Shown one piece after another: positions 1-64,000 of a stretch of 64,000 bases of DNA (its first letter is position 1; each line of letters opens with the position of its first letter). Under the pieces are notes generated by a model. That model saw only the letters and a program-made list of their open reading frames with translations. It did no database searches and was not told the DNA's origin. The stretch lies in assembly GCA_002718195.1 (NCBI GenBank), contig PBDU01000005.1, positions 3,638 to 67,637 on the forward strand. The letters are read 5' to 3'. This stretch comes from Methanobacteriota archaeon. Lineage in GTDB: Archaea > Thermoplasmatota > Poseidoniia > Poseidoniales > Poseidoniaceae. The translations under genes were made by a program, and so were the position numbers.

Positions 1-17
1 TGCAAACAAAATCAAGA

Positions 18-356
18 ATGAGGATAGATATCATCGCAAAATTATCCGATGATATTGATGTTTGTGAAGATATAGGTGCTTTCCGAATTTCAGAAAAGGT
101 AAGTGACATGGAAAGTAAGTTACTGCATTCTGATGTAAGCGAGTTGAGGAGAGGAAGTGATGGGCAGTTGTATCTTATTTTTGATAAGGATGACATGAAA
201 ATAAGAAAGCATGTAGAGGAGGGTTCTGACTCTATCCGAATTATAGGCAATCAAGAATCACGTGAATCTTGGAGATATTTCATTGAGGACGAGATGTTGA
301 AAATGCATCTGTGGTTTGTTGCTGATGAATTAGCGATTGACTACAAATACGAGTGA
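18..356 (+). CDS. Hypothetical protein, probably the 3' part of a gene starting before the window
   Basis: 112-aa ORF; the frame stays open back to the window edge (caa aca aaa tca aga atg); no recognisable motif. Confidence 0.5.
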   Translation: MRIDIIAKLSDDIDVCEDIGAFRISEKVSDMESKLLHSDVSELRRGSDGQLYLIFDKDDMKIRKHVEEGSDSIRIIGNQESRESWRYFIEDEMLKMHLWFVADELAIDYKYE

Positions 357-404
357 AAAATACACATAGCGAACTTCATTTGCTTGGTCAAATTCGCAGT
401 CGAT

Positions 405-1625
405 ATGAGCGAAGAAGTTGTGATTGTCGGCGGAGCAAGAACCCCCTTTTGTGAATGGGTTGGAGGAAAGCGTGGGGATGGAAAGCCTGGTGGCTTATTG
501 AAGGCAGTAAGCGCTCAAGATTTGGGTGCTACTGCAATTCGTGGGGCTCTTGAAAAGACAGGAACTAAACCAGAAAATGTTGATCACCTGGTTATGGGCT
601 ATGCGCTCCAAACATGTTCCCAATCAATTTACGGAGCAAGGCATGCAGGATTGAAAGGTGGAATTCCTCAAGAAGTACCCATGCTTACTCTTTCTAGAAT
701 TTGTGGCTCGGGGGTTCAATCCATTGTTACCGGAGCTCAGATGATTATGCTCGGAGAAGCAAATACCGTTGTTTCGGGGGGAATGGAAAATCTTAGTCAG
801 GCTCCTCATGTATTACGAGGAGGAAGAGATGGATGGAGATTGGGGAGGTCTCCGCCTGTTGAAGACTATATGATGACAAATTTACAGGACATGACTTGTG
901 GATTGTACATGGCTCAAACCAGCGATGAGATTTGTAAAAGGAAGGGAGTTACTAGAGAAGAAGTTGATCAATTTGCAGCGCTAAGTCATGCAAGAGCTTC
1001 AAAATCTATCGATGAGGGTCTATTTGAACAAGAAATAGTTCCTGTAGTTATCAAATCAAGGAGAGGTGAAAAGACGATCACATACCAAGATGAAGACCAC
1101 GTTGTTAGGGGAACTACCGCTGAATCTCTTTCTGGATTGCCTACTGCATTTGGACCAGATTCTCTAGTAACTGCAGGAAATGCATCAGGTGTTGTTGATG
1201 GTGCTGCTGCTGTGGTTATTAAATCCAAAACTCAAGCGGAAGCAGATGGTGATAAGCCATTAGCAAGAATCGTTTCTTGGGGTATTGTTGGTCTTGAACC
1301 AGCAATAATGGCATACGGACCAGTTCCGAGTAGCAGGAAAGCATTAGAAAAGGCCGGATTAACAGTTGAAGATATTGACCGATGGGAAATAAATGAAGCA
1401 TTTGCCGGACAAGCAGTGGCTTGTATCAAGGATTTGGGAATAGATGTATCAAAAGTAAATGTTAATGGTGGCGCAGTTGGTTTAGGGCATCCATTAGCAG
1501 CAACCGGTACAAGATTGGTGCTTACTTTAGCCTACGAGTTACAAAGATCTGGTGGAAAGTATGGTGTTGCAACTGCTTGTATTGGCGGCGGACAGGGAAT
1601 TGCTATGGTAATCGAATCTCTGTGA
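405..1625 (+). CDS. Thiolase (acetyl-CoA C-acyltransferase)
   Basis: Catalytic motifs RICGSG (Cys), NEAFA, GHPLAATG (His), CIGGGQG (Cys); ATG at 405 preferred over TTG at 384. Confidence 0.95.
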   Translation: MSEEVVIVGGARTPFCEWVGGKRGDGKPGGLLKAVSAQDLGATAIRGALEKTGTKPENVDHLVMGYALQTCSQSIYGARHAGLKGGIPQEVPMLTLSRICGSGVQSIVTGAQMIMLGEANTVVSGGMENLSQAPHVLRGGRDGWRLGRSPPVEDYMMTNLQDMTCGLYMAQTSDEICKRKGVTREEVDQFAALSHARASKSIDEGLFEQEIVPVVIKSRRGEKTITYQDEDHVVRGTTAESLSGLPTAFGPDSLVTAGNASGVVDGAAAVVIKSKTQAEADGDKPLARIVSWGIVGLEPAIMAYGPVPSSRKALEKAGLTVEDIDRWEINEAFAGQAVACIKDLGIDVSKVNVNGGAVGLGHPLAATGTRLVLTLAYELQRSGGKYGVATACIGGGQGIAMVIESL

Positions 1626-1639
1626 ATGGGGAGATTTGA

Positions 1640-2431
1640 TTGGAACCAGCTTCAATAATTCTTGTGTTTATTTTAGTTGGCTTTGCTGCATTTTTCTTTG
1701 CCCCCTTAGGACTTGGCGGAGGACTATTATTTGTCCCAATATTACATTATGTCGCTGGCTGGGAAATTACACCAGTAACTCTGCTTACCTCTCTGATTCT
1801 GACAGCTGCGGTATCTTGGGCAAGCGGAATTAAGCATAGGGTCGAAGGATTGTATGATGATGATTTAACAAAAATGGCTCTTTATGGTGCGATTCCCGGT
1901 GCATTAATTGGTGCATTGTTGGTAAATATCATGGAGAATAATCTAGATTTCGCTTTCAAGATTGTAAGTCTTGGAATGCTTGCCTACGCAATCATAAGGA
2001 TGCGTAATCGTCTAACCCTAGAAGAAGGTTCGCAAGATATGGAAGAGTCGGAAAATCGAAGCATGATTACGCTTGGTTCTGGATTAGGTGGGGTGACTTC
2101 AGCATTTTTAGCGGTTGGAGGAGGTGCGATATACATCCCAGTTTTGGATAGGTTTAGCACTGCTAGCACAAGAGAAATCGTAGGCGCATCATATGGAATC
2201 ATGATGTGGACAGTACCTGTCGTAATCATCGCTCATGCAGTGCTGTTCAATGGTGAATGGCATGATTTATGGATGATTTTAACACTAGCAATCTGTGTCT
2301 TTGTTATGGCTAACCTAGGGGCAAAATTTGGATTTAAACTAAAAGATAAAACAATAATTTCTACTTTCCTAGTTGTAGTTTCAGTAGTTTTTATCAGATA
2401 TTGTATCGACCTTTCAGGTTATCTAATGTGA
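1640..2431 (+). CDS. TSUP (TauE/SafE) family membrane transporter
   Basis: About 8 hydrophobic segments; two internal repeats with GLGGG..VP and AVGGG..IP motifs. Confidence 0.85.
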   Translation: MEPASIILVFILVGFAAFFFAPLGLGGGLLFVPILHYVAGWEITPVTLLTSLILTAAVSWASGIKHRVEGLYDDDLTKMALYGAIPGALIGALLVNIMENNLDFAFKIVSLGMLAYAIIRMRNRLTLEEGSQDMEESENRSMITLGSGLGGVTSAFLAVGGGAIYIPVLDRFSTASTREIVGASYGIMMWTVPVVIIAHAVLFNGEWHDLWMILTLAICVFVMANLGAKFGFKLKDKTIISTFLVVVSVVFIRYCIDLSGYLM

Positions 2432-2492
2432 GCACAGGGCACGATTAATCACTAAGAAGGATATATATACCAATGTTTGTTGGTTTAGGCCC

Positions 2493-3053
2493 ATGATTGA
2501 AATGATTATTGGTGGAATTCTGCTTGTCGTTCTAGGCGGTTGGTTCTTTACAACTTGGAATAGATTGGTAAGACTTGAAAAAGAAGCCGAAAGATCTTGG
2601 GCTAACATAGATGTTATATTGAAGCAAAGATATGATATGATTCCAAACCTAGTTAACACCGTTAAGGGTTATGCGGCGCATGAGGAAGCGATTTTCATGG
2701 AATTTGCCAAAGCAAGAAATGCTGCTGCTGGTGCACTAGCGAACGGTGATGTTGCTGGAGTTAGCCGTGCTGAAGGAGTTCTTGCTGGTATGCTACCAAA
2801 GATCAACATGGTAGCAGAACAATATCCTCAATTAAAGGCAGATACCTCATTCGTGAATCTTCAAAACCAGTTGGTTGCATTAGAAAACCAACTTGCAGAT
2901 AGAAGAGAATTTTACAACTCAAGTGCAACGAACTTTAACACTGCGATTGAAACCATACCAACAAACTTCGTTGCTATGGTAAAATCATGTAAGGAGATGG
3001 ACCTTTTCGAGGTTGTTGGAATCGAAAGGGAAAATGTCACAATACAATTCTGA
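2493..3053 (+). CDS. lemA: LemA family protein
   Basis: N-terminal TM; WANIDVILKQRYDMIPNLV, YPQLKAD and RREFYN motifs. Confidence 0.93.
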   Translation: MIEMIIGGILLVVLGGWFFTTWNRLVRLEKEAERSWANIDVILKQRYDMIPNLVNTVKGYAAHEEAIFMEFAKARNAAAGALANGDVAGVSRAEGVLAGMLPKINMVAEQYPQLKADTSFVNLQNQLVALENQLADRREFYNSSATNFNTAIETIPTNFVAMVKSCKEMDLFEVVGIERENVTIQF

Positions 3054-3082
3054 TTTGATTCATCAATTCTCGAGGAATTAAC

Positions 3083-4480
3083 GTGTTTCTCATTTTTGGC
3101 AGTGATTACAGGGCATCACAGATTGCAAAGTGGTCTGCCAAAAGAAGGACAACAAGACTGGTTTCTTTAAGCCAGGACTTAGATTTGGAACAAGAATTCG
3201 AGAATTGTGAAATTCTAGCGCTGCCAAGTCCAATTAGGCTTGACTCAATGCCGATGCCTTCAATTCAGCCAGAACTAATACTAGTTGTTCAAACAAATAT
3301 GATTGAGGATGAAGAACCAATTGAAGAAATCAAACAAAAATGGCCAGATGCATTTGTTTTGACTCATCATGAACTATCTGATTTATCCACAGGAGAAATA
3401 ATCGATGTTACTCAACTGTACCTTAATGCGGTTAAGGATAGGATTCGTTCATTTGAGAGGAAAGCAGGTGCAGCGGTGATTGAGAACTACCTTGAAGGGC
3501 TTGATGCTGGTTCAAAGGTATCCATAATTTGTCACGATAATCCTGATCCAGATGCACTAGCGAGCGGTTTGGCTGTTCAGAAATTAGTAGAGTTTTACGG
3601 TCACGAAGCGAAAATATATCACGGTGGCTTGGTCGAACACCAACAAAATAGAGCAATGAAAAATTTGCTTGAAATTCCACTGAATAGAGTAATAATGTCC
3701 TGGGAGATTGATGACATCATTACAAATTCTAACTGTATAATTACAGTTGACTTCCATCGTTCTGGGGCAAATAATTTCCTTCCTGAAGAGGTGGTTCCAA
3801 ACATCATTCTAGATCACCATACTGCAACCGAGGAAGTAACTGCAGATGTGTCGATGCTGAGACCAGAATTTTCAGCCACATCAAGCTTAGTTGCAAGTTT
3901 ATTCATGCAATTAGGGGTTCCAATGGATGCTAGAATTGCTACAGCCTTGGCTTTTGGAATAAAGACCGACACATTGGGTTTCTCAAGAACTTTCAATCCA
4001 GTTGATATTAGGGCACTTTCGTGGTTGAATGCTTGGGTTGACCCTGAATTGATGAAATCAATAGAATCACCACCTAGGTCAAGAGATACACTCCAATCCT
4101 TCGTATCTGCTTTTACAAATATGAAGGAAATCCAAGGAGTCCTTCTCGTCCCAATCAACGAATTATCAAATAGGGACGCGCTTGCTCAAATCGCAGATTT
4201 CCTGATGTCGACAGAAGAAATTGACACGGTAATCGCTTATGGTCCAAGAGATGGTAAAATCATCCTTTCGGCAAGAACAGAATCGGAGACACAACATCTT
4301 GGTCGTGTTTTGGGAAGCAGATGGCCGAATGGCAGAGCAGGAGGACACAGAAGTTTCGCAGGTGGTCAGGTACCATATTCTGAAATTCAAGAATCGGTTA
4401 CCCCTGAGAGCGATATAGAGGCTATGGATTTGATGCATAAGGAGTTATCCATCCTATTTGCGGGTGATGAGGATGAGTGA
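3083..4480 (+). CDS. DHH/DHHA1 family phosphoesterase with an N-terminal degenerate Rossmann (TrkA-N-like) region
   Basis: HDNPDPDA, TVDFH, ILDHH, GIKTDT and GGH motifs; about 140-aa N-terminal extension. Confidence 0.88.
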   Translation: MFLIFGSDYRASQIAKWSAKRRTTRLVSLSQDLDLEQEFENCEILALPSPIRLDSMPMPSIQPELILVVQTNMIEDEEPIEEIKQKWPDAFVLTHHELSDLSTGEIIDVTQLYLNAVKDRIRSFERKAGAAVIENYLEGLDAGSKVSIICHDNPDPDALASGLAVQKLVEFYGHEAKIYHGGLVEHQQNRAMKNLLEIPLNRVIMSWEIDDIITNSNCIITVDFHRSGANNFLPEEVVPNIILDHHTATEEVTADVSMLRPEFSATSSLVASLFMQLGVPMDARIATALAFGIKTDTLGFSRTFNPVDIRALSWLNAWVDPELMKSIESPPRSRDTLQSFVSAFTNMKEIQGVLLVPINELSNRDALAQIADFLMSTEEIDTVIAYGPRDGKIILSARTESETQHLGRVLGSRWPNGRAGGHRSFAGGQVPYSEIQESVTPESDIEAMDLMHKELSILFAGDEDE

Positions 4481-5657
4481 ATCTCCGACGATAGATATTG
4501 GAGATAATATCCGTTTGTTGGGAACTGCACACGTCGCAAGTGCTAGTGTTGCAGCAGTAAAAGAACAAGTTGAGTTATTCAAACCAGATGTAATTGCGGT
4601 TGAATTGTGCCAAAGCAGACATTCAGCACTACTGAGCGAGAGAAGGCTAGACAGGGAAGGCTTGTTGAAAGTTATCAAGGAAGGAAAGGCACCTATGGTC
4701 CTTCTTCAATCAATGTTAGCTAGTGAACAAAGAAGACTAGGAATGGATGAAGGTGAGCAACCTGGGGCAGAAATGCTTGCAGCGGTTAATGTTGCAAAAG
4801 AGCAAGAGTTAGATGTTGAATTAGTTGATAGAGATATCCAAACTACGCTGAGAAGAGCCTGGAGGGAGATGAGATTTATTGAAAAAATAAAGATTGTTTT
4901 TTCCCTTGCAAGCGATGATGATGAAGAAGATGAAGAGGAAATTGACCTTAATGAGATGTTATCTAATTCTGATTTACTTACCAGCATGATGGAAGATTTA
5001 CGCGAATTCTCTCCTGGAGCAGGAAAGGTTCTAATCGATGAGAGAGATCAATTCATCGCCTCTAAAATTCAATCTATAGGTCGGGAAAAGAAAGTTCTGG
5101 CAGTCTTAGGTGCTGGACACCTCTCAGGCGTAGAGGATATAATCAAAAATCAGAAGGAAACTAAGCCAATATCAGAATTGAATAAATTGCCTGAGAAAAG
5201 GCTTCGCTCAACAATTTTGAAGTGGATGTTCCCAGTTTTGATTTTCAGCCTGTTTGGATATTTTGCCTACACCGGTGATTGGGACCAAGCGATTGATTTG
5301 TTCACTGTATGGACAGTTGCCAATGCAATTCTTGCCGCAATTGGTTGTGCACTTGCAAGAGGACATCCTTTAGCAATACTTACTGCAGCTTTGGCTAGCC
5401 CGATAACCTCACTAAATCCTATGCTTGCTGCAGGATGGTTTGCTGGTTATGTGCAAATGAGAATCAAAGAACCATCTGGAGAAGACCTTGCAGAATTTTT
5501 GCGATTAGAAGAAATAAAATCATTCTGGACTAACCCTGCGGGACGTGTTTTGATGGTAACTGCATTAACTAATTTGGGATCAATGTCAGGTCCGTGGGTA
5601 GCTGCAATTGGCTTTGTTTGGATGACTGAAAAACTTCAGTCAATTGGACTGTTGTGA
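4473..5657 (+). CDS. TraB/GumN (PrgY-like) family protein with C-terminal TM segments
   Basis: LLGTAHV, VELC..R, DRDIQTTLRRAW, LIDERD and AVLGAGHL motifs; ATG at 4473 overlaps the upstream stop. Confidence 0.9.
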   Translation: MSESPTIDIGDNIRLLGTAHVASASVAAVKEQVELFKPDVIAVELCQSRHSALLSERRLDREGLLKVIKEGKAPMVLLQSMLASEQRRLGMDEGEQPGAEMLAAVNVAKEQELDVELVDRDIQTTLRRAWREMRFIEKIKIVFSLASDDDEEDEEEIDLNEMLSNSDLLTSMMEDLREFSPGAGKVLIDERDQFIASKIQSIGREKKVLAVLGAGHLSGVEDIIKNQKETKPISELNKLPEKRLRSTILKWMFPVLIFSLFGYFAYTGDWDQAIDLFTVWTVANAILAAIGCALARGHPLAILTAALASPITSLNPMLAAGWFAGYVQMRIKEPSGEDLAEFLRLEEIKSFWTNPAGRVLMVTALTNLGSMSGPWVAAIGFVWMTEKLQSIGLL

Positions 5658-6514
5658 ATTGAATCCATGACCTTTAGCAATTCATAATTTTCTTTGACAT
5701 CATGTACTCGTATGACATCTATTCCATAATTGAATGCAAGAGCGGAGCTGCCTAAAGTCCCTGCGAGCCGATCACTAGTTTTTTCTAAGTTACATAACTG
5801 TCCAATGAGTGATTTACGGGATACTCCCCACAATATCGAAACATCATTTGTGCCTAGAATCGCCTTTCCAGCTTTCAGCAATTTGATGTTGTGCTCCTGT
5901 GTTTTTCCAAATCCAATTCCAGGGTCTATGCAGATTAGGTTATTTGGAAAGCCACTTGAAATGAGCTTAGATGCAGTCTCATTAAGTGATTGCGAAACCT
6001 CATCAATTACATCTTCATAACTTGGTGAATTTTGCATATTTCCAGGATCGTTTTGCATGTGCATAATGCAAATAGGAATCTTATTTTTCAAAACGTAATC
6101 ATACATTCTAGAATCTCTTAGTCCACTTACATCATTAATCATGTCCGCACCAGATTCGATTGCTTTCTTTGCGACTTCATAATTTCTAGTGTCTATTGAA
6201 ATTAGATCATTTTGATTTACCTTTCGAATTGCCTCTATTACAGGTATTACTCTCGACATCTCTTCTTCTATAGATACAGGTTCAGCATTTGGTCTGGTCG
6301 ACTCTCCTCCAATGTCTACCCATGTGGCTCCATCTTTCCACATTGTTTGTGCAGCGCTTACAGCCTGCTCAGTGTGCTGTATTCTCGATTCTTCATGAAA
6401 AGAATCTGGAGTTACATTCAGGATTCCCATTATTCTAGGAAAACCGGATTTTGATTTAATTGCCTCAGAAATAATCCCCGGCGTTCTAAAATTGGTTCCA
6501 TTACTGGTAGGCAC
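5636..6514 (-). CDS. folP: Dihydropteroate synthase
   Basis: IMGILNVTPDSF, DIGGESTRP, SIDT, DPGIGFGK, GVSRKS and IRVHDV motifs; GTG at 6514 preferred over 6616, which would overlap the divergent gene. Confidence 0.95.
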   Translation of the reverse strand: MPTSNGTNFRTPGIISEAIKSKSGFPRIMGILNVTPDSFHEESRIQHTEQAVSAAQTMWKDGATWVDIGGESTRPNAEPVSIEEEMSRVIPVIEAIRKVNQNDLISIDTRNYEVAKKAIESGADMINDVSGLRDSRMYDYVLKNKIPICIMHMQNDPGNMQNSPSYEDVIDEVSQSLNETASKLISSGFPNNLICIDPGIGFGKTQEHNIKLLKAGKAILGTNDVSILWGVSRKSLIGQLCNLEKTSDRLAGTLGSSALAFNYGIDVIRVHDVKENYELLKVMDSIHNSPID

Positions 6515-6565
6515 AAGCCTTCCAAAATGAAAGATTTGATAATATGTCACCCTCAAGGGGCACGC

Positions 6566-7195
6566 ATGTCTGACTTGGAATTCGATGAAAATCTCCTTGA
6601 GCCTTTGGCTGGACATCCACTTTCATCACCCGAACCAAGCAATGACAGCAAGGAACTTGCAGAGAGGATCACTGAAAGAATGGGAATAAGGGTTAGATTT
6701 GATATCCTGACGCTAATGCATAAAAATTTGAAAGAAGGTGGAGCAATCATCACCTTTGCCCTAATTTTCCGTTGGCTGACAATAGGAATATCAGATGAAA
6801 ATTTTGACCTTCAACCCTCGATATTCCTTTCTCTTTCTTTCAATGATGTTGCAACACTAATCATTGCTCTATCGGTGTGCTGGGTTATTTTCAATGACTT
6901 AGGAAGAGACGGAGGAAACCTGTTCTTTTCTTTGTTTGCTGGTACGATAATGATTTTCTCTGCCTTGTATATTGGCGAGCCTATTGTCATGTTGATGGTG
7001 GGAAGTGATTTGAGTGCAGGTGAAGCAATTTGGAGAAGCGTCAGACTAATCGCATTAGGCGGTGGCGTGACATATGGTATGAAATTGTTAATGGATGCGA
7101 TGAAGTTAAGGTGGTTGAAAGCCTTCCTAGACGGGCATGAATTGGAGTTAAACATACCAGAAGAGCTTGAGATTGAAGAAACTCAAGAGGCATGA
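6566..7195 (+). CDS. Hypothetical integral membrane protein (about 4 TM)
   Basis: Acidic N- and C-termini around four hydrophobic stretches; stop overlaps the trm56 start. Confidence 0.7.
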   Translation: MSDLEFDENLLEPLAGHPLSSPEPSNDSKELAERITERMGIRVRFDILTLMHKNLKEGGAIITFALIFRWLTIGISDENFDLQPSIFLSLSFNDVATLIIALSVCWVIFNDLGRDGGNLFFSLFAGTIMIFSALYIGEPIVMLMVGSDLSAGEAIWRSVRLIALGGGVTYGMKLLMDAMKLRWLKAFLDGHELELNIPEELEIEETQEA

Positions 7196-7758
7196 TATCA
7201 ATGGCTGAAAAGCTTAACATCCTTAGATTAGGATATCGCAAGGGTAGAGACCCTAGGATAACAACCCATTTGGCGCTGGTCTCAAGAGCCTTAGGCGCTG
7301 ATAACTTTATTCTTGCAGGAGATGAAGACAATGATATGTTTGAGAATATATCTGGGGTAAACCAAAGGTTTGGCGGAAGCATGGAATGTGAACATACGGA
7401 TAAGCCAATGAAATGGCTTCGTAATTTTGTAAATCAAGATGCAGGAGATGGTCAGCCAGGTGTCGCAATACACCTAACAATGTATGGGCAACCTTACAGG
7501 CAAGTTATTCCTCAAATAAGAAAGGACAGACCGGTAGTTGTTGTTGTTGGAGGGGCTAAGGTACCCTCAGAGGTTTTCGAGTTATCGCAATATAACCTGG
7601 CAGTAGGAAATCAACCACATTCCGAAGTGGCCGCACTTGCTCTATTTCTGGAGGCTTGGAATGGTCCATCTGCGTCTGAAAAGTTACTGGAGGATGGAGA
7701 GCTCATAATTCACCCTTCAGCAAAAGGAAAAGACGTTACTGATACCAGAAAAGAATAG
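7192..7758 (+). CDS. trm56: Archaeal tRNA (cytidine(56)-2'-O)-methyltransferase
   Basis: LRLGYRKGRDPRITTHLALVSRALGA, HLTMYG, VVGGAKVP and NQPHSEVAALA SPOUT motifs. Confidence 0.95.
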   Translation: MISMAEKLNILRLGYRKGRDPRITTHLALVSRALGADNFILAGDEDNDMFENISGVNQRFGGSMECEHTDKPMKWLRNFVNQDAGDGQPGVAIHLTMYGQPYRQVIPQIRKDRPVVVVVGGAKVPSEVFELSQYNLAVGNQPHSEVAALALFLEAWNGPSASEKLLEDGELIIHPSAKGKDVTDTRKE

Positions 7759-7824
7759 TTTTCTTCTAGTGAGAATCTATGATTTCCTTCCCTAATCATT
7801 ATGGATGTCCTTCAATGACGATTT

Positions 7825-9126
7825 ATGATGTCAATGAGCGTTATGACTAAATCCGACGCTTCAAATGACAGTCGTGATATTTTCATCGACCAAAATTTAG
7901 GTTTAGAAGACGCTGCTGATTTGTTCTCAGCGAATCAAATACCTGAGGGTGCTTCAGGTCAAGGAGTACTATTAACAGCAGATGGAAATGAATTCCATGG
8001 AGAACTATTCGGTGCAAATGGTATTGGTGAAGGAGAGCTTGTTTTCACAACTGGAATGATGGGTTACCAAGAATCCCTTACAGACCCTTCATTTGCAGGT
8101 CAAGTTCTGACTTTCACGTATCCATTAATCGGTAATTATGGAATCCATATGGGTAAATCAGAATCACGAAAAATTTGGCCAAGGGGAGTTGTAGTCAGGC
8201 ATGCGATGGATTATCCGGATCATCGAGATTCTGTAGGGACTGTTGACGAATTCCTTCGCTTGCACAATGTCCCTGGGATAAAAAATATTGATACCAGAAT
8301 GATAACAAAGAATGTTAGAGAACTCGGAACAGTTCTTTGCGTATTTGGACCCCTTGAAAAAAGGCAAGAATTGGAAAAGCGATTAGAACAACTTACTCCT
8401 CCTGACAAAGGAGACCTTGTAAGTGAAGTATCAATTGATAAATTAATGCACTTAAACAAAGGTGCAACAGATTCTAAGGGTAATGAAATGCCAAAATTAG
8501 CAGCGATCGACTGCGGTATTAAGTACAACATCCTCAGAAATCTGTGTTACCAATTTGAAGTAATTTGGTGCCCACCATCCATTACTATTGAAGAGATTTC
8601 ACAATTGGGTGTAGATGCAGTGTTCTGCTCCAATGGACCAGGTGATCCGGCACATCCTGGGGCTGCTAGTCAAGCAAAGCACACATTAGCGAAAGCAGTT
8701 GATGCTGGTTATCCAGTAATGGGAATTTGCCTTGGACACCAATTGATGGGGCTCGCATCTGGATTACAGACCTACAAAATGAAATATGGTCACAGAGGAG
8801 CAAATCAACCAGTTCTAGATTTAGAGACTGGTAGAGTTTGGATTACATCTCAAAATCACGGTTTTGCAGTTGCTGATCCCAACCAAGGGATGCTTGCTGC
8901 TCACCCTAGCGGTGCCTGCTCGGAAAAAACAGAGGCACTATTCGATGCAGAAGTCAAGGTGCGATTCGTAAATGCCAATGATAGAACTGTGGAAGGTCTA
9001 GATGTAGTTGGAAAACCTGTTTTCACAGTCCAATTCCATCCAGAGGCATGCCCGGGACCACATGATGCAGAACCACTATTCAGTCGATTCAGGCAAATTG
9101 TTGATAATCACAGGGGTGGTAATTGA
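7825..9126 (+). CDS. carA: Carbamoyl-phosphate synthase small subunit
   Basis: GELVFTTGMMGYQE, SNGPGDP, GICLGHQL (Cys nucleophile), SQNHGF and VQFHPEA motifs; exact start uncertain. Confidence 0.97.
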   Translation: MMSMSVMTKSDASNDSRDIFIDQNLGLEDAADLFSANQIPEGASGQGVLLTADGNEFHGELFGANGIGEGELVFTTGMMGYQESLTDPSFAGQVLTFTYPLIGNYGIHMGKSESRKIWPRGVVVRHAMDYPDHRDSVGTVDEFLRLHNVPGIKNIDTRMITKNVRELGTVLCVFGPLEKRQELEKRLEQLTPPDKGDLVSEVSIDKLMHLNKGATDSKGNEMPKLAAIDCGIKYNILRNLCYQFEVIWCPPSITIEEISQLGVDAVFCSNGPGDPAHPGAASQAKHTLAKAVDAGYPVMGICLGHQLMGLASGLQTYKMKYGHRGANQPVLDLETGRVWITSQNHGFAVADPNQGMLAAHPSGACSEKTEALFDAEVKVRFVNANDRTVEGLDVVGKPVFTVQFHPEACPGPHDAEPLFSRFRQIVDNHRGGN

Positions 9127-12100
9127 TGCCTAGAAGAGATGACATAGAATCGATTCTCGTTCTTGGAAGCGGTCCAATTAAGATAGGTCAAGCAGCAGAA
9201 TTTGATTTCTCAGGTTCTCAAGCAGTACGGGCTTTGAGGGAAGATGGATACAAAGTCATTCTTGTAAATTCAAACCCCGCTACAATTCAAAATGACCCTG
9301 AAATGGCTGACGTAGTTTACATTGAGCCATTACTTGCTGATACTGTGAGAAAGATTCTAGAAAAAGAAAAACCAGATGCAATTCTTGCTGGAATGGGTGG
9401 GCAAACTGCTCTCAATATTGCTAGTGAACTTGCACACGATGGTTCGCTAGATAGGATAGGGGTGGAATTGATTGGTTCGGACCTTGATGCAATTGACAAA
9501 GCTGAAGACAGGGATTTGTTCAACAAAGTATGTGAATCAATAGGTTTGCCGATTAGTGAAGCAATAGCCTGTAATTCAATGGAAGAAGTCATAGCAGCCT
9601 CCAAGGAGATAGGTTCTTGGCCTCTTCTGATTAGACCAGCATTCACTCTAGGTGGATTAGGAGGAGGAACTGCTTATGACCTTGGTGAGTTAATTGAGAT
9701 CTCGACGCTTGGATTAAGGAATTCAAGAATTGGTCAGGTATTGATTGAAGAATCAATTCTTGGCTGGCAAGAACTTGAGTATGAAGTTATGAGAGATGGC
9801 GCTGACAATGCAACAATTGTCTGTACCATGGAAAATATAGATCCGATGGGCGTTCATACCGGGGAATCGGCGGTCGTAGCTCCTCTTCAATCATTCAGTG
9901 ATTCTGATCACCAACAACTAAGAGATTATGCTCTTGCTCTAATCAGAAAGCTAGATATCAAAGGTGGTTGTAATGTTCAGTTTGCATTCAACCAAGCAAC
10001 AGGAGAGATTCGAGTAATCGAAGTAAATCCTCGTGTGTCAAGATCTTCGGCATTAGCGAGTAAGGCAACAGGTTATCCAATTGCAAGAATGGCAGCAAAG
10101 ATAGCGGTTGGTTACACATTGGATGAGTTGCCAAACCCGATTACTGGTGAAGGAACAACCGCGGCATTTGAGCCAACATTAGATTACTGTGTAGTGAAGA
10201 TTCCAAGATGGCCATTTGACAAATTCCGTACTGCTGATAGAGTGCTTGGAACAAGCATGAAGTCCACTGGCGAAGTAATGGCAATAGGGAGGTCATTTGA
10301 GGAAGCTTTCTTGAAAGCATGGGCTAGCCTTGAGCAAGGAATCCCTCACCCAAGACCACTAACTAGAGCAGATGAGTCGGATGGGGAAGATTTCGACGAG
10401 AGAGCAAAACAACAACTGCCAGAAGAGACACTAATCGATTGGTTGAAAGTGCCGACTGATAGAAGGTTGTCTGCCCTACTAGAAGCATTCAGAAGAGGTT
10501 GGACAATCGATCAAATAAATGACGTAACCTCCGTAACAAAGTGGTTCTTGAATGGTTTCAAGAACATAATAGATTGTGAAAATGAAATAAGAAATTCTGG
10601 TATTCAGCCTTCACAAATATCTGAAACACAAATGTCAAAATGGAAATCTCTAGGCTTTTCAGATGGTTATATTGCTGACGCTCTAGCCAATTTCCCGCCA
10701 ACTGGACCTAAATCCTTGGATTCTGAATCAGATGAAGATGCTGTAATCTCAAGGAGACATCAACTAAAGATTCATCCAAAATATAGAATGGTAGATTCTT
10801 GTGCTGCAGAATTTGCTGCTAAAACTCCGTATTATTATTCGACTTACGAGCCAAACTCCGCTTTAGGAGTTGACCTTGTTCCAGGAATTGCAGAACGTGT
10901 TCAGCAGACCATGGTCGCTATAGGCTCAGGTCCAATAAGGATAGGACAGGGCATTGAGTTTGACTATGGATGTGTACACGCAGTGCATGCGATAAGAGAT
11001 GCAGGGAAAACTGCTGTTTTAATCAATAATAATCCAGAAACAGTATCCACTGATTTCGACACCTCAGACAGGCTTTACTTTGAGCCTCTTACCTCAGAGT
11101 ATACAACTGAAGTACTACTGAGGGAACAAGCAGATGGAATTTTGCTACAGTTTGGAGGGCAAACTGCAATTAATCTAGCAGAGCCAATTAAATCCAGAAT
11201 TCCTTTGATGAGAGAATTTGGGTTTGATTTGAAAATATTAGGGACAAGCTATGATTCTATAGACGAAGCTAGTGATAGAGAAAGGTTTGAAGCATTCGCA
11301 AAGAGAATCGGAATAAGGATGCCAATTGGATCGACTGGCTATACTCCAGACGATGTAAGAAAAGCAACCCATGAGATTGGCTTCCCTGTTTTGATTCGCC
11401 CATCATATGTTTTGGGTGGAAGAGGAATGGAGATATTATCTAATCAAAAGCAACTTGATGCTTATCTTGAAGAAGCATTTTTTGCACCTGACAGACCACT
11501 CCTAGTTGACGAATATCTCGGTCACGCAATCGAACTAGATGTTGACGCAGTTAGCGATGGCAAGACAGTACTTGTCGGTGCAGTAATGGAACATCTAGAA
11601 GAGGCAGGAATCCACTCTGGAGACTCAACCTGTTTCATCCCACCACAAACGATTTCAGACAAAACAATTGCCACTGTAGAAGAGCAAACAAAAAGAATAG
11701 GGATTGAATTAGGAATTGTAGGGTGCTTCAATATTCAATTCGCAATTCAAGGAGAAAACATATACGTTCTAGAAGTGAATCCAAGAAGTAGTAGAACAGT
11801 TCCATTTGTTGCTAAATCTACTGGTCTGCCTCTAGCTAGAATTGCGGCTAATGTTACAATTGGCATTCCTCTATCAAAACAAGAAATCCCTGAAAGAACA
11901 ACAGAGAATGTGTGTGTGAAAGCACCGGTCTTCCCATTCATCAAATTAACAGGACTTGATCCTGCTCCAGGTCCAGAAATGAAATCAACAGGTGAGGTAT
12001 TTGGCTCCGATAAAGACCCATACAATGCTTACCTCAAAGCAAGATTAGCAACCGAAATTCCAGTCTGCAAAGAGGGTGGAGTCTACCTGACAGTAAGGGA

Positions 12101-12470
12101 CCAAGATAAATCAGAAGTAGTAAACATTGCAAGGAACTTGCATGGACTCGGTTATCAACTGTATGCAACCCTGGGGACAGCCGACATTATACGTTCATCT
12201 GGTACTCCGGTTATGACTGTATATAGGATAAGAGAATCAAAACATCCTGATGCTCTTGATTTAATGCGCCAAGGTAAAGTCAATTTCATAATCAACGTGC
12301 CGACAGTCTCTGGAGGTGCTGTAAGGGATGGGAATATGATGAGGCGATTAGCAGTAGAAATGAACATTCCATTTGTAACAACTATCTCCGGGGCAAAGAT
12401 GGAAGTAGAGGCTATGAGGGCAATGAAAAATAATGACCTAGAGCCTGTAAGCCTAAATGTCAACTACTGA
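9126..12470 (+). CDS. carB: Carbamoyl-phosphate synthase large subunit
   Basis: Two ATP-grasp halves (GSGPIKIGQAAEFD; GSGPIRIGQGIEFD), EVNPRVSRSS and a C-terminal MGS domain; TGATG coupling with carA. Confidence 0.98.
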   Translation: MPRRDDIESILVLGSGPIKIGQAAEFDFSGSQAVRALREDGYKVILVNSNPATIQNDPEMADVVYIEPLLADTVRKILEKEKPDAILAGMGGQTALNIASELAHDGSLDRIGVELIGSDLDAIDKAEDRDLFNKVCESIGLPISEAIACNSMEEVIAASKEIGSWPLLIRPAFTLGGLGGGTAYDLGELIEISTLGLRNSRIGQVLIEESILGWQELEYEVMRDGADNATIVCTMENIDPMGVHTGESAVVAPLQSFSDSDHQQLRDYALALIRKLDIKGGCNVQFAFNQATGEIRVIEVNPRVSRSSALASKATGYPIARMAAKIAVGYTLDELPNPITGEGTTAAFEPTLDYCVVKIPRWPFDKFRTADRVLGTSMKSTGEVMAIGRSFEEAFLKAWASLEQGIPHPRPLTRADESDGEDFDERAKQQLPEETLIDWLKVPTDRRLSALLEAFRRGWTIDQINDVTSVTKWFLNGFKNIIDCENEIRNSGIQPSQISETQMSKWKSLGFSDGYIADALANFPPTGPKSLDSESDEDAVISRRHQLKIHPKYRMVDSCAAEFAAKTPYYYSTYEPNSALGVDLVPGIAERVQQTMVAIGSGPIRIGQGIEFDYGCVHAVHAIRDAGKTAVLINNNPETVSTDFDTSDRLYFEPLTSEYTTEVLLREQADGILLQFGGQTAINLAEPIKSRIPLMREFGFDLKILGTSYDSIDEASDRERFEAFAKRIGIRMPIGSTGYTPDDVRKATHEIGFPVLIRPSYVLGGRGMEILSNQKQLDAYLEEAFFAPDRPLLVDEYLGHAIELDVDAVSDGKTVLVGAVMEHLEEAGIHSGDSTCFIPPQTISDKTIATVEEQTKRIGIELGIVGCFNIQFAIQGENIYVLEVNPRSSRTVPFVAKSTGLPLARIAANVTIGIPLSKQEIPERTTENVCVKAPVFPFIKLTGLDPAPGPEMKSTGEVFGSDKDPYNAYLKARLATEIPVCKEGGVYLTVRDQDKSEVVNIARNLHGLGYQLYATLGTADIIRSSGTPVMTVYRIRESKHPDALDLMRQGKVNFIINVPTVSGGAVRDGNMMRRLAVEMNIPFVTTISGAKMEVEAMRAMKNNDLEPVSLNVNY

Positions 12471-12559
12471 TTATTGACATTTACAGGTTTATTGATTATT
12501 CTGCCTTGTTCAATTCAGATTACCGTTAGACTTGAAAGCAGGTTTTCTTTTGTCATACC

Positions 12560-13792
12560 ATGGCCGGAGTATATTGTCCGACATGCGAGTCCAGTGTGGA
12601 AGCATCAGCAAAATTTTGTTTAGCATGCGGTCATGATTTGACGGGGCAGGGTCCAATCACCTCTACGGGTCACGACCTGAATCAATTAAAAGACGTAATC
12701 AGGATGAGGGATGACCTCTCAATGGCTGAGAAATTCGACATGATTGCAAAAGTGGAGGAAGGAGCTAATCCAATCCAACTTGGAATTGCTGCTGGAGCAG
12801 GTGATGAAGGAGTGGATATCGGAGACGCATTTGCTGGAGCAGATGACATGGATAGCCTCTCATCATATGATTGGGGTCAATCCAAAGCAGCAAATGCAGC
12901 TGTGAAAGCAGTAGTCGAAGGAACAAGTGGCTGGGACCTTATTCAAACAGGTAAACTCAACCTTTCCGAAGACATGTTCAGAGATGCTATGAATAGCGGG
13001 ATGCAGGCCAGTACGCATATTCATGATGTTGCGAAAGGAGCGCACGAAGGAATTGATCCAGAAGCTATGAGTTCAATTCCGGTTTTGAAACCACCAAAGC
13101 GCTCATTCTGTCCAAAGTGCGGTTCCGACATTCACTCAAATACGATGCTGCAATGGAGAAAGTGGAGAGACTCATCTGGAGATGTTGTCTCTATGCAAAT
13201 GGAAGCTGCAATGGAAACTGCATTGATTCATATTGCCAGCCATTACATCAATTCTATGCAAGCGCTAAAAGATGAACGAGATGATGCCCTTGCAAAATTA
13301 GGAAAAATGGATAAAGGTTCGATAGAAGAAAAATTAAGGGAAAAGATTGAGAAAGAGATCAGAAAAGAACTCAAAGCAGAACTCAAGGACAACCAAACAA
13401 AGGATAGTTCCGAATCAAAGAAAAGTTCTACAACTAAGAAAACCGAATCAAAGAAAAGCACTAAAACTACCCAAACTAAGGTAAAATCCAAACCAAAGAA
13501 ATCTACTGCTGGAGGATTGTTCGGGAAGAAAACACCAACCAAGAAGTATGAAGGAGAGCCTGGTGGTAAAGTAGATTGGTTCTTGGAAAATGCACTTGAT
13601 ACAGTTTACGATCCGCATGGAACTGGTAAGGTCCTAAAACCAGCAACAATCCTTGCAAGATCAACCGATGGAAACGTAAGAGTTCGGGATGTTATCAGAA
13701 TTTACGGTATTGAAGGAAAGGATGGAATAAGTGAACTTGCCTGGACAAGTCCACAAACCAAATACCTAATCGAAGCATACGATGCATGCTGA
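12560..13792 (+). CDS. Zinc-ribbon-containing hypothetical protein with a Lys/Ser/Thr-rich linker
   Basis: CPTC-x10-CLACG at the N-terminus, an internal CPKCG, a coiled-coil-like stretch and a KKS/T low-complexity region. Confidence 0.8.
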   Translation: MAGVYCPTCESSVEASAKFCLACGHDLTGQGPITSTGHDLNQLKDVIRMRDDLSMAEKFDMIAKVEEGANPIQLGIAAGAGDEGVDIGDAFAGADDMDSLSSYDWGQSKAANAAVKAVVEGTSGWDLIQTGKLNLSEDMFRDAMNSGMQASTHIHDVAKGAHEGIDPEAMSSIPVLKPPKRSFCPKCGSDIHSNTMLQWRKWRDSSGDVVSMQMEAAMETALIHIASHYINSMQALKDERDDALAKLGKMDKGSIEEKLREKIEKEIRKELKAELKDNQTKDSSESKKSSTTKKTESKKSTKTTQTKVKSKPKKSTAGGLFGKKTPTKKYEGEPGGKVDWFLENALDTVYDPHGTGKVLKPATILARSTDGNVRVRDVIRIYGIEGKDGISELAWTSPQTKYLIEAYDAC

Positions 13793-15385
13793 TTAACTAG
13801 AAAGGCAATTACTCAACTGAGTAATGATGTCTTCTTTATCCATCTGTTCGAGAATTGGTGCTAATCTAGGTCCTCTTTCTACCCCCATCAAACAGATATA
13901 GGCAACTCTGTAGGCAATCTTTGGAGACAGTTCTAGATTTTTTGCGGAGGATGGAATCGCTGCATTGATTGAATCTTTTTGCCAATCTGCCGATTTGAGT
14001 AAATGGATTAAATTCTCAAGAACTTGTTTTTCCTGTTCATCAAATGATTTGACTAATTCAGGTACAGAAGAAAGAATTTCGATTCGCATTTCATCAGGGA
14101 AATGATGGCTCTGTATCCAATTTCTTATTCTTCTAAGTCTATCTTTCAAGGTTTCAGAAATTTCTACCTTCGATCCTGATGATGCTAGACTAGACCAAAT
14201 ATCTTCATCACTAGATTTAATTTGAGCAAGCATAGATAAATGTCTGAAGGTAACATAAGCGTTCTGGTAAGATTCTCCCTCGTTTACTACAGAATATTTT
14301 AGTGCTTGCTGTGCATCTTCTATAGAGACTAATTGCCTTCGGCTCAAACCCTCCACAGACAATTCTTGACCGAAGTCTCTGGCAGCTTGTCTTTCGTACG
14401 AATCTGCTAGTTTTACCAATTCCATTCCAGCATTGAAATCAATTGCCTTTGCTGGTTTTGTATCGGCAATTAGGAACCTAAGTATCTCCGGGGGAACCAA
14501 ATCCAAAGCTTCTATCGGTCCAATGGTGTTTCCGCTGGATGATGACATTGCACCTTGACCTTTGAGCATAATCCACTCATAAGTTAAGGGCTGAGGTGCT
14601 TCGTGACCAAAAAATTCTGCAAGGACTTTACCAGTGGAGTATGACCCTCCTTTGGTACCGTGATCTTTTCCAAAAGGCTCACATGAAATGTTATTGAAGC
14701 CCCATCTTGCAGGCCAATCTATTCTCCAAGGAAGTTTTCCTTCACCCTTTGAAATGTCAGATTTTCCTTCAACACCGTGTGAATCTTTCCAGAAAACAAA
14801 TGGGTCTTCGTAGCCAGTTACGACTACTCCATCAAGCGAGCCTTTGGAATCAACAGGGCTCCAAGGAAACCAATCTTTGCTCAGTTCTCTACCAGAAATA
14901 GTCTCAATTATGTCCCTTATTTTTTCTGGTTCTTGGCACACCATCTTTGCATAAGGGTAGAAATCTCCATTCTTGTAAGATGTAAAATTATCAATTATTG
15001 TCAATTTCACTCCAATTTGATTTATGGCTTCTAAGAATGGTTCCAGAAAGTGGGTTGCATAAGTACGACCTGCTTGAAACGCTTTGTAATCTGGCTTACC
15101 ATCTTGGTCCGGTGGAGGAATTAGAGAGAGTCTGTGTCCGATATATTTCTCATATTCTTCATCTAGAAACTTGTAAACACGTCTCAAAGGATCACTAGAA
15201 TCAACTATGAATACTAATTCTGCGTCTAGACCCTTTGCTCTACAGGCTCTTGCAATTATGTCCCCAGTCAAAATCTCCCTGAGATGTCCAATGTGAAATT
15301 CACCGCTGGGGGTTATTCCGGCAGCAATTCTATGCTTACTGCCATTTGCAGCTAACTTGTCAGCAATGACATCAGCCCAGTGCAT
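13793..15385 (-). CDS. lysS: Lysyl-tRNA synthetase, class I
   Basis: HWAD, GITPSGEFHIGH (HIGH), WRIDWPARW, EPFGKDH and MSSSSG (KMSKS-like) motifs. Confidence 0.96.
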   Translation of the reverse strand: MHWADVIADKLAANGSKHRIAAGITPSGEFHIGHLREILTGDIIARACRAKGLDAELVFIVDSSDPLRRVYKFLDEEYEKYIGHRLSLIPPPDQDGKPDYKAFQAGRTYATHFLEPFLEAINQIGVKLTIIDNFTSYKNGDFYPYAKMVCQEPEKIRDIIETISGRELSKDWFPWSPVDSKGSLDGVVVTGYEDPFVFWKDSHGVEGKSDISKGEGKLPWRIDWPARWGFNNISCEPFGKDHGTKGGSYSTGKVLAEFFGHEAPQPLTYEWIMLKGQGAMSSSSGNTIGPIEALDLVPPEILRFLIADTKPAKAIDFNAGMELVKLADSYERQAARDFGQELSVEGLSRRQLVSIEDAQQALKYSVVNEGESYQNAYVTFRHLSMLAQIKSSDEDIWSSLASSGSKVEISETLKDRLRRIRNWIQSHHFPDEMRIEILSSVPELVKSFDEQEKQVLENLIHLLKSADWQKDSINAAIPSSAKNLELSPKIAYRVAYICLMGVERGPRLAPILEQMDKEDIITQLSNCLSS

Positions 15386-15394
15386 ACTAATTCC

Positions 15395-15976
15395 TCAAAC
15401 AGGGACTGCTCTGATTACTCCTCTTAGAGGAACTCCATCAATTTCATTTCTTGTGGTTTTGTTTACCAAAACAATTGCCAAAACTGGTTCAGCACCAAGT
15501 TCTCTCATAGTTTGAATCGTTTTTGTCATCGTTACACCGGAGGATAAAACATCATCCACAATTATTACTTTCTTTCCTTGTACTTGTCCGTATTTTTTAG
15601 ACAATGAACCAGCGCCAGGAGCGCCATCGATGTTTCGATGTATTGCGATTTCAGAATCAAGGTAGGAAGAAACAACTTGTGCAAACAATATGCCATTAAT
15701 CGAAATTCCTACGGTTGTTGAAATATTCTCGGCTCCAACTTCTTCATCTGCAATATCAGCCATTATAGATCCAATTGCTTCCATTCTTGCAGGTTTAACT
15801 CCGATTGTCCTCCAACCAATTCTTACATCGCTAGGAGCTTCGTTTGAATCACCCGCTAATAACCAAGCGATTGTATCTTGTGAGAGGGATAATTCATCGG
15901 CAATTTGCTGGGAATTTAATCCTGATTTTCTCATATTTGATGCAGTTGCGCGCAACTCTTCTATGCTCATTATCAT
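15395..15976 (-). CDS. HTH + phosphoribosyltransferase protein (PyrE-like / GfcR-type regulator)
   Basis: N-terminal HTH (GLNSQQIADELSLSQDTIAWLL) followed by the PRT motif VIIVDDVLSSGVT. Confidence 0.88.
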   Translation of the reverse strand: MIMSIEELRATASNMRKSGLNSQQIADELSLSQDTIAWLLAGDSNEAPSDVRIGWRTIGVKPARMEAIGSIMADIADEEVGAENISTTVGISINGILFAQVVSSYLDSEIAIHRNIDGAPGAGSLSKKYGQVQGKKVIIVDDVLSSGVTMTKTIQTMRELGAEPVLAIVLVNKTTRNEIDGVPLRGVIRAVPV

Positions 15977-16068
15977 GGTGAACGATATCGGGCAAGTGTA
16001 AGGAGCACATCAATGCTATGGCTCAAAATTTCCAAAGCATTCAAGTGATATCGGCAAAGCGCAAGGAC

Positions 16069-16479
16069 ATGGCAGACTTTGATTACGAGTCATTGCTCGA
16101 GCGTGCTAGGGAAAAAATCCCAACAGATATATCCTCGAAGCGCAGATGGAGACTTCCACCTCCACAAATTCTTATCGAAGGTAATAACACCATCTTCAGG
16201 AACTTCAAAGAGGTCATAGACATGATGGAAAGAGATGAAGATCACTTTTTCCAATACATTTTGAATGAATTTGGTACATCTGGTGCAAGAGATGGTCCGA
16301 GAGCTAGATTCAAAGGAAGAATACCACCAAAGAGAATCAAAAAGACGATTATTAACTATGTTAATACATACATAAAATGTTCACAATGCTCAGCACCTGA
16401 TACGCACTTCATCAAAGAGGGAAGAACTACTCTCCTCAAGTGTCAAGCATGTGGTGCAACCAGACCTGTTAGGCTGTGA
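16069..16479 (+). CDS. eif2b: Translation initiation factor aIF2 beta subunit
   Basis: DYESLLERA, EGNNTIFRNF and zinc ribbon CSQCSAPDT..KCQACGA. Confidence 0.95.
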   Translation: MADFDYESLLERAREKIPTDISSKRRWRLPPPQILIEGNNTIFRNFKEVIDMMERDEDHFFQYILNEFGTSGARDGPRARFKGRIPPKRIKKTIINYVNTYIKCSQCSAPDTHFIKEGRTTLLKCQACGATRPVRL

Positions 16480-16484
16480 AGTAA

Positions 16485-16799
16485 TCAATCTAATCTCATC
16501 AAGATTGAATCGCTTTTTTCACCGGTGATGATATGGTTCCAAACTTTTTCTAGGTCCTCTTCTGATTTAATTGAGTACCAGACTCCCTCGGGATATATTA
16601 CACATGAAACTCCTTGTTCACAGTAATTCAAACAACCTGATTTTTGCACTCTGATATTTTTTATACCTTCTTCTCTAGATCTTCTTTTGAGTTTGGTCAT
16701 CATCTCAAGTGATGATTTACTCTTACAATCTCCTCTCTTATGTCCAGGTGTCCTCTCATGTCCACAGAAGAATACATGGCGCTTGTAACCCGGTTCCAT
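16485..16799 (-). CDS. Thioredoxin-like [2Fe-2S] ferredoxin
   Basis: HVFFC..GDC..KSGCLNYCEQG..VIYPEGVWY pattern. Confidence 0.9.
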   Translation of the reverse strand: MEPGYKRHVFFCGHERTPGHKRGDCKSKSSLEMMTKLKRRSREEGIKNIRVQKSGCLNYCEQGVSCVIYPEGVWYSIKSEEDLEKVWNHIITGEKSDSILMRLD

Positions 16800-17047
16800 C
16801 AAATAGCCTCCTCTATTTTGTTTGCTAGTTTGAAATCTAATTGAGTGACGGCATTTTCATCATGTGTATAACATTCGATTACAACATAACCCCATCCGAA
16901 ATGAAGTTCTGGATGATGGTTCAATCGCTCTGCAATTTCTGAAATCTTGTCAACGATTTGTTTTGCTTGATTGAAATCTGAGCATTCTAATTCCCGCATT
17001 AGTCTTCCATCAACCAAGGTCCACCCGTCGGGAGCTTGGGTACTCAA
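16799..17047 (-). CDS. Pterin-4-alpha-carbinolamine dehydratase
   Basis: GW..L.R..DF..A..V.KI..IAE.LNHHPEL motif and CYTHD..VTQLDF.LA; TTG at 17047 inferred just after the upstream stop. Confidence 0.9.
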   Translation of the reverse strand: MSTQAPDGWTLVDGRLMRELECSDFNQAKQIVDKISEIAERLNHHPELHFGWGYVVIECYTHDENAVTQLDFKLANKIEEAI

Positions 17048-17051
17048 ATAA

Positions 17052-17492
17052 TCATCCCCAGAGATGAGAATCATCACTTTTGTTGGTTTTCTTTTCAACG
17101 GTTTCATGCAGTTTATTTCTTCTCTTCATGTCTGCTCTTTCATAAGTCAATAATTCAGAGTCATCGATGTATGCGGGCCTAGTATGACAGATTAGGGATA
17201 TTTTCACAACCACATCTCTTGCTATGTACTGGTGAATTCCATTCTCATCATGTAATTCTATGCTAGATTTACCGCTGCTCAGTAGTCTGCCTCGCAGTGT
17301 GTGTTCATCCTCTTCTCTGAGTGACCTTGCGTCTAATTGAATTTCTACGATATCATCTCTTCTCAAACCATGCCTTCGTTCTAAAAGTTCACCATGAACG
17401 ACACTCACAAAATCCTCAATTTTTGGACTCCCCATGTCTTTGAGTATCTTTTCCGCCCATTGAGGCAACTCAGCATCCTTCTTCTTCGGCAT
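17052..17492 (-). CDS. Hypothetical protein, possible Sm-like beta-barrel
   Basis: Beta-rich core (VEIQL..LRGRLLSSGKSSIEL..HQYIARDVVVKISL) and a charged helical tail; ATG at 17492 preferred. Confidence 0.65.
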   Translation of the reverse strand: MPKKKDAELPQWAEKILKDMGSPKIEDFVSVVHGELLERRHGLRRDDIVEIQLDARSLREEDEHTLRGRLLSSGKSSIELHDENGIHQYIARDVVVKISLICHTRPAYIDDSELLTYERADMKRRNKLHETVEKKTNKSDDSHLWG

Positions 17493-17615
17493 AATTACTC
17501 CTTGATTCGGACTCCCATAAACCCCGCTATCTAAAAACTTGAATTTTCTTTGCAAGATTTGCTTTCACAGGAATGCATTCATGAAGGGTGGGTTTCAGCC
17601 CTTGCATGATAGCAT

Positions 17616-18740
17616 ATGAAAATCTCATGGCGTACTTTGCCCACGGTGCTATTATCTGATGAGATTTTAGACAAGGCCTTTACCAAGGCAAGGAAGGCTT
17701 CAGAACGAGTAGAAGACCCACATAAGATTTTCAGAACCAGGAAGCAGATGATAAGAATGGTTCAAACCAGTGCGGATTCAATACGTTCACACTTCGATAA
17801 CATGGTATCGACGTGGCCAAGTCTTGATCACATCCCAGAATTTGATTATGCGATGATAGATGCTTGTGTCGGTTGCGATGATTACAGAAAAAATCTGGCT
17901 ACTTTGCAGTGGGCTGGTGAGACGATTTCAAAGATAGCAGGGCAGAATGTAAAGAAGATTACAAGAACTGCTAACATAGAGTTTATGCATTCCACAAGAA
18001 GGGAATTTTACGGAAGAGTAGGCTCTATCATGGGAAGGGTGGAAAAACCACTAAAATGGCTAAACGAAGCAAGAGAAACTCTCAAACAGCTACCTCAAAT
18101 TGACACTGCACACCCATGCATAGTCGTATGTGGAGCTCCAAATGTTGGCAAATCGGCATTTATTGAAGCCTTGTCATCTGGAAAGACTGAGGTAAATCAT
18201 TACCCATTTACAACTAAGAGAATTCATTTAGGGCACTTTTTGCACAGGAGATTACAGTACCAAATGGTGGACACGCCCGGTTTATTAGACAGGTCAATGG
18301 AGTCTCGAAATGCAATCGAAATGCAAGCGATTGCAGCTTTGAAGCACCTTGGCTCACTAGTTCTATTCTTGTTAGACCCAACAGAAAAATGTGGAACCTC
18401 ATTGGTTGAACAACAGAATCTCTATTCGGAGGTTGAAAATTTGCTAGAAGGAACTGATATTCTCCTAGTAACAAGTAAAGCTGACTTGATTGAACCACGA
18501 CCTGAGTTATGGGATGAAGTTGCCAGACACGAACAAGAATATCGAAGTGGTGAGATTGATGATATTGTAGATATGCCACTTCTTTTAGATTCAAATGGAC
18601 ATGTTACAATGAGTGCTATTGAGAATGTAGGAATGGATTCTTTGAGAATGGAGATTGTGAAGAGAGTGATGGAATCACAGCCTGATGACCCTCTTGCTTT
18701 GCCTGAAGGTTGGCACATGAAAACTCAAGGATTAGATTGA
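17616..18740 (+). CDS. NOG1-family (Obg-like) GTP-binding protein
   Basis: G1 GAPNVGKS, YPFTT, G3 DTPG and G4 TSKAD, with the NOG1 helical N-domain. Confidence 0.93.
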   Translation: MKISWRTLPTVLLSDEILDKAFTKARKASERVEDPHKIFRTRKQMIRMVQTSADSIRSHFDNMVSTWPSLDHIPEFDYAMIDACVGCDDYRKNLATLQWAGETISKIAGQNVKKITRTANIEFMHSTRREFYGRVGSIMGRVEKPLKWLNEARETLKQLPQIDTAHPCIVVCGAPNVGKSAFIEALSSGKTEVNHYPFTTKRIHLGHFLHRRLQYQMVDTPGLLDRSMESRNAIEMQAIAALKHLGSLVLFLLDPTEKCGTSLVEQQNLYSEVENLLEGTDILLVTSKADLIEPRPELWDEVARHEQEYRSGEIDDIVDMPLLLDSNGHVTMSAIENVGMDSLRMEIVKRVMESQPDDPLALPEGWHMKTQGLD

Positions 18741-19010
18741 GTTGAAAATAATCGGTCCGACGAATGCAAAGGCAAACAATCCAAGAAATACGAACATCCA
18801 AACTCTCATTTGCTTCTGATTCTTTTCATCTTTGATGTTTCTATCGATGCAATCTTGCTCGGAACAAACACGTGGATCAGTCCCACTTGGGATGACCTCG
18901 TAACATACCCTGCAATGTAAATGTGCAGGAACTCTGTTCAAATTTCCAGAGGGCTGAGATTTGGTTTTCTTTTTGCTAACATTCTGTTTGATTTTCGATG
19001 CATTGACCAT
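18732..19010 (-). CDS. DUF2116-like Zn-ribbon membrane protein
   Basis: HLHCRVCYEVIP..VCSEQDC followed by a C-terminal TM. Confidence 0.8.
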   Translation of the reverse strand: MVNASKIKQNVSKKKTKSQPSGNLNRVPAHLHCRVCYEVIPSGTDPRVCSEQDCIDRNIKDEKNQKQMRVWMFVFLGLFAFAFVGPIIFNSI

Positions 19011-19019
19011 GTTTTCACC

Positions 19020-19730
19020 TCAATTAATGCTAATTTTGCTGCCTTCGAATGATTTCCCTGATAAGGCCTCTGAAAGGATTCGAATATTTTTACCATCTAG
19101 AACACTTATCTCTATAGAATGCTCAATTGCAACGCTTACTGCAATAGGATCAATAACTGCAGATTGCCCTGGCTTGAATTCTTCACCTACTCGACATATT
19201 TTTGCCAGTTGTGCGAGGTTCAATGATTTCAGTGCGATAGCATCTGCAAATTTGTGGGGGTCTTTGTCGTAGACATAGGGCACGTCGGTAGCAATTACAC
19301 ATCTCTGTGCTTCACAATCAACTGCCATTCTAGTTGCTACTGCATCTGTGGTATGACCAGGAGTAGTTCCTCCCATGCAGACAAAATTGTGGTTGCTTAG
19401 AAGTTGTTTAGCCTCAATAGTAGTATTAGGTATGATTTCTGATACGTTAAGTCCATTTGCAATCAGTACTTGTTGAATTGTTGTTGCATTCAATTTCGTG
19501 GCAGCGATGCCTATCAAATCTAGTCTCTTGGAGTCAGAAATTGAGCTCTTTGCCAAGTTTATTCCGTACCGGGCAGGAGTTCCTCCTCCAATTACGAAAC
19601 CCAATTTCCCATTGCTTTCTTGGATTGATTTGCATAAATCAACTAACTCTGAGAACCATCTGTCTAAATCGTGTCCTTCTCTTGTTTTAAGCAAAGAGCC
19701 TCCTAAGGCCACGATTTGAGACTTTACCAT
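19020..19730 (-). CDS. pyrH: Uridylate kinase
   Basis: ALGGSL, VIGGG, MGGTTPGHTTDAVA and VYDKDP motifs; ATG at 19730. Confidence 0.93.
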   Translation of the reverse strand: MVKSQIVALGGSLLKTREGHDLDRWFSELVDLCKSIQESNGKLGFVIGGGTPARYGINLAKSSISDSKRLDLIGIAATKLNATTIQQVLIANGLNVSEIIPNTTIEAKQLLSNHNFVCMGGTTPGHTTDAVATRMAVDCEAQRCVIATDVPYVYDKDPHKFADAIALKSLNLAQLAKICRVGEEFKPGQSAVIDPIAVSVAIEHSIEISVLDGKNIRILSEALSGKSFEGSKISIN

Positions 19731-19856
19731 GGCATTTCTAAGAAAAGGCATCCTTTGAGCATTGCTGATTTTACAGATTAAATTGTGCTAACACTCGATA
19801 TTTCCTCGCGAAGGGTTCAAACACCAAATGAATACCCGTAGGTTTGAGGGTAAAGC

Positions 19857-21098
19857 ATGGCTGATGACGAAATCACTCAGATGCGTCGTGTCAAGCTTCG
19901 AATGTCTTTAGAGGAACTCAGAAATATGAAAGGCTTCGGGACCGAGTTGGTAACTCTAATCATACCCCCGGACCGTCAAGTTTCAGATGCCAGGCAAATG
20001 CTTCAAAACGAGCACGGTCAGGCTGCTAACATTAAATCTAAAGGGACTAGAAAAAATGTACAAGGTGCCATCGAGTCAGCTCTTTCAACACTAGCGAGAT
20101 TCAAAGATGCAGGAGAAAATGGTTTGGCTATTTTTGTCGGTTCAGTTATCATTGGCAATAACCGCTCAAAGATGGTGAATATAGTCGTTCAAGACCCACC
20201 TCAACCGCTTCTTTCGTTTAGATATAGATGTGATTCAACCTTTGAATTGACTCAATTAGAAGACATGCTTGTCGATAAGAAATCATACGGACTTTTCGTC
20301 ATAGATCGTTCAGAGGCTGCTTACGGCATCGCAAGTGGAAAGAGAATTCACGTTCAAGAACACCTAGTTTCAAACATCATGGGTAAACACAGACAAGGAG
20401 GTCAATCTGCCCAGAGATTCGAGAGATTAATCGAAGAGGCAGCTCATAATTTCTTCAAGAGAGCATCTGAACATGCATGTGATTATTGGCTTCCAGAATT
20501 GGAAAATATACAGGCTATTATCATAGGTGGTCCAGGTGCAACCAAGGACTTCGTAGTCAAGAACGAGTACTTTCACCATGAAATTGCCAAGAAGATAGCC
20601 GCTACTACCTTCGATGTTGGCTATTCAAATGATTCTGGAGTCCGTGAGCTTGTTGAGAATGCTGGATCACTGATGAACGAAATTGAATTGGATGCTGAGC
20701 GTCAATTGATGAATGCATTCCTTCAGGAATTAATCAAACCTAGTCCTAAAGCGACATATGGTGAAATGATGATCAGAAACGCTCTTGATGCTGGCGCTGT
20801 TGATACTTTACTGATAAGTGAAAGCGTAAGGAAATCTAGAGTTTCATTAAAGTGCAGTGCTTGCGGAAATGAGTGGGAAGCATCGATTGGAAATCTCGAT
20901 GAGAATCCAGAATGTCCTTCCTGCGAGTCAAACAAAGTTACTGAATTATCGAGATTGAGTTTAGTTGATGATTTCATTGAAATTGCTCAGAAAACAAATG
21001 CACAAATCAAATTCGTTTCTGTTGATACAGAAGAAGGAGCACAATTGTCAGAAGGATTTGCCGGATTGGCAGCACTACTCCGTTATCCAATCATGTGA
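19857..21098 (+). CDS. prf1: Peptide chain release factor aRF1
   Basis: NIKSK and GGQSAQRFER motifs; Zn-ribbon insertion (CSAC..CPSC) in domain 3. Confidence 0.97.
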   Translation: MADDEITQMRRVKLRMSLEELRNMKGFGTELVTLIIPPDRQVSDARQMLQNEHGQAANIKSKGTRKNVQGAIESALSTLARFKDAGENGLAIFVGSVIIGNNRSKMVNIVVQDPPQPLLSFRYRCDSTFELTQLEDMLVDKKSYGLFVIDRSEAAYGIASGKRIHVQEHLVSNIMGKHRQGGQSAQRFERLIEEAAHNFFKRASEHACDYWLPELENIQAIIIGGPGATKDFVVKNEYFHHEIAKKIAATTFDVGYSNDSGVRELVENAGSLMNEIELDAERQLMNAFLQELIKPSPKATYGEMMIRNALDAGAVDTLLISESVRKSRVSLKCSACGNEWEASIGNLDENPECPSCESNKVTELSRLSLVDDFIEIAQKTNAQIKFVSVDTEEGAQLSEGFAGLAALLRYPIM

Positions 21099-21107
21099 GG
21101 TGAATCA

Positions 21108-22874
21108 ATGGATGCTCTAAGGCTTGAAATCGAAGATGCCATTACTTTGGTTATGGATTCTTTAGAAATTCCAGAATCTCTTTGGAAGAAAGTTTTGGGT
21201 CCCTCAAGAGAAGTTTCTCAAGGCGACTTGACTATGCCGTGTTTCCCATTTGCAAAAATTCTCAAAAAAGCACCAGCGGTAGTTGCTGAAGAGATTTGTT
21301 CAGCCCTTAAGGAAAATGTAACAATCGCAGAAATCAATTCTGTTAATGGCTATCTGAATTTCAAAGCCTCACCAGAATGGATGGCTTCCAGAGTTCTGAA
21401 TGGAGATATTCACATTGGAAGTGCATTGGAAAATAACGCTAGAGGTAAGCGGGTACTTATTGAGCACACTAGTGCTAACCCAAATGGTCCATTTCACGTA
21501 GGTAGAGCAAGAAACGCAATTTTAGGGGACACAATAGTTAGGTTAAACAGGTTATTTGGGAATTCTGTAAGAGCCGAATACTATGTTGATGACATGGGCA
21601 AGCAAGTAGGTGTTCTTGCGTGGGCGCTTGAGAATTTAGACTCTCAGCAGGTCGAGGATTTACTAAGCGATAGAGAACCCCTGAACCCAAAATGGGCAGA
21701 TAAGGCAGATCATTCAATCGTAAGATGGTACCAAGCAGCACAGGCATTAAGGCAAAATGCATCAGATTCAGATAAGGAACAGATAGAAGAAAGAATTGGC
21801 GAGCTTGTGCATGCTAGTGAGCACGGTGATGATTCTGTACTTGAGCAGTTTGAGAATGCATATCAGCCAGTGCTTGATGGAATGTTGATGACTTTGGGAA
21901 GATTAGGAATTAATTTTGACTCATTCACTAAAGAATCTAGGTTCGTAGTAAATGGTGATGTACCTCGTCTTATTGAAAAACTATCAAAATCTGATATTCA
22001 TGGTGAGGCAGAAAATGGAGCATATTTCCTTGATCTGGGTCAAAGAGGGATGAAGGGAAAGAAAGAATTCTTCTATAGAAGAGGAGACGGAAGTTCATTA
22101 TATGCAACAAGAGATGTTGCCTATCATATTTGGAAATGGGGTGAGTGTGATACTCTAATCAATGTGTTAGGAGAGGATCATAGATTACAGGCAAAACAAG
22201 TTGCAATGACTTTGACCGAATTAGGAGAAAAGGTTCCGGAAGTCCTATTCTATGCATTTATCAAGTTACCCGAAGGGAAAATGAGTACTAGAAGGGGAAC
22301 GGTTGTATTCATGGATGATTTACTTGAGGAGGCACAAGAAAGAGCAGCTGAGGTTGTTCGCAATCTTCGTCCTAATTACGAGCCAGAACTAGTTGAATCA
22401 ATAGCAGAAGCGGTTGGCGTATCTGCAGTTCGATTTAACATAATCAAGGTCAGCCCAGAGAAAGGATTCACATTTAGGTGGGAAGATGCATTAGCCTTTG
22501 AGGCAGGTTCAGCACCTTTTGTTATGTACTCGCACACTAGGGCGTGCTCGATAAAATCCAAAGTAGAGGAATTTGAGGGATTCTTGGAAGAAGCAGAACT
22601 TCCAAAGGAAATGTCAGAATCGATGGTTTACCTCTTGAGAAAAATCAACAGTTTCCAAGATTCATTAGATTATGCTGTGAGAAACAGGCAAGCACACATT
22701 TTTGCAAATTACTTGTTGGAACTAGCAAATGCGTACAATGGATTCTACAGGGACTGCCATGTCATCAGGGATGGCAAGGTCGATGCATTTAGATTCAAGA
22801 TAAGTGAGACTGCAAGAAAATTGTTAAAGGCATCTATGGAAGGATTGGGAATAATCCCAATAGAGAGAATGTAA
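21108..22874 (+). CDS. argS: Arginyl-tRNA synthetase
   Basis: EHTSANPNGPFHVGRARN, LYATRDVAYH and KMSTRRG motifs; GAGGTGA RBS. Confidence 0.97.
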   Translation: MDALRLEIEDAITLVMDSLEIPESLWKKVLGPSREVSQGDLTMPCFPFAKILKKAPAVVAEEICSALKENVTIAEINSVNGYLNFKASPEWMASRVLNGDIHIGSALENNARGKRVLIEHTSANPNGPFHVGRARNAILGDTIVRLNRLFGNSVRAEYYVDDMGKQVGVLAWALENLDSQQVEDLLSDREPLNPKWADKADHSIVRWYQAAQALRQNASDSDKEQIEERIGELVHASEHGDDSVLEQFENAYQPVLDGMLMTLGRLGINFDSFTKESRFVVNGDVPRLIEKLSKSDIHGEAENGAYFLDLGQRGMKGKKEFFYRRGDGSSLYATRDVAYHIWKWGECDTLINVLGEDHRLQAKQVAMTLTELGEKVPEVLFYAFIKLPEGKMSTRRGTVVFMDDLLEEAQERAAEVVRNLRPNYEPELVESIAEAVGVSAVRFNIIKVSPEKGFTFRWEDALAFEAGSAPFVMYSHTRACSIKSKVEEFEGFLEEAELPKEMSESMVYLLRKINSFQDSLDYAVRNRQAHIFANYLLELANAYNGFYRDCHVIRDGKVDAFRFKISETARKLLKASMEGLGIIPIERM

Positions 22875-23381
22875 TCAATCATTTGATATCGCTTGACTAA
22901 CATCGGTTTGGTTATACATTGAATTTGTAACATCCTCTCCTGCAGACCTTATTTTATTGCCTAGGTTTGTAAGTTCAGTAATTGCCTCATCGATTGATTT
23001 TGTTTGCTTCAAGTACTGCGTAGGTGGGAAGCCACAATCAATGATGTCTTTTTCGTGAAGGTTTTCTTCAATCCATGCTGAGCATGCAGTTCCATAACAT
23101 ATAGCGGAGTACTGGTCCAGATCAAACCACATAGTCTTGCGTTGACATACAGGACATTCTCTTACCACGAGATTAGTTAGTTCTGTCATAGCATCATGTC
23201 CAATGACATCTATGTCCCAGATTACGATGCTAGCGGAATCTAATGACATCTGTTCGCTTTTTTTGAGAAAACTTCTCAGAACCTGCCAAGCAACCTGCTC
23301 AGTAGAAAAACAACCCAAGCCTATCGCATTTCCGCTTGTTTCAAGAACGGTTGGCACAAAGACTCTACTCAACTGTTCCAT
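22875..23381 (-). CDS. Hypothetical protein with a putative Cys4 metal site
   Basis: CPVC..CYGTAC; stop abuts the argS stop. Confidence 0.7.
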   Translation of the reverse strand: MEQLSRVFVPTVLETSGNAIGLGCFSTEQVAWQVLRSFLKKSEQMSLDSASIVIWDIDVIGHDAMTELTNLVVRECPVCQRKTMWFDLDQYSAICYGTACSAWIEENLHEKDIIDCGFPPTQYLKQTKSIDEAITELTNLGNKIRSAGEDVTNSMYNQTDVSQAISND

Positions 23382-23456
23382 GGTGTTAGCATTGATTGAT
23401 GCAAGGTTTGAACTCTTCTACAAATTAGTAATAGAAATAGCGTTTAGTAAATCAAC

Positions 23457-23816
23457 TCATCTTTGCCAAACCAACTCAATGAATGGAAGCCCACCAGGAT
23501 GTGGCAGGGGAGCCTGAGGCTTTTCTATTCTCACAAAAATCACAGATGCTGAAGGATGTAGTGATAATTTCTGTATTATTTTCTCTGCCATCGATTCAAG
23601 CAATCTAATTTTCTCCTTGGTATTAACAACAACTTCATCAACACAATTCTGAATCAAACCATAATCAATTGTCTGATCCAATTGCCCAAAATTGCTTACA
23701 TCGTTAATCTCTACCCATACAGTGAAGATGAATGGTTGAGGTTTTTCAAGTTCAAACTCAAACCAGCCGTGCGCAGCTTCAACCTTGTAAGATTCAAGAC
23801 CAACTTTGAGATTCAT
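23457..23816 (-). CDS. folB: Dihydroneopterin aldolase
   Basis: HGWFEFE..QPF, TIDYG, LLESMAEKI and VRIEKPQAP motifs. Confidence 0.92.
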   Translation of the reverse strand: MNLKVGLESYKVEAAHGWFEFELEKPQPFIFTVWVEINDVSNFGQLDQTIDYGLIQNCVDEVVVNTKEKIRLLESMAEKIIQKLSLHPSASVIFVRIEKPQAPLPHPGGLPFIELVWQR

Positions 23817-23820
23817 CGAA

Positions 23821-24111
23821 TCACTTCTCGTCTCTTTCATGGACCCAAATTAGGTGGAATCCGAACTGGGTTCTAATCGGGTCAGATACCGTTTTTAGTG
23901 GTAATTTCCAAACTGCATCATCGAATTGTCGAACCATTTGACCTGATCTAAACCATCCCAAATCACCGCCTTTTTGTCTGCTAGGGCATTGTGATTTTTT
24001 CCTCGCTAATTTTTCAAAATCCTTCAGCTTTGTAATCTGATTCTTGATTTGAATAGCTTCAGATTTACTCTGTACTAAGATATGGGATGCGTGAGCACTT
24101 GGTTGGACCAT
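23821..24111 (-). CDS. Parvulin-type peptidyl-prolyl isomerase (PpiC)
   Basis: ASHILV, SQCPS..KGGDLGWF, MV..FD.AV and TQFGFHLI motifs. Confidence 0.95.
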   Translation of the reverse strand: MVQPSAHASHILVQSKSEAIQIKNQITKLKDFEKLARKKSQCPSRQKGGDLGWFRSGQMVRQFDDAVWKLPLKTVSDPIRTQFGFHLIWVHERDEK

Positions 24112-24149
24112 GTTAGTTCGTCAGAGTACTTCTTTTCAAGTTCTTTGAT

Positions 24150-25904
24150 TCATCCCCATGCAAGATAATTGAGATAACTGCCGTAAACCACTACTGAAAC
24201 TCCTAATGATTCAGCATTGAATCTGGTCATGTCATCTGCGTAAGTGTGGTACTCATATGATCCGGAACCATAACAAACGATTGCCCTTCCAGTTTTGTCG
24301 TTAGGTAAGTCATAAACAAATGGACCGTGATCTGAATTATATGGCATAGCATTTGGTCCTTCTCTTGGACCATCTAACAAAGAAAATGATACTGAGTACT
24401 TACTAGCAACTTCGCTTCTTTCTTCGCTGTATTTTGCATGTATATTTTGTATATTTTCAAGGTCTTCTGCGTTGTTGGTAAACATTGAAATGGAATTTCC
24501 TCTATCTGCCATATCTATGTCAACGTGATTCATGTCCAAGTTGATGTACAATCTTAGGTTCTCAGCCAAGTTAGGGCCGTTTTGAGCAACCCATGCTCTA
24601 CTTCCCCAAAGCCCCTCTTCTTCACCGCCCCATGTACAAAATTGCAGGGTATATTCTGGCATCTCGGATCTATTTGCAATCATAGCAATCTGTCTAGCCA
24701 TCTCAAGGACCGAAGCAGTCCCAGAGGTATCATCAACCGCTCCTGGCGAATGGTAGACTGTATCATGATGCGCTCCTACGATTACTACTTCACTCGTTTT
24801 TCCCTCAAGTGTACCACATGGAACCTTCACTTCCAAATCTCCGTCATTGGTAATATCGAATTGCATCTGAACCACTGAATTGCTTTCAGCCATTTCGATT
24901 ATTCTATTTCCAGTGTTGTTTGAAACTGCAATGAATGGTATGTCTGTGGGCATACTTCCACTATTTGCCTCTTTCAATTCATCAACTCTAATTGATTTGA
25001 ATATAGGAATGCAATCGTCAAGAACTATCTTTCCACAATTGTAATTATTATTGATTCGAATAATTCCAGCAAGGTCATTTTGAGCTGCCTTGATGTATAT
25101 TCCAGTATTTCCATCTACGCTTCCGTCGCTTGTTACTATTCCAACAGTTCCTGTCGCAGATTGCCAAAGCCCCTCATCACTTCCATTTTCAAGATTCGTG
25201 ATTTGAATATTATCTCCGAAGTTAATGTTTGAACTTCCTGAATAGCCTTGAATAACATATTCTGTTTGATGCTGGAATTCCTCTTGGCTTGAACCTATGT
25301 CTAAGGGACTGCATGGAGGAACGAAAGGAGTATTTCCTGGTTGACAAATTCTCAATGTTGGTTCTGCATTGATTGAAAACATAGGCACTGGTAATGAATA
25401 CATCTCTGTGCTATACCCGAATGAAGAGAGGTTATCGAGTATCATTTGAGCCCCAGCAGCTTCTTCAGCAGTTCCAGACATTCTTCCTCCCCACGTTGGG
25501 TGCCCAAGAGCAACCAAATCAGAGGCAAATTTCTCGGTCGATTGAGCGTCAAAATCGATTAACTCGTAGTCTGGAGTGCCTCTGCCCAGAAGGGCAGGAT
25601 TGAGAACAAGGACTGATGTGACCAGTAAAAGAACTAAACCTATGGCAATAACCTGTCCAACATTAACCGCTTTCCATACAGGCCTTGATATGAATTCTCT
25701 GAATTCAAAATCACCCTCTTTAGATATAGATTCAACCTCAGAAATAATCTCTGCTTCCAATATTTCATCTTCGGACTGGTTCGTGGTTGAATCCATCAAT
25801 CTTTCAATGAGTTCAGATTTATTTCCTGAGACGGGTAAGTTTGCTTCCTTCAGTTGTTGCTTAAGTTCAGCTACAGTTTTTGATTCGAGTTCATCATGAT
25901 TCAC
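24150..25904 (-). CDS. SAP-domain + TM + M28 family metallopeptidase (with PA-like insert)
   Basis: SAP consensus KTVAELKQQLKEANLPVSGNKSELIERL; one TM; M28 ligands GAHHD, GAVDD, GEEEG, NLDM, SDH and YHT. Confidence 0.88.
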   Translation of the reverse strand: MNHDELESKTVAELKQQLKEANLPVSGNKSELIERLMDSTTNQSEDEILEAEIISEVESISKEGDFEFREFISRPVWKAVNVGQVIAIGLVLLLVTSVLVLNPALLGRGTPDYELIDFDAQSTEKFASDLVALGHPTWGGRMSGTAEEAAGAQMILDNLSSFGYSTEMYSLPVPMFSINAEPTLRICQPGNTPFVPPCSPLDIGSSQEEFQHQTEYVIQGYSGSSNINFGDNIQITNLENGSDEGLWQSATGTVGIVTSDGSVDGNTGIYIKAAQNDLAGIIRINNNYNCGKIVLDDCIPIFKSIRVDELKEANSGSMPTDIPFIAVSNNTGNRIIEMAESNSVVQMQFDITNDGDLEVKVPCGTLEGKTSEVVIVGAHHDTVYHSPGAVDDTSGTASVLEMARQIAMIANRSEMPEYTLQFCTWGGEEEGLWGSRAWVAQNGPNLAENLRLYINLDMNHVDIDMADRGNSISMFTNNAEDLENIQNIHAKYSEERSEVASKYSVSFSLLDGPREGPNAMPYNSDHGPFVYDLPNDKTGRAIVCYGSGSYEYHTYADDMTRFNAESLGVSVVVYGSYLNYLAWG

Positions 25905-25982
25905 TCAATCACCGAGAGGTGCTCAGTGTCATACTCTATCAATTCAATGGAAATATGTCTCATCAAGAACCATATTCTACAT

Positions 25983-26552
25983 TTAGATTTCTTCACCGGA
26001 CCATCTGGTGGAAACCTCGTTATCAATTCCAATTTGATCTAGAACCCTTGCCACAATAAAGTCAACCATGTCATCAATCGTTTTAGGATGGGTGTAGAAT
26101 CCCGGGCTTGCTGGAATAATCACTGCTCCCCATGAGGAAATCTTAGCCATATTTTCGAGATGAACAGTGGCATAAGGAGCCTCTCTTGGAACAAGAATTA
26201 GTTTCCTTCTTTCCTTGAGTGCTACAATAGCAGAGCGGGTGATTAGGTTGTCACCAATACCTGCAGCAATTTTTCCTAGCGTGGTTCCGCTACAAGGAAT
26301 GATAACAACAGCATCAATCTTTGCAGATCCTGATGCGGACTTTGCCGCAATGTTTGTGTTGTCTTCCAAGAATCCTCCAAATTGTTCAGCAATTTTTTCG
26401 GGAGAAGAATCAGCTTCATGGGCCAATGTTAGCCTAGCAGCGTCAGAGGCTACGATTCTAAATTGAATGCCTCTTTGTGCAAAAATCTCTGCTAACCTAA
26501 TAGCATATGGTGCACCAGATGCCCCGGATATTCCTAGAACAATTTCTCCCAT
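25983..26552 (-). CDS. ubiX: Flavin prenyltransferase UbiX
   Basis: GISGASGA, ASGS, PCSGTTL, LKERRKLILVPREAP and PASPGFY motifs. Confidence 0.95.
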   Translation of the reverse strand: MGEIVLGISGASGAPYAIRLAEIFAQRGIQFRIVASDAARLTLAHEADSSPEKIAEQFGGFLEDNTNIAAKSASGSAKIDAVVIIPCSGTTLGKIAAGIGDNLITRSAIVALKERRKLILVPREAPYATVHLENMAKISSWGAVIIPASPGFYTHPKTIDDMVDFIVARVLDQIGIDNEVSTRWSGEEI

Positions 26553-26612
26553 TGGGTGAATGTCCTTGTCCGTTGTTATAACATCTTGTTCTAAATTAAC
26601 TCCAATTTGACC

Positions 26613-27770
26613 TCATAGAGCAATCCTATTGAGTGCTTTATCAAGTGCTTCAATTCCTTTCACAAAATCTTCATGCTCTATAGACCAAGCAACTCTAAGC
26701 CATGATTTCATATCCTCAGAGAACATGCAGCCAGGAACTGCAAGTAATGACTCTTTGAAACATTCATCGTCAACAAATTCTAGCGAATTACGCTCACCAG
26801 GCAACTTAAATGCTCCAAATACCCCATATTCGGGCTCGTTCCAGTCTATACCATGTGATTGCAACAAATCCCTCAATAATGGCAGATTTTTTTCTCTTAG
26901 TTCTGTTATTTTTTTGACGGGTTGGTCTAATTTGTTGAATACAGCTTTTGCTAAGCGCACAGAAGGACTTGATATCATTCCCTCAACTGTTCTAAAAACG
27001 TCCTGTGCTTGCTTTGCAACTGACTCACTTGCTATCAGCCAGCCGAAACGGATGGATCCGAGTCCGTGTACCTTTGTCAAAGAGTTGATACTGATACAAT
27101 GCTCTCCACAATCATAAATTTTTACTGAATCTGGATGATTAACCATTGAATCACTGTATACTTCATCAGCGATTATGTGAACAGAATTCTTCTTACAAGT
27201 CTGTATGATCCAATTTCTATCATCAGGGTGAAGGTCCCAGCCAACAGGATTTAGAATAGGCGTGAACATAAGTACAGATGCTTTTTCCAAAACATTCGAC
27301 CACTCATTTTTGTCAATTCTCCAATGACCAAACCCACTCTCAGGGGGATTTCTATGAACTGGAATTGTCGAATATCCAAGCAAATTCGCAGTTTGGCTTA
27401 CTGGCGCATAAGACGGTGATTCCACCGCGATTATTTTGTCTTGGTCTAAATTATGACCCACAGATAACAAGGCGACTTGCAATGCTTGTGTTGCTCCATG
27501 GGTTACAACAACTCTATCTTTTGAAATTCCTTCTTTCTGTGCTATGAATTCCCTTGGGTCAATTTTGTCAATAATATGGTGTTTTGCTACGTTGGATAAC
27601 TCCTCGCCTATAAGAGAGTCAAAATCCCATTCGAATTGAAGACCTGAATGGCTGAGGTCAAATTTCCTTTTCTCCCTTAGCCTCGGTATATACCAATCAA
27701 GGTAGCCAATACCCTTCGTATTTACTCCACGAGCGGGTTTCCCATGATATGGCCATTTCGTCGTAACCAT
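26613..27770 (-). CDS. PLP-dependent aminotransferase, class I/II
   Basis: THGATQA, LNPVG, ADEVY and NSLTK..GLGSIRFGW (PLP Lys) motifs. Confidence 0.9.
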   Translation of the reverse strand: MVTTKWPYHGKPARGVNTKGIGYLDWYIPRLREKRKFDLSHSGLQFEWDFDSLIGEELSNVAKHHIIDKIDPREFIAQKEGISKDRVVVTHGATQALQVALLSVGHNLDQDKIIAVESPSYAPVSQTANLLGYSTIPVHRNPPESGFGHWRIDKNEWSNVLEKASVLMFTPILNPVGWDLHPDDRNWIIQTCKKNSVHIIADEVYSDSMVNHPDSVKIYDCGEHCISINSLTKVHGLGSIRFGWLIASESVAKQAQDVFRTVEGMISSPSVRLAKAVFNKLDQPVKKITELREKNLPLLRDLLQSHGIDWNEPEYGVFGAFKLPGERNSLEFVDDECFKESLLAVPGCMFSEDMKSWLRVAWSIEHEDFVKGIEALDKALNRIAL

Positions 27771-27801
27771 GGCATGCGATATACAACAAGGAAATCAATA
27801 T

Positions 27802-28437
27802 TCAGTCTGAATTGATTGGATTTCTATTGAGTTCATCTTTGCATCTAGAAATTAATTTATCGCACAGTGAATCATAATCTTCAGAATACCCTAGTTTAGT
27901 GAGACAAGTAGTTGTTTGAGCATCAAGCCCACATCCTGCTACCATCTCTACTCTGCCAGCCGGAGTATCATAATTTATTGTCAAACCATGTCTTGATGTC
28001 CACCTGAGAAATGATAATCCAATGGAACAAATTTTGTGATTATCAACCCAAACTCCCTGCATTCTTTCGTCTCTGTATCCTTTGATTCCACAAAGTTGCA
28101 GGGAGGAAATTACCCATTGCTCAAGTTTGCTGATAACAGATTTTACATTTTTCTCGTCTTCAGAATCCCACATAATAATCGGATAAACCACAATTTGCCC
28201 TTCACCATGCCATGTCATTCCCCCTCCTCTGTCAGTGGGGGCGGATTCATAATCCGGTGGAGGCGAAAAACCATCACTTCTAGCCCTTGGACCAATTGTT
28301 ACGATCTCTGGATGTTCACAAATTAATATTGTATCGCCTATCTCTCCTGCTATTCTTTTCTGCTGTAAATCCCTCATCATCTCATCGGAATCTTTCCAGT
28401 GAATAAGTCCTAGATTTCGGATATCAACTTCTCTCAT
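27802..28437 (-). CDS. lipB: Octanoyltransferase LipB
   Basis: ICEHPEIVTIG, DRGGGMTWHGEGQIVVYPI, KICSIG and SRHGL motifs. Confidence 0.92.
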   Translation of the reverse strand: MREVDIRNLGLIHWKDSDEMMRDLQQKRIAGEIGDTILICEHPEIVTIGPRARSDGFSPPPDYESAPTDRGGGMTWHGEGQIVVYPIIMWDSEDEKNVKSVISKLEQWVISSLQLCGIKGYRDERMQGVWVDNHKICSIGLSFLRWTSRHGLTINYDTPAGRVEMVAGCGLDAQTTTCLTKLGYSEDYDSLCDKLISRCKDELNRNPINSD

Positions 28438-28446
28438 ACTGTTTCC

Positions 28447-28899
28447 TCAAAATCTTCCAGATGAGCCGAAGCCACCATCTCCTCTACCACTTGCAGGCAA
28501 ATCATCCTCTGAGACTTCATGGAACCTTGCAACAGGAACAGGAGCAAAGAGCATTTGTGCTACTCTTTCTCCAGCATCTAAAGTTATGGATTCTCCTTTC
28601 CCTATCCATGTTGCTAAAACCATCAATTCACCTCTGTAGTCAGAATCGATTGTACCCAGACCATTTGGCATAATCATTCCCTTCTTGCCCAGGCTTGATC
28701 TGCACCTTATCTGTCCTTCCCAGCCCTCAGGAATGGCACATTTCATTCCAGTTCTTATTAGGGTAGATTCTCCTTTAGATACTGTGGTTTCCTCTATTGC
28801 ATACAAATCCCACCCTGCTGCAAAATCACTTCCTTTTGTAGGAATTCTAGCATTATCATCTATCTTTGCCCAATAAACATCTATAATTTCCCTAGCCAT
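28447..28899 (-). CDS. dut: Trimeric dUTP diphosphatase
   Basis: AAGWDL, RSSLG, GTIDSDYRGE, ERVAQ and RGDGGFGSSG (five dUTPase motifs). Confidence 0.97.
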   Translation of the reverse strand: MAREIIDVYWAKIDDNARIPTKGSDFAAGWDLYAIEETTVSKGESTLIRTGMKCAIPEGWEGQIRCRSSLGKKGMIMPNGLGTIDSDYRGELMVLATWIGKGESITLDAGERVAQMLFAPVPVARFHEVSEDDLPASGRGDGGFGSSGRF

Positions 28900-28953
28900 A
28901 ATCCTTCGATATTGACTAAGTTCTTCTATAATTCCCTAGTAAGAAATTACATA

Positions 28954-29032
28954 ATTTCCAGTGGAAATGAGGGTAACTGATTGATTGCTTTTTAAAATGT
29001 TAATTTTTCTTTCAAAAATTTCCAATGGATTT
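28954..29032. promoter_or_regulatory. Pair of ORB-like boxes flanking an AT-rich tract (candidate oriC or operator)
   Basis: ATTTCCAGTGGAAAT followed by GAGGG (28954-28973); on the minus strand TCCATTGGAAAT (within 29018-29032); the 44 bp between them have 8 G+C. Confidence 0.5.
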
Positions 29033-29186
29033 GATTATAAGCCTGTTACAAACGATTGGGAATCCTTGCGAAGCGTGGTTGCCACCCTCGAAACAAAGCC
29101 TCAAAATGGCATGAAATAGAGAATGGTTATAACCCGTCTTGGCAGGCAATCAAAACCCGCACCGCACAGGAAATGGAGGTATCGCT

Positions 29187-30224
29187 ATGGTAATCGAGCA
29201 AACAAATTCTGGAAATGATGGAATAGACATTGATTTTACCGCTCAACACATCGAGCCGATGCTGAAAGAAAATCTGGATAGATTCGTTCTTTTCCCAATC
29301 CAACACTCAGACATATGGGAAATGTACAAACAATCTCAAGCATCATTTTGGACCGCTGAAGAGATCGATTTGTCTGAGGACATGAAAGACTGGGAGAAAT
29401 TATCTGATGATGAACAACACTTCCTAAAGCACGTTCTTGCATTCTTCGCTGCAAGCGATGGTATCGTAAATGAAAACCTAGTTGTCAATTTCGCAAACGA
29501 AGTTCAATGGGCAGAAGCTAGAACATTCTATGGGTTCCAAATAATGATGGAAAATATCCACGCTGAAACCTATTCTCTGTTAATTGACACCTACATCAAA
29601 GATGACAAGGAAAAAGACCACCTTTTCAAAGCACTAGATAGAGTTCCTTCAGTACAAAAGAAAGGAGAGTGGGCACTCCGCTGGTTATCCAGGAAGAGAG
29701 GTTCATTCGCAGAAAGATTGGTAGCATTCGCTGCTGTTGAGGGAATATTCTTTTCAGGCTCTTTCTGCGCTATCTTTTGGCTGAAGAAGAGAGGTTTGAT
29801 GCCTGGTCTGACATTCTCCAATGAACTAATCAGTAGAGACGAAGGACTACACTGTGATTTCGCTTGTATGCTTCATGAAAAGTTGCTGAAGAAGACTCCA
29901 GAAAACAGCATCCACAGAATAATATCTGAAGCAGTTAACATCGAAACCGAGTTCGTTACTGAAGCACTTCCAGTTTCTTTAATCGGTATGAATGCAAACT
30001 TAATGGAGCAATACATCAAATTCGTAGCCGACAGATTATTGGTTTCTTTGGGTGCATCAAAACTATACAATGTTGAAAATCCATTCCCGTGGATGGAGAT
30101 GATCTCAATGCAAGGAAAGACCAACTTCTTCGAGAAGAGAGTTGCTGAGTATCAAAAAGCGGGTGTTATGGATAGTACCCTAGGTTCGGTTCAACAGCGT
30201 TTCTCAATGGACGAAGATTTTTGA
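29187..30224 (+). CDS. nrdB: Ribonucleotide reductase class Ia small subunit (eukaryote/Bacteroidetes-like R2)
   Basis: [31 protein letters not shown] (radical Tyr), [14 protein letters not shown] and NFFEKRV; GGAGGT RBS before ATG 29187. Confidence 0.97.
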
Positions 30225-30274
30225 ACCGTATTGAAGTGAAAAGAAATTACGCAGTGTGAAATTAGGGTGATATT

Positions 30275-32668
30275 ATGGCAATGCAAGTGGTAAACAGACA
30301 AGGGGAAAAGGAAGACGTACGCTTTGATGCAATCCATGAGAAGTTATCTAGATTGGCTGATGGATTGAATGCTGAGTACATTGACACTGGTCTGGTTACA
30401 AAGTTGACAATTGAGGGTCTCTATGATGGAGTTACCACCAGAGAACTGGATCAATTGGCTGCTGAAACCGCTGCATCACTTGCTAGTCATCACCCTGAAT
30501 ATAGCAAGCTTGCTGCTAGAATTTGCATCGATGATTTGCACCGCTCAACCAAGGATGATTTCTCCGAGGTCATCAACGACTTGAGGAACTACATAGACCC
30601 AGAAAGCGGAGACCATGCACCTTTGATTTCTGAAGAAGTTCACGCTATCATCCAAGAAAACTCGAAAGTTTTGAACTCCTACATTGACTATTCAAGAGAC
30701 CACAATTACGATTATTTTGGCTTCAAGACCCTTGAGAGATCCTACCTCTTAAGATTGGATGGAGAGGTGGCAGAAAGACCTCAACACATGCTTATGCGTG
30801 TTGCAGTTGGTATTCATCATGAGAATTTAGAGAAAGCATTTGAGACGTATGACCTAATGTCCCAAGGTTACTTCACACACGCTACACCGACTTTGTTCAA
30901 TTCAGGTACACCTACTCCTCAGATGTCATCCTGCTTCTTGTTGACAATGCAAGACGATTCTTTACACGGAATCTATGATACTCTAAAGCAATGTGCATTA
31001 ATTTCAAAATCAGCTGGTGGAATCGGTTTGTCCATTCACCACATTAGAGCAAAGGGGTCTTACATCAAGGGTACAAATGGTCAATCAAATGGTATTGTTC
31101 CTATGCTCAGAGTATTCAATGACACTGCGAGATATGTCGACCAAGGTGGTGGAAAGAGAAAGGGATCAATCGCAATTTACATTGAACCATGGCATCCTGA
31201 CTTGATGGAATTCCTAGACTTGAGAAAGAATCACGGAAAGGAAGAAATGAGAGCTAGGGATTTATTCTATGCGCTTTGGACATCCGACTTGTTCATGGAG
31301 AGAGTTGAATCCAATGCTGATTGGTCTTTCTTCTGTCCTAATGAATGCCCAGGTCTACAAGATGCATATGGAGATGAATTCAGAGCAATGTACACCTCTT
31401 TTGAGGAACAAGGTAGAGCCAGAAAAACAGTTCCAGCAAGAGAGGTTTGGGACAAGATCGTCGAATCTCAAATAGAGACAGGAACTCCTTACATGTTGTA
31501 TAAGGACGCAGCAAATGAGAAGTCAAATCAAAAGAACTTGGGAACAATCCGCTCATCCAACCTATGTACGGAAATTATGGAATACACCTCCAAAGATGAA
31601 GTGGCTGTCTGTAACCTTGCAAGTATTGCATTGCCTAAGTTTGTCAACATGTCTACAGGAGAATTCGATCATCAAAAGTTGTACGAAGTTGCTTACCACG
31701 CAACTGGCAACCTGAACAGAGTAATCGACGTCAACTTCTACCCAGTAGAAGAGGCAAGAAATTCAAACATGAGACACAGACCAATCGGTCTAGGTGTTCA
31801 AGGTCTAGCAGACACATTTGCAATGCTAAAGATGCCTTTCGAGAGCCCGCAAGCTCAAGAATTGAACAAGCACATCTTCGAAACAATCTACTTCGCATCC
31901 TGTTCTGCAAGTAAAGATCTAGCAATCGATGAAGGGGCATACTCGTCATTCGAAGGTTCTCCTGCTAGTACAGGCGAATTGCAATTTGATCTTTGGGGCA
32001 TGAACGAGCATTCTGGACGCTGGGATTGGGATTCCTTGAAGGCAGACATAGTAAAGCACGGAATGAGAAATTCACTACTGCTTGCTCCTATGCCTACTGC
32101 ATCAACATCTCAAATTCTAGGAAATAACGAGTGCTTTGAGCCATTTACTTCCAATCTATATGTCAGAAGAACTCTATCTGGTGAATTCATTGTTCTAAAC
32201 AGACACTTGGTAAGAGATTTAATCGCAGAAGGACTTTGGGGACCTGCGATGAAGGATAACATTCTAAGAAACAAAGGTTCAGTCCAAGCAATCCCTGGAA
32301 TACCTGAACACATTAAGGATCTTTACAAGACCACTTGGGAAATCAAGCAAAAAATAGTTCTGGACATGGCTGCTGATAGAGGAGCATACATTGACCAAAG
32401 TCAATCTTTGAACATACACATGGTCGATGCCAACCCTGCTAAGGTAACATCAATGCACTTCTATGGCTGGAGAAAGGGTCTCAAGACCGGAATGTACTAC
32501 TTGAGAACAAAAGCAGCAGCAGATGCAATTCAATTTACACTAGATGCTTCCACAAAGGAAGACCAAACTGTAAATGGATTAGCAAATAGATCTGAGGAAG
32601 TCGACAGCATGGATGCAATTGCCTGTAGCCTTGATGCTCCAGATGACTGCTTGATGTGTGGAAGCTGA
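30275..32668 (+). CDS. nrdA: Ribonucleotide reductase class Ia large subunit with ATP cone
   Basis: N-terminal ATP cone, [29 protein letters not shown] and a C-terminal Cys pair CLMC. Confidence 0.98.
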
Positions 32669-32738
32669 TTCTCAAATCAAATACCTTCAGTGTTTATATT
32701 TCGAAGGTGATTATAAAGTTGGCTCTCATGGTTAACAC

Positions 32739-33020
32739 GTGGAAGAAGAAAAAGCCGAAGGAAGTGGAGTCAAACCCCATCCTTCAACTATATTGAATGA
32801 GCAGTTTTTCTCGCAACAGCACCCGTATCTTACTTGCTTAATTGCAGGTTTAACGACTGGTATCGGAGTAGCTTTAACAGTTGAGTGGAACGAATACTTT
32901 GAGGTCGGGAGAGACGTCCCAGTTTGGGAAACTATCCTAGTGGGATCAGTTTCAACGACAATCGCAATGTGTGCCACTTATCTGTTGCTAAATCTAGCAA
33001 GCAAAATTTCAAGTAAATGA
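32739..33020 (+). CDS. Small hypothetical 2-TM membrane protein
   Basis: 93-aa ORF with two hydrophobic helices; TTATAAA about 25 nt upstream. Confidence 0.6.
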   Translation: MEEEKAEGSGVKPHPSTILNEQFFSQQHPYLTCLIAGLTTGIGVALTVEWNEYFEVGRDVPVWETILVGSVSTTIAMCATYLLLNLASKISSK

Positions 33021-33043
33021 TTCGAGGATTGAGTCCATGATAA

Positions 33044-34474
33044 TCATGCAATGTGAATTGCATGACCGAGGCTTGCTAGTGCAGCTTCATGAGTCATCTC
33101 AGTCATAGTAGGGTGAGCATGAATTGTTCCTGCTATGTCCTCAAGGACTGCGCCCATCTCTAGAGCAAGTGTCCATTCGCCAACTAGTTCTGCGATGTGG
33201 GTTCCAACTCCTTGAACACCCAGGACTCTGTGATCATCCTCTCTTGCAACAATTCTAACAAATCCAGCAGTCTTTTCCGCTTCCTGAGTGAGAGCCCTTC
33301 CGTTAGCGCCTAGAGGGAATTTTCCAGTAATAACAGGATGTCCAGCATCTTTTGCCTCGTCCGGAGACATACCTACGCTGACAACTTCAGGTTCTGTAAA
33401 TACAATTGCAGGGACTGCAACAGGATCGTAAATTCTATTCTTTCCTGAAATAATTTCAGCAACCATTTCTCCTTGGAAGGATGCGACGTGTGCCAGCATT
33501 TCTCCCAAATCTGTCAAGTCACCAATTGCATAAACTCCTTTCATATTTGTTCGACATTGATTGTCAACCATGACAAATCCTCTCTCATCAAGTTTGACGC
33601 CTGTATTCTCAAGACCTTGGCTTCTTGGTTTTCTTCCAACTGTTACAAGGATTTTGTCTGCTTCAATACTTTCAATCTTTGATTCATCATCCGCATGTTT
33701 CTTATCAACATACTTGACTGAAATCTTGTCACCTGTTTTTTCAACTCCTTTAGCAAAGACACCAGTCTTGACTGTGATTTTTTGCTTCTTTAATGAAAGT
33801 TCTAGAGGTCTTCTCAATTCCTTGTCAAAAATCGGTAGAACTGAATCCATTGCTTCAATTACAGTGACCTTGCTTCCGAGCATTCTGTAGGTTATTCCTA
33901 ATTCGAGTCCGATGTAACCGCCACCAACAACAACTAGATGCTCTGGTAGTTCTCTCAATTCTAGAGCTTCCTTGGATGAAATCACGTTCTCGTCATATGG
34001 CATGAACGGTAATTCAATCGGAATGCTTCCATTAGCGAGAATGACATTTTCTGCTTCAATCAGAACTGCGTCTGAGCCTTCTCCGACCTTGACTGTTTTA
34101 GCGTCTTGGAATTCTGCCCAGCCATGAACTAATTCAACGCCAGCCTTGCCAAGTAAGGTTTCAACACCTTTGTTTAGTCTGTCAACAATTCCTTCTTTCC
34201 AATCGATCATGCTGCTCATATCTATTTCTGCAGGTCCAGGAATTGTTATTCCTTGGTGACCTGCATCAGTAGCGTACTTCGCTAACTTTTGGAATTGTTG
34301 AGCAACACCGATTAGGGCTTTGCTAGGAATACATCCTCTGATTAAGCAAGTTCCACCTGCTCTGCTACCTTCAACGATTATTGTGTTCAATCCTAGTTGT
34401 CCGGCTCTAATAGCAGCAACATATCCACCTGGACCTGCTCCCACTACCAATACTTGGCATTTTTTTACTTCCAT
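33044..34474 (-). CDS. lpdA: Dihydrolipoyl dehydrogenase (E3)
   Basis: GAGPGGY, redox GGTCLIRGCIPSK, GGGYIGLE and HAHPTMTE motifs; GAGGTG RBS. Confidence 0.97.
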   Translation of the reverse strand: MEVKKCQVLVVGAGPGGYVAAIRAGQLGLNTIIVEGSRAGGTCLIRGCIPSKALIGVAQQFQKLAKYATDAGHQGITIPGPAEIDMSSMIDWKEGIVDRLNKGVETLLGKAGVELVHGWAEFQDAKTVKVGEGSDAVLIEAENVILANGSIPIELPFMPYDENVISSKEALELRELPEHLVVVGGGYIGLELGITYRMLGSKVTVIEAMDSVLPIFDKELRRPLELSLKKQKITVKTGVFAKGVEKTGDKISVKYVDKKHADDESKIESIEADKILVTVGRKPRSQGLENTGVKLDERGFVMVDNQCRTNMKGVYAIGDLTDLGEMLAHVASFQGEMVAEIISGKNRIYDPVAVPAIVFTEPEVVSVGMSPDEAKDAGHPVITGKFPLGANGRALTQEAEKTAGFVRIVAREDDHRVLGVQGVGTHIAELVGEWTLALEMGAVLEDIAGTIHAHPTMTEMTHEAALASLGHAIHIA

Positions 34475-34484
34475 TTTATTCACC

Positions 34485-35780
34485 TCAAAGGAAAATCAAT
34501 GCAGGATTCTCCAGCATTCTCTTAACATCTTGGACTAGCATTGCACCATCCCAACCGTCGATGACTCTGTGGTCAAAGGATGATGAAAGATTCATCATTC
34601 TTCTTACTTCTATTCTTCCATCGATAACAACTGCTCTTTCTATTGCTTTGTGGACCCCAAGAATACCGACTTCAGGTTTATTGATAATCGGTGTTGCTCC
34701 TAATCCGCCATCTCTTCCAAGGCTAGTGATAGTGAATGTTGAACCGGACAAATCTTCAGCAGATGCAGTTCCATCTCTTGTTGCTACAACAACTCTCATC
34801 ATTTCACTTGCAGCCTTCCAAATATCCATGGCTTCGACGTGCTTGACCACTGGTACGTACAATCCTCTATCGGTTTGGGTAGCGATTCCCAAGTGGACGC
34901 CATCGAATTGTCTGTGCGTATTTCTCTCATCATCGTAGTAATGACCGTTGATTGCTTTCCTCGATTGCAGAGCCTTTCTAAGTGCTAGCATAATGAATGG
35001 TAAGAAGGTCAACTTAGGTGCTCCTTCTGGTCTGCTTGCATTCATTGTTTGTCTTAGTTGCTCAAGTTGAGTAACATCCACTTCCTCAAAGTATGAGAAG
35101 TGTGGAATTGTTGTGTAAGAAGCAACCATTCCTTGAGCAATTTTTCTACGTAGTCCAATGACCTTGACATCGTTATGTCCTGTTTCTGGTACTCCAATGC
35201 TGGAACCTGTGCCAGCCCCACCGCCAGCGATGTGCCTATCCAAGTCAGCATGACTTACTCTTCCTGCAGGGCCGCTTCCTGCAACATGATCCAGCGAAAT
35301 TCCAGCTTCTCTTGCTCTTTGCCTTACAGCAGGACTTGCAAGTGCCTTGGTCCCTGGGGCTCTCGCTACCGCTACTGGAGCAGGTTCTGGTGCAGGTGCA
35401 GCAGCAACTGGTGCAGGAGCCGGTGCTGCCTTTTCTTCCTTGACTTCTTCTTTCACAGGCTCGGGGGCTTCTTTGACCTCTTCCTTTGCTTCTGGTTCTG
35501 ATTCATCAGCAAGTTCCGATGCATTTCCACCACCCTCAACTTCGAATTCGATACAAACTACTCCTACGGCTAGAATATCTCCGACATCTCCTTTTCTTGT
35601 AAGGACTTTACCGTCTACTGGAGATGGAATTTCTACAGTAGCTTTGTCGGTCATTACAGAAAGAATTGGAGTGTCTTCTTTGACAACATCTCCTACGTTG
35701 ACAAACCATTCAACAACTTCTCCTTCAACAACTCCTTCTCCGATATCTGGTAATTTAAATGCGTATATTCCCATGTTCAT
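34485..35780 (-). CDS. bkdB: Dihydrolipoamide acyltransferase (E2) of a branched-chain 2-oxoacid dehydrogenase
   Basis: Lipoyl domain MTDKAT, Ala/Pro/Glu linker, E3-binding ASPAVR and catalytic FDHRVIDG. Confidence 0.93.
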   Translation of the reverse strand: MNMGIYAFKLPDIGEGVVEGEVVEWFVNVGDVVKEDTPILSVMTDKATVEIPSPVDGKVLTRKGDVGDILAVGVVCIEFEVEGGGNASELADESEPEAKEEVKEAPEPVKEEVKEEKAAPAPAPVAAAPAPEPAPVAVARAPGTKALASPAVRQRAREAGISLDHVAGSGPAGRVSHADLDRHIAGGGAGTGSSIGVPETGHNDVKVIGLRRKIAQGMVASYTTIPHFSYFEEVDVTQLEQLRQTMNASRPEGAPKLTFLPFIMLALRKALQSRKAINGHYYDDERNTHRQFDGVHLGIATQTDRGLYVPVVKHVEAMDIWKAASEMMRVVVATRDGTASAEDLSGSTFTITSLGRDGGLGATPIINKPEVGILGVHKAIERAVVIDGRIEVRRMMNLSSSFDHRVIDGWDGAMLVQDVKRMLENPALIFL

Positions 35781-36790
35781 TCCTCCTGTGTTCTATTTAT
35801 TGCATCTGCAATTCTTTGTGGACTTGGCATATAGTCCCACTCAGTTGTATGTGGGAATGGGGTATCCCATCCACAGACTCTTTCGATTGGTGCCTCTAAA
35901 TGATAGAAGCATCTTTCCTGAATTGAAGCGCTCATTTCAGCACCAAAACCACTTGTCTTAGGTGCCTCGTGAACTATTACACAGCGACCCGTTTTCTTTA
36001 CAGAGTTTACCACGGTGTCTCTGTCCCAAGGAACTAAAGTTTGCAAATCAATCAGTTCACAATCGACTCCTGATTTTTTGATTGCTTCTTCACAAACGTG
36101 GACCATTGTTCCCCAGGCAATTACGGTACAAGCAGATCCTTCTTGCACAATATTTGCTTGTTCAAGTGGAATTGTGTAATGCTCTTCAGGAACCTCTCCC
36201 ATTGGGTGGTTGTTCCAAGTTGGAACATTGTGTGGGTCTCCGTAAAAAGGTCCCCTGTAGCATCTTTTTGGCTCAAAGAAGATTACTGGATCGTTGCACT
36301 CTATTGCGCTTGCAAGAAGCCCTTTGGCATTGTAAGGATTAGAGCAGTATACAACCTTGATACCAGGAGTGTGAGTGAATTGAGCCTCTGGTGATTGAGA
36401 GTGGTGATGTCCACCCTTGATTCCACCACCAGCAGGTGTTCTAATTGTGACAGGAGTGGAATACTCTCCACCAGATCGATGCCTTAATTTTGCAATTTCA
36501 TTAACGATTTGATCATAGGCAGGGAATATGTAATCTGCGAATTGCATTTCGACTACTGGTCTTAGTCCATTCAATCCCATTCCAAAAGCAACCGCTGCAA
36601 TTCCACCTTCTGCAAGAGGTGAATCGAATACTCTGTGTGCTCCAAACTCTTCTTGCAGTCCGGCAGTTACTCTGAATACGCCACCGAAGTATCCAACATC
36701 TTCACCAAAAATTACGACGTTTTCATCGTTTTCAAGCTGATTTTTCAAGGCAGAGTTCAAGGCTGCTATCATGTTCATTTTTGCCATCAT
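35777..36790 (-). CDS. bkdA2: 2-oxoacid dehydrogenase E1 beta subunit
   Basis: FGEDVG..GGVFRVT, EMQFADY, HHHSQSPE and FFEPKR motifs. Confidence 0.93.
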   Translation of the reverse strand: MMAKMNMIAALNSALKNQLENDENVVIFGEDVGYFGGVFRVTAGLQEEFGAHRVFDSPLAEGGIAAVAFGMGLNGLRPVVEMQFADYIFPAYDQIVNEIAKLRHRSGGEYSTPVTIRTPAGGGIKGGHHHSQSPEAQFTHTPGIKVVYCSNPYNAKGLLASAIECNDPVIFFEPKRCYRGPFYGDPHNVPTWNNHPMGEVPEEHYTIPLEQANIVQEGSACTVIAWGTMVHVCEEAIKKSGVDCELIDLQTLVPWDRDTVVNSVKKTGRCVIVHEAPKTSGFGAEMSASIQERCFYHLEAPIERVCGWDTPFPHTTEWDYMPSPQRIADAINRTQEE

Positions 36791-36797
36791 AGTCACC

Positions 36798-38039
36798 TCA
36801 CTTACCTAATTCCTCTCTTTGTTCTTGGATGTGCCAAGGAACCTCTTCGTAAACTTCAGTGAAAATGGTACTCGCTGGCGGGTATGGACCGTTTGCTAGA
36901 TCTCCAAACTCACAAGCTTTCTTGTAAGCAGTCATCACTTCGTCATCGATTTTCTGAATGAGTGCATCGTGTTGATTAGAATCCCAAATGCCAATTTTTT
37001 CCATGTGTTGTTTTAATCGGTCAATCGGGTCACCACCGGGCCATAATTCGTGCTCATTTTGTGGGCGGTATGCGCTTGGGTCATCACTTGATGAGTGAGC
37101 GCCAGCTCTGTATGTGTAGACTTCGATGTGGGTTGCTCCCAAGCCTGCTGCTGCTCTTTTCCTAGCCCATTTTGTTACAGAATATAGGGCAAGGAAGTCA
37201 TTTCCGTCTACTCTGAAAGATGGTATGTCATATGCTAGTCCTCTTTCTGCGAAGGTTCTTCCACCTGTTGCTAAATTCTTGTGAGTTGAAATAGCCCATT
37301 GATTGTTAACTACATTTAGGATAACTGGTGCTTTGAATGTGGAAGCAAAGTTGAGACCATAGTGGTAATCTCCTTGAGCGCTTGTTCCATCACCTAACCA
37401 GGTAATACACACCTCATCTAAGCCTTTGTAAGCGCTAGCCATCGCTACTCCAACCGCTTGAGAGAACTGTGTTCCTACAGGTGAAGAAATGGAGATAAAT
37501 CGACCCTCTTTCCAAGTATAATGGACAGGCATTTGCCTTCCTCTAACGTTGTCCTCGGTATTTCCAATACAGTGGCATATCATGCTCACCATGTCTCTAC
37601 CTCTAACGAATTGTGCTCCTGGTTGCCTGTATGACGGGAATAACCAGTCTTGTGTTTCAAGTGCCATTGTTTGTGCTATTGCGACCGCTTCTTCACCAAA
37701 TGACCTCATGTAAAATGACAACTTACCAGTCCTTTGCATTTTGATCATTCTATCGTCAAAAACCCTGAGCCTAAGCATATATTCAAGTCCGAGTTTTAGT
37801 GAATCCTCATCTAATTGAGGGTCCCACTCTCCTGATGCATTGCCAGCATCATCCAGGACTCTAACAAGACCCTTTGCGTGAGCCATTGTATCATCTGCAG
37901 TTGCCTTGATTGGGTCTGGCATCCCTAAATCGCCGGGTTGCTCTGTGAAACCCTTGGCGAAAACCGGCTCATCACCTGGCCTGAAAGGAGCAGTCCCGAC
38001 TGTGTAAGGGGCGGTTGTTGCAGTTGTTCTTTCGCCCAT
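36798..38039 (-). CDS. bkdA1: Branched-chain 2-oxoacid dehydrogenase E1 alpha subunit
   Basis: ThDP motif GDGTSAQGD..NNQWAIS, RQMPVHY and HSSSDDP. Confidence 0.92.
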   Translation of the reverse strand: MGERTTATTAPYTVGTAPFRPGDEPVFAKGFTEQPGDLGMPDPIKATADDTMAHAKGLVRVLDDAGNASGEWDPQLDEDSLKLGLEYMLRLRVFDDRMIKMQRTGKLSFYMRSFGEEAVAIAQTMALETQDWLFPSYRQPGAQFVRGRDMVSMICHCIGNTEDNVRGRQMPVHYTWKEGRFISISSPVGTQFSQAVGVAMASAYKGLDEVCITWLGDGTSAQGDYHYGLNFASTFKAPVILNVVNNQWAISTHKNLATGGRTFAERGLAYDIPSFRVDGNDFLALYSVTKWARKRAAAGLGATHIEVYTYRAGAHSSSDDPSAYRPQNEHELWPGGDPIDRLKQHMEKIGIWDSNQHDALIQKIDDEVMTAYKKACEFGDLANGPYPPASTIFTEVYEEVPWHIQEQREELGK

Positions 38040-38051
38040 TAGTATACCCCA

Positions 38052-39080
38052 TCAATTGTGTGTCTTAAGGCGTGTGGGTTGATTGTCTTGGTTAGGATTG
38101 ACCATAACAAAAGCTTCTGGTATTACTTCAGTGTTATTTTTATCGTGCAGTTTTCTATAAAGATAGCCAGCCTTGAATGATGATCTCACGAGTGGACCAC
38201 TCGCTACCCCCAAGAATCCCATGTCGATTGCTGCTTTGCCCCATTGATCGTATAATTCAGGTTCGGGGAACCTATCTACTGCTAGGTGTTTAGAGGACGG
38301 TGCGAGATATTGACCGAGTGTAATCAAATCAACACCTGCTTGAGCACAAAGTTCCATTGCTTGTACTATTTCTTCGTCGGTTTCACCAAGGCCAACCATT
38401 ATCGATGTTTTTGTGAAAATATCAGGTCTGATTCTTTTTGCTTCCCTTAATATCATGAGTGATTGTTCAAAGGAAGCCCTGTGATCTCTGACAGTTTTGT
38501 CAAGCCTTGGGACGCATTCGACGTTGTGTGCAAAGACACTCAGCGGAGAATCCTTGAGGAGCAATTCCAAGGCTTGGACATCGCCTGCTAGGTCTGAGCA
38601 TAGTAATTCTAAAGTGACATTTGGAGTTGTTTTTGCAACCTCATCGATGCAATCTTTGTAATGTTGTGCTCCAGAATCTGCTAGATCATCACGATTTACT
38701 ACAGTTATCACAGCATGCCTCAGAGGCATAGAGGCAACCGCTTGAGCAAGATGTTTTGGCTCCTCAACGTCAAGCGGTGGAGGTCTTTTTATGGTTCCAA
38801 CAGCACAAAATCTGCACCCCCTGGTACATTCTTGTCCAGCGATCATGAATGTAGCATCGCCGCTAGACCAACAATCGTGAATGTTAGGGCATCTGGCTTC
38901 TTCACAAACTGTGTGTAGCATGTTGTCCTTTACACTTGCTTTGGTGTCAAGGAAAATTTTCTGTTGCTCGCCGCTTGGTAGAGATGTTCTAAACCAGTCT
39001 GGTAGCCTTCTTGACCTTGGTTTGGGAGAATCAGCTTGCGCCATTTTTAGGGTTCTGACACCCGATGACTTTTCTCCCAT
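38052..39080 (-). CDS. lipA: Lipoyl synthase
   Basis: CEEARCPNIHDC, radical-SAM CTRGCRFC and RSSF motifs. Confidence 0.97.
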   Translation of the reverse strand: MGEKSSGVRTLKMAQADSPKPRSRRLPDWFRTSLPSGEQQKIFLDTKASVKDNMLHTVCEEARCPNIHDCWSSGDATFMIAGQECTRGCRFCAVGTIKRPPPLDVEEPKHLAQAVASMPLRHAVITVVNRDDLADSGAQHYKDCIDEVAKTTPNVTLELLCSDLAGDVQALELLLKDSPLSVFAHNVECVPRLDKTVRDHRASFEQSLMILREAKRIRPDIFTKTSIMVGLGETDEEIVQAMELCAQAGVDLITLGQYLAPSSKHLAVDRFPEPELYDQWGKAAIDMGFLGVASGPLVRSSFKAGYLYRKLHDKNNTEVIPEAFVMVNPNQDNQPTRLKTHN

Positions 39081-39180
39081 GACCTTTCCACTTCAAGGCA
39101 AATCAAAAACTTGTGCTATTGCCAGAGTTTCCTGAAATTACGGAACAAGCATTCATGTATCGTGACTGTGTGGTATATTT

Positions 39181-39909
39181 GTGTCACAAAAAATAGCATT
39201 GGTTACTGGTGGCGCCAAAAGAATTGGTGCTAGGATCTGCACTGATTTGGTAAATGAGGGCTGGCATGTAATTCTTCACTACAATCGTTCCCTTGAACCA
39301 GCCCAAGATTTAGCAAATGAAGTCGGTGCTGAAAATTTTACTTTGTTACAGGCCGATTTCACCAATCATGAAGAAGTAAAAAAATTCGCTTGCGCTGTGA
39401 AGAATCTTGAAGTGGTAAATTCGTGCGGCGGTCTTGATTTAATCGTGCACAATGCCTCTATATTCTATACTACTGAAGCCACTAACTTCGATTGGTCCGA
39501 GTCGGAGAACTATTTTGCAATCCATCATAATTCTCCCGCACTAATTAATTCAATTTTGTTTGAATCATTGAAGAAAAAATCTGGTTCTGTTGTAGGCATA
39601 ATTGATACTAGCCAAGGAAAGGGTTGGAAGAATCTTGGAGTTTATTCAGCAAGTAAAGTTGCCTTGAAACAAAATCTTCTTTCTGCAGCAGTTGAGTTCG
39701 CTCCGAGTGTCCGGGTGAACTGTGTTTGCCCTGGTGCGATTATGTTAGCGGATTGGGAAGAGGAAAACGAGAACGATTTAGTTGAAAAAATCCCACTAAA
39801 AAGACTCGGCAATCCCTCAGATATCTCCTCTGCAGTGATATTCTTAGCTAATTCTGGATACATTACTGGACAGTCAATATATGTTGACGGCGGATGGTCT
39901 ATTTCTTAG
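39181..39909 (+). CDS. SDR oxidoreductase, pteridine reductase (PTR1/FolM)-like
   Basis: TGGAKRIG with the family Arg, HYNRS, HNAS, the IID Asp, YSASK and VDGG. Confidence 0.75.
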   Translation: MSQKIALVTGGAKRIGARICTDLVNEGWHVILHYNRSLEPAQDLANEVGAENFTLLQADFTNHEEVKKFACAVKNLEVVNSCGGLDLIVHNASIFYTTEATNFDWSESENYFAIHHNSPALINSILFESLKKKSGSVVGIIDTSQGKGWKNLGVYSASKVALKQNLLSAAVEFAPSVRVNCVCPGAIMLADWEEENENDLVEKIPLKRLGNPSDISSAVIFLANSGYITGQSIYVDGGWSIS

Positions 39910-39951
39910 GGATTAGTTGAAAAACCTGTTACTTTGCCCCTTAGGTTACAC

Positions 39952-40037
39952 ACGGGGGTGGCTGAGTTGGTCAAAGGCGCCGGGCTTAAGATCCGGTCCG
40001 TAATGGTTCGTGGGTTCGAATCCCATCCCCCGTACCA
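39952..40037 (+). tRNA. tRNA-Leu(UAA), CCA encoded
   Basis: Acceptor ACGGGGG/CCCCCGT + A-CCA; anticodon arm CCGGG-CT-TAA-GA-TCCGG; variable arm; T-arm GTGGG-TTCGAAT-CCCAT. Confidence 0.97.
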
Positions 40038-40146
40038 ATAATCACTTGCTCACGGTGATGTTTAATCGTAATCAGTATGCTTTGTTTGTGCACAAAGTAA
40101 GCAAAACCGTTTAACACCCAATCGATTAGGGCATAGTGGTGAAGAG

Positions 40147-43110
40147 ATGCTGATAAGCAAAAACACGGTTAGTTTTTCCTCATTGCTTTCTGCAATCGTT
40201 GTTCTATTTTTCATGGTTTCATCCACTTCATTAGTGCCCTATACATCTAATGATAACGGAGTAGCTACACTAGAAGATGAAACCATTGTTAGTCAAGTAC
40301 CTAGTAACTTGGAGAATTACCGCCTATACCTTGGAGAGGAAAATTCCACCATGGGAGGGGATGGATCGATCACCACCGAAGAGCCTGACGGTTCTGGGCA
40401 GCAAGAAATAAGCGCTCTCGGAGGGGTGGATTTTAACTCTGTTGAAATGATTTCAGATTTACAAATTTACGGACAAGGGTCTGATGGCGATGAAATCCAG
40501 CTCTCTATATATCTCAAATTCACAGGTAATCAAAACGCAACAGCTGATGTAGATTTTTCCCTTAAATCAGGGGGAACTCAAGTTGCAAGCGAATCGATTA
40601 CCCTTGAAGACGCTTGCACACAAGGGGGATTGTTTGGTGGGGGAGATTGTTCTTGGACCATTAACGAGATATTCTTCGATGTGCTAACAGAAGGCTTCAC
40701 TGTAGAACAAGGAAAGCAACTCAAATTGACCGTTGACGCCCAAGTCTCGGGTTGCCAAGGAGGGGGAAACCCGGTTCCAGGACAAGATGGTGGCGGTGAT
40801 TGCGATGTGGAAATAGCATTCGGTGACATAGAGGGAACGAACAGTTACTCACGATTAGAGGTCAAAGCAAATGCTCTCGCAGATTCCAGTGTAAAAATCC
40901 ACAGACCAGGAGCATCATGGCTAGACCAAGAAGTTACTGAGTGGTCTCCAAATCACAGACCCGATTACAGAGCAATGCAATTTTCTGTTGACGTTAGAAA
41001 TGCCTTCGGAAGAAGTGATATCGACTCTGTTAGACTGTTAATGAGTACTCCAACTGGTGCAACAACTGTTTTTGACAAGGAATTTACAAGCAATGAATTA
41101 AGACTTGATAATAATGGTCTGGTGGGCAATTTTACCTTCACTTATGATTCCGGCATAGATGCGGGTCAGTATCCAATATCACTTGAGATAAGAGATGTTC
41201 AAGGTCACCAAGTATTGTTCCAACATCCAGATGGAGTCACTATGGTTGAGCACGATATTTTCTTAACCTTGCCAACAAACCAACCTGATGTCGTCAGAAT
41301 CGCTCCCGGGCAGACTTCTTCTGTTGAATTCATGGTAGAACACACAGGTTCAGCGGGAAAAGCAATGGATGTTAGGTTTGAGGTCACGTCTTACATTCCA
41401 AATTCATGGTCGGACCCGTTATGGGATACCCCTTCAGTTTACTCATTATCTGGAGGTGGAGCTATAGCGAGGCCTATATTGAGCATCGATGTTCCTGATG
41501 CAGATCTAAGTGACGCTCCTGATAGGCTAGAGATTGAGGCTCATGCATTCGCAGAAAATTCAGAAGGGCAAACAGTACAGGTTGCAGTTGAGACCATAGT
41601 TTTGGACATCGAGGAGGTTGGAGTGTACTCTCCTCCAAGAGTGTCAGTCTACGAAGATGTGGAACAACAAATTCAAATCGCAGATTCAGACAGACCTGAA
41701 ATTTATGATTCAAACTTATCGCATTATATAGATTCTAGCGAAGAGGGAGATTTCTACATGGATATCCTCAATTCTGGTTTTGACACTGACACATTCAGAA
41801 TCAGGGTTATTCAAATTCCAGATGGATGGCAGTATCGCTTATTCGATAACGCAACTGGTAGTGAGTTGGCTGAAGAGGGAATACACTCTGTTACTCCTTC
41901 AATTGGGTCACAACAAATCCTCGGAGTTAAACTAATTCTTTACCCACCTGCAGACAGAGATTCACAAGATATCGGTATGGTTTCTATGTCTGTTTCTAGT
42001 TCTGGAGATTCAGAGTTGAAGAGTAATATTGATTTCACAATTCACAGAACTTTTGGAGTACTTGCAGAAGTTATCTCAGATTCTGATGCACAGCAACTTG
42101 GTCGGGTGGAAAATTTAGATCCTCGTGACACAGTAAATTTCGGAATCAGAATAACAGATTCAGGAGATTCTGCCTCACAGACTACATGGAAAATAATTTC
42201 TCCTGAGAACTTGCCTGAGAATACTCAAAATGGGTCTATTTATGGATCATGGACATATGAGTTGACGGACGAGACCGGTGAATCTGTAACCGTTCTTCGC
42301 TTGAATTCAGGAGAGTTTGGCGATATCTCCCTATCAATAGAGCTAGGAAATCAAGTGACTGCTGGAATTCACGTCATTTACCTAAGGGTAACTGAAGAAG
42401 GCGTAGATGAAGACGATAATCCTAGGTACTTTGATCTACCACTAACACTGGAAGTAGAAGAAGAGGTTAGAGAGCAAAACTTAGAGATAACTCAAGTAAG
42501 CCCCGAGCCGAAATTTGGTAATGGAGTAACCGAAACCATAGAGTACAGAATTGATAATCAAAACAACATTCCACTGAATGTATTTATCACCACAGTCGAG
42601 CCAAATGGTTGGACTTCTGAACTTAAAGCAAGTGCTGAGCAAAATGGCGGTAGTTTCCTATTGTTGACTATTGATGCTTATGGGACTGAGAACTTCAATG
42701 TGGACATAACTCCTCCTGAGAGCACAAAGAACGGCGAGGAAATAACTTTCAGGATAGAAGTTACTCCAATGGATGAAAGCGCTCCATACGGGCCCGAATA
42801 CATACAATATGGTGATTTCAACTACCTTACTAGCTGTAGCGGATTAGCATGTTTAATCAACGAAATTACCAATCCATCTCAAACTACCATTGCATTGATG
42901 GTTTTAGGTGCAATTTTGGTTCTCTATTGGGTAAACAGTGCTGCTAAGAATAGAGCAAATAGAGCTGCAGGTTTAGTTGTGAAGGAATTTGAAGAAAGCG
43001 TGGAATCACTGGAAGAAGAGCAAGCAGATTCTGAGATTCCTGAACCAGTAAAAATGGAAGAGGAAGAAGATGATGATTTAGAGCTTCTAGAAGAATTGGA
43101 AGACCTCTAA
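40147..43110 (+). CDS. Large membrane-anchored surface protein with repeated Ig-like (NEW3/CARDB-like) modules
   Basis: N-terminal hydrophobic signal, beta-rich acidic ectodomain, C-terminal TM and poly-acidic tail; domain names are by resemblance only. Confidence 0.75.
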   Translation: MLISKNTVSFSSLLSAIVVLFFMVSSTSLVPYTSNDNGVATLEDETIVSQVPSNLENYRLYLGEENSTMGGDGSITTEEPDGSGQQEISALGGVDFNSVEMISDLQIYGQGSDGDEIQLSIYLKFTGNQNATADVDFSLKSGGTQVASESITLEDACTQGGLFGGGDCSWTINEIFFDVLTEGFTVEQGKQLKLTVDAQVSGCQGGGNPVPGQDGGGDCDVEIAFGDIEGTNSYSRLEVKANALADSSVKIHRPGASWLDQEVTEWSPNHRPDYRAMQFSVDVRNAFGRSDIDSVRLLMSTPTGATTVFDKEFTSNELRLDNNGLVGNFTFTYDSGIDAGQYPISLEIRDVQGHQVLFQHPDGVTMVEHDIFLTLPTNQPDVVRIAPGQTSSVEFMVEHTGSAGKAMDVRFEVTSYIPNSWSDPLWDTPSVYSLSGGGAIARPILSIDVPDADLSDAPDRLEIEAHAFAENSEGQTVQVAVETIVLDIEEVGVYSPPRVSVYEDVEQQIQIADSDRPEIYDSNLSHYIDSSEEGDFYMDILNSGFDTDTFRIRVIQIPDGWQYRLFDNATGSELAEEGIHSVTPSIGSQQILGVKLILYPPADRDSQDIGMVSMSVSSSGDSELKSNIDFTIHRTFGVLAEVISDSDAQQLGRVENLDPRDTVNFGIRITDSGDSASQTTWKIISPENLPENTQNGSIYGSWTYELTDETGESVTVLRLNSGEFGDISLSIELGNQVTAGIHVIYLRVTEEGVDEDDNPRYFDLPLTLEVEEEVREQNLEITQVSPEPKFGNGVTETIEYRIDNQNNIPLNVFITTVEPNGWTSELKASAEQNGGSFLLLTIDAYGTENFNVDITPPESTKNGEEITFRIEVTPMDESAPYGPEYIQYGDFNYLTSCSGLACLINEITNPSQTTIALMVLGAILVLYWVNSAAKNRANRAAGLVVKEFEESVESLEEEQADSEIPEPVKMEEEEDDDLELLEELEDL

Positions 43111-43165
43111 ATCGTCCTTAGAATTACTTTATTTTCTGTCGGTGTATGAACAACGCACCATTTCC

Positions 43166-43180
43166 CTTATGAGTCATAAG
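43166..43180. promoter_or_regulatory. Perfect palindrome over the promoter of the giant surface-protein gene
   Basis: CTTATGA-G-TCATAAG, ending 24 nt before the likely ATG at 43205. Confidence 0.45.
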
Positions 43181-43204
43181 TGTGAGGCGCATTTGGTAAT
43201 AGCC

Positions 43205-46200
43205 ATGCGTATGCTTTCTCCATCCACCAGCGCGCAACAAAAACTTGCTATATCTGGGGCAAAACAGAAGATATCCTCACTGAGTTTGGTGACGATAATG
43301 CTTCTTTCACTATTTGCCACCATACAAATAGGAATCAACCAAGTCAGTGCAGCATCAGACCAAGATGGAGATGGTCTGACCTATGGTTTGGAGTATTTGA
43401 TGAACACAGCTCCAAATGACCCGGATTCTGATAACGATGGTCTGCCCGATGGATGGGAATGGATGCATGGTTTGGATCCTCTATCTGCTAACAACGCAGA
43501 TGGAGCGGTTGGGGACCCTGATGGAGATGGAATGTCGAATCTTCAGGAGTATACTTACCTGATGCCTAGCGGCTGGGATTCATCTAATACTCCTTCAGTT
43601 CTAGACAACGGAGTTTGGTGGAATGGCACAGTTCCAACAAATGACTGGAACGAAGAAGGTGCCCTTGTTTACAATCAACCTGCCTGTGGTAGTACTGGTT
43701 CTGATGGAACTGGTAACACTATCCTTTGTGATGAAGACCCAGTTGGAAATATCTGTACTAACGGATTTGATGACGACAAAGATGGGCTAGTAGACAGTGC
43801 TGACCCGGATAACGATGGAGACGCAGATTGTTCAAGCGATGATGATGATGGAGATGGTATTGCAGACGAGGACGTAGCCGGCTGGGACACCGATGGTGAC
43901 GGAATGCCTGACGGTTGGGAAGTTTCATACGGTCTAAACGCAACCTCAGCATCTAACGATGATGGAGCAAATGGAGACCCCGATGGAGATGGATTGAACA
44001 ACCTCTATGAATACGTGAATCCTTCATGGACAACATTGTGTAACGGTGTTCCTTGCTGGAATCCCGGACCTAACGGTCAAGTTACAGAAACCATTTCACC
44101 ATGTGACCCTGTTACAGGCATCGGTCCTGGTGGATGCGCAACCCTAACTGCGGAAGTAGATGGAATAACCTCGACCAATCCCACTCGTGCAGACACTGAC
44201 GGTGATGGTCTGAATGATTCTTACGAGGCTCTTACTCTGCTGACTGACCCTACATCTTCGGATACCGATAGCGATGGAATAAGCGATGGAGTAGAGGTTG
44301 GCTCAGCCTACGGACAGCCAGCCCAATCCAGCAATCCAAGAGATAACAACACTGATGGGGACGCATTTGATGATGGAGATGAGGATAAAAACGGAAACGG
44401 TATCTTGGATGCAGGAGAGACAGACCCGACAAGAAGGGAGGATGCCGGAGATTTCGATAATGATGGAATCCAAAACTGGGAAGAAAACTTGTCATGTACT
44501 GCTTGGGATATTGCAGATACAGACTTTGGTGGAGTAAATGACGGAGATGAAAGAAATGTTAGCCACGGAACAGACCCGTGTGATTCTCTTACCGACTTCA
44601 AGACCACTATTTCTAACTGGAATTCATTTACCTCACAGTTAACTTTGACAGATGGATCTGGGTTCAATCCTTCAGGAGGTGTCGGTTGGTATAATTCAAG
44701 TGGAACCTGGAGTGCATTTTCCTATATTGCCGTAGTAAATAATGTACTACAACAGGTATCTCCTGGACCCGCAAACGGTGTTACAGAAGTAGCAAATAGA
44801 AACGGTTCTTTCTGTCATACATCTGCGACAAATGATGGGACAATTTCTACAACCCGAAATTACTGTGATGATGATTATACAGATGGAGATGGCGATGGAC
44901 TTGCTGACTGGGAAGAACTTCTTGGTACATATGGATGGTTCAGTAATCCCACTCTAGTCGACACCGATGCTGATGGAGTTCCTGATTTCCAAGAAGCAGT
45001 TTTGGATAACACCGACCCTAATGATCCGTGTTTGAATCTTTTAGACTCTGACGGAGATGGACTGAACAATTACTTCGAAAACTCCACTGGTTGTACCCTT
45101 GATTCCTTAGGAATTACAAATGGTTCAAGCGATATATGGGTTACTGGATGGGACCAGATAGATACCGATAACGGTGGAGTTGGAGACAGAGATGAATACT
45201 TTGATGGAACCAATCCTGAAAACGATCCGAGTGATGATTTACTTCCCGATGACTTTGATGGCGATGGTATACCGGATGCTGTTGAAAATGCATCCAGCAC
45301 AGACTGGAGAAATCCGGATACTGATGGTGGAGGTATGATGGATGGAGCAGAATGCCCTGAACAATTTTGGTTCTTCAACTGCGTAGGAGCGCCGTTTAAT
45401 CCACTAGATCCAACCGATGACCAGGTCAATAACGACATTATTTTCTGGGCGAATAATACCACTGGAACGGTTGACATTGAACAGCCACATTATTGGAGAC
45501 TAACCACCAGTGATTTCTACACAGGTTCGACCTATGCACATCTCAATAGCGTCCATCCTCCAGCAGAAGTTATCACTCCTATCACTAATCTTACCAACTT
45601 GGCTGATTTGAGTTTTGCAAATGATACGGTGACATGGAACATAGTATACAACTTCCCAATTTCTACAGGGAATATACCTCAACCCTACTATCTCTCCAAC
45701 ATTTCGTATTGGACCGATGCAGGGGCAGTGGTTCTAAGGGCCAATGATACCCACACTCTGTCGCTTGAGACGGGTTCTCTCGAGATACTTCTCACTCAAC
45801 AACCAGAGTACTACTTCGACTGGGCAACTCTTGCATCGACAACAATCGGACACACCAACTCTACATACGCAACAATCCTTCCAGCTGAATTCACTAACCA
45901 ATCATTCGCTGAGTCGATGGTAATGAACATCTCGAACGGCGTAGTTACAGATGCAGGTGCTCTTGATGCCTACTCCAAAGCCTCTGCATTAGCTGATTTC
46001 CTTGTCAACGGGAATGCAACAACAGAATTCAAGAGAAATTACAATTCTAGTAACCTACCTGGTGATGCTGATTTGACAATGCATATGCTGAATGTGGCAA
46101 AGGAAGGAACGTGTGCAGAATTTGCGACAACTTTCGTCACAATGGCTAGATCATTGGGTCTTCCTGCTAGATTGGTTACAGGTTACCAAGATGGTATTTG

Positions 46201-49200
46201 GACAGGAACTGGTTATGCTGTCTATGCTAACGCAAGAACAACCTGGGGAGAAGTAAGACTTCAACAAAACTCAGCAAATGGGAATACCGACTTGGGTTGG
46301 ATTCCGTTTGAATCATGCCCTGAGCCAGAAAATCTGACGATAGCAAATCAAACTATTAACACCCTGACTTGGGATAGAGATGGCTCTCAAGAAGTCTCAG
46401 TAAGCGGTCAATTACTTTACGCAGACAATTCCACACCGATACAAGATATACCGCTTGTTGGATATCTTGTTAGGACCGATGATGTAGATGGAGTTCCTGG
46501 AGATGCTGCTATCCCAGGTAGAGAATTCGGTTCGATAATTACAGATGCAAACGGAAATTTCACAATAAACGGGACCCCCAGTAACCCAGTTTTGCCAGGA
46601 TTTACCCAGATTGTTATCAATCACAAACAATCTGGCTATGTGGGTGATGATGGCATAGCCTTCGATCAGATAATCAACGTGACAGATGATTCTGAAATAG
46701 TTCATGTAGCACCAAATGCAGTTAACTCCCCAGTTGTTGGAGCAGGTGCTACTACAATAGTTAGTGGTATTTTACAACTAGAGTCAAATCCACAATTGCT
46801 GGATGATTATTACCAAGGTTTGTCCGTTTGGCTGAGTTTCACATCTAGTGTAGATGGTGCTCAAAATTTGACAGGTATTGTTGAACAAGATGGTTCATGG
46901 CAGATTGAAGTTTCACTTGATCCGCTTGAAACAAAAACAAACCTGTCTGCTCAACTAGGATTCTCCGGTTGGACTGATACGGGTCAAGTTTTTGCCTCGC
47001 CAGTACACATTAGAGATTCTACACAACCAATCAATTTGGACATTAGAGATGCACCTAACTTGACTGCAACGATAGAAGGTCCAGGAGCCAACAATAGTGT
47101 GATAGATCTTGATGACACTGTTTACATCAACGGAACAGCAGTTTCGTTTGGAGCAACACCACAAAATATGGAAGGAATGCTTTCATTCAGAATGAGAGAA
47201 AATGATAGTGGTGGAGATTTCATCGAGATATTCAACCAATCTGTAAACGGTACCTTCTCAATTCCATATTTCCTCAACTCAACTCTAATTCCAGTCGCCG
47301 CTGGTGAAATAGAGATGATACTAAGATTCTATCCAACTCTGTATGAAGCTACAGACGATGCAAACCTTTCAACTGGTGCACCTTACGCTCTAAGAGGAGT
47401 ATTGACATATGAAGTGGATGCTCAATCACAGCTCAGAGGTGGACCAGCGAATTTATTGATACAGCTATACGATCATAGAGGTGCGTCTGTGGGTCTAAAT
47501 GTTCCTGGAAATTATGACTTTATCTTCAACAATTCATGGGTTAATACAACTGTTGATCCTGCTTCGACACTCATTAACTTAGCATTTGATATCGATGCAA
47601 ATATGTTTGCTGGCGATTATCCATTCGACATTTCGTTTAATGGTTCAGACCTATATGTTCCAAACTCCGATTCAACAACTGTTAGAGTAATGGCTGAAAT
47701 TGGCTGGAACCTAACTTCTGCAGACGATTGGGTGCACATTGGCAATTCAACCTTCATCACAGGTGACTTCTATGACGCTGTACATAACACAAGAGTCGTT
47801 GGAAATGACACATTGTTGACATTGGTTCTACTCACAGAAGAAGGACCGATTGACCTTGCATTAGGTCAACTCGACAATACTACAGGTGAATTCAACCTTA
47901 CAGCAAAGATGCCTACAACGCTACCTTCAGGAGTATACACTCTAGAATTAGCAGCAGATTTCCTATCACTTGCACCTCCAGGTGGTGCATACTACACATG
48001 GGTTGATACTGCGACACCACCTTCTCCTCCGAGTTCGATATCAATTGAAATCGGAATTGAATCGGAAGTCGTCATCGTTCCTGAACAGGAACAAATGCTC
48101 ATCCTTTCAGGTGATACTATGGATCTGCGTGCTAAGATATTCGACATAGCAGACATGAGTAACGTTTCCGGCGCTACAGTGGAATTCATTTTCGATTATG
48201 GTGGTTCTAATACATCGATTGGCACAGTTATATCAGATGCAGAAGGAAATGCAACTCTTCAATGGACGGCCACTGACATCGGTCCTGGATATTATGACTT
48301 ACAAATTCTAGTAGCAGACGATGTATCTGCACCATTGGTTGCAGGAAATACGAGGAGGACAGGAAACTCTACTCTTGTGAACATGACTGTTCAATCAACT
48401 ACCAACGTGGTATTTGATGTGGCTCCAAATAATATCACTGCTGGTCAGAATTTCAATATTCAAGGAAGAGTAGTCGATGGTTTGAATGCTTCTCGCCCAA
48501 TGGTGTCAAGAGTTCAGGTCACCGCTTTCTGGGAGGATGAACCTGATGAGATTCTGGTAAGGAACACCTTTACTGCGCTAAACGGTTCGTTTAATTTGAG
48601 TGTTCCAACTGATACAGAAAACGATGGAACCACAAGGGGAGTGCGCTCGTTAGTCGTAGATGTAGTTCCGGACTCTTCGCCTTTCTACCTAGGTGGTAGA
48701 GCAAATACTTCGATGCTTGTTTTCGGTGTGACACAATTTGAGAACTTGAATCCTATCAATCCAGTAATTATCAACCGTGGCGAGACTGTAAATTTGAGTG
48801 CGAAATTGGTTGAAGCCACTGACCTATTTGCTCCTCTGGGTGGATATCCAGTTGCAATTATGTTCCATGAATCATGGGTTGCGGATACAACTACCACTGG
48901 AGATGGTTTTGCTAATACTAGTTTTGTTCTCGATGCCAATCACCCACTTGGCTTGGTCACAGCTACCTGGATGTTCAACGGTTCCTCTGATCTAAGAGCG
49001 GGTATTGCTAACTTGAGCACTGTTACTGTACGCTCGGTTACCTTCATGGTGATAGATGACATTGCTTCAAACCCAATTGCTGGTGATTCGTTCAACATAT
49101 CTGGTAGAGTGACATCAGACAATGGATCGGGAATGGAAACAAGAGATGGTATGGTATTACCAAGCAATGTACTGTTCAGAATTAACGGAGAGCCTGCAGG

Positions 49201-57712: not shown

Positions 57713-58666
57713 ATGGCGCAGCGCTGGTTGTCAATTCTGATCACCTTAGTATTACTTAGTTTTCCACTTTCAGGTTGTCTAGAAGAAACCGGTTTAACTG
57801 GTGATGAGGGACCTGAGCCTGAGGAGTTAGTTCAAGTTTCAGAGCCGTGTTCCATACCTTCCGAACCTATCTCGCAGGTATTGACAACAATATCAGTGAA
57901 CGGAGTTGAGAGATTATTCCGACTGACTGTACCAAGTTCAGAACCAGGTACTCTTTTACCGATAGTAATTGCATTTCACGGAGGCGGTGGTGCGGAGGAA
58001 GATTTCCCACAACAAGATGAATTCGATACGCTAGCAGAGCAAGAGAAATTCATCATGGCTTACGCTATTGCTGAGGACGATAGGACCGAATCTGAAGGTG
58101 AATGGTTCTTGAATACCGCAGCAACATCAAGAGATGACAACAATTTTGCCATAGGAATTGTAAATGAATTGTCAAATGTGTACTGTGTTGATGAAGACAG
58201 ATTGTATGCAATTGGTTATTCTCTAGGGTCAATGTTCACATACGAAGTGGCTTGCCAGTTGAATTTCAAGTTCGCTGCTGTCGCTTCTTTTGCTGGGACT
58301 ATGCCTGTGGAGCCTGCAAGCTGCTATCTAGGCAGCAGCGTTGCCGTAATGCATATTCACGGTAAATTTGATTTGATCATTGATTACGATGAAGATTGGG
58401 ATTGGAAAGATGGTGAGCACGAAGGAGTTGGAACCATGAGCAATATTCCTGGAATGATCGATTATTGGGCAGAAAATTCGAACTGTCAAAACGAGGACTC
58501 CCATTATCACTTGGATATCGAGCATATTGTTCACAGTAATTGTGATGGTGGTGTAAACATCGAGCATTATGGCATGGAATTCCATGGACATAGTTGGCCT
58601 CAAGAAGTTGCAGGAACTCCTACCTATGAGTTAATGTGGAATTTTTTGAGCCAATATACCAATTGA
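57713..58666 (+). CDS. Lipoprotein alpha/beta-hydrolase, PHB depolymerase/LpqC-like esterase
   Basis: Lipobox LSG-C, oxyanion FHGGGG, nucleophile GYSLG, HGKFD and HSWP. Confidence 0.82.
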   Translation: MAQRWLSILITLVLLSFPLSGCLEETGLTGDEGPEPEELVQVSEPCSIPSEPISQVLTTISVNGVERLFRLTVPSSEPGTLLPIVIAFHGGGGAEEDFPQQDEFDTLAEQEKFIMAYAIAEDDRTESEGEWFLNTAATSRDDNNFAIGIVNELSNVYCVDEDRLYAIGYSLGSMFTYEVACQLNFKFAAVASFAGTMPVEPASCYLGSSVAVMHIHGKFDLIIDYDEDWDWKDGEHEGVGTMSNIPGMIDYWAENSNCQNEDSHYHLDIEHIVHSNCDGGVNIEHYGMEFHGHSWPQEVAGTPTYELMWNFLSQYTN

Positions 58667-58735
58667 ACTCCAAAGCTATCTGCGATAAGTTTACCTCATA
58701 AAGGGGATAATCTAGTGATTCAGTTTAATTCACAA

Positions 58736-61700
58736 TCATTGGTTGTAAACTTCCCACTTCTGTGCGCTCTCATCCCAGTAAGATAGCGTACCATCTGCCG
58801 CTTGGGACCAGTGAACACCATTCTCTTCCCACTGTTGTGGTTCTACTTGTGCGCTCTGCTCTAAGTTAGGTAAATCTTTAGTTGGCTCTTCTTGAGCTGC
58901 GAATGCTTCAGATTGTAGGTCAATATTTTCTTGAGTTTGTGCAAAACTTTCCTCGATATCATTTCCATTTCTTCCTACAACTAGAACAGCTGCTAGAATT
59001 CCAATCACTAGAAGTACAGCGATTGTAATGAATAAGCCTGAGTTGGAAGATTCCTCTTCTAACTCACTTCTAAGTGCATCATCAGGATAGGCGTCGAACT
59101 CATCAGCAACCCCGTCATTGTCCCTATCGGAATATATGCTAGCATTATCTGGGAAAGCATCTTCTGCATCATTAACTCCATCACCATCAGAGTCCTTCTG
59201 CTCCAAAGCACATCCATTTTCATCAACGATTGATCCCGTAGCCGTATTTGTGCAAAGGTCTAGGTTGTCTGAAACTCCATCACCATCTGTGTCTAATTGT
59301 GTTGTAGAGCATCCTTCGATGTTAACAACTTCTCCTTCCGGAGTTTCTGGGCATTGATCTTGTGCATCATTGATATTGTCTTCATCAGAATCCAGTTGGC
59401 TGTCGGAACATCCCTCTTGGTCAACCTGCTCTCTTTCTGGAGTAGCGAAACAGATGTCTAGAGCATCGCTAATTCCATCATTGTCTGCATCAAGTTCTGT
59501 TTGCGAGCAACCTGTGATATCAACGCCTTCACCTGCAGGTGTCATAGGACATTGGTCCTCAGCATCGTTAATTAGGTCGCCATCAGTATCCTTTTGCTCA
59601 TCTGCACATCCGTTAGAATCTATTTCTACGTCTGTTGGCGTGTATGGGCACAAATCATCAGCATCCCAAACTCCATCCATATCAGCGTCTGATTCTGTTG
59701 CCGAACAGCCAATACCGTTCACGTTCTCGCCTTCTGTAGTGTTTGGACATTGGTCTCTTGAATTGTCAATACCGTCGTTGTCAGAATCTAGTTGGTAAGG
59801 TGCACAACCTGCATTATCCACTGCAGCGTTTAATGTCGTTGAAGGACACTGGTCATATGCATCTGCAACGCCATCTTGGTCACCGTCCTTTTCGGTATCT
59901 GAACAACCAAAGGAATCAACAGATTCACCTTCTGGGGTGTTTGGACAAGCATCTGCGTTATTCTTGATGCCGTCTTCGTCATCATCTAATTCGAATTCAG
60001 CACATCCTACCGAATTAACGACGTTTCCACTTGGTGTGTCCGGGCAGTAATCAGGATTGGTTCCTGAAATATTATCCCCATACCCATCTCCATCACGATC
60101 CGACCATTGTGTACTATCGTTAGGATAAGCATCTGCGTTATTTCCTGCAGCATTGTCTCCATAGCTGTCTCCGTCAGAGTCTTTCCATTGAGTTGAGTCT
60201 TGTGGGAATGCATCAGGGTCATTGCCTGCTTGGTTATCTCCATATCCATCACCGTCAGAATCTTCCCACTGGGTTGAGTCTTGAGGGAATGCATCAGCAT
60301 TGTTTCCTGCAGGGTTATCTCCGTATCCATCTCCATCAGAATCTTCCCATTGTGTTCCATCGGTAGGGAATAGGTCAGGTGAGTTTCCAGTTGCGTTGTC
60401 TCCGTATCCATCACCATCAGTATCTTCCCATTGTGTCCCATCGTTAGGGAATTGGTCTCCATTTGTGCCGGCTGGGTTGTCGCCATATCCGTCACCGTCT
60501 GAGTCTGTCCATTGAGAAGGATCAGCAGGCCACAAGTCTGGGTTGTTTCCGTTTGGATTATCCCCGTATCCATCTCCATCGGTATCTGCCCATTGGGTTG
60601 AATCTTGAGGGAATTCATCAGAGTTGGAATAACCAGGATTGTCTCCCCATCCATCTCCATCAATGTCGCTCCATTGGTTAGCATCAGTTGGGAAGTGGTC
60701 TGGATTCGAGCCGTTCATGTTGTCTCCATATCCATCACCATCAGTATCCTTCCACTGTGAAGAATCGTATGGGAAATCATCTATATTATCATTGAATCCA
60801 TCAAAGTCAGAATCTCTCTGATTAGAAGCACATCCATCTGCATCAACTACTGCTCCGGAGTCAGTTCCTGGACACAAATCATCCTCATTTATTACTCCGT
60901 CTCCGTCATTGTCGAAGTTCAGCACAAAGCAATCAGTTTCCCCAATTAGTTGAGTTCCAGATTGAGAATATAGATAGGTTGAGGCACAATAAGTACCACT
61001 AGCATTTGGTGTTGAATAACTCCAAGTTCCCAAGCTCTGTATTGTGCTTGTCGCAGTGAAGGTGGTCAGATTACTGGATGCTATTGTAGCATTTCCAGAG
61101 TCATGAATCTTGATTTGGTATTGATAGGTATCACCAGAGACAAGGTCCCATCCACTAACAGTGACATCGTTAGTGCTAGATGTTGCACTAGTTGAGTAAC
61201 TATCAATTCTGACTGAAGGCAATTGTGGAATGAAATATTCTTCATGATAACCGATAACATCTCCAGTAGAATTGTAAGCTACTGCATAAAATAAGTGACT
61301 ACTCATTGTGGTTGGAGCAGTCCAACTGACATTCAGTGTCTGGCTAGTTGAATTTGTGGTTATGTTTTTCCAATTTGCATCAACGATATTTCCGCTAGAG
61401 TCCTCAACTACGTACAGAATGTCGATAGAGTCTCCACTAGTAACGTTCGTGAGATACAAAAATGCATTCGTAGATGATTGAACGACTGATTGTAATTTCT
61501 CGTAATAATATCCATCACCATCTGCGGATAACATGGTGTTTCCGGTAGAGTCGTAAAGATAGGCAATCATCACGAATACCCCCTCACATTCTGTAATCGG
61601 GTAAGTTACATTGTAGTATTCAACTGTATTATTGGCTGTTATAGTAATTGGGTTGTAAGTGTCGATTGTATAATTTGGCCAGGTGCTTACAACTCTATTC

Positions 61701-64000
61701 TCTATCTCTAGTTCAAGTTGATAGGAGGAGCCAACTGTGAGTCCAGTCATCATAATCGAAGAGACATTCTTATCGAGCTTTGTGACCTCGACAGTTTCGA
61801 ATGCTTGCCCACCTCCAGGGTTATTGGTTGTAATCTCGATATCGTAAACATTGGTTGCACCACTGTATCCATAAACTTCGATGAAAGAAGTAATGTTTGA
61901 CTGAGCGGTCACTGACATAGATTCTAGATTTGAAGTTCCTCCAGAACTGTCAAGATAACCACCTGTCGCATCATCCCAATTGGTATCGAGATCACCATTT
62001 GAGTGAGTGAATGTAATATTCACGTAATAGGTTACTCCCTGAACCAAGTATACCTCAAAATAATCTGTATCTGAACTACTATCAATTGACAGACCTGTGC
62101 AAGATACTGGTAAAACACTTGCTTGGGTCGCAGTGGTAGTTAGGTCATTTGGTTCTAATATGTCTGGATTTAAGGTTGCATTACCTGTACAATTACTCAG
62201 AGGAGAGGATCCATTACCTCCTCCTCCACCGGTACCATTTCCGCTAGACCATTGAACATTGAATTTGTACAAGTCCAGGGTATAGTTGATTTCACCTACA
62301 TTAGCTGCAAGGTACAGGATAACTGGTGATCCGGGGTATGTGGTTGTGGAATTTGTTGTTACTGTCAAAGTCCCTGAGCCGGTGTCAGTGTCTATGAAAT
62401 TGACAATTCCATTATCTAGAAGATAAATGTCTACGTCATTTGTAACCGTAGTCCCGTTAGAATATGTTGTTGATGTAGGGAATGTCAGAACTGCAGTCAG
62501 TCCTTCGTTTGAGTTTAGAGAGACTCGTAGCGCATCTACCGAATCAGCAGTATCGCTCATGAACCCACTGCCAGAAAGCGAGCCAGAGAAAATGAAGTTT
62601 GTCAGTGTCGAGGTATTGGCTAAATTTGCACCAAGATCTCCTCCAGTTCCCATGTCATTTTGTGTTTGGAATGTTTGTGAAAACTTCCAGATGGTAAGGT
62701 TCCAATCAACATAACCTGCGTTAACAAAAATGCCTAGAATAATTGGTCCAGAAGGCTGGAAGGTGGTGCCGTTTGTTGAAAGTGATAATGTGTTTGAACC
62801 GCTGTAATCTTCGTCGATTAAGTTAATGTTAGCATCTGCGATAACTGCTTCAACATCGTTTGTAATCGTGGTTCCATTCGGAGCAGTGCTCGTTTGGTTG
62901 AAAGTAATCTGTATGGCAACTCCCTCATTTTGTCCGATTGAGATAGTCATTATATCTTCGATATCATTTAGTTCATCAATATACCCAGTTCCACTCAAAG
63001 AGGTCGAGAAGTTAAAATTCGGAATTGACGATATAGATTGTCCAGTGTACGAAGGCAAGTCCGCATTGGTGTTCATGTCGTTTTGAGTTGTCCCATTTGA
63101 TGAGCTTGTGGTCCATCCACTCCATGTTCCAGTATAGGTGCTGCCTACGGTTCCATCGGTTCCAGCGCTACCATAACTTCCTGTTCCGTATGGAGCACCG
63201 CCGTTACCTGCCCATCCCTCGTCAGCAAAAACAGTTCCAGTTGGTATGTTGAGATTTGAAGTGCTGCTTGCACGGATATCAACAATTCCTCCGGAGCCAC
63301 CGCCACCGCCGTTTCCTCCGTCATACAGTCCGATACATACGCCTGTACAGTCTCCATCAGCGCCATCTCCACCAAATCCTCCATCTGCAGCTATCTCAGC
63401 AGATGATCCAACGTTCACTTGATTTGCTCTCATGATGATGCTTCCACCTGAACCACCGCCGGCTCCTGAACCACCATTTCCTGAGCCATTTTGATATCTG
63501 TAACCGCTTTCACCATCATACCCAGAAGCATCCACAGTTCCATTGATATTGATAACATCAGCATAAACTACAATTCTTCCACCACCAGATCCTCCCGCAG
63601 AAACTAGGTTACCGCTGGAATCGAAGACTGAACCTCCGTTAGAGCCGGTTTCATTTCCAACTCCATACGAAGAACCACCGTTGCTACTGGCAGCACCCCC
63701 TGATCCACCAGAACCGTAGTGACCTGCTCCGCCCGCACCATCTCCTCTCCAAGCAGAAGATAGAGTGACAGATGTTCCAACTCCTTGTGTGTTGGTTGGG
63801 TAATCAATTGCTGTAATGGTTGCTCCGTACTCCACTGTCAGAGTATTTACGGTTAGAACAAGGTCTCCTGTTGCAACGATTTCACCGCATGAACTTATCC
63901 CGCAGCCTATGTATAAATTGTCATATGATTGGTTGCCACTAAGATATGTTGTGTTTAGAATTGTTGAATTTGTTGTCCCAACACCTGGTGGTGAGAACTT
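58736..64000 (-). CDS. Large surface protein (5' end beyond the window): Gly-rich domain, PPC-like domains, thrombospondin type-3-like repeats, TM, aromatic cytoplasmic tail
   Basis: The frame is open from 63835 to the window edge (KFSPPGVG..VEYG); QND/PND..D.DY PPC-like motifs; 27-aa and 33-aa DxDxDG repeats; TM GLFITIAVLLVIGILAAVLVVG. Confidence 0.9.
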   Translation of the reverse strand, partial: KFSPPGVGTTNSTILNTTYLSGNQSYDNLYIGCGISSCGEIVATGDLVLTVNTLTVEYGATITAIDYPTNTQGVGTSVTLSSAWRGDGAGGAGHYGSGGSGGAASSNGGSSYGVGNETGSNGGSVFDSSGNLVSAGGSGGGRIVVYADVININGTVDASGYDGESGYRYQNGSGNGGSGAGGGSGGSIIMRANQVNVGSSAEIAADGGFGGDGADGDCTGVCIGLYDGGNGGGGGSGGIVDIRASSTSNLNIPTGTVFADEGWAGNGGAPYGTGSYGSAGTDGTVGSTYTGTWSGWTTSSSNGTTQNDMNTNADLPSYTGQSISSIPNFNFSTSLSGTGYIDELNDIEDIMTISIGQNEGVAIQITFNQTSTAPNGTTITNDVEAVIADANINLIDEDYSGSNTLSLSTNGTTFQPSGPIILGIFVNAGYVDWNLTIWKFSQTFQTQNDMGTGGDLGANLANTSTLTNFIFSGSLSGSGFMSDTADSVDALRVSLNSNEGLTAVLTFPTSTTYSNGTTVTNDVDIYLLDNGIVNFIDTDTGSGTLTVTTNSTTTYPGSPVILYLAANVGEINYTLDLYKFNVQWSSGNGTGGGGGNGSSPLSNCTGNATLNPDILEPNDLTTTATQASVLPVSCTGLSIDSSSDTDYFEVYLVQGVTYYVNITFTHSNGDLDTNWDDATGGYLDSSGGTSNLESMSVTAQSNITSFIEVYGYSGATNVYDIEITTNNPGGGQAFETVEVTKLDKNVSSIMMTGLTVGSSYQLELEIENRVVSTWPNYTIDTYNPITITANNTVEYYNVTYPITECEGVFVMIAYLYDSTGNTMLSADGDGYYYEKLQSVVQSSTNAFLYLTNVTSGDSIDILYVVEDSSGNIVDANWKNITTNSTSQTLNVSWTAPTTMSSHLFYAVAYNSTGDVIGYHEEYFIPQLPSVRIDSYSTSATSSTNDVTVSGWDLVSGDTYQYQIKIHDSGNATIASSNLTTFTATSTIQSLGTWSYSTPNASGTYCASTYLYSQSGTQLIGETDCFVLNFDNDGDGVINEDDLCPGTDSGAVVDADGCASNQRDSDFDGFNDNIDDFPYDSSQWKDTDGDGYGDNMNGSNPDHFPTDANQWSDIDGDGWGDNPGYSNSDEFPQDSTQWADTDGDGYGDNPNGNNPDLWPADPSQWTDSDGDGYGDNPAGTNGDQFPNDGTQWEDTDGDGYGDNATGNSPDLFPTDGTQWEDSDGDGYGDNPAGNNADAFPQDSTQWEDSDGDGYGDNQAGNDPDAFPQDSTQWKDSDGDSYGDNAAGNNADAYPNDSTQWSDRDGDGYGDNISGTNPDYCPDTPSGNVVNSVGCAEFELDDDEDGIKNNADACPNTPEGESVDSFGCSDTEKDGDQDGVADAYDQCPSTTLNAAVDNAGCAPYQLDSDNDGIDNSRDQCPNTTEGENVNGIGCSATESDADMDGVWDADDLCPYTPTDVEIDSNGCADEQKDTDGDLINDAEDQCPMTPAGEGVDITGCSQTELDADNDGISDALDICFATPEREQVDQEGCSDSQLDSDEDNINDAQDQCPETPEGEVVNIEGCSTTQLDTDGDGVSDNLDLCTNTATGSIVDENGCALEQKDSDGDGVNDAEDAFPDNASIYSDRDNDGVADEFDAYPDDALRSELEEESSNSGLFITIAVLLVIGILAAVLVVGRNGNDIEESFAQTQENIDLQSEAFAAQEEPTKDLPNLEQSAQVEPQQWEENGVHWSQAADGTLSYWDESAQKWEVYNQ
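59195..59986 (-). repeat. Eight tandem 33-aa (99-bp) Cys-pair TSP3-like coding repeats
   Basis: Units such as DGDQDGVADAYDQCPSTTLNAAVDNAGCAPYQL in exact 99-bp register. Confidence 0.9.
60038..60766 (-). repeat. Nine tandem 27-aa (81-bp) TSP3-like coding repeats
   Basis: Units such as DSTQWEDSDGDGYGDNQAGNDPDAFPQ in exact 81-bp register. Confidence 0.9.

What the first reader, a model, noticed from the sequence alone, without database searches (positions are those of the whole stretch)
28954..29032. Inward-facing ORB-like boxes around an AT-rich tract between dut and nrdBA: candidate replication origin or Orc1-controlled dNTP locus
Seen: box 1 is TTCCAGTGGAAAT followed by GAGGG on the plus strand. 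Box 2 reads TCCATTGGAAAT on the minus strand, so the conserved GGAAAT halves face each other across a 44-bp tract with only 8 G+C. Established: archaeal origin recognition boxes have the core TCCAnTGGAAA with a 3' G-string and flank an AT-rich unwinding element in inverted orientation; cdc6/orc1 is usually adjacent. No cdc6 lies in this window; the site instead separates the divergent dUTPase and ribonucleotide reductase genes. Inference: either an oriC uncoupled from cdc6, or an Orc1/Cdc6 (or other palindrome-binding) operator that couples dNTP supply to replication initiation. The boxes do not resemble the bacterial NrdR box.
Basis: partly seen in the sequence, partly recalled or inferred. 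Interest (0 to 1): 0.75.

Follow-up and report, generated by a model that had tools for sequence, protein, structure and literature searches.

The report
Initiator box at dNTP-gene promoters
A DNA box of the kind that archaeal replication initiators (Orc1/Cdc6) bind at origins sits in the control region shared by the dUTPase and ribonucleotide reductase genes of a marine archaeon, and probably links DNA-precursor supply to the initiator without being the chromosome's origin.

Summary
The window comes from a Marine Group II archaeon (Poseidoniaceae, MGIIa). Box 1 (28956-28976, TTCCAGTGGAAATGAGGGTAA) is a full origin recognition box (ORB). Box 2 (29018-29029, minus strand) is a core-only mini-ORB. 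The 44 bp between them hold 8 G+C.

Box 1 is kept at -211 to -233 from the nrdB start, always in the same orientation, in 10 of 19 related genomes. One copy matches the consensus 21/21. Box 2 is not conserved.

The origin reading is weak:
- There is only one full ORB.
- Its G-string points into the AT tract, opposite to most ORB pairs in predicted origins.
- There is no lasting skew or gene-strand switch here.
- The box is degenerate or absent in about half of MGIIa.

Poseidoniales carry a better origin candidate elsewhere: two full ORBs about 150 bp apart, between a ferredoxin gene and a beta-CASP nuclease gene, in both families. They also carry a lone ORB about 85 bp upstream of mcm.

My reading (about 50%) is that box 1 is a non-origin Orc1 operator beside the dut and nrdBA promoters. 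This parallels the DnaA boxes at E. coli nrdAB. Binding and regulation are untested.

The parts
28447..28899 (-). dut (dUTPase, 150 aa), divergent from nrdB
   Evidence: Pfam PF00692, E 9e-27. The divergent dut-nrdB arrangement is kept in 15 of 19 relatives.
28926..28933 (-). TATA-like element of dut (AATTATAG on the minus strand), about 30 nt upstream of the dut ATG
   Evidence: Read from the sequence. Its role as a promoter element is inferred. No transcription start data could be obtained.
28956..28976 (+). Box 1 = ORB1, a full origin recognition box: dyad core TTCCAGTGGAAAT plus G-string GAGGG, with the G-string pointing towards nrdB
   Evidence: It matches the consensus at 17/21. It is conserved at -211 to -233 from the nrdB ATG, on the plus strand, in L001, L002, L004, L005, L008, L012, L013, L014, L017 and L019 at 15-21/21. 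The only polymorphism in the whole spacer among same-species contigs is 28956 T>C, which gives CTCC as in the mcm ORBs.
28974..29017 (.). AT-rich tract (8 G+C in 44 bp) on the G-string side of ORB1
   Evidence: It is among the four most AT-rich 44-bp stretches of the window.
29018..29029 (-). Box 2 = mini-ORB (TCCATTGGAAAT on the minus strand), no G-string, ending 5 bp before the distal TATA-like element
   Evidence: It is significant in the window (2 of 300 shuffles reach it). It has no counterpart in 7 of 10 relatives that carry ORB1. L013, L017 and L019 have an inverted ORB-like box elsewhere, at -89.
29035..29043 (+). Distal TATA-like element TTATAAGCC
   Evidence: TCATAAGCC or TTATAG-type elements occur at the same relative place in most relatives, including those without ORB1. 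Its function is inferred.
29125..29135 (+). Proximal TATA-like element GGTTATAACCC, about 60 nt upstream of the nrdB ATG
   Evidence: It is conserved as TTATAGGC or TTATACAC in all relatives. Its spacing to the ATG matches that of the TTCATAGRCC element upstream of mcm.
29147..29180 (+). Conserved nrdB leader (homologue of GGCAAACAAAATCCAGCGCG) and Shine-Dalgarno GGAGGT
29187..32668 (+). nrdB (29187-30224) and nrdA (30275-32668), a class Ia ribonucleotide reductase
   Evidence: Pfam PF00268, PF02867 and ATP-cone. Outside Poseidoniales the closest NrdB proteins are from Bacteroidota, at about 70-74% identity.

Best explanation
Box 1 is a genuine Orc1/Cdc6-type recognition box used outside an origin. 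It lies in the 287-bp control region shared by dut and nrdBA.

Proposed mechanism (inferred):
- One Orc1/Cdc6 monomer binds box 1. Its winged helix sits on the dyad and its AAA+ ISM on the G-string.
- It binds about 20 bp upstream of the dut TATA-like element and about 60 bp upstream of the distal nrdB TATA-like element.
- In this species a second, weaker molecule may bind box 2, next to that distal element.
- Occupancy would track the amount and nucleotide state of the initiator. It would therefore tune transcription of the dUTPase and ribonucleotide reductase genes to replication initiation.
- The same box upstream of mcm would place the helicase in the same circuit.

Shown: the box, its conservation, its position and the parallel sites. 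Inferred: binding by Orc1 and any effect on transcription. The direction of regulation cannot be told.
For: 1. Match to the ORB consensus:
- The window matches at 17/21, L001 at 20/21 and L002 at 21/21.
- The consensus is published in PMC4153887, table 2.

2. Conservation is asymmetric, as for a polar monomer site. The right half CAGTGGAAA plus (A)AGG is kept while the left half drifts.

3. Position and orientation:
- The box keeps a fixed position (-211 to -233) and orientation in 10 of 19 relatives.
- Their spacers are otherwise unalignable.
- The chance rate is about 3e-4 per locus, derived from the shuffles.

4. The L002 box is letter-for-letter identical to the left ORB of the MGIIa ferredoxin/nuclease ORB pair in L216. 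Whatever binds there should also bind here.

5. Lone ORBs sit at promoters of another replication gene in the same order:
- mcm loci L222, L223 and L224 each have one ORB (16-18/21) at -84 to -88.
- It lies about 20 nt upstream of a TTCATAGRCC element.
- L148 is similar.

6. Only ORB1 is conserved. The inverted partner is significant only in the window and in L013, L017 and L019, at a different place.

7. Precedent in logic: DnaA boxes regulate E. coli nrdAB (PMC8203912).

8. A single full ORB binds purified Cdc6 with high affinity (PMC1904270).
Against: - No binding or expression data exist. Metatranscriptome contigs were too sparse to map transcript starts.
- In Pyrococcus abyssi, ChIP-chip found Cdc6/Orc1 only at oriC (PMC1904270). 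A transcription-factor role for an initiator Orc1 therefore has no experimental precedent.
- The box is degenerate or absent in 9 of 19 MGIIa relatives that still have nrdBA. Any regulation is dispensable.
- The ORB-to-TATA distance and orientation differ from the mcm case. At mcm the G-string faces the TATA at about 20 nt. Here the dyad side faces the dut TATA, and the G-string faces the nrdB distal element at about 60 nt.
- The AT-rich tract between two inward-facing boxes is origin-like.
Confidence: 0.5

Rival explanations
1. The site is a replication origin of the MGIIa chromosome, either primary or secondary/dormant, that is not linked to orc1/cdc6. Orc1 bound at box 1 and box 2 would load MCM on the intervening AT-rich tract.
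For: - A full ORB and a mini-ORB lie in inverted orientation around one of the most AT-rich 44-bp tracts of the window.
- L013, L017 and L019 also carry two inverted ORB-like boxes, 126 bp apart.
- The flanking genes are divergent and serve DNA precursor supply.
- Orc1-unlinked ORB sites are normal in this order: no orc1 lies within the fetched flanks of any Poseidoniales ORB locus.
- Archaea with several origins are known (PMC3607249).
Against: - The partner box is not conserved in 7 of 10 relatives that carry ORB1.
- The arrangement is (+,-), with the G-string pointing inward. Among adjacent ORB pairs in 80 metagenomic ORB loci, (-,+) occurred 25 times. (+,-) occurred 10 times, nearly all inside clusters of three or more ORBs.
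- The 41-44 bp between the boxes is far shorter than the 120-260 bp spacers of those pairs.
- GC skew and gene strand follow local transcription and revert after nrdBA at 33 kb.
- ORB1 is degenerate or absent in 9 of 19 MGIIa relatives.
- A two-full-ORB site at the ferredoxin/beta-CASP nuclease gap is conserved in both MGIIa and MGIIb.
Confidence: 0.2
2. The box is bound by a protein other than the initiator. Candidates are the second, fast-evolving Orc1/Cdc6 paralogue or another winged-helix regulator that recognises the same dyad. It would act as an ordinary operator of dut and nrdBA.
For: - The core in this window is a perfect 15-bp palindrome, which suits a dimeric regulator.
- Poseidoniales have two Orc1/Cdc6 paralogues (PMC3914693).
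- Sulfolobus Orc1-2 is a non-initiator transcription regulator (PMC9738581, listed).
Against: - Across relatives the left half of the palindrome is not conserved, while the G-string is. That is the signature of a polar ORB, not of a symmetric operator.
- The sequence is identical to ORBs of the candidate origin.
Confidence: 0.15
3. The box is a decaying relic with no present function, for example of an old origin or of an ORB-carrying insertion that came with the nrdBA acquisition.
For: - The box has decayed in several lineages. L010, L016 and L018 keep GAGTGGAAAC but have lost the G-string. L003, L006, L007, L009, L011 and L015 have little or nothing.
- The window's own G-string is shortened: GAGGG against AAGGGG.
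Against: - The box is retained at 15-21/21 in four or five separate clades whose surrounding spacer is unalignable.
- The only polymorphism in the spacer within the species is a consensus-compatible T>C.
Confidence: 0.1

Closest known systems
Origin recognition boxes (ORB) of oriC1-type archaeal origins (Sulfolobus oriC1, Pyrococcus oriC, predicted Methanomassiliicoccales origins)
   Same: It has the same 21-22 bp composite sequence, a dyad TTCCAGTGGAAA plus a 3' G-string (PMC4153887, table 2). ORBs bind one Orc1 monomer with defined polarity (PMC12141716).
   Different: Only one full ORB is present. It sits between two promoters and is not flanked by a conserved inverted partner. Its G-string faces the AT tract. 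No orc1 is adjacent, and there is no strand-composition switch.
DnaA boxes in the E. coli nrdAB promoter (initiator acting as transcription factor)
   Same: A replication-initiator binding site lies in the promoter region of the class Ia ribonucleotide reductase operon. The logic is the same: it couples dNTP synthesis to the state of the initiator (PMC8203912).
   Different: The protein family (Orc1/Cdc6 versus DnaA), the motif and the transcription machinery are unrelated. Regulation is demonstrated in E. coli and only inferred here.
Lone ORBs outside origins (Ca. Methanomassiliicoccus intestinalis ORB3 and ORB4; ORB upstream of mcm in Poseidoniales)
   Same: These are consensus-quality single ORBs away from orc1 and away from other ORBs (PMC4153887, table 2).
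   Different: The Methanomassiliicoccales cases were only listed, with no function assigned. The mcm ORB has its G-string about 20 nt from the TATA-like element, whereas here the dyad side faces dut.
Sulfolobus Orc1-2, the DNA-damage-responsive regulator
   Same: It is an Orc1/Cdc6-family protein acting as a transcription regulator in archaea (PMC9738581).
   Different: From my own knowledge, Orc1-2 is a non-initiator paralogue that recognises a different short promoter motif, not the ORB.

Membership tests
Archaeal origin recognition box (ORB) | Dyad core TCCAnTGGAAA | tested here: met
   There are exact matches at 28957-28967 and, on the minus strand, at 29019-29029. These are the only ones in 64 kb.
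Archaeal origin recognition box (ORB) | G-rich string 2-3 nt 3' of the dyad, on one side only | tested here: met
   Box 1 has GAGGG in the window and AAGGGG or AAGGT in relatives, always on the nrdB side. Box 2 has none, so it is a mini-ORB.
Archaeal origin recognition box (ORB) | Bound by Orc1/Cdc6 | not testable with these tools
   This needs EMSA, footprinting or ChIP.
Archaeal chromosomal origin (oriC) | Two or more ORBs in inverted orientation flanking an AT-rich unwinding element | tested here: inconclusive
   The window has one full ORB plus one mini-ORB around an AT tract. The partner is not conserved, and the orientation is (+,-) rather than the prevailing (-,+).
Archaeal chromosomal origin (oriC) | Switch of strand composition or gene orientation at the site | tested here: not met
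   Skew follows local gene strand. It reverts to negative at 33-38 kb, and genes at 0-14 kb point towards the site.
Archaeal chromosomal origin (oriC) | Conservation of the site across the lineage | tested here: not met
   ORB1 is recognisable in 10 of 19 MGIIa relatives. In contrast, the ferredoxin/nuclease ORB pair is found in both MGIIa and MGIIb loci.
Archaeal chromosomal origin (oriC) | Replication starts there (marker frequency, initiation-point mapping, ARS activity) | not testable with these tools
Only assembled contigs of public runs were available, without depth profiles.
Initiator-controlled promoter (DnaA-nrdAB type logic) | Initiator box placed within or next to core promoter elements of the regulated gene | tested here: met
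   ORB1 ends 22 bp from the dut TATA-like element (28926-28933). Box 2 ends 5 bp before the distal TATA-like element (29035-29043). The promoter elements themselves are inferred from sequence and conservation.
Initiator-controlled promoter (DnaA-nrdAB type logic) | The same box occurs at the lineage's origin candidate and at other replication genes | tested here: met
   The left ORB of L216 is identical to the nrdB ORB of L002. mcm loci L222, L223, L224 and L148 each carry an ORB upstream.
Initiator-controlled promoter (DnaA-nrdAB type logic) | Expression of the gene depends on the initiator or on the box | not testable with these tools
   No cultured representative exists, and RNA contigs were too sparse.

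The most novel reading that the evidence does not exclude
In Poseidoniales the replication initiator Orc1/Cdc6 doubles as a transcription factor with a small replication regulon. The regulon would include at least mcm and the dut/nrdBA precursor genes, read out through single canonical ORBs placed beside their promoters. This would be an archaeal counterpart of DnaA's second job. Here it would be imposed on a ribonucleotide reductase operon whose closest relatives outside the order are bacterial.
Probability: 0.45. Interest if true: 0.75.

Novelty: new variant of a known kind. Interest (0 to 1): 0.55.

Why it matters
How archaea coordinate dNTP supply and replisome production with initiation is largely unknown. 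The one genome-wide study I read (Pyrococcus abyssi, PMC1904270) found the initiator only at oriC.

Conserved consensus ORBs at the promoters of dut/nrdBA and mcm, in one of the ocean's most abundant archaeal groups, would make an initiator-as-regulator circuit directly testable by EMSA or ChIP with recombinant Orc1.

The result also matters for annotation. An ORB match alone should not be called an origin in these genomes, which hold several ORB loci with no orc1 gene in the DNA fetched around them.

Tried and rejected
- Riboswitch or other known RNA in the spacer: Rfam found nothing at the gathering threshold or at E<=10.
- Transcript starts from metatranscriptomes: only a few short contigs lay inside nrdB, and none reached the spacer.
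- Coverage (peak-to-trough) analysis: all DNA runs are held only as assembled contigs.
- Tying the ferredoxin/nuclease ORB pair to this very genome:
  - Sample lists did not overlap.
  - No note exists for the same genome.
- GC skew as support for the alternative origin:
  - L205 (MGIIb) shows a sign change at the ORB pair, but it coincides with a flip in gene strand.
  - L225 (MGIIa) shows a different pattern.
  - I therefore give skew little weight either way.
- NrdR-type operator: no NrdR-like box is visible by eye. This was not formally scanned.
- The GGAAATGGAGG next to the nrdB start resembles half an ORB, but it is explained by the Shine-Dalgarno sequence.
- Pfam on other ORB-flanking genes in the metagenome sample gave miscellaneous functions and no further replication genes.

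Full report
**What is there**

The window comes from a Marine Group II archaeon of the family Poseidoniaceae (MGIIa). The closest NrdB loci in the genome collection are all named Poseidoniaceae or Poseidoniales.

The finding lies in the 287-bp spacer between two genes:
- dut (28447-28899, minus strand).
- nrdB (plus strand). Its real start is the ATG at 29187, preceded by GGAGGT, not the TTG at 29139.

nrdA follows at 30275-32668.

The elements in the spacer are these:
- Box 1 is ATTTCCAGTGGAAAT at 28954-28968, a perfect 7-1-7 palindrome, followed by GAGGG.
- Box 2 is ATTTCCAATGGA at 29018-29029, which reads TCCATTGGAAAT on the minus strand. It has no G-string.
- The 44 bp between them hold 8 G+C. 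That makes it one of the four most AT-rich 44-bp stretches in the 64 kb.

The two boxes are the only exact TCCANTGGAAA sites in the window. About 0.15 are expected by base composition. No Orc1/Cdc6 gene lies in the window.

**Is box 1 an ORB?**

Yes, by sequence. The published consensus is CTTCCAGTGGAAACGAAAGGGGT for archaea and GTTCCAGTGGAAATGG-AGGGGT for Methanomassiliicoccales, the methanogenic relatives of this group (PMC4153887, table 2).

Against TTCCAGTGGAAATGAAGGGGT the window scores 17/21. About one hit of 15/21 or better is expected per shuffled 64 kb.

In 10 of 19 related MGIIa loci, the top or only strong ORB match in 7-13 kb lies upstream of nrdB. It sits at -211 to -233 from the ATG and is always on the nrdB strand:

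| Locus | Match |
|---|---|
| L002 | 21/21 |
| L001 | 20/21 |
| L004, L005 | 18/21 |
| L008 | 17/21 |
| L012 | 16/21 |
| L013, L014, L017, L019 | 15/21 |

The surrounding spacer cannot be aligned between these clades. Conservation is asymmetric: CAGTGGAAA and the (A)AGG string are kept, while the left half of the palindrome drifts. That is the pattern expected of a polar, monomer-bound ORB and not of a symmetric operator.

Contigs of the same species are 99.9% identical to the window. They show a single change in the spacer, 28956 T>C, which gives CTCC as in the mcm ORBs described below.

**Is the pair an origin?**

Several tests argue against it.

1. The partner is not conserved. An inverted second box reaches significance only in two cases: the window (at -169) and the L013, L017, L019 clade (at -89, just upstream of the proximal TATA-like element). 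It does not reach significance in L001, L002, L004, L005, L008, L012 or L014.

2. The orientation is unusual.
   - I scanned the metagenome collection with TTCCAGTGGAAANNAAGGGG and obtained 80 loci.
   - Fourteen of them lie beside an Orc1/Cdc6 gene, so they serve as stand-ins for accepted predicted origins.
   - Among adjacent ORB pairs in these 80 loci, (-,+) with G-strings pointing outward occurs 25 times.
   - (+,-) occurs 10 times, nearly all inside clusters of three or more ORBs.
   - The spacers of the (-,+) pairs are about 90-290 bp, mostly 120-260 bp.
   - The window's pair is (+,-) with a 41-44 bp spacer.

3. GC skew and gene strand around 29 kb follow local transcription units. They revert after nrdBA, and the genes at 0-14 kb point towards the site.

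4. The box is lost or degenerate in about half of MGIIa.
   - L010, L016 and L018 keep GAGTGGAAAC but have no G-string.
   - L003 and L006 keep traces.
   - L007, L009, L011 and L015 have nothing recognisable.

**A better origin candidate, and other ORB sites, in the same order**

They pointed to three kinds of site: an ORB pair between a ferredoxin gene and a nuclease gene, lone ORBs upstream of mcm, and ORBs at an orphan gene pair. I tested these on independent data.

*Ferredoxin/nuclease gap.*
- In the 80-locus sample, eight loci carry a 436-aa beta-CASP/MBL nuclease.
- Six of them have two inverted ORBs about 145-165 bp apart in its upstream gap. The other two (L121, L133) show a single strong hit.
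- L144 is an example: ferredoxin at 4483-4770 (minus), ORBs at 4777 (minus) and 4942 (plus), nuclease from 5004.
- The nucleases fall into two groups.
- One group is named Thalassarchaeaceae or Marine Group II MED-G33, that is MGIIb.
- The other group includes a protein named Candidatus Poseidoniaceae, that is MGIIa.

*MGIIa locus L216.*
- Its G+C is 0.41, like the window.
- It has a 21/21 ORB and a 16/21 ORB, 161 bp apart in (-,+) orientation, between the ferredoxin and the nuclease.
- Its left ORB is identical to the nrdB ORB of L002.

*MGIIb locus L205.*
- The pair flanks a 130-bp AT-rich tract.
- The tract lies at a clean divergence of gene orientation and a change of skew sign.

In the MGIIa locus L225 these large-scale signals are weaker and differ in sign. 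I therefore treat skew as weak evidence.

*mcm promoters.* Three Poseidoniales mcm loci each have a single ORB (16-18/21) at -84 to -88 from the ATG. Its G-string points towards the gene, about 20 nt upstream of a TTCATAGRCC TATA-like element. L148 is similar.

*Orphan gene.* L101, L152 and L153 carry an ORB inside the 5' part of an 813-866-aa orphan gene.

No orc1 lies within the fetched flanks of any of these loci.

Poseidoniales genomes therefore hold several ORB loci with no orc1 gene in the DNA fetched around them. The dut-nrdB box is one of the single-box, promoter-proximal kind.

**Anatomy relative to promoters (inferred from sequence and conservation)**

- On the dut side, an AATTATAG element lies about 30 nt upstream of the dut ATG and 22 bp from the dyad end of ORB1.
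- On the nrdB side there are two conserved TATA-like elements.
- The distal one (29035-43, TTATAAGCC) starts 5 bp after box 2 and about 60 bp after ORB1.
- The proximal one (29125-35) lies about 60 nt upstream of the ATG, the same spacing as at mcm.
- After the proximal element comes a conserved leader (AAAATCCAGCGCG in relatives) and a Shine-Dalgarno sequence.

Where dut has moved away from nrdB (L006, L010, L016, L018), dut carries no ORB and the nrdB-side box has lost its G-string.

**Most likely function**

I take box 1 to be an Orc1/Cdc6 binding site that acts as an operator for the divergent dut and nrdBA promoters. It would couple dNTP supply and dUTP sanitation to the amount or nucleotide state of the initiator.

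This is the logic shown for DnaA at E. coli nrdAB (PMC8203912), here alongside the lone ORB at mcm.

A single full ORB binds purified Cdc6 with high affinity, whereas a single mini-ORB is not bound in vivo (PMC1904270). ORB1 is therefore the functional core, and box 2 is at most a species-specific helper.

Against this reading:
- P. abyssi ChIP-chip found Cdc6 only at oriC (same paper).
- The box is dispensable in many relatives.
- Nothing here shows binding or regulation.

I put this reading at about 0.5. A secondary or dormant origin gets about 0.2, another binding protein such as the Orc1 paralogue about 0.15, and a relic about 0.1.

**Novelty**

The ORB itself is well known. Its conserved use beside the promoters of dNTP genes is not described in the papers I could search: searches found no paper linking ORB or Orc1 to ribonucleotide reductase.

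The operon is also notable because, outside Poseidoniales, the closest NrdB proteins are from Bacteroidota at about 70-74% identity. It has nevertheless been placed next to an archaeal initiator box.

I file the finding as a new variant of a known kind.

**Limits**

I could therefore not count ORBs genome-wide, compute whole-chromosome skew, or show that this very genome carries the ferredoxin/nuclease pair.

Noticed in passing
window 29035-29186; L001-L019 upstream of nrdB: nrdB has two conserved TATA-like elements, distal TCATAAGCC/TTATAAGCC and proximal TTATAGGC/TTATACAC. It also has a conserved leader, GGCAAACAAAATCCAGCGCG. In L013, L017, L019 and L010 the proximal element sits in the loop of a hairpin (GGAGGT...ACCTC). 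The 3' arm of that hairpin could also pair with the Shine-Dalgarno sequence, which hints at a long regulated leader. Rfam has no match.
   Followed up: partly
L216:1179-1500; L144:4771-5003; L205:9541-10000: A pair of full ORBs, about 145-165 bp apart with G-strings pointing outward, lies between a ferredoxin gene and a beta-CASP nuclease gene in both MGIIa and MGIIb. It is the best candidate for the Poseidoniales chromosomal origin, and no orc1 lies within 10 kb.
   Followed up: partly
L222:9917-9937; L223:1414-1434; L224:1413-1433; L148:2801-2821: A single ORB lies about 85 nt upstream of the mcm start codon, about 20 nt before a TTCATAGRCC TATA-like element. A weaker TTGCAGTGGAAG box lies about 60 nt further upstream.
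   Followed up: partly
L101:102-2699; L152:2-2440; L153:2032-4584: An ORB lies inside the 5' part of an 813-866-aa orphan gene with no Pfam match, in three marine contigs.
   Followed up: no
window 29187-32668: Outside Poseidoniales, the closest relatives of this class Ia RNR are Bacteroidota proteins (Hymenobacter, Pontibacter) at about 70-74% identity. This points to horizontal transfer or a shared eukaryote-like subclass.
   Followed up: no
L013:7103-9645; L017:5855-8572: nrdA matches in two pieces in these two relatives. In L013 there is a gap of about 100 nt. In L017 there is about 280 nt with overlapping query residues. This suggests a frameshift, a small insertion or an assembly error.
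   Followed up: no
window 28956: Contigs of the same species from other samples carry C instead of T here (CTCCAGTGGAAAT). This is the only difference in the 287-bp spacer.
   Followed up: yes
window 3083-4480; 52658-54751; 43142-52132; 58736-64000: The window also holds a DHH/DHHA1 (RecJ/GAN-like) gene, an XPD-type helicase gene and two giant ORFs (2996 aa and more than 1750 aa). None has an ORB nearby.
   Followed up: no

Follow-up and report, generated by a model that had tools for sequence, protein, structure and literature searches.

Transglutaminase-fold proteins related to the giant protein

TgpA of Pseudomonas aeruginosa (PA2873), a protein of 668-688 amino acids, has five N-terminal transmembrane helices (DUF3488) and all three residues of the Cys-His-Asp triad, and its transglutaminase activity has been measured (PMC3507681). 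Proteins of the TgpA/YebA type are associated with MoxR and vWA/DUF58 genes (PMC3495828). The transglutaminase fold is also found without a working triad in band 4.2 of the erythrocyte and in ciliary TGL domains of the CC2D2A/CEP76 type, which are read as binding or structural (PMC13073648; PMC3495828), and the case has been made that transglutaminase-like domains without activity serve as peptide-binding modules (PMC3495828). In TG2, Thr360 lines the active-site tunnel together with Trp241 and Trp332, and the protein is under disulfide control through Cys370-Cys371 (PMC13073648).

The 64,000-nucleotide stretch of DNA analysed in this study (the window, to which all positions refer) comes from a Marine Group II (MGII) archaeon of the order Poseidoniales and contains a 2,996-codon open frame from a GTG at positions 43142-52132 of the + strand, which encodes a giant protein of 2,996 amino acids. 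Those of Marine Group II rank with the most abundant archaea in surface seawater; to our knowledge none has been cultured, and the group's cell envelope is uncharacterised. In the literature searched, no paper linked MGII/Poseidoniales with a transglutaminase, searches on DUF4129/DUF4350/DUF58 returned nothing relevant, and no description of the giant protein was found.

TgpA was the best match, in both sequence and fold, to the whole two-lobed transglutaminase-like module of the giant protein, and the two proteins share the order of a module outside the cell, a transmembrane helix and a cytoplasmic DUF4129 domain. Unlike TgpA, the giant protein has a single N-terminal hydrophobic segment; calcium repeats spanning about 690 amino acids precede its module, and an Ig-like stalk of about 1,765 amino acids separates the module from the transmembrane helix. 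It also differs from TgpA in being without the catalytic His, in carrying a Cys two residues after the catalytic Asp position (Asp+2) and in having neither a MoxR nor a DUF58 gene beside its own. No match to PF11992 (DUF3488) was found in the giant protein at E ≤ 0.01. Band 4.2 and the ciliary TGL proteins are eukaryotic and intracellular. Band 4.2 has lost the Cys itself, whereas the giant protein keeps the Cys and has a second one.

Architecture of the giant protein

The probable true start of the giant ORF lies within 43193-43211. The start given in the initial annotation (43205) is an ATG at residue 22 of the 2,996-residue frame, and the database entry for the same protein has 2,979 amino acids. 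Metatranscriptome contigs matched along the ORF at ≥ 99% identity. The protein consists of an N-terminal signal or anchor, calcium repeats, the TgpA-like module, the Ig-like stalk, a transmembrane helix and DUF4129, all on the + strand, in agreement with the initial annotation, which had placed DxDxDG repeats before the transglutaminase core and an Ig-like stalk, a transmembrane segment and DUF4129 after it. A Kyte-Doolittle scan detected only two hydrophobic segments, one at residues 43-68 (43268-43345), a signal peptide or signal anchor, and the other at residues 2857-2875 (51710-51766), the transmembrane helix. The cytoplasmic DUF4129 domain follows at residues 2911-2980 (51872-52081; Pfam PF13559, E 3.3e-8).

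The head (residues 71-760; 43352-45421) contains 19 DxDxDG-type motifs within residues 73-715 and eight conserved Cys pairs. It scored 24.9 bits with PF18884 (TSP3_bac), for which the cut-off is 25, and the repeat regions of CglD and MtsD matched it. Judged by its motifs and Pfam matches, the head is an array of TSP3-type repeats (PF18884/PF02412 kind) that are predicted to bind calcium, and the calcium of seawater would stiffen it. The Ig-like stalk (residues 1086-2850; 46397-51691) is rich in N-x-S/T sequons and gave Pfam matches to Big_3_5, CarboxypepD_reg, Big_1, MG4 and Big_7; its number of beta-sandwich domains, ~18, is an estimate obtained by dividing its length by ~95 amino acids. With 3.5-4 nm per domain, the fibre would be an estimated 60-80 nm long.

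In the ectodomain, 79 N-x-S/T sequons were observed versus 36 expected, which suggests that the fibre is probably heavily glycosylated, and acidic residues (D+E 14%) exceeded basic ones (K+R 3%). On these sequence properties, the sequon excess and the acidic ectodomain, the giant protein carries the signature of a surface protein, and it is best read as an acidic fibre on the cell surface of the Marine Group II archaeon, anchored at its C-terminus.

The calcium head was the best-conserved part of the giant protein, with an identity to orthologs of 0.72 overall and 0.60 to distant families, and the DUF4129 tail, which is without sequons, showed an identity of 0.63 overall and 0.56 to distant families. 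The identity of the TgpA-like module was lower than both (0.49), suggesting that the key function of the giant protein may lie elsewhere and that the module is possibly a mere spacer.

Fold and family of the TgpA-like module

The TgpA-like module (residues 776-1085; 45467-46396) consists of an N-terminal beta-sandwich lobe and a transglutaminase (papain-like) core, as concluded from Pfam, profile and structure comparisons. Pfam Transglut_core (PF01841) matched residues 938-1057 with an E-value of 3.6e-15 and a score of 56.6 bits (cut-off 23), and in the genome-wide scan the giant protein scored 63.2 bits with the same profile. The match stopped on Glu1057, which is profile position 107 of 108. 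The genome scan identified no second transglutaminase core, and an unfiltered HMM search detected no degenerate core in the second DUF4129 giant of this genome (contig C27).

A PDB search with the single sequence aligned the Cys helix only, without the His and Asp strands, and a profile of 23 orthologs was required for the remainder. With this profile, the "dahaWve" segment of TgpA (6g49) was aligned with "dlatWge" of the MGII family, placing the TgpA His in the column of Thr1033. The AlphaFold2 model of residues 776-1085 had a pLDDT of 82 and a pTM of 0.84, and its best Foldseek match was the TgpA periplasmic domain (6g4h/6g49; E 7e-10, TM 0.57-0.63, ~290 of 310 columns), with further matches to 3isr, TG2 and FXIII. 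According to this model, the module keeps the transglutaminase fold, in which the Cys helix packs on the beta-sheet of the His and Asp strands.

The sequence strings quoted in the initial annotation were all present, namely GTCAEFA (Cys991, codon at 46112), ARSLGLPARLVTGY, NARTTWGEV (Thr1033, codon at 46238) and GWIPFESC (Glu1057, codon at 46310). Cys991 sits in a G-x-C-x-x-F motif, and in an alignment of 30 full-length sequences the core residues R1003, P1008, R1010, W1035, E1037, G1052 and W1053 were conserved in the family.

Triad positions across the Poseidoniales

The triad columns were counted in 113 distinct modules of Poseidoniales orthologs, down to ~30% full-length identity. The former nucleophile Cys991 (46112-46114) was Cys in 113/113 modules. 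The catalytic His column, occupied by Thr1033 (46238-46240) in this copy, held T in 47 modules, A in 37, S in 16, G, R and D in three each, N in two, and L and Q in one each; His was found in 0/113, and the loss of His, seen as RTTW in this copy, is therefore fixed among the orthologs. The sequence comparison thus indicates that the His loss predates the diversification of the Poseidoniales. A replacement was sought among the His columns of the 310-residue module, none of which was invariant, the best being conserved in 101/113 modules.

The catalytic Asp column, occupied by Glu1057 (46310-46312), held D in 93 modules, E in 14, N and Q in two each, and S and K in one each, with Q or K occurring within one genus and N or S in other modules. 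The initial annotation had described a rewired triad in which Cys is kept, His is changed to Thr and Asp is changed to Glu. These three states were confirmed for this copy, and its description of a TgpA-like module that is without the catalytic His and is carried on a long Ig-like stalk was borne out. The Asp to Glu change (FES) was not fixed, and the idea of a rewiring was not upheld, because most orthologs have Asp in this variable column and Glu is common there in His-bearing relatives: of 260 cores in which relatives retain both Cys and His, at least 80 have it.

Two residues had been proposed as possible substitutes for the catalytic His. The Arg that precedes Thr1033 was rejected as a stand-in, since its column (His-1) is not conserved among the 113 modules (A in 38, L in 26, R in 26, and others). 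The second Cys, Cys1059 (46316-46318) at Asp+2, was invariant (113/113 modules), which a role as disulfide partner of the old nucleophile explains better than one as a catalytic stand-in.

Pairing of cysteines in the ectodomain

In the 30-sequence full-length alignment, the Cys residues of the ectodomain form ten neighbour pairs, the members of which are present or absent together (24/24, 28/28, 22/22, 30/29, 30/30 three times, 28/28, 30/30 for 991/1059, and 21/21). There was no unpaired ectodomain Cys in the giant protein and there were few in the orthologs. Because the other ectodomain Cys residues are all in co-conserved neighbour pairs, Cys991 and Cys1059 probably form a disulfide. The grounds for this reading are the conservation of both residues, the pattern in which the ectodomain Cys residues pair and an analogy to TG2, the tunnel-lining Thr360 of which is the equivalent of Asp+2 of the module. 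In relatives that bear the His, Asp+2 is Thr and the catalytic Cys stands alone, and the Asp+2 Cys arose in the same lineage as the His loss. In one Thermoplasmatota giant there is just one Cys among 2,660 amino acids.

Possible functions of the module

The module was present in 199/201 Poseidoniales genomes, in 24/24 genera and in three families, nearly always as a single copy, and the giant frames measured ~2,950-3,100 amino acids wherever the contig held the complete gene. This distribution, together with the near-single copy number, the constant length and the transcript contigs, indicates from sequence that the giant gene is under strong selection. Decay of the gene in this copy, or an artefact of assembly or annotation, with orthologs that have a normal Cys-His-Asp triad, is hardly conceivable, since all 2,996 codons are open, the same features recur in every module read and transcripts match at high identity. 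A recent degeneration of this copy, which the initial annotation had considered, is likewise contradicted by the orthologs, which are without the His throughout.

The order-wide absence of the catalytic His suggests that binding or scaffolding, and not catalysis, is most likely the role of the module. A disulfide between Cys991 and Cys1059 would fill the place of the lost His and lock the former active-site tunnel, and would make the module a pseudo-transglutaminase, possibly a knob close to the fibre tip that binds peptides or ligands or has a structural role. Under this reading the nucleophile Cys was kept because it was apparently recruited into the new disulfide. We consider it reasonably probable that the module is a pseudo-transglutaminase locked by a disulfide and borne on a glycosylated fibre at the cell surface, a binding or structural knob that is part of an envelope or adhesion device. 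An invariant former nucleophile, however, is also expected of a real enzyme and counts against the pseudoenzyme reading. In the alternative that this feature raises, the module is still an enzyme of a non-canonical kind, in which Cys991 is a nucleophile activated by Glu/Asp, by the second Cys or by a substrate group, and which acts at a distance from the cell to cross-link or cleave proteins of the envelope or of prey. Such an enzyme would account for Cys991 having stayed invariant throughout the order for as long as the His has been missing, for the retention of the fold and of the many conserved core residues, and for the difference from the degenerate tandem cores of relatives, in which usually the Cys column is lost (S, A, P or G) and the His is kept. 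We nevertheless regard it as unlikely. The drift of the Asp column to E, N, Q, S or K argues against a working Cys-Asp/Glu dyad, which should not tolerate it; neither an invariant His nor another evident general base is present in the module; the Arg beside the His column varies; a free thiol would be the sole unpaired Cys of the ectodomain in a strictly paired set; and oxidising conditions in the surface ocean work against a catalytic thiol that is free.

A further possibility, to which we also assign a low probability, is that the Cys991-Cys1059 bond is a functional, reversible disulfide that either gates the groove by redox state or captures partners covalently by thiol-disulfide exchange. 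It is consistent with the invariant thiols at the former nucleophile and at the position equivalent to the TG2 tunnel, with the joint appearance of the Asp+2 Cys and the His loss, and with the disulfide control of TG2 as a precedent; however, a disulfide with a purely structural role accounts for these observations more simply, and no thioredoxin-like or DsbA-like gene was found beside the giant gene. In the preferred reading, that of a locked pseudo-transglutaminase, the module of the giant protein is a clean natural case of an enzyme fold turning into a pseudoenzyme, in which the base was lost and the third triad residue became unconstrained.

The giant protein is a strong candidate for a principal surface structure of Marine Group II, because it is near-single-copy, has a fixed size of ~3,000 residues, occurs in almost every sampled genome of the order and is transcribed in situ. 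Its possible roles are attachment to particles or prey, formation of a glycocalyx, or that of a receptor for viruses.

Partner gene and genomic neighbourhood

The neighbours of the giant gene are genes for lipoyl synthase, an SDR, a 987-amino-acid partner protein and an XPD helicase. The partner gene (40147-43110, + strand) encodes a signal peptide, a chain of Ig-like beta-sandwiches, a C-terminal transmembrane segment (residues 911-934) and an acidic tail, as predicted by hydrophobicity and AlphaFold2. In each of the three families of the order it is located directly upstream of the giant gene and in the same orientation, and the two genes overlap by 4 bp in one locus (L045); the adjacency proves less than it seems, since it lies in a broadly syntenic region. 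Pfam found no family match on the partner protein, and nothing useful even at E-values up to 1. Its model was all-beta (pLDDT 76), with generic multi-Ig matches only in Foldseek (TM 0.1-0.16). The giant protein and this Ig-chain partner, if co-transcribed, would be part of an outer envelope or adhesion device.

MoxR and DUF58 genes and a homologue with an intact triad

No MoxR or DUF58 gene was found next to the giant gene, as the initial annotation had stated, and these genes were located elsewhere in the same genome, where DUF4350, MoxR and DUF58 occur together on one contig (C11), DUF4350 and DUF58 on another (C1), and a second MoxR on a third (C4). By analogy, the giant protein may be tied to this machinery in this genome, and its conserved DUF4129 tail could still signal to it. 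We think it quite unlikely that the whole of a more elaborate scheme holds, in which the giant protein and its partner are the main MGII envelope or attachment fibre and Cys991-Cys1059 is a working thiol-disulfide device, either a groove gated by redox state or a covalent trap for ligands, whose state is relayed via the DUF4129 tail to the unlinked DUF4350/MoxR/DUF58 genes. If true, the device would represent a chemistry not known for the transglutaminase fold.

A giant protein of a sister order in the same class (genome G226, locus L068; 2,660 amino acids) shares the TSP3 repeats, the TgpA-like module, the Ig-like stalk, the transmembrane helix and DUF4129. It differs in that its module lies near the N-terminus, ahead of the TSP3 array, and has a canonical core (GKC ... 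NAHAWVEV ... GWVTFEPT; Cys-His-Glu) with a lone catalytic Cys and no other Cys in the module, and in that DUF4350, MoxR and DUF58 follow directly in one gene cluster. It matched the MGII module profile with E-values of 2e-12 to 3e-15, and complete modules within the order matched it at E ≤ 1e-34. Because it has retained the canonical triad and the MoxR operon, this homologue would offer a matched active control. Three unrelated giants are each exactly 2,660 amino acids long; they are different proteins, and the shared length is a coincidence.

Domain organization of the giant protein

The giant TgpA-like surface protein is encoded by a single open frame of 2,996 codons at positions 43142–52132 (+). 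The start proposed in the initial annotation, 43205, corresponds to an in-frame ATG (residue 22), and an identical protein of 2,979 aa is present in a database record. The N-terminal hydrophobic segment (residues 43–68), a signal or anchor, is followed by an acidic calcium head of 690 aa with 19 DxDxDG/TSP3-type motifs, the TgpA-like transglutaminase module (residues 776–1085, 310 aa; Pfam Transglut_core, E 3.6e-15), a stalk of ~1,765 aa with matches to various Ig-like families, a single TM helix (residues 2857–2875) and a C-terminal tail of 121 aa that includes DUF4129 (E 3.3e-8). The ectodomain is strongly acidic (D+E 14%, K+R 3%) and contains 79 N-x-S/T sequons versus 36 expected, and the tail contains none; these three properties are consistent with an archaeal surface glycoprotein having a cytoplasmic tail.

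By region, orthologs resemble the giant most closely in the calcium head, with an identity of 0.72 overall and 0.60 for the distant families; the DUF4129 tail comes next (0.63 and 0.56), followed by the module (0.49 and 0.36), and the stalk and TM helix are the least conserved. Metatranscriptome contigs matched at ≥99% identity along both the giant and the gene upstream of it, module included. A decaying gene or an artefact was excluded. A literature search found no paper describing this protein.

Conservation of the module and loss of the catalytic histidine

The core strings quoted in the initial annotation were all found in the translation. When the module was searched against the PDB as a single sequence, the Cys helix alone was aligned, and with a profile of 23 orthologs TgpA (6g49) was aligned through the His strand, with H-A-W-V-E over T-T-W-G-E, which identifies Thr1033 as the His equivalent. 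The Pfam match ends at Glu1057, the last-but-one profile position and the site of Asp. An AF2 model of residues 776–1085 (pLDDT 82, pTM 0.84) matched the whole TgpA periplasmic domain better than any other structure (E 7e-10, ~290 aligned columns).

A word-indexed search recovered more than 170 full-length relatives of ~2,970 aa, the named ones labelled Poseidoniales, Thermoplasmatota or Euryarchaeota archaea. In a whole-genome scan of the order Poseidoniales (Marine Group II, MGII), the module turned up in 199 of the 201 genomes, representing every one of the 24 genera and each of the three families, nearly always as one copy per genome, in frames of 2,950–3,100 aa on contigs holding the whole gene. 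This order-wide occurrence rules out a one-off of this genome. In a phylum-wide scan, complete modules from the order scored E 1e-34 or better, versus 1e-16 or weaker outside it.

Residue columns were counted over 113 distinct complete modules, pooled from proteins and loci. Cys occupied the nucleophile column (Cys991) and the Asp+2 column (Cys1059) in all 113, and the column two positions after the His column was likewise Trp in all 113. The His column itself held T47, A37, S16, G3, R3, D3, N2, L1 and Q1, with no His, and the Asp column held D93, E14, N2, Q2, S1 and K1. Of the RTTW and FES substitutions whose fixation in orthologs was to be checked, the absence of His is universal (113/113), and the substituting residues themselves vary. 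In one genus (loci L030–L032; genomes G059, G009 and G083) the Asp column is Gln or Lys (GWQPFQACP, GWQPFKACP) and both cysteines are retained. No replacement His was found, since no other module column carries an invariant His, and the Arg suggested earlier as a substitute is not conserved at the residue before the His column.

Relatives outside the order

The module was searched exhaustively against 1.84 billion representative proteins. Beyond the clade, its nearest relatives are very large proteins in which two to four cores of the AHQWAEV...GWVTFEPT type stand in tandem; these cores retain His and have Thr at Asp+2. At least 80 of 260 cores among relatives outside the clade are Cys-His-Glu; the Asp-to-Glu change is therefore no rewiring, contrary to the initial proposal, because Glu is frequent in this column in His-bearing relatives.

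In a sister order of the same class, locus L068 (G226:C3:24000-43999, positions 6766–19236) encodes a giant of 2,660 aa with 12 TSP3 repeats, a canonical Cys-His-Glu core (GKC...NAHAWVEV...GWVTFEPT), an Ig stalk and DUF4129, followed directly downstream by DUF4350, MoxR and DUF58 genes; a 319-aa ORF that belongs to no family comes after them. This arrangement looks ancestral. Because relatives keep His and Thr and the sister-order giant adjoins DUF4350-MoxR-DUF58, the loss of His, the gain of Cys at Asp+2 and the separation from the MoxR genes are derived in the MGII lineage. The protein works like, and descends from, TgpA/YebA-type membrane transglutaminase-like proteins, but several features that define this type are missing from it: the DUF3488 block of five TM helices, the His, and MoxR/DUF58 genes next to it.

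The cysteine pair and possible function of the module

When 30 orthologs from the three families were aligned over their full length, the ectodomain cysteines formed ten neighbour pairs whose members are co-present or co-absent (24/24, 28/28, 22/22, 30/29, 30/30 three times, 28/28, 30/30 and 21/21). Cys991 and Cys1059 are the ninth pair; unpaired ectodomain cysteines number zero in the giant and few in orthologs. In His-bearing relatives the catalytic Cys stands alone: it is the sole Cys of the sister-order module, and the only one in an entire canonical-core giant of 2,660 aa from another Thermoplasmatota genome (L070, G282:C71, 237–8219 (-)). In human transglutaminase 2 (TG2), Thr360, equivalent to Asp358+2, lines the active-site tunnel with Trp241 and Trp332 (PMC13073648), which by analogy would place a Cys at Asp+2 adjacent to the nucleophile. 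Cys991 and Cys1059 therefore probably form a disulfide in the emptied catalytic centre.

We consider it reasonably probable that the giant carries a calcium-stiffened head and a disulfide-locked pseudo-transglutaminase off the membrane on a long, glycosylated stalk, that the module serves in binding or scaffolding rather than catalysis, as has been proposed for other transglutaminase-like domains that are inactive (PMC3495828), and that the conserved tail retains a cytoplasmic partner. This partner would most plausibly be the DUF4350/MoxR/DUF58 machinery, which in the sister order is still encoded in the giant's operon. With its nucleophile Cys invariant and its His gone, the module might instead be an enzyme with non-canonical catalysis, which seems unlikely, and it is equally improbable that the two invariant cysteines constitute a functional redox or thiol-exchange site rather than a locking disulfide.

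Genomic context

The partner gene (40147–43110 (+), 987 aa) immediately precedes the giant in each of the three families, always on the same strand, and overlaps it by 4 bp in one genome. Its product starts with a signal peptide, carries a TM helix and an acidic tail at the C-terminus, matches no Pfam family, and was modelled by AF2 as a chain of Ig-like sandwiches. Since synteny extends to the wider region (lipoyl synthase, SDR, partner and giant, XPD helicase), this adjacency on its own says little about a functional link. The two genes are separated by 95 bp (43111–43204), and a T-rich stretch in this gap, CTTTATTTT, may represent an archaeal TATA-like box, in which case the giant may have its own promoter as well. 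A tRNA-Leu (anticodon UAA) is located just upstream of the pair at 39952–40037 (+), where metatranscriptome contigs begin or end.

The genome scan found one transglutaminase core and two DUF4129-tailed giants. The second giant (contig C27:1067-9049; L013:1067-9049), 2,660 aa, combines TSP3-like motifs with a TM helix and a DUF4129 tail, and has no transglutaminase core even by unfiltered HMM search. Of 41 genomes sampled from the order, 39 had two DUF4129 matches, in frames of ~2,990 and ~2,600–2,700 aa. MoxR and DUF58 genes were correctly described as not adjacent to the giant; DUF4350+DUF58 sets and MoxR genes, two of each, were located on contigs C11, C1 and C4 of the genome (G000), as a DUF4350-MoxR-DUF58 operon (C11:196085-200172; L012:6085-10172), a second DUF4350-DUF58 pair (C1:82006-84898; L014) and a second MoxR beside a ParA/MinD-type ATPase (C4:35531-37552; L015). 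There are thus two DUF4350/DUF58/MoxR sets for two DUF4129 giants, the sets being unlinked from the giants.

Directly downstream of the giant, a convergent 157-aa ORF without a family match (52176–52649 (-)) has counterparts of 157–166 aa at the same position in other MGII genomes. At 58736–64000 (-), a very large ORF that matches the thrombospondin type 3 repeat exceeds 1,750 aa and continues past the window edge, and relatives of 1,141–1,376 aa occupy its position in other genomes.
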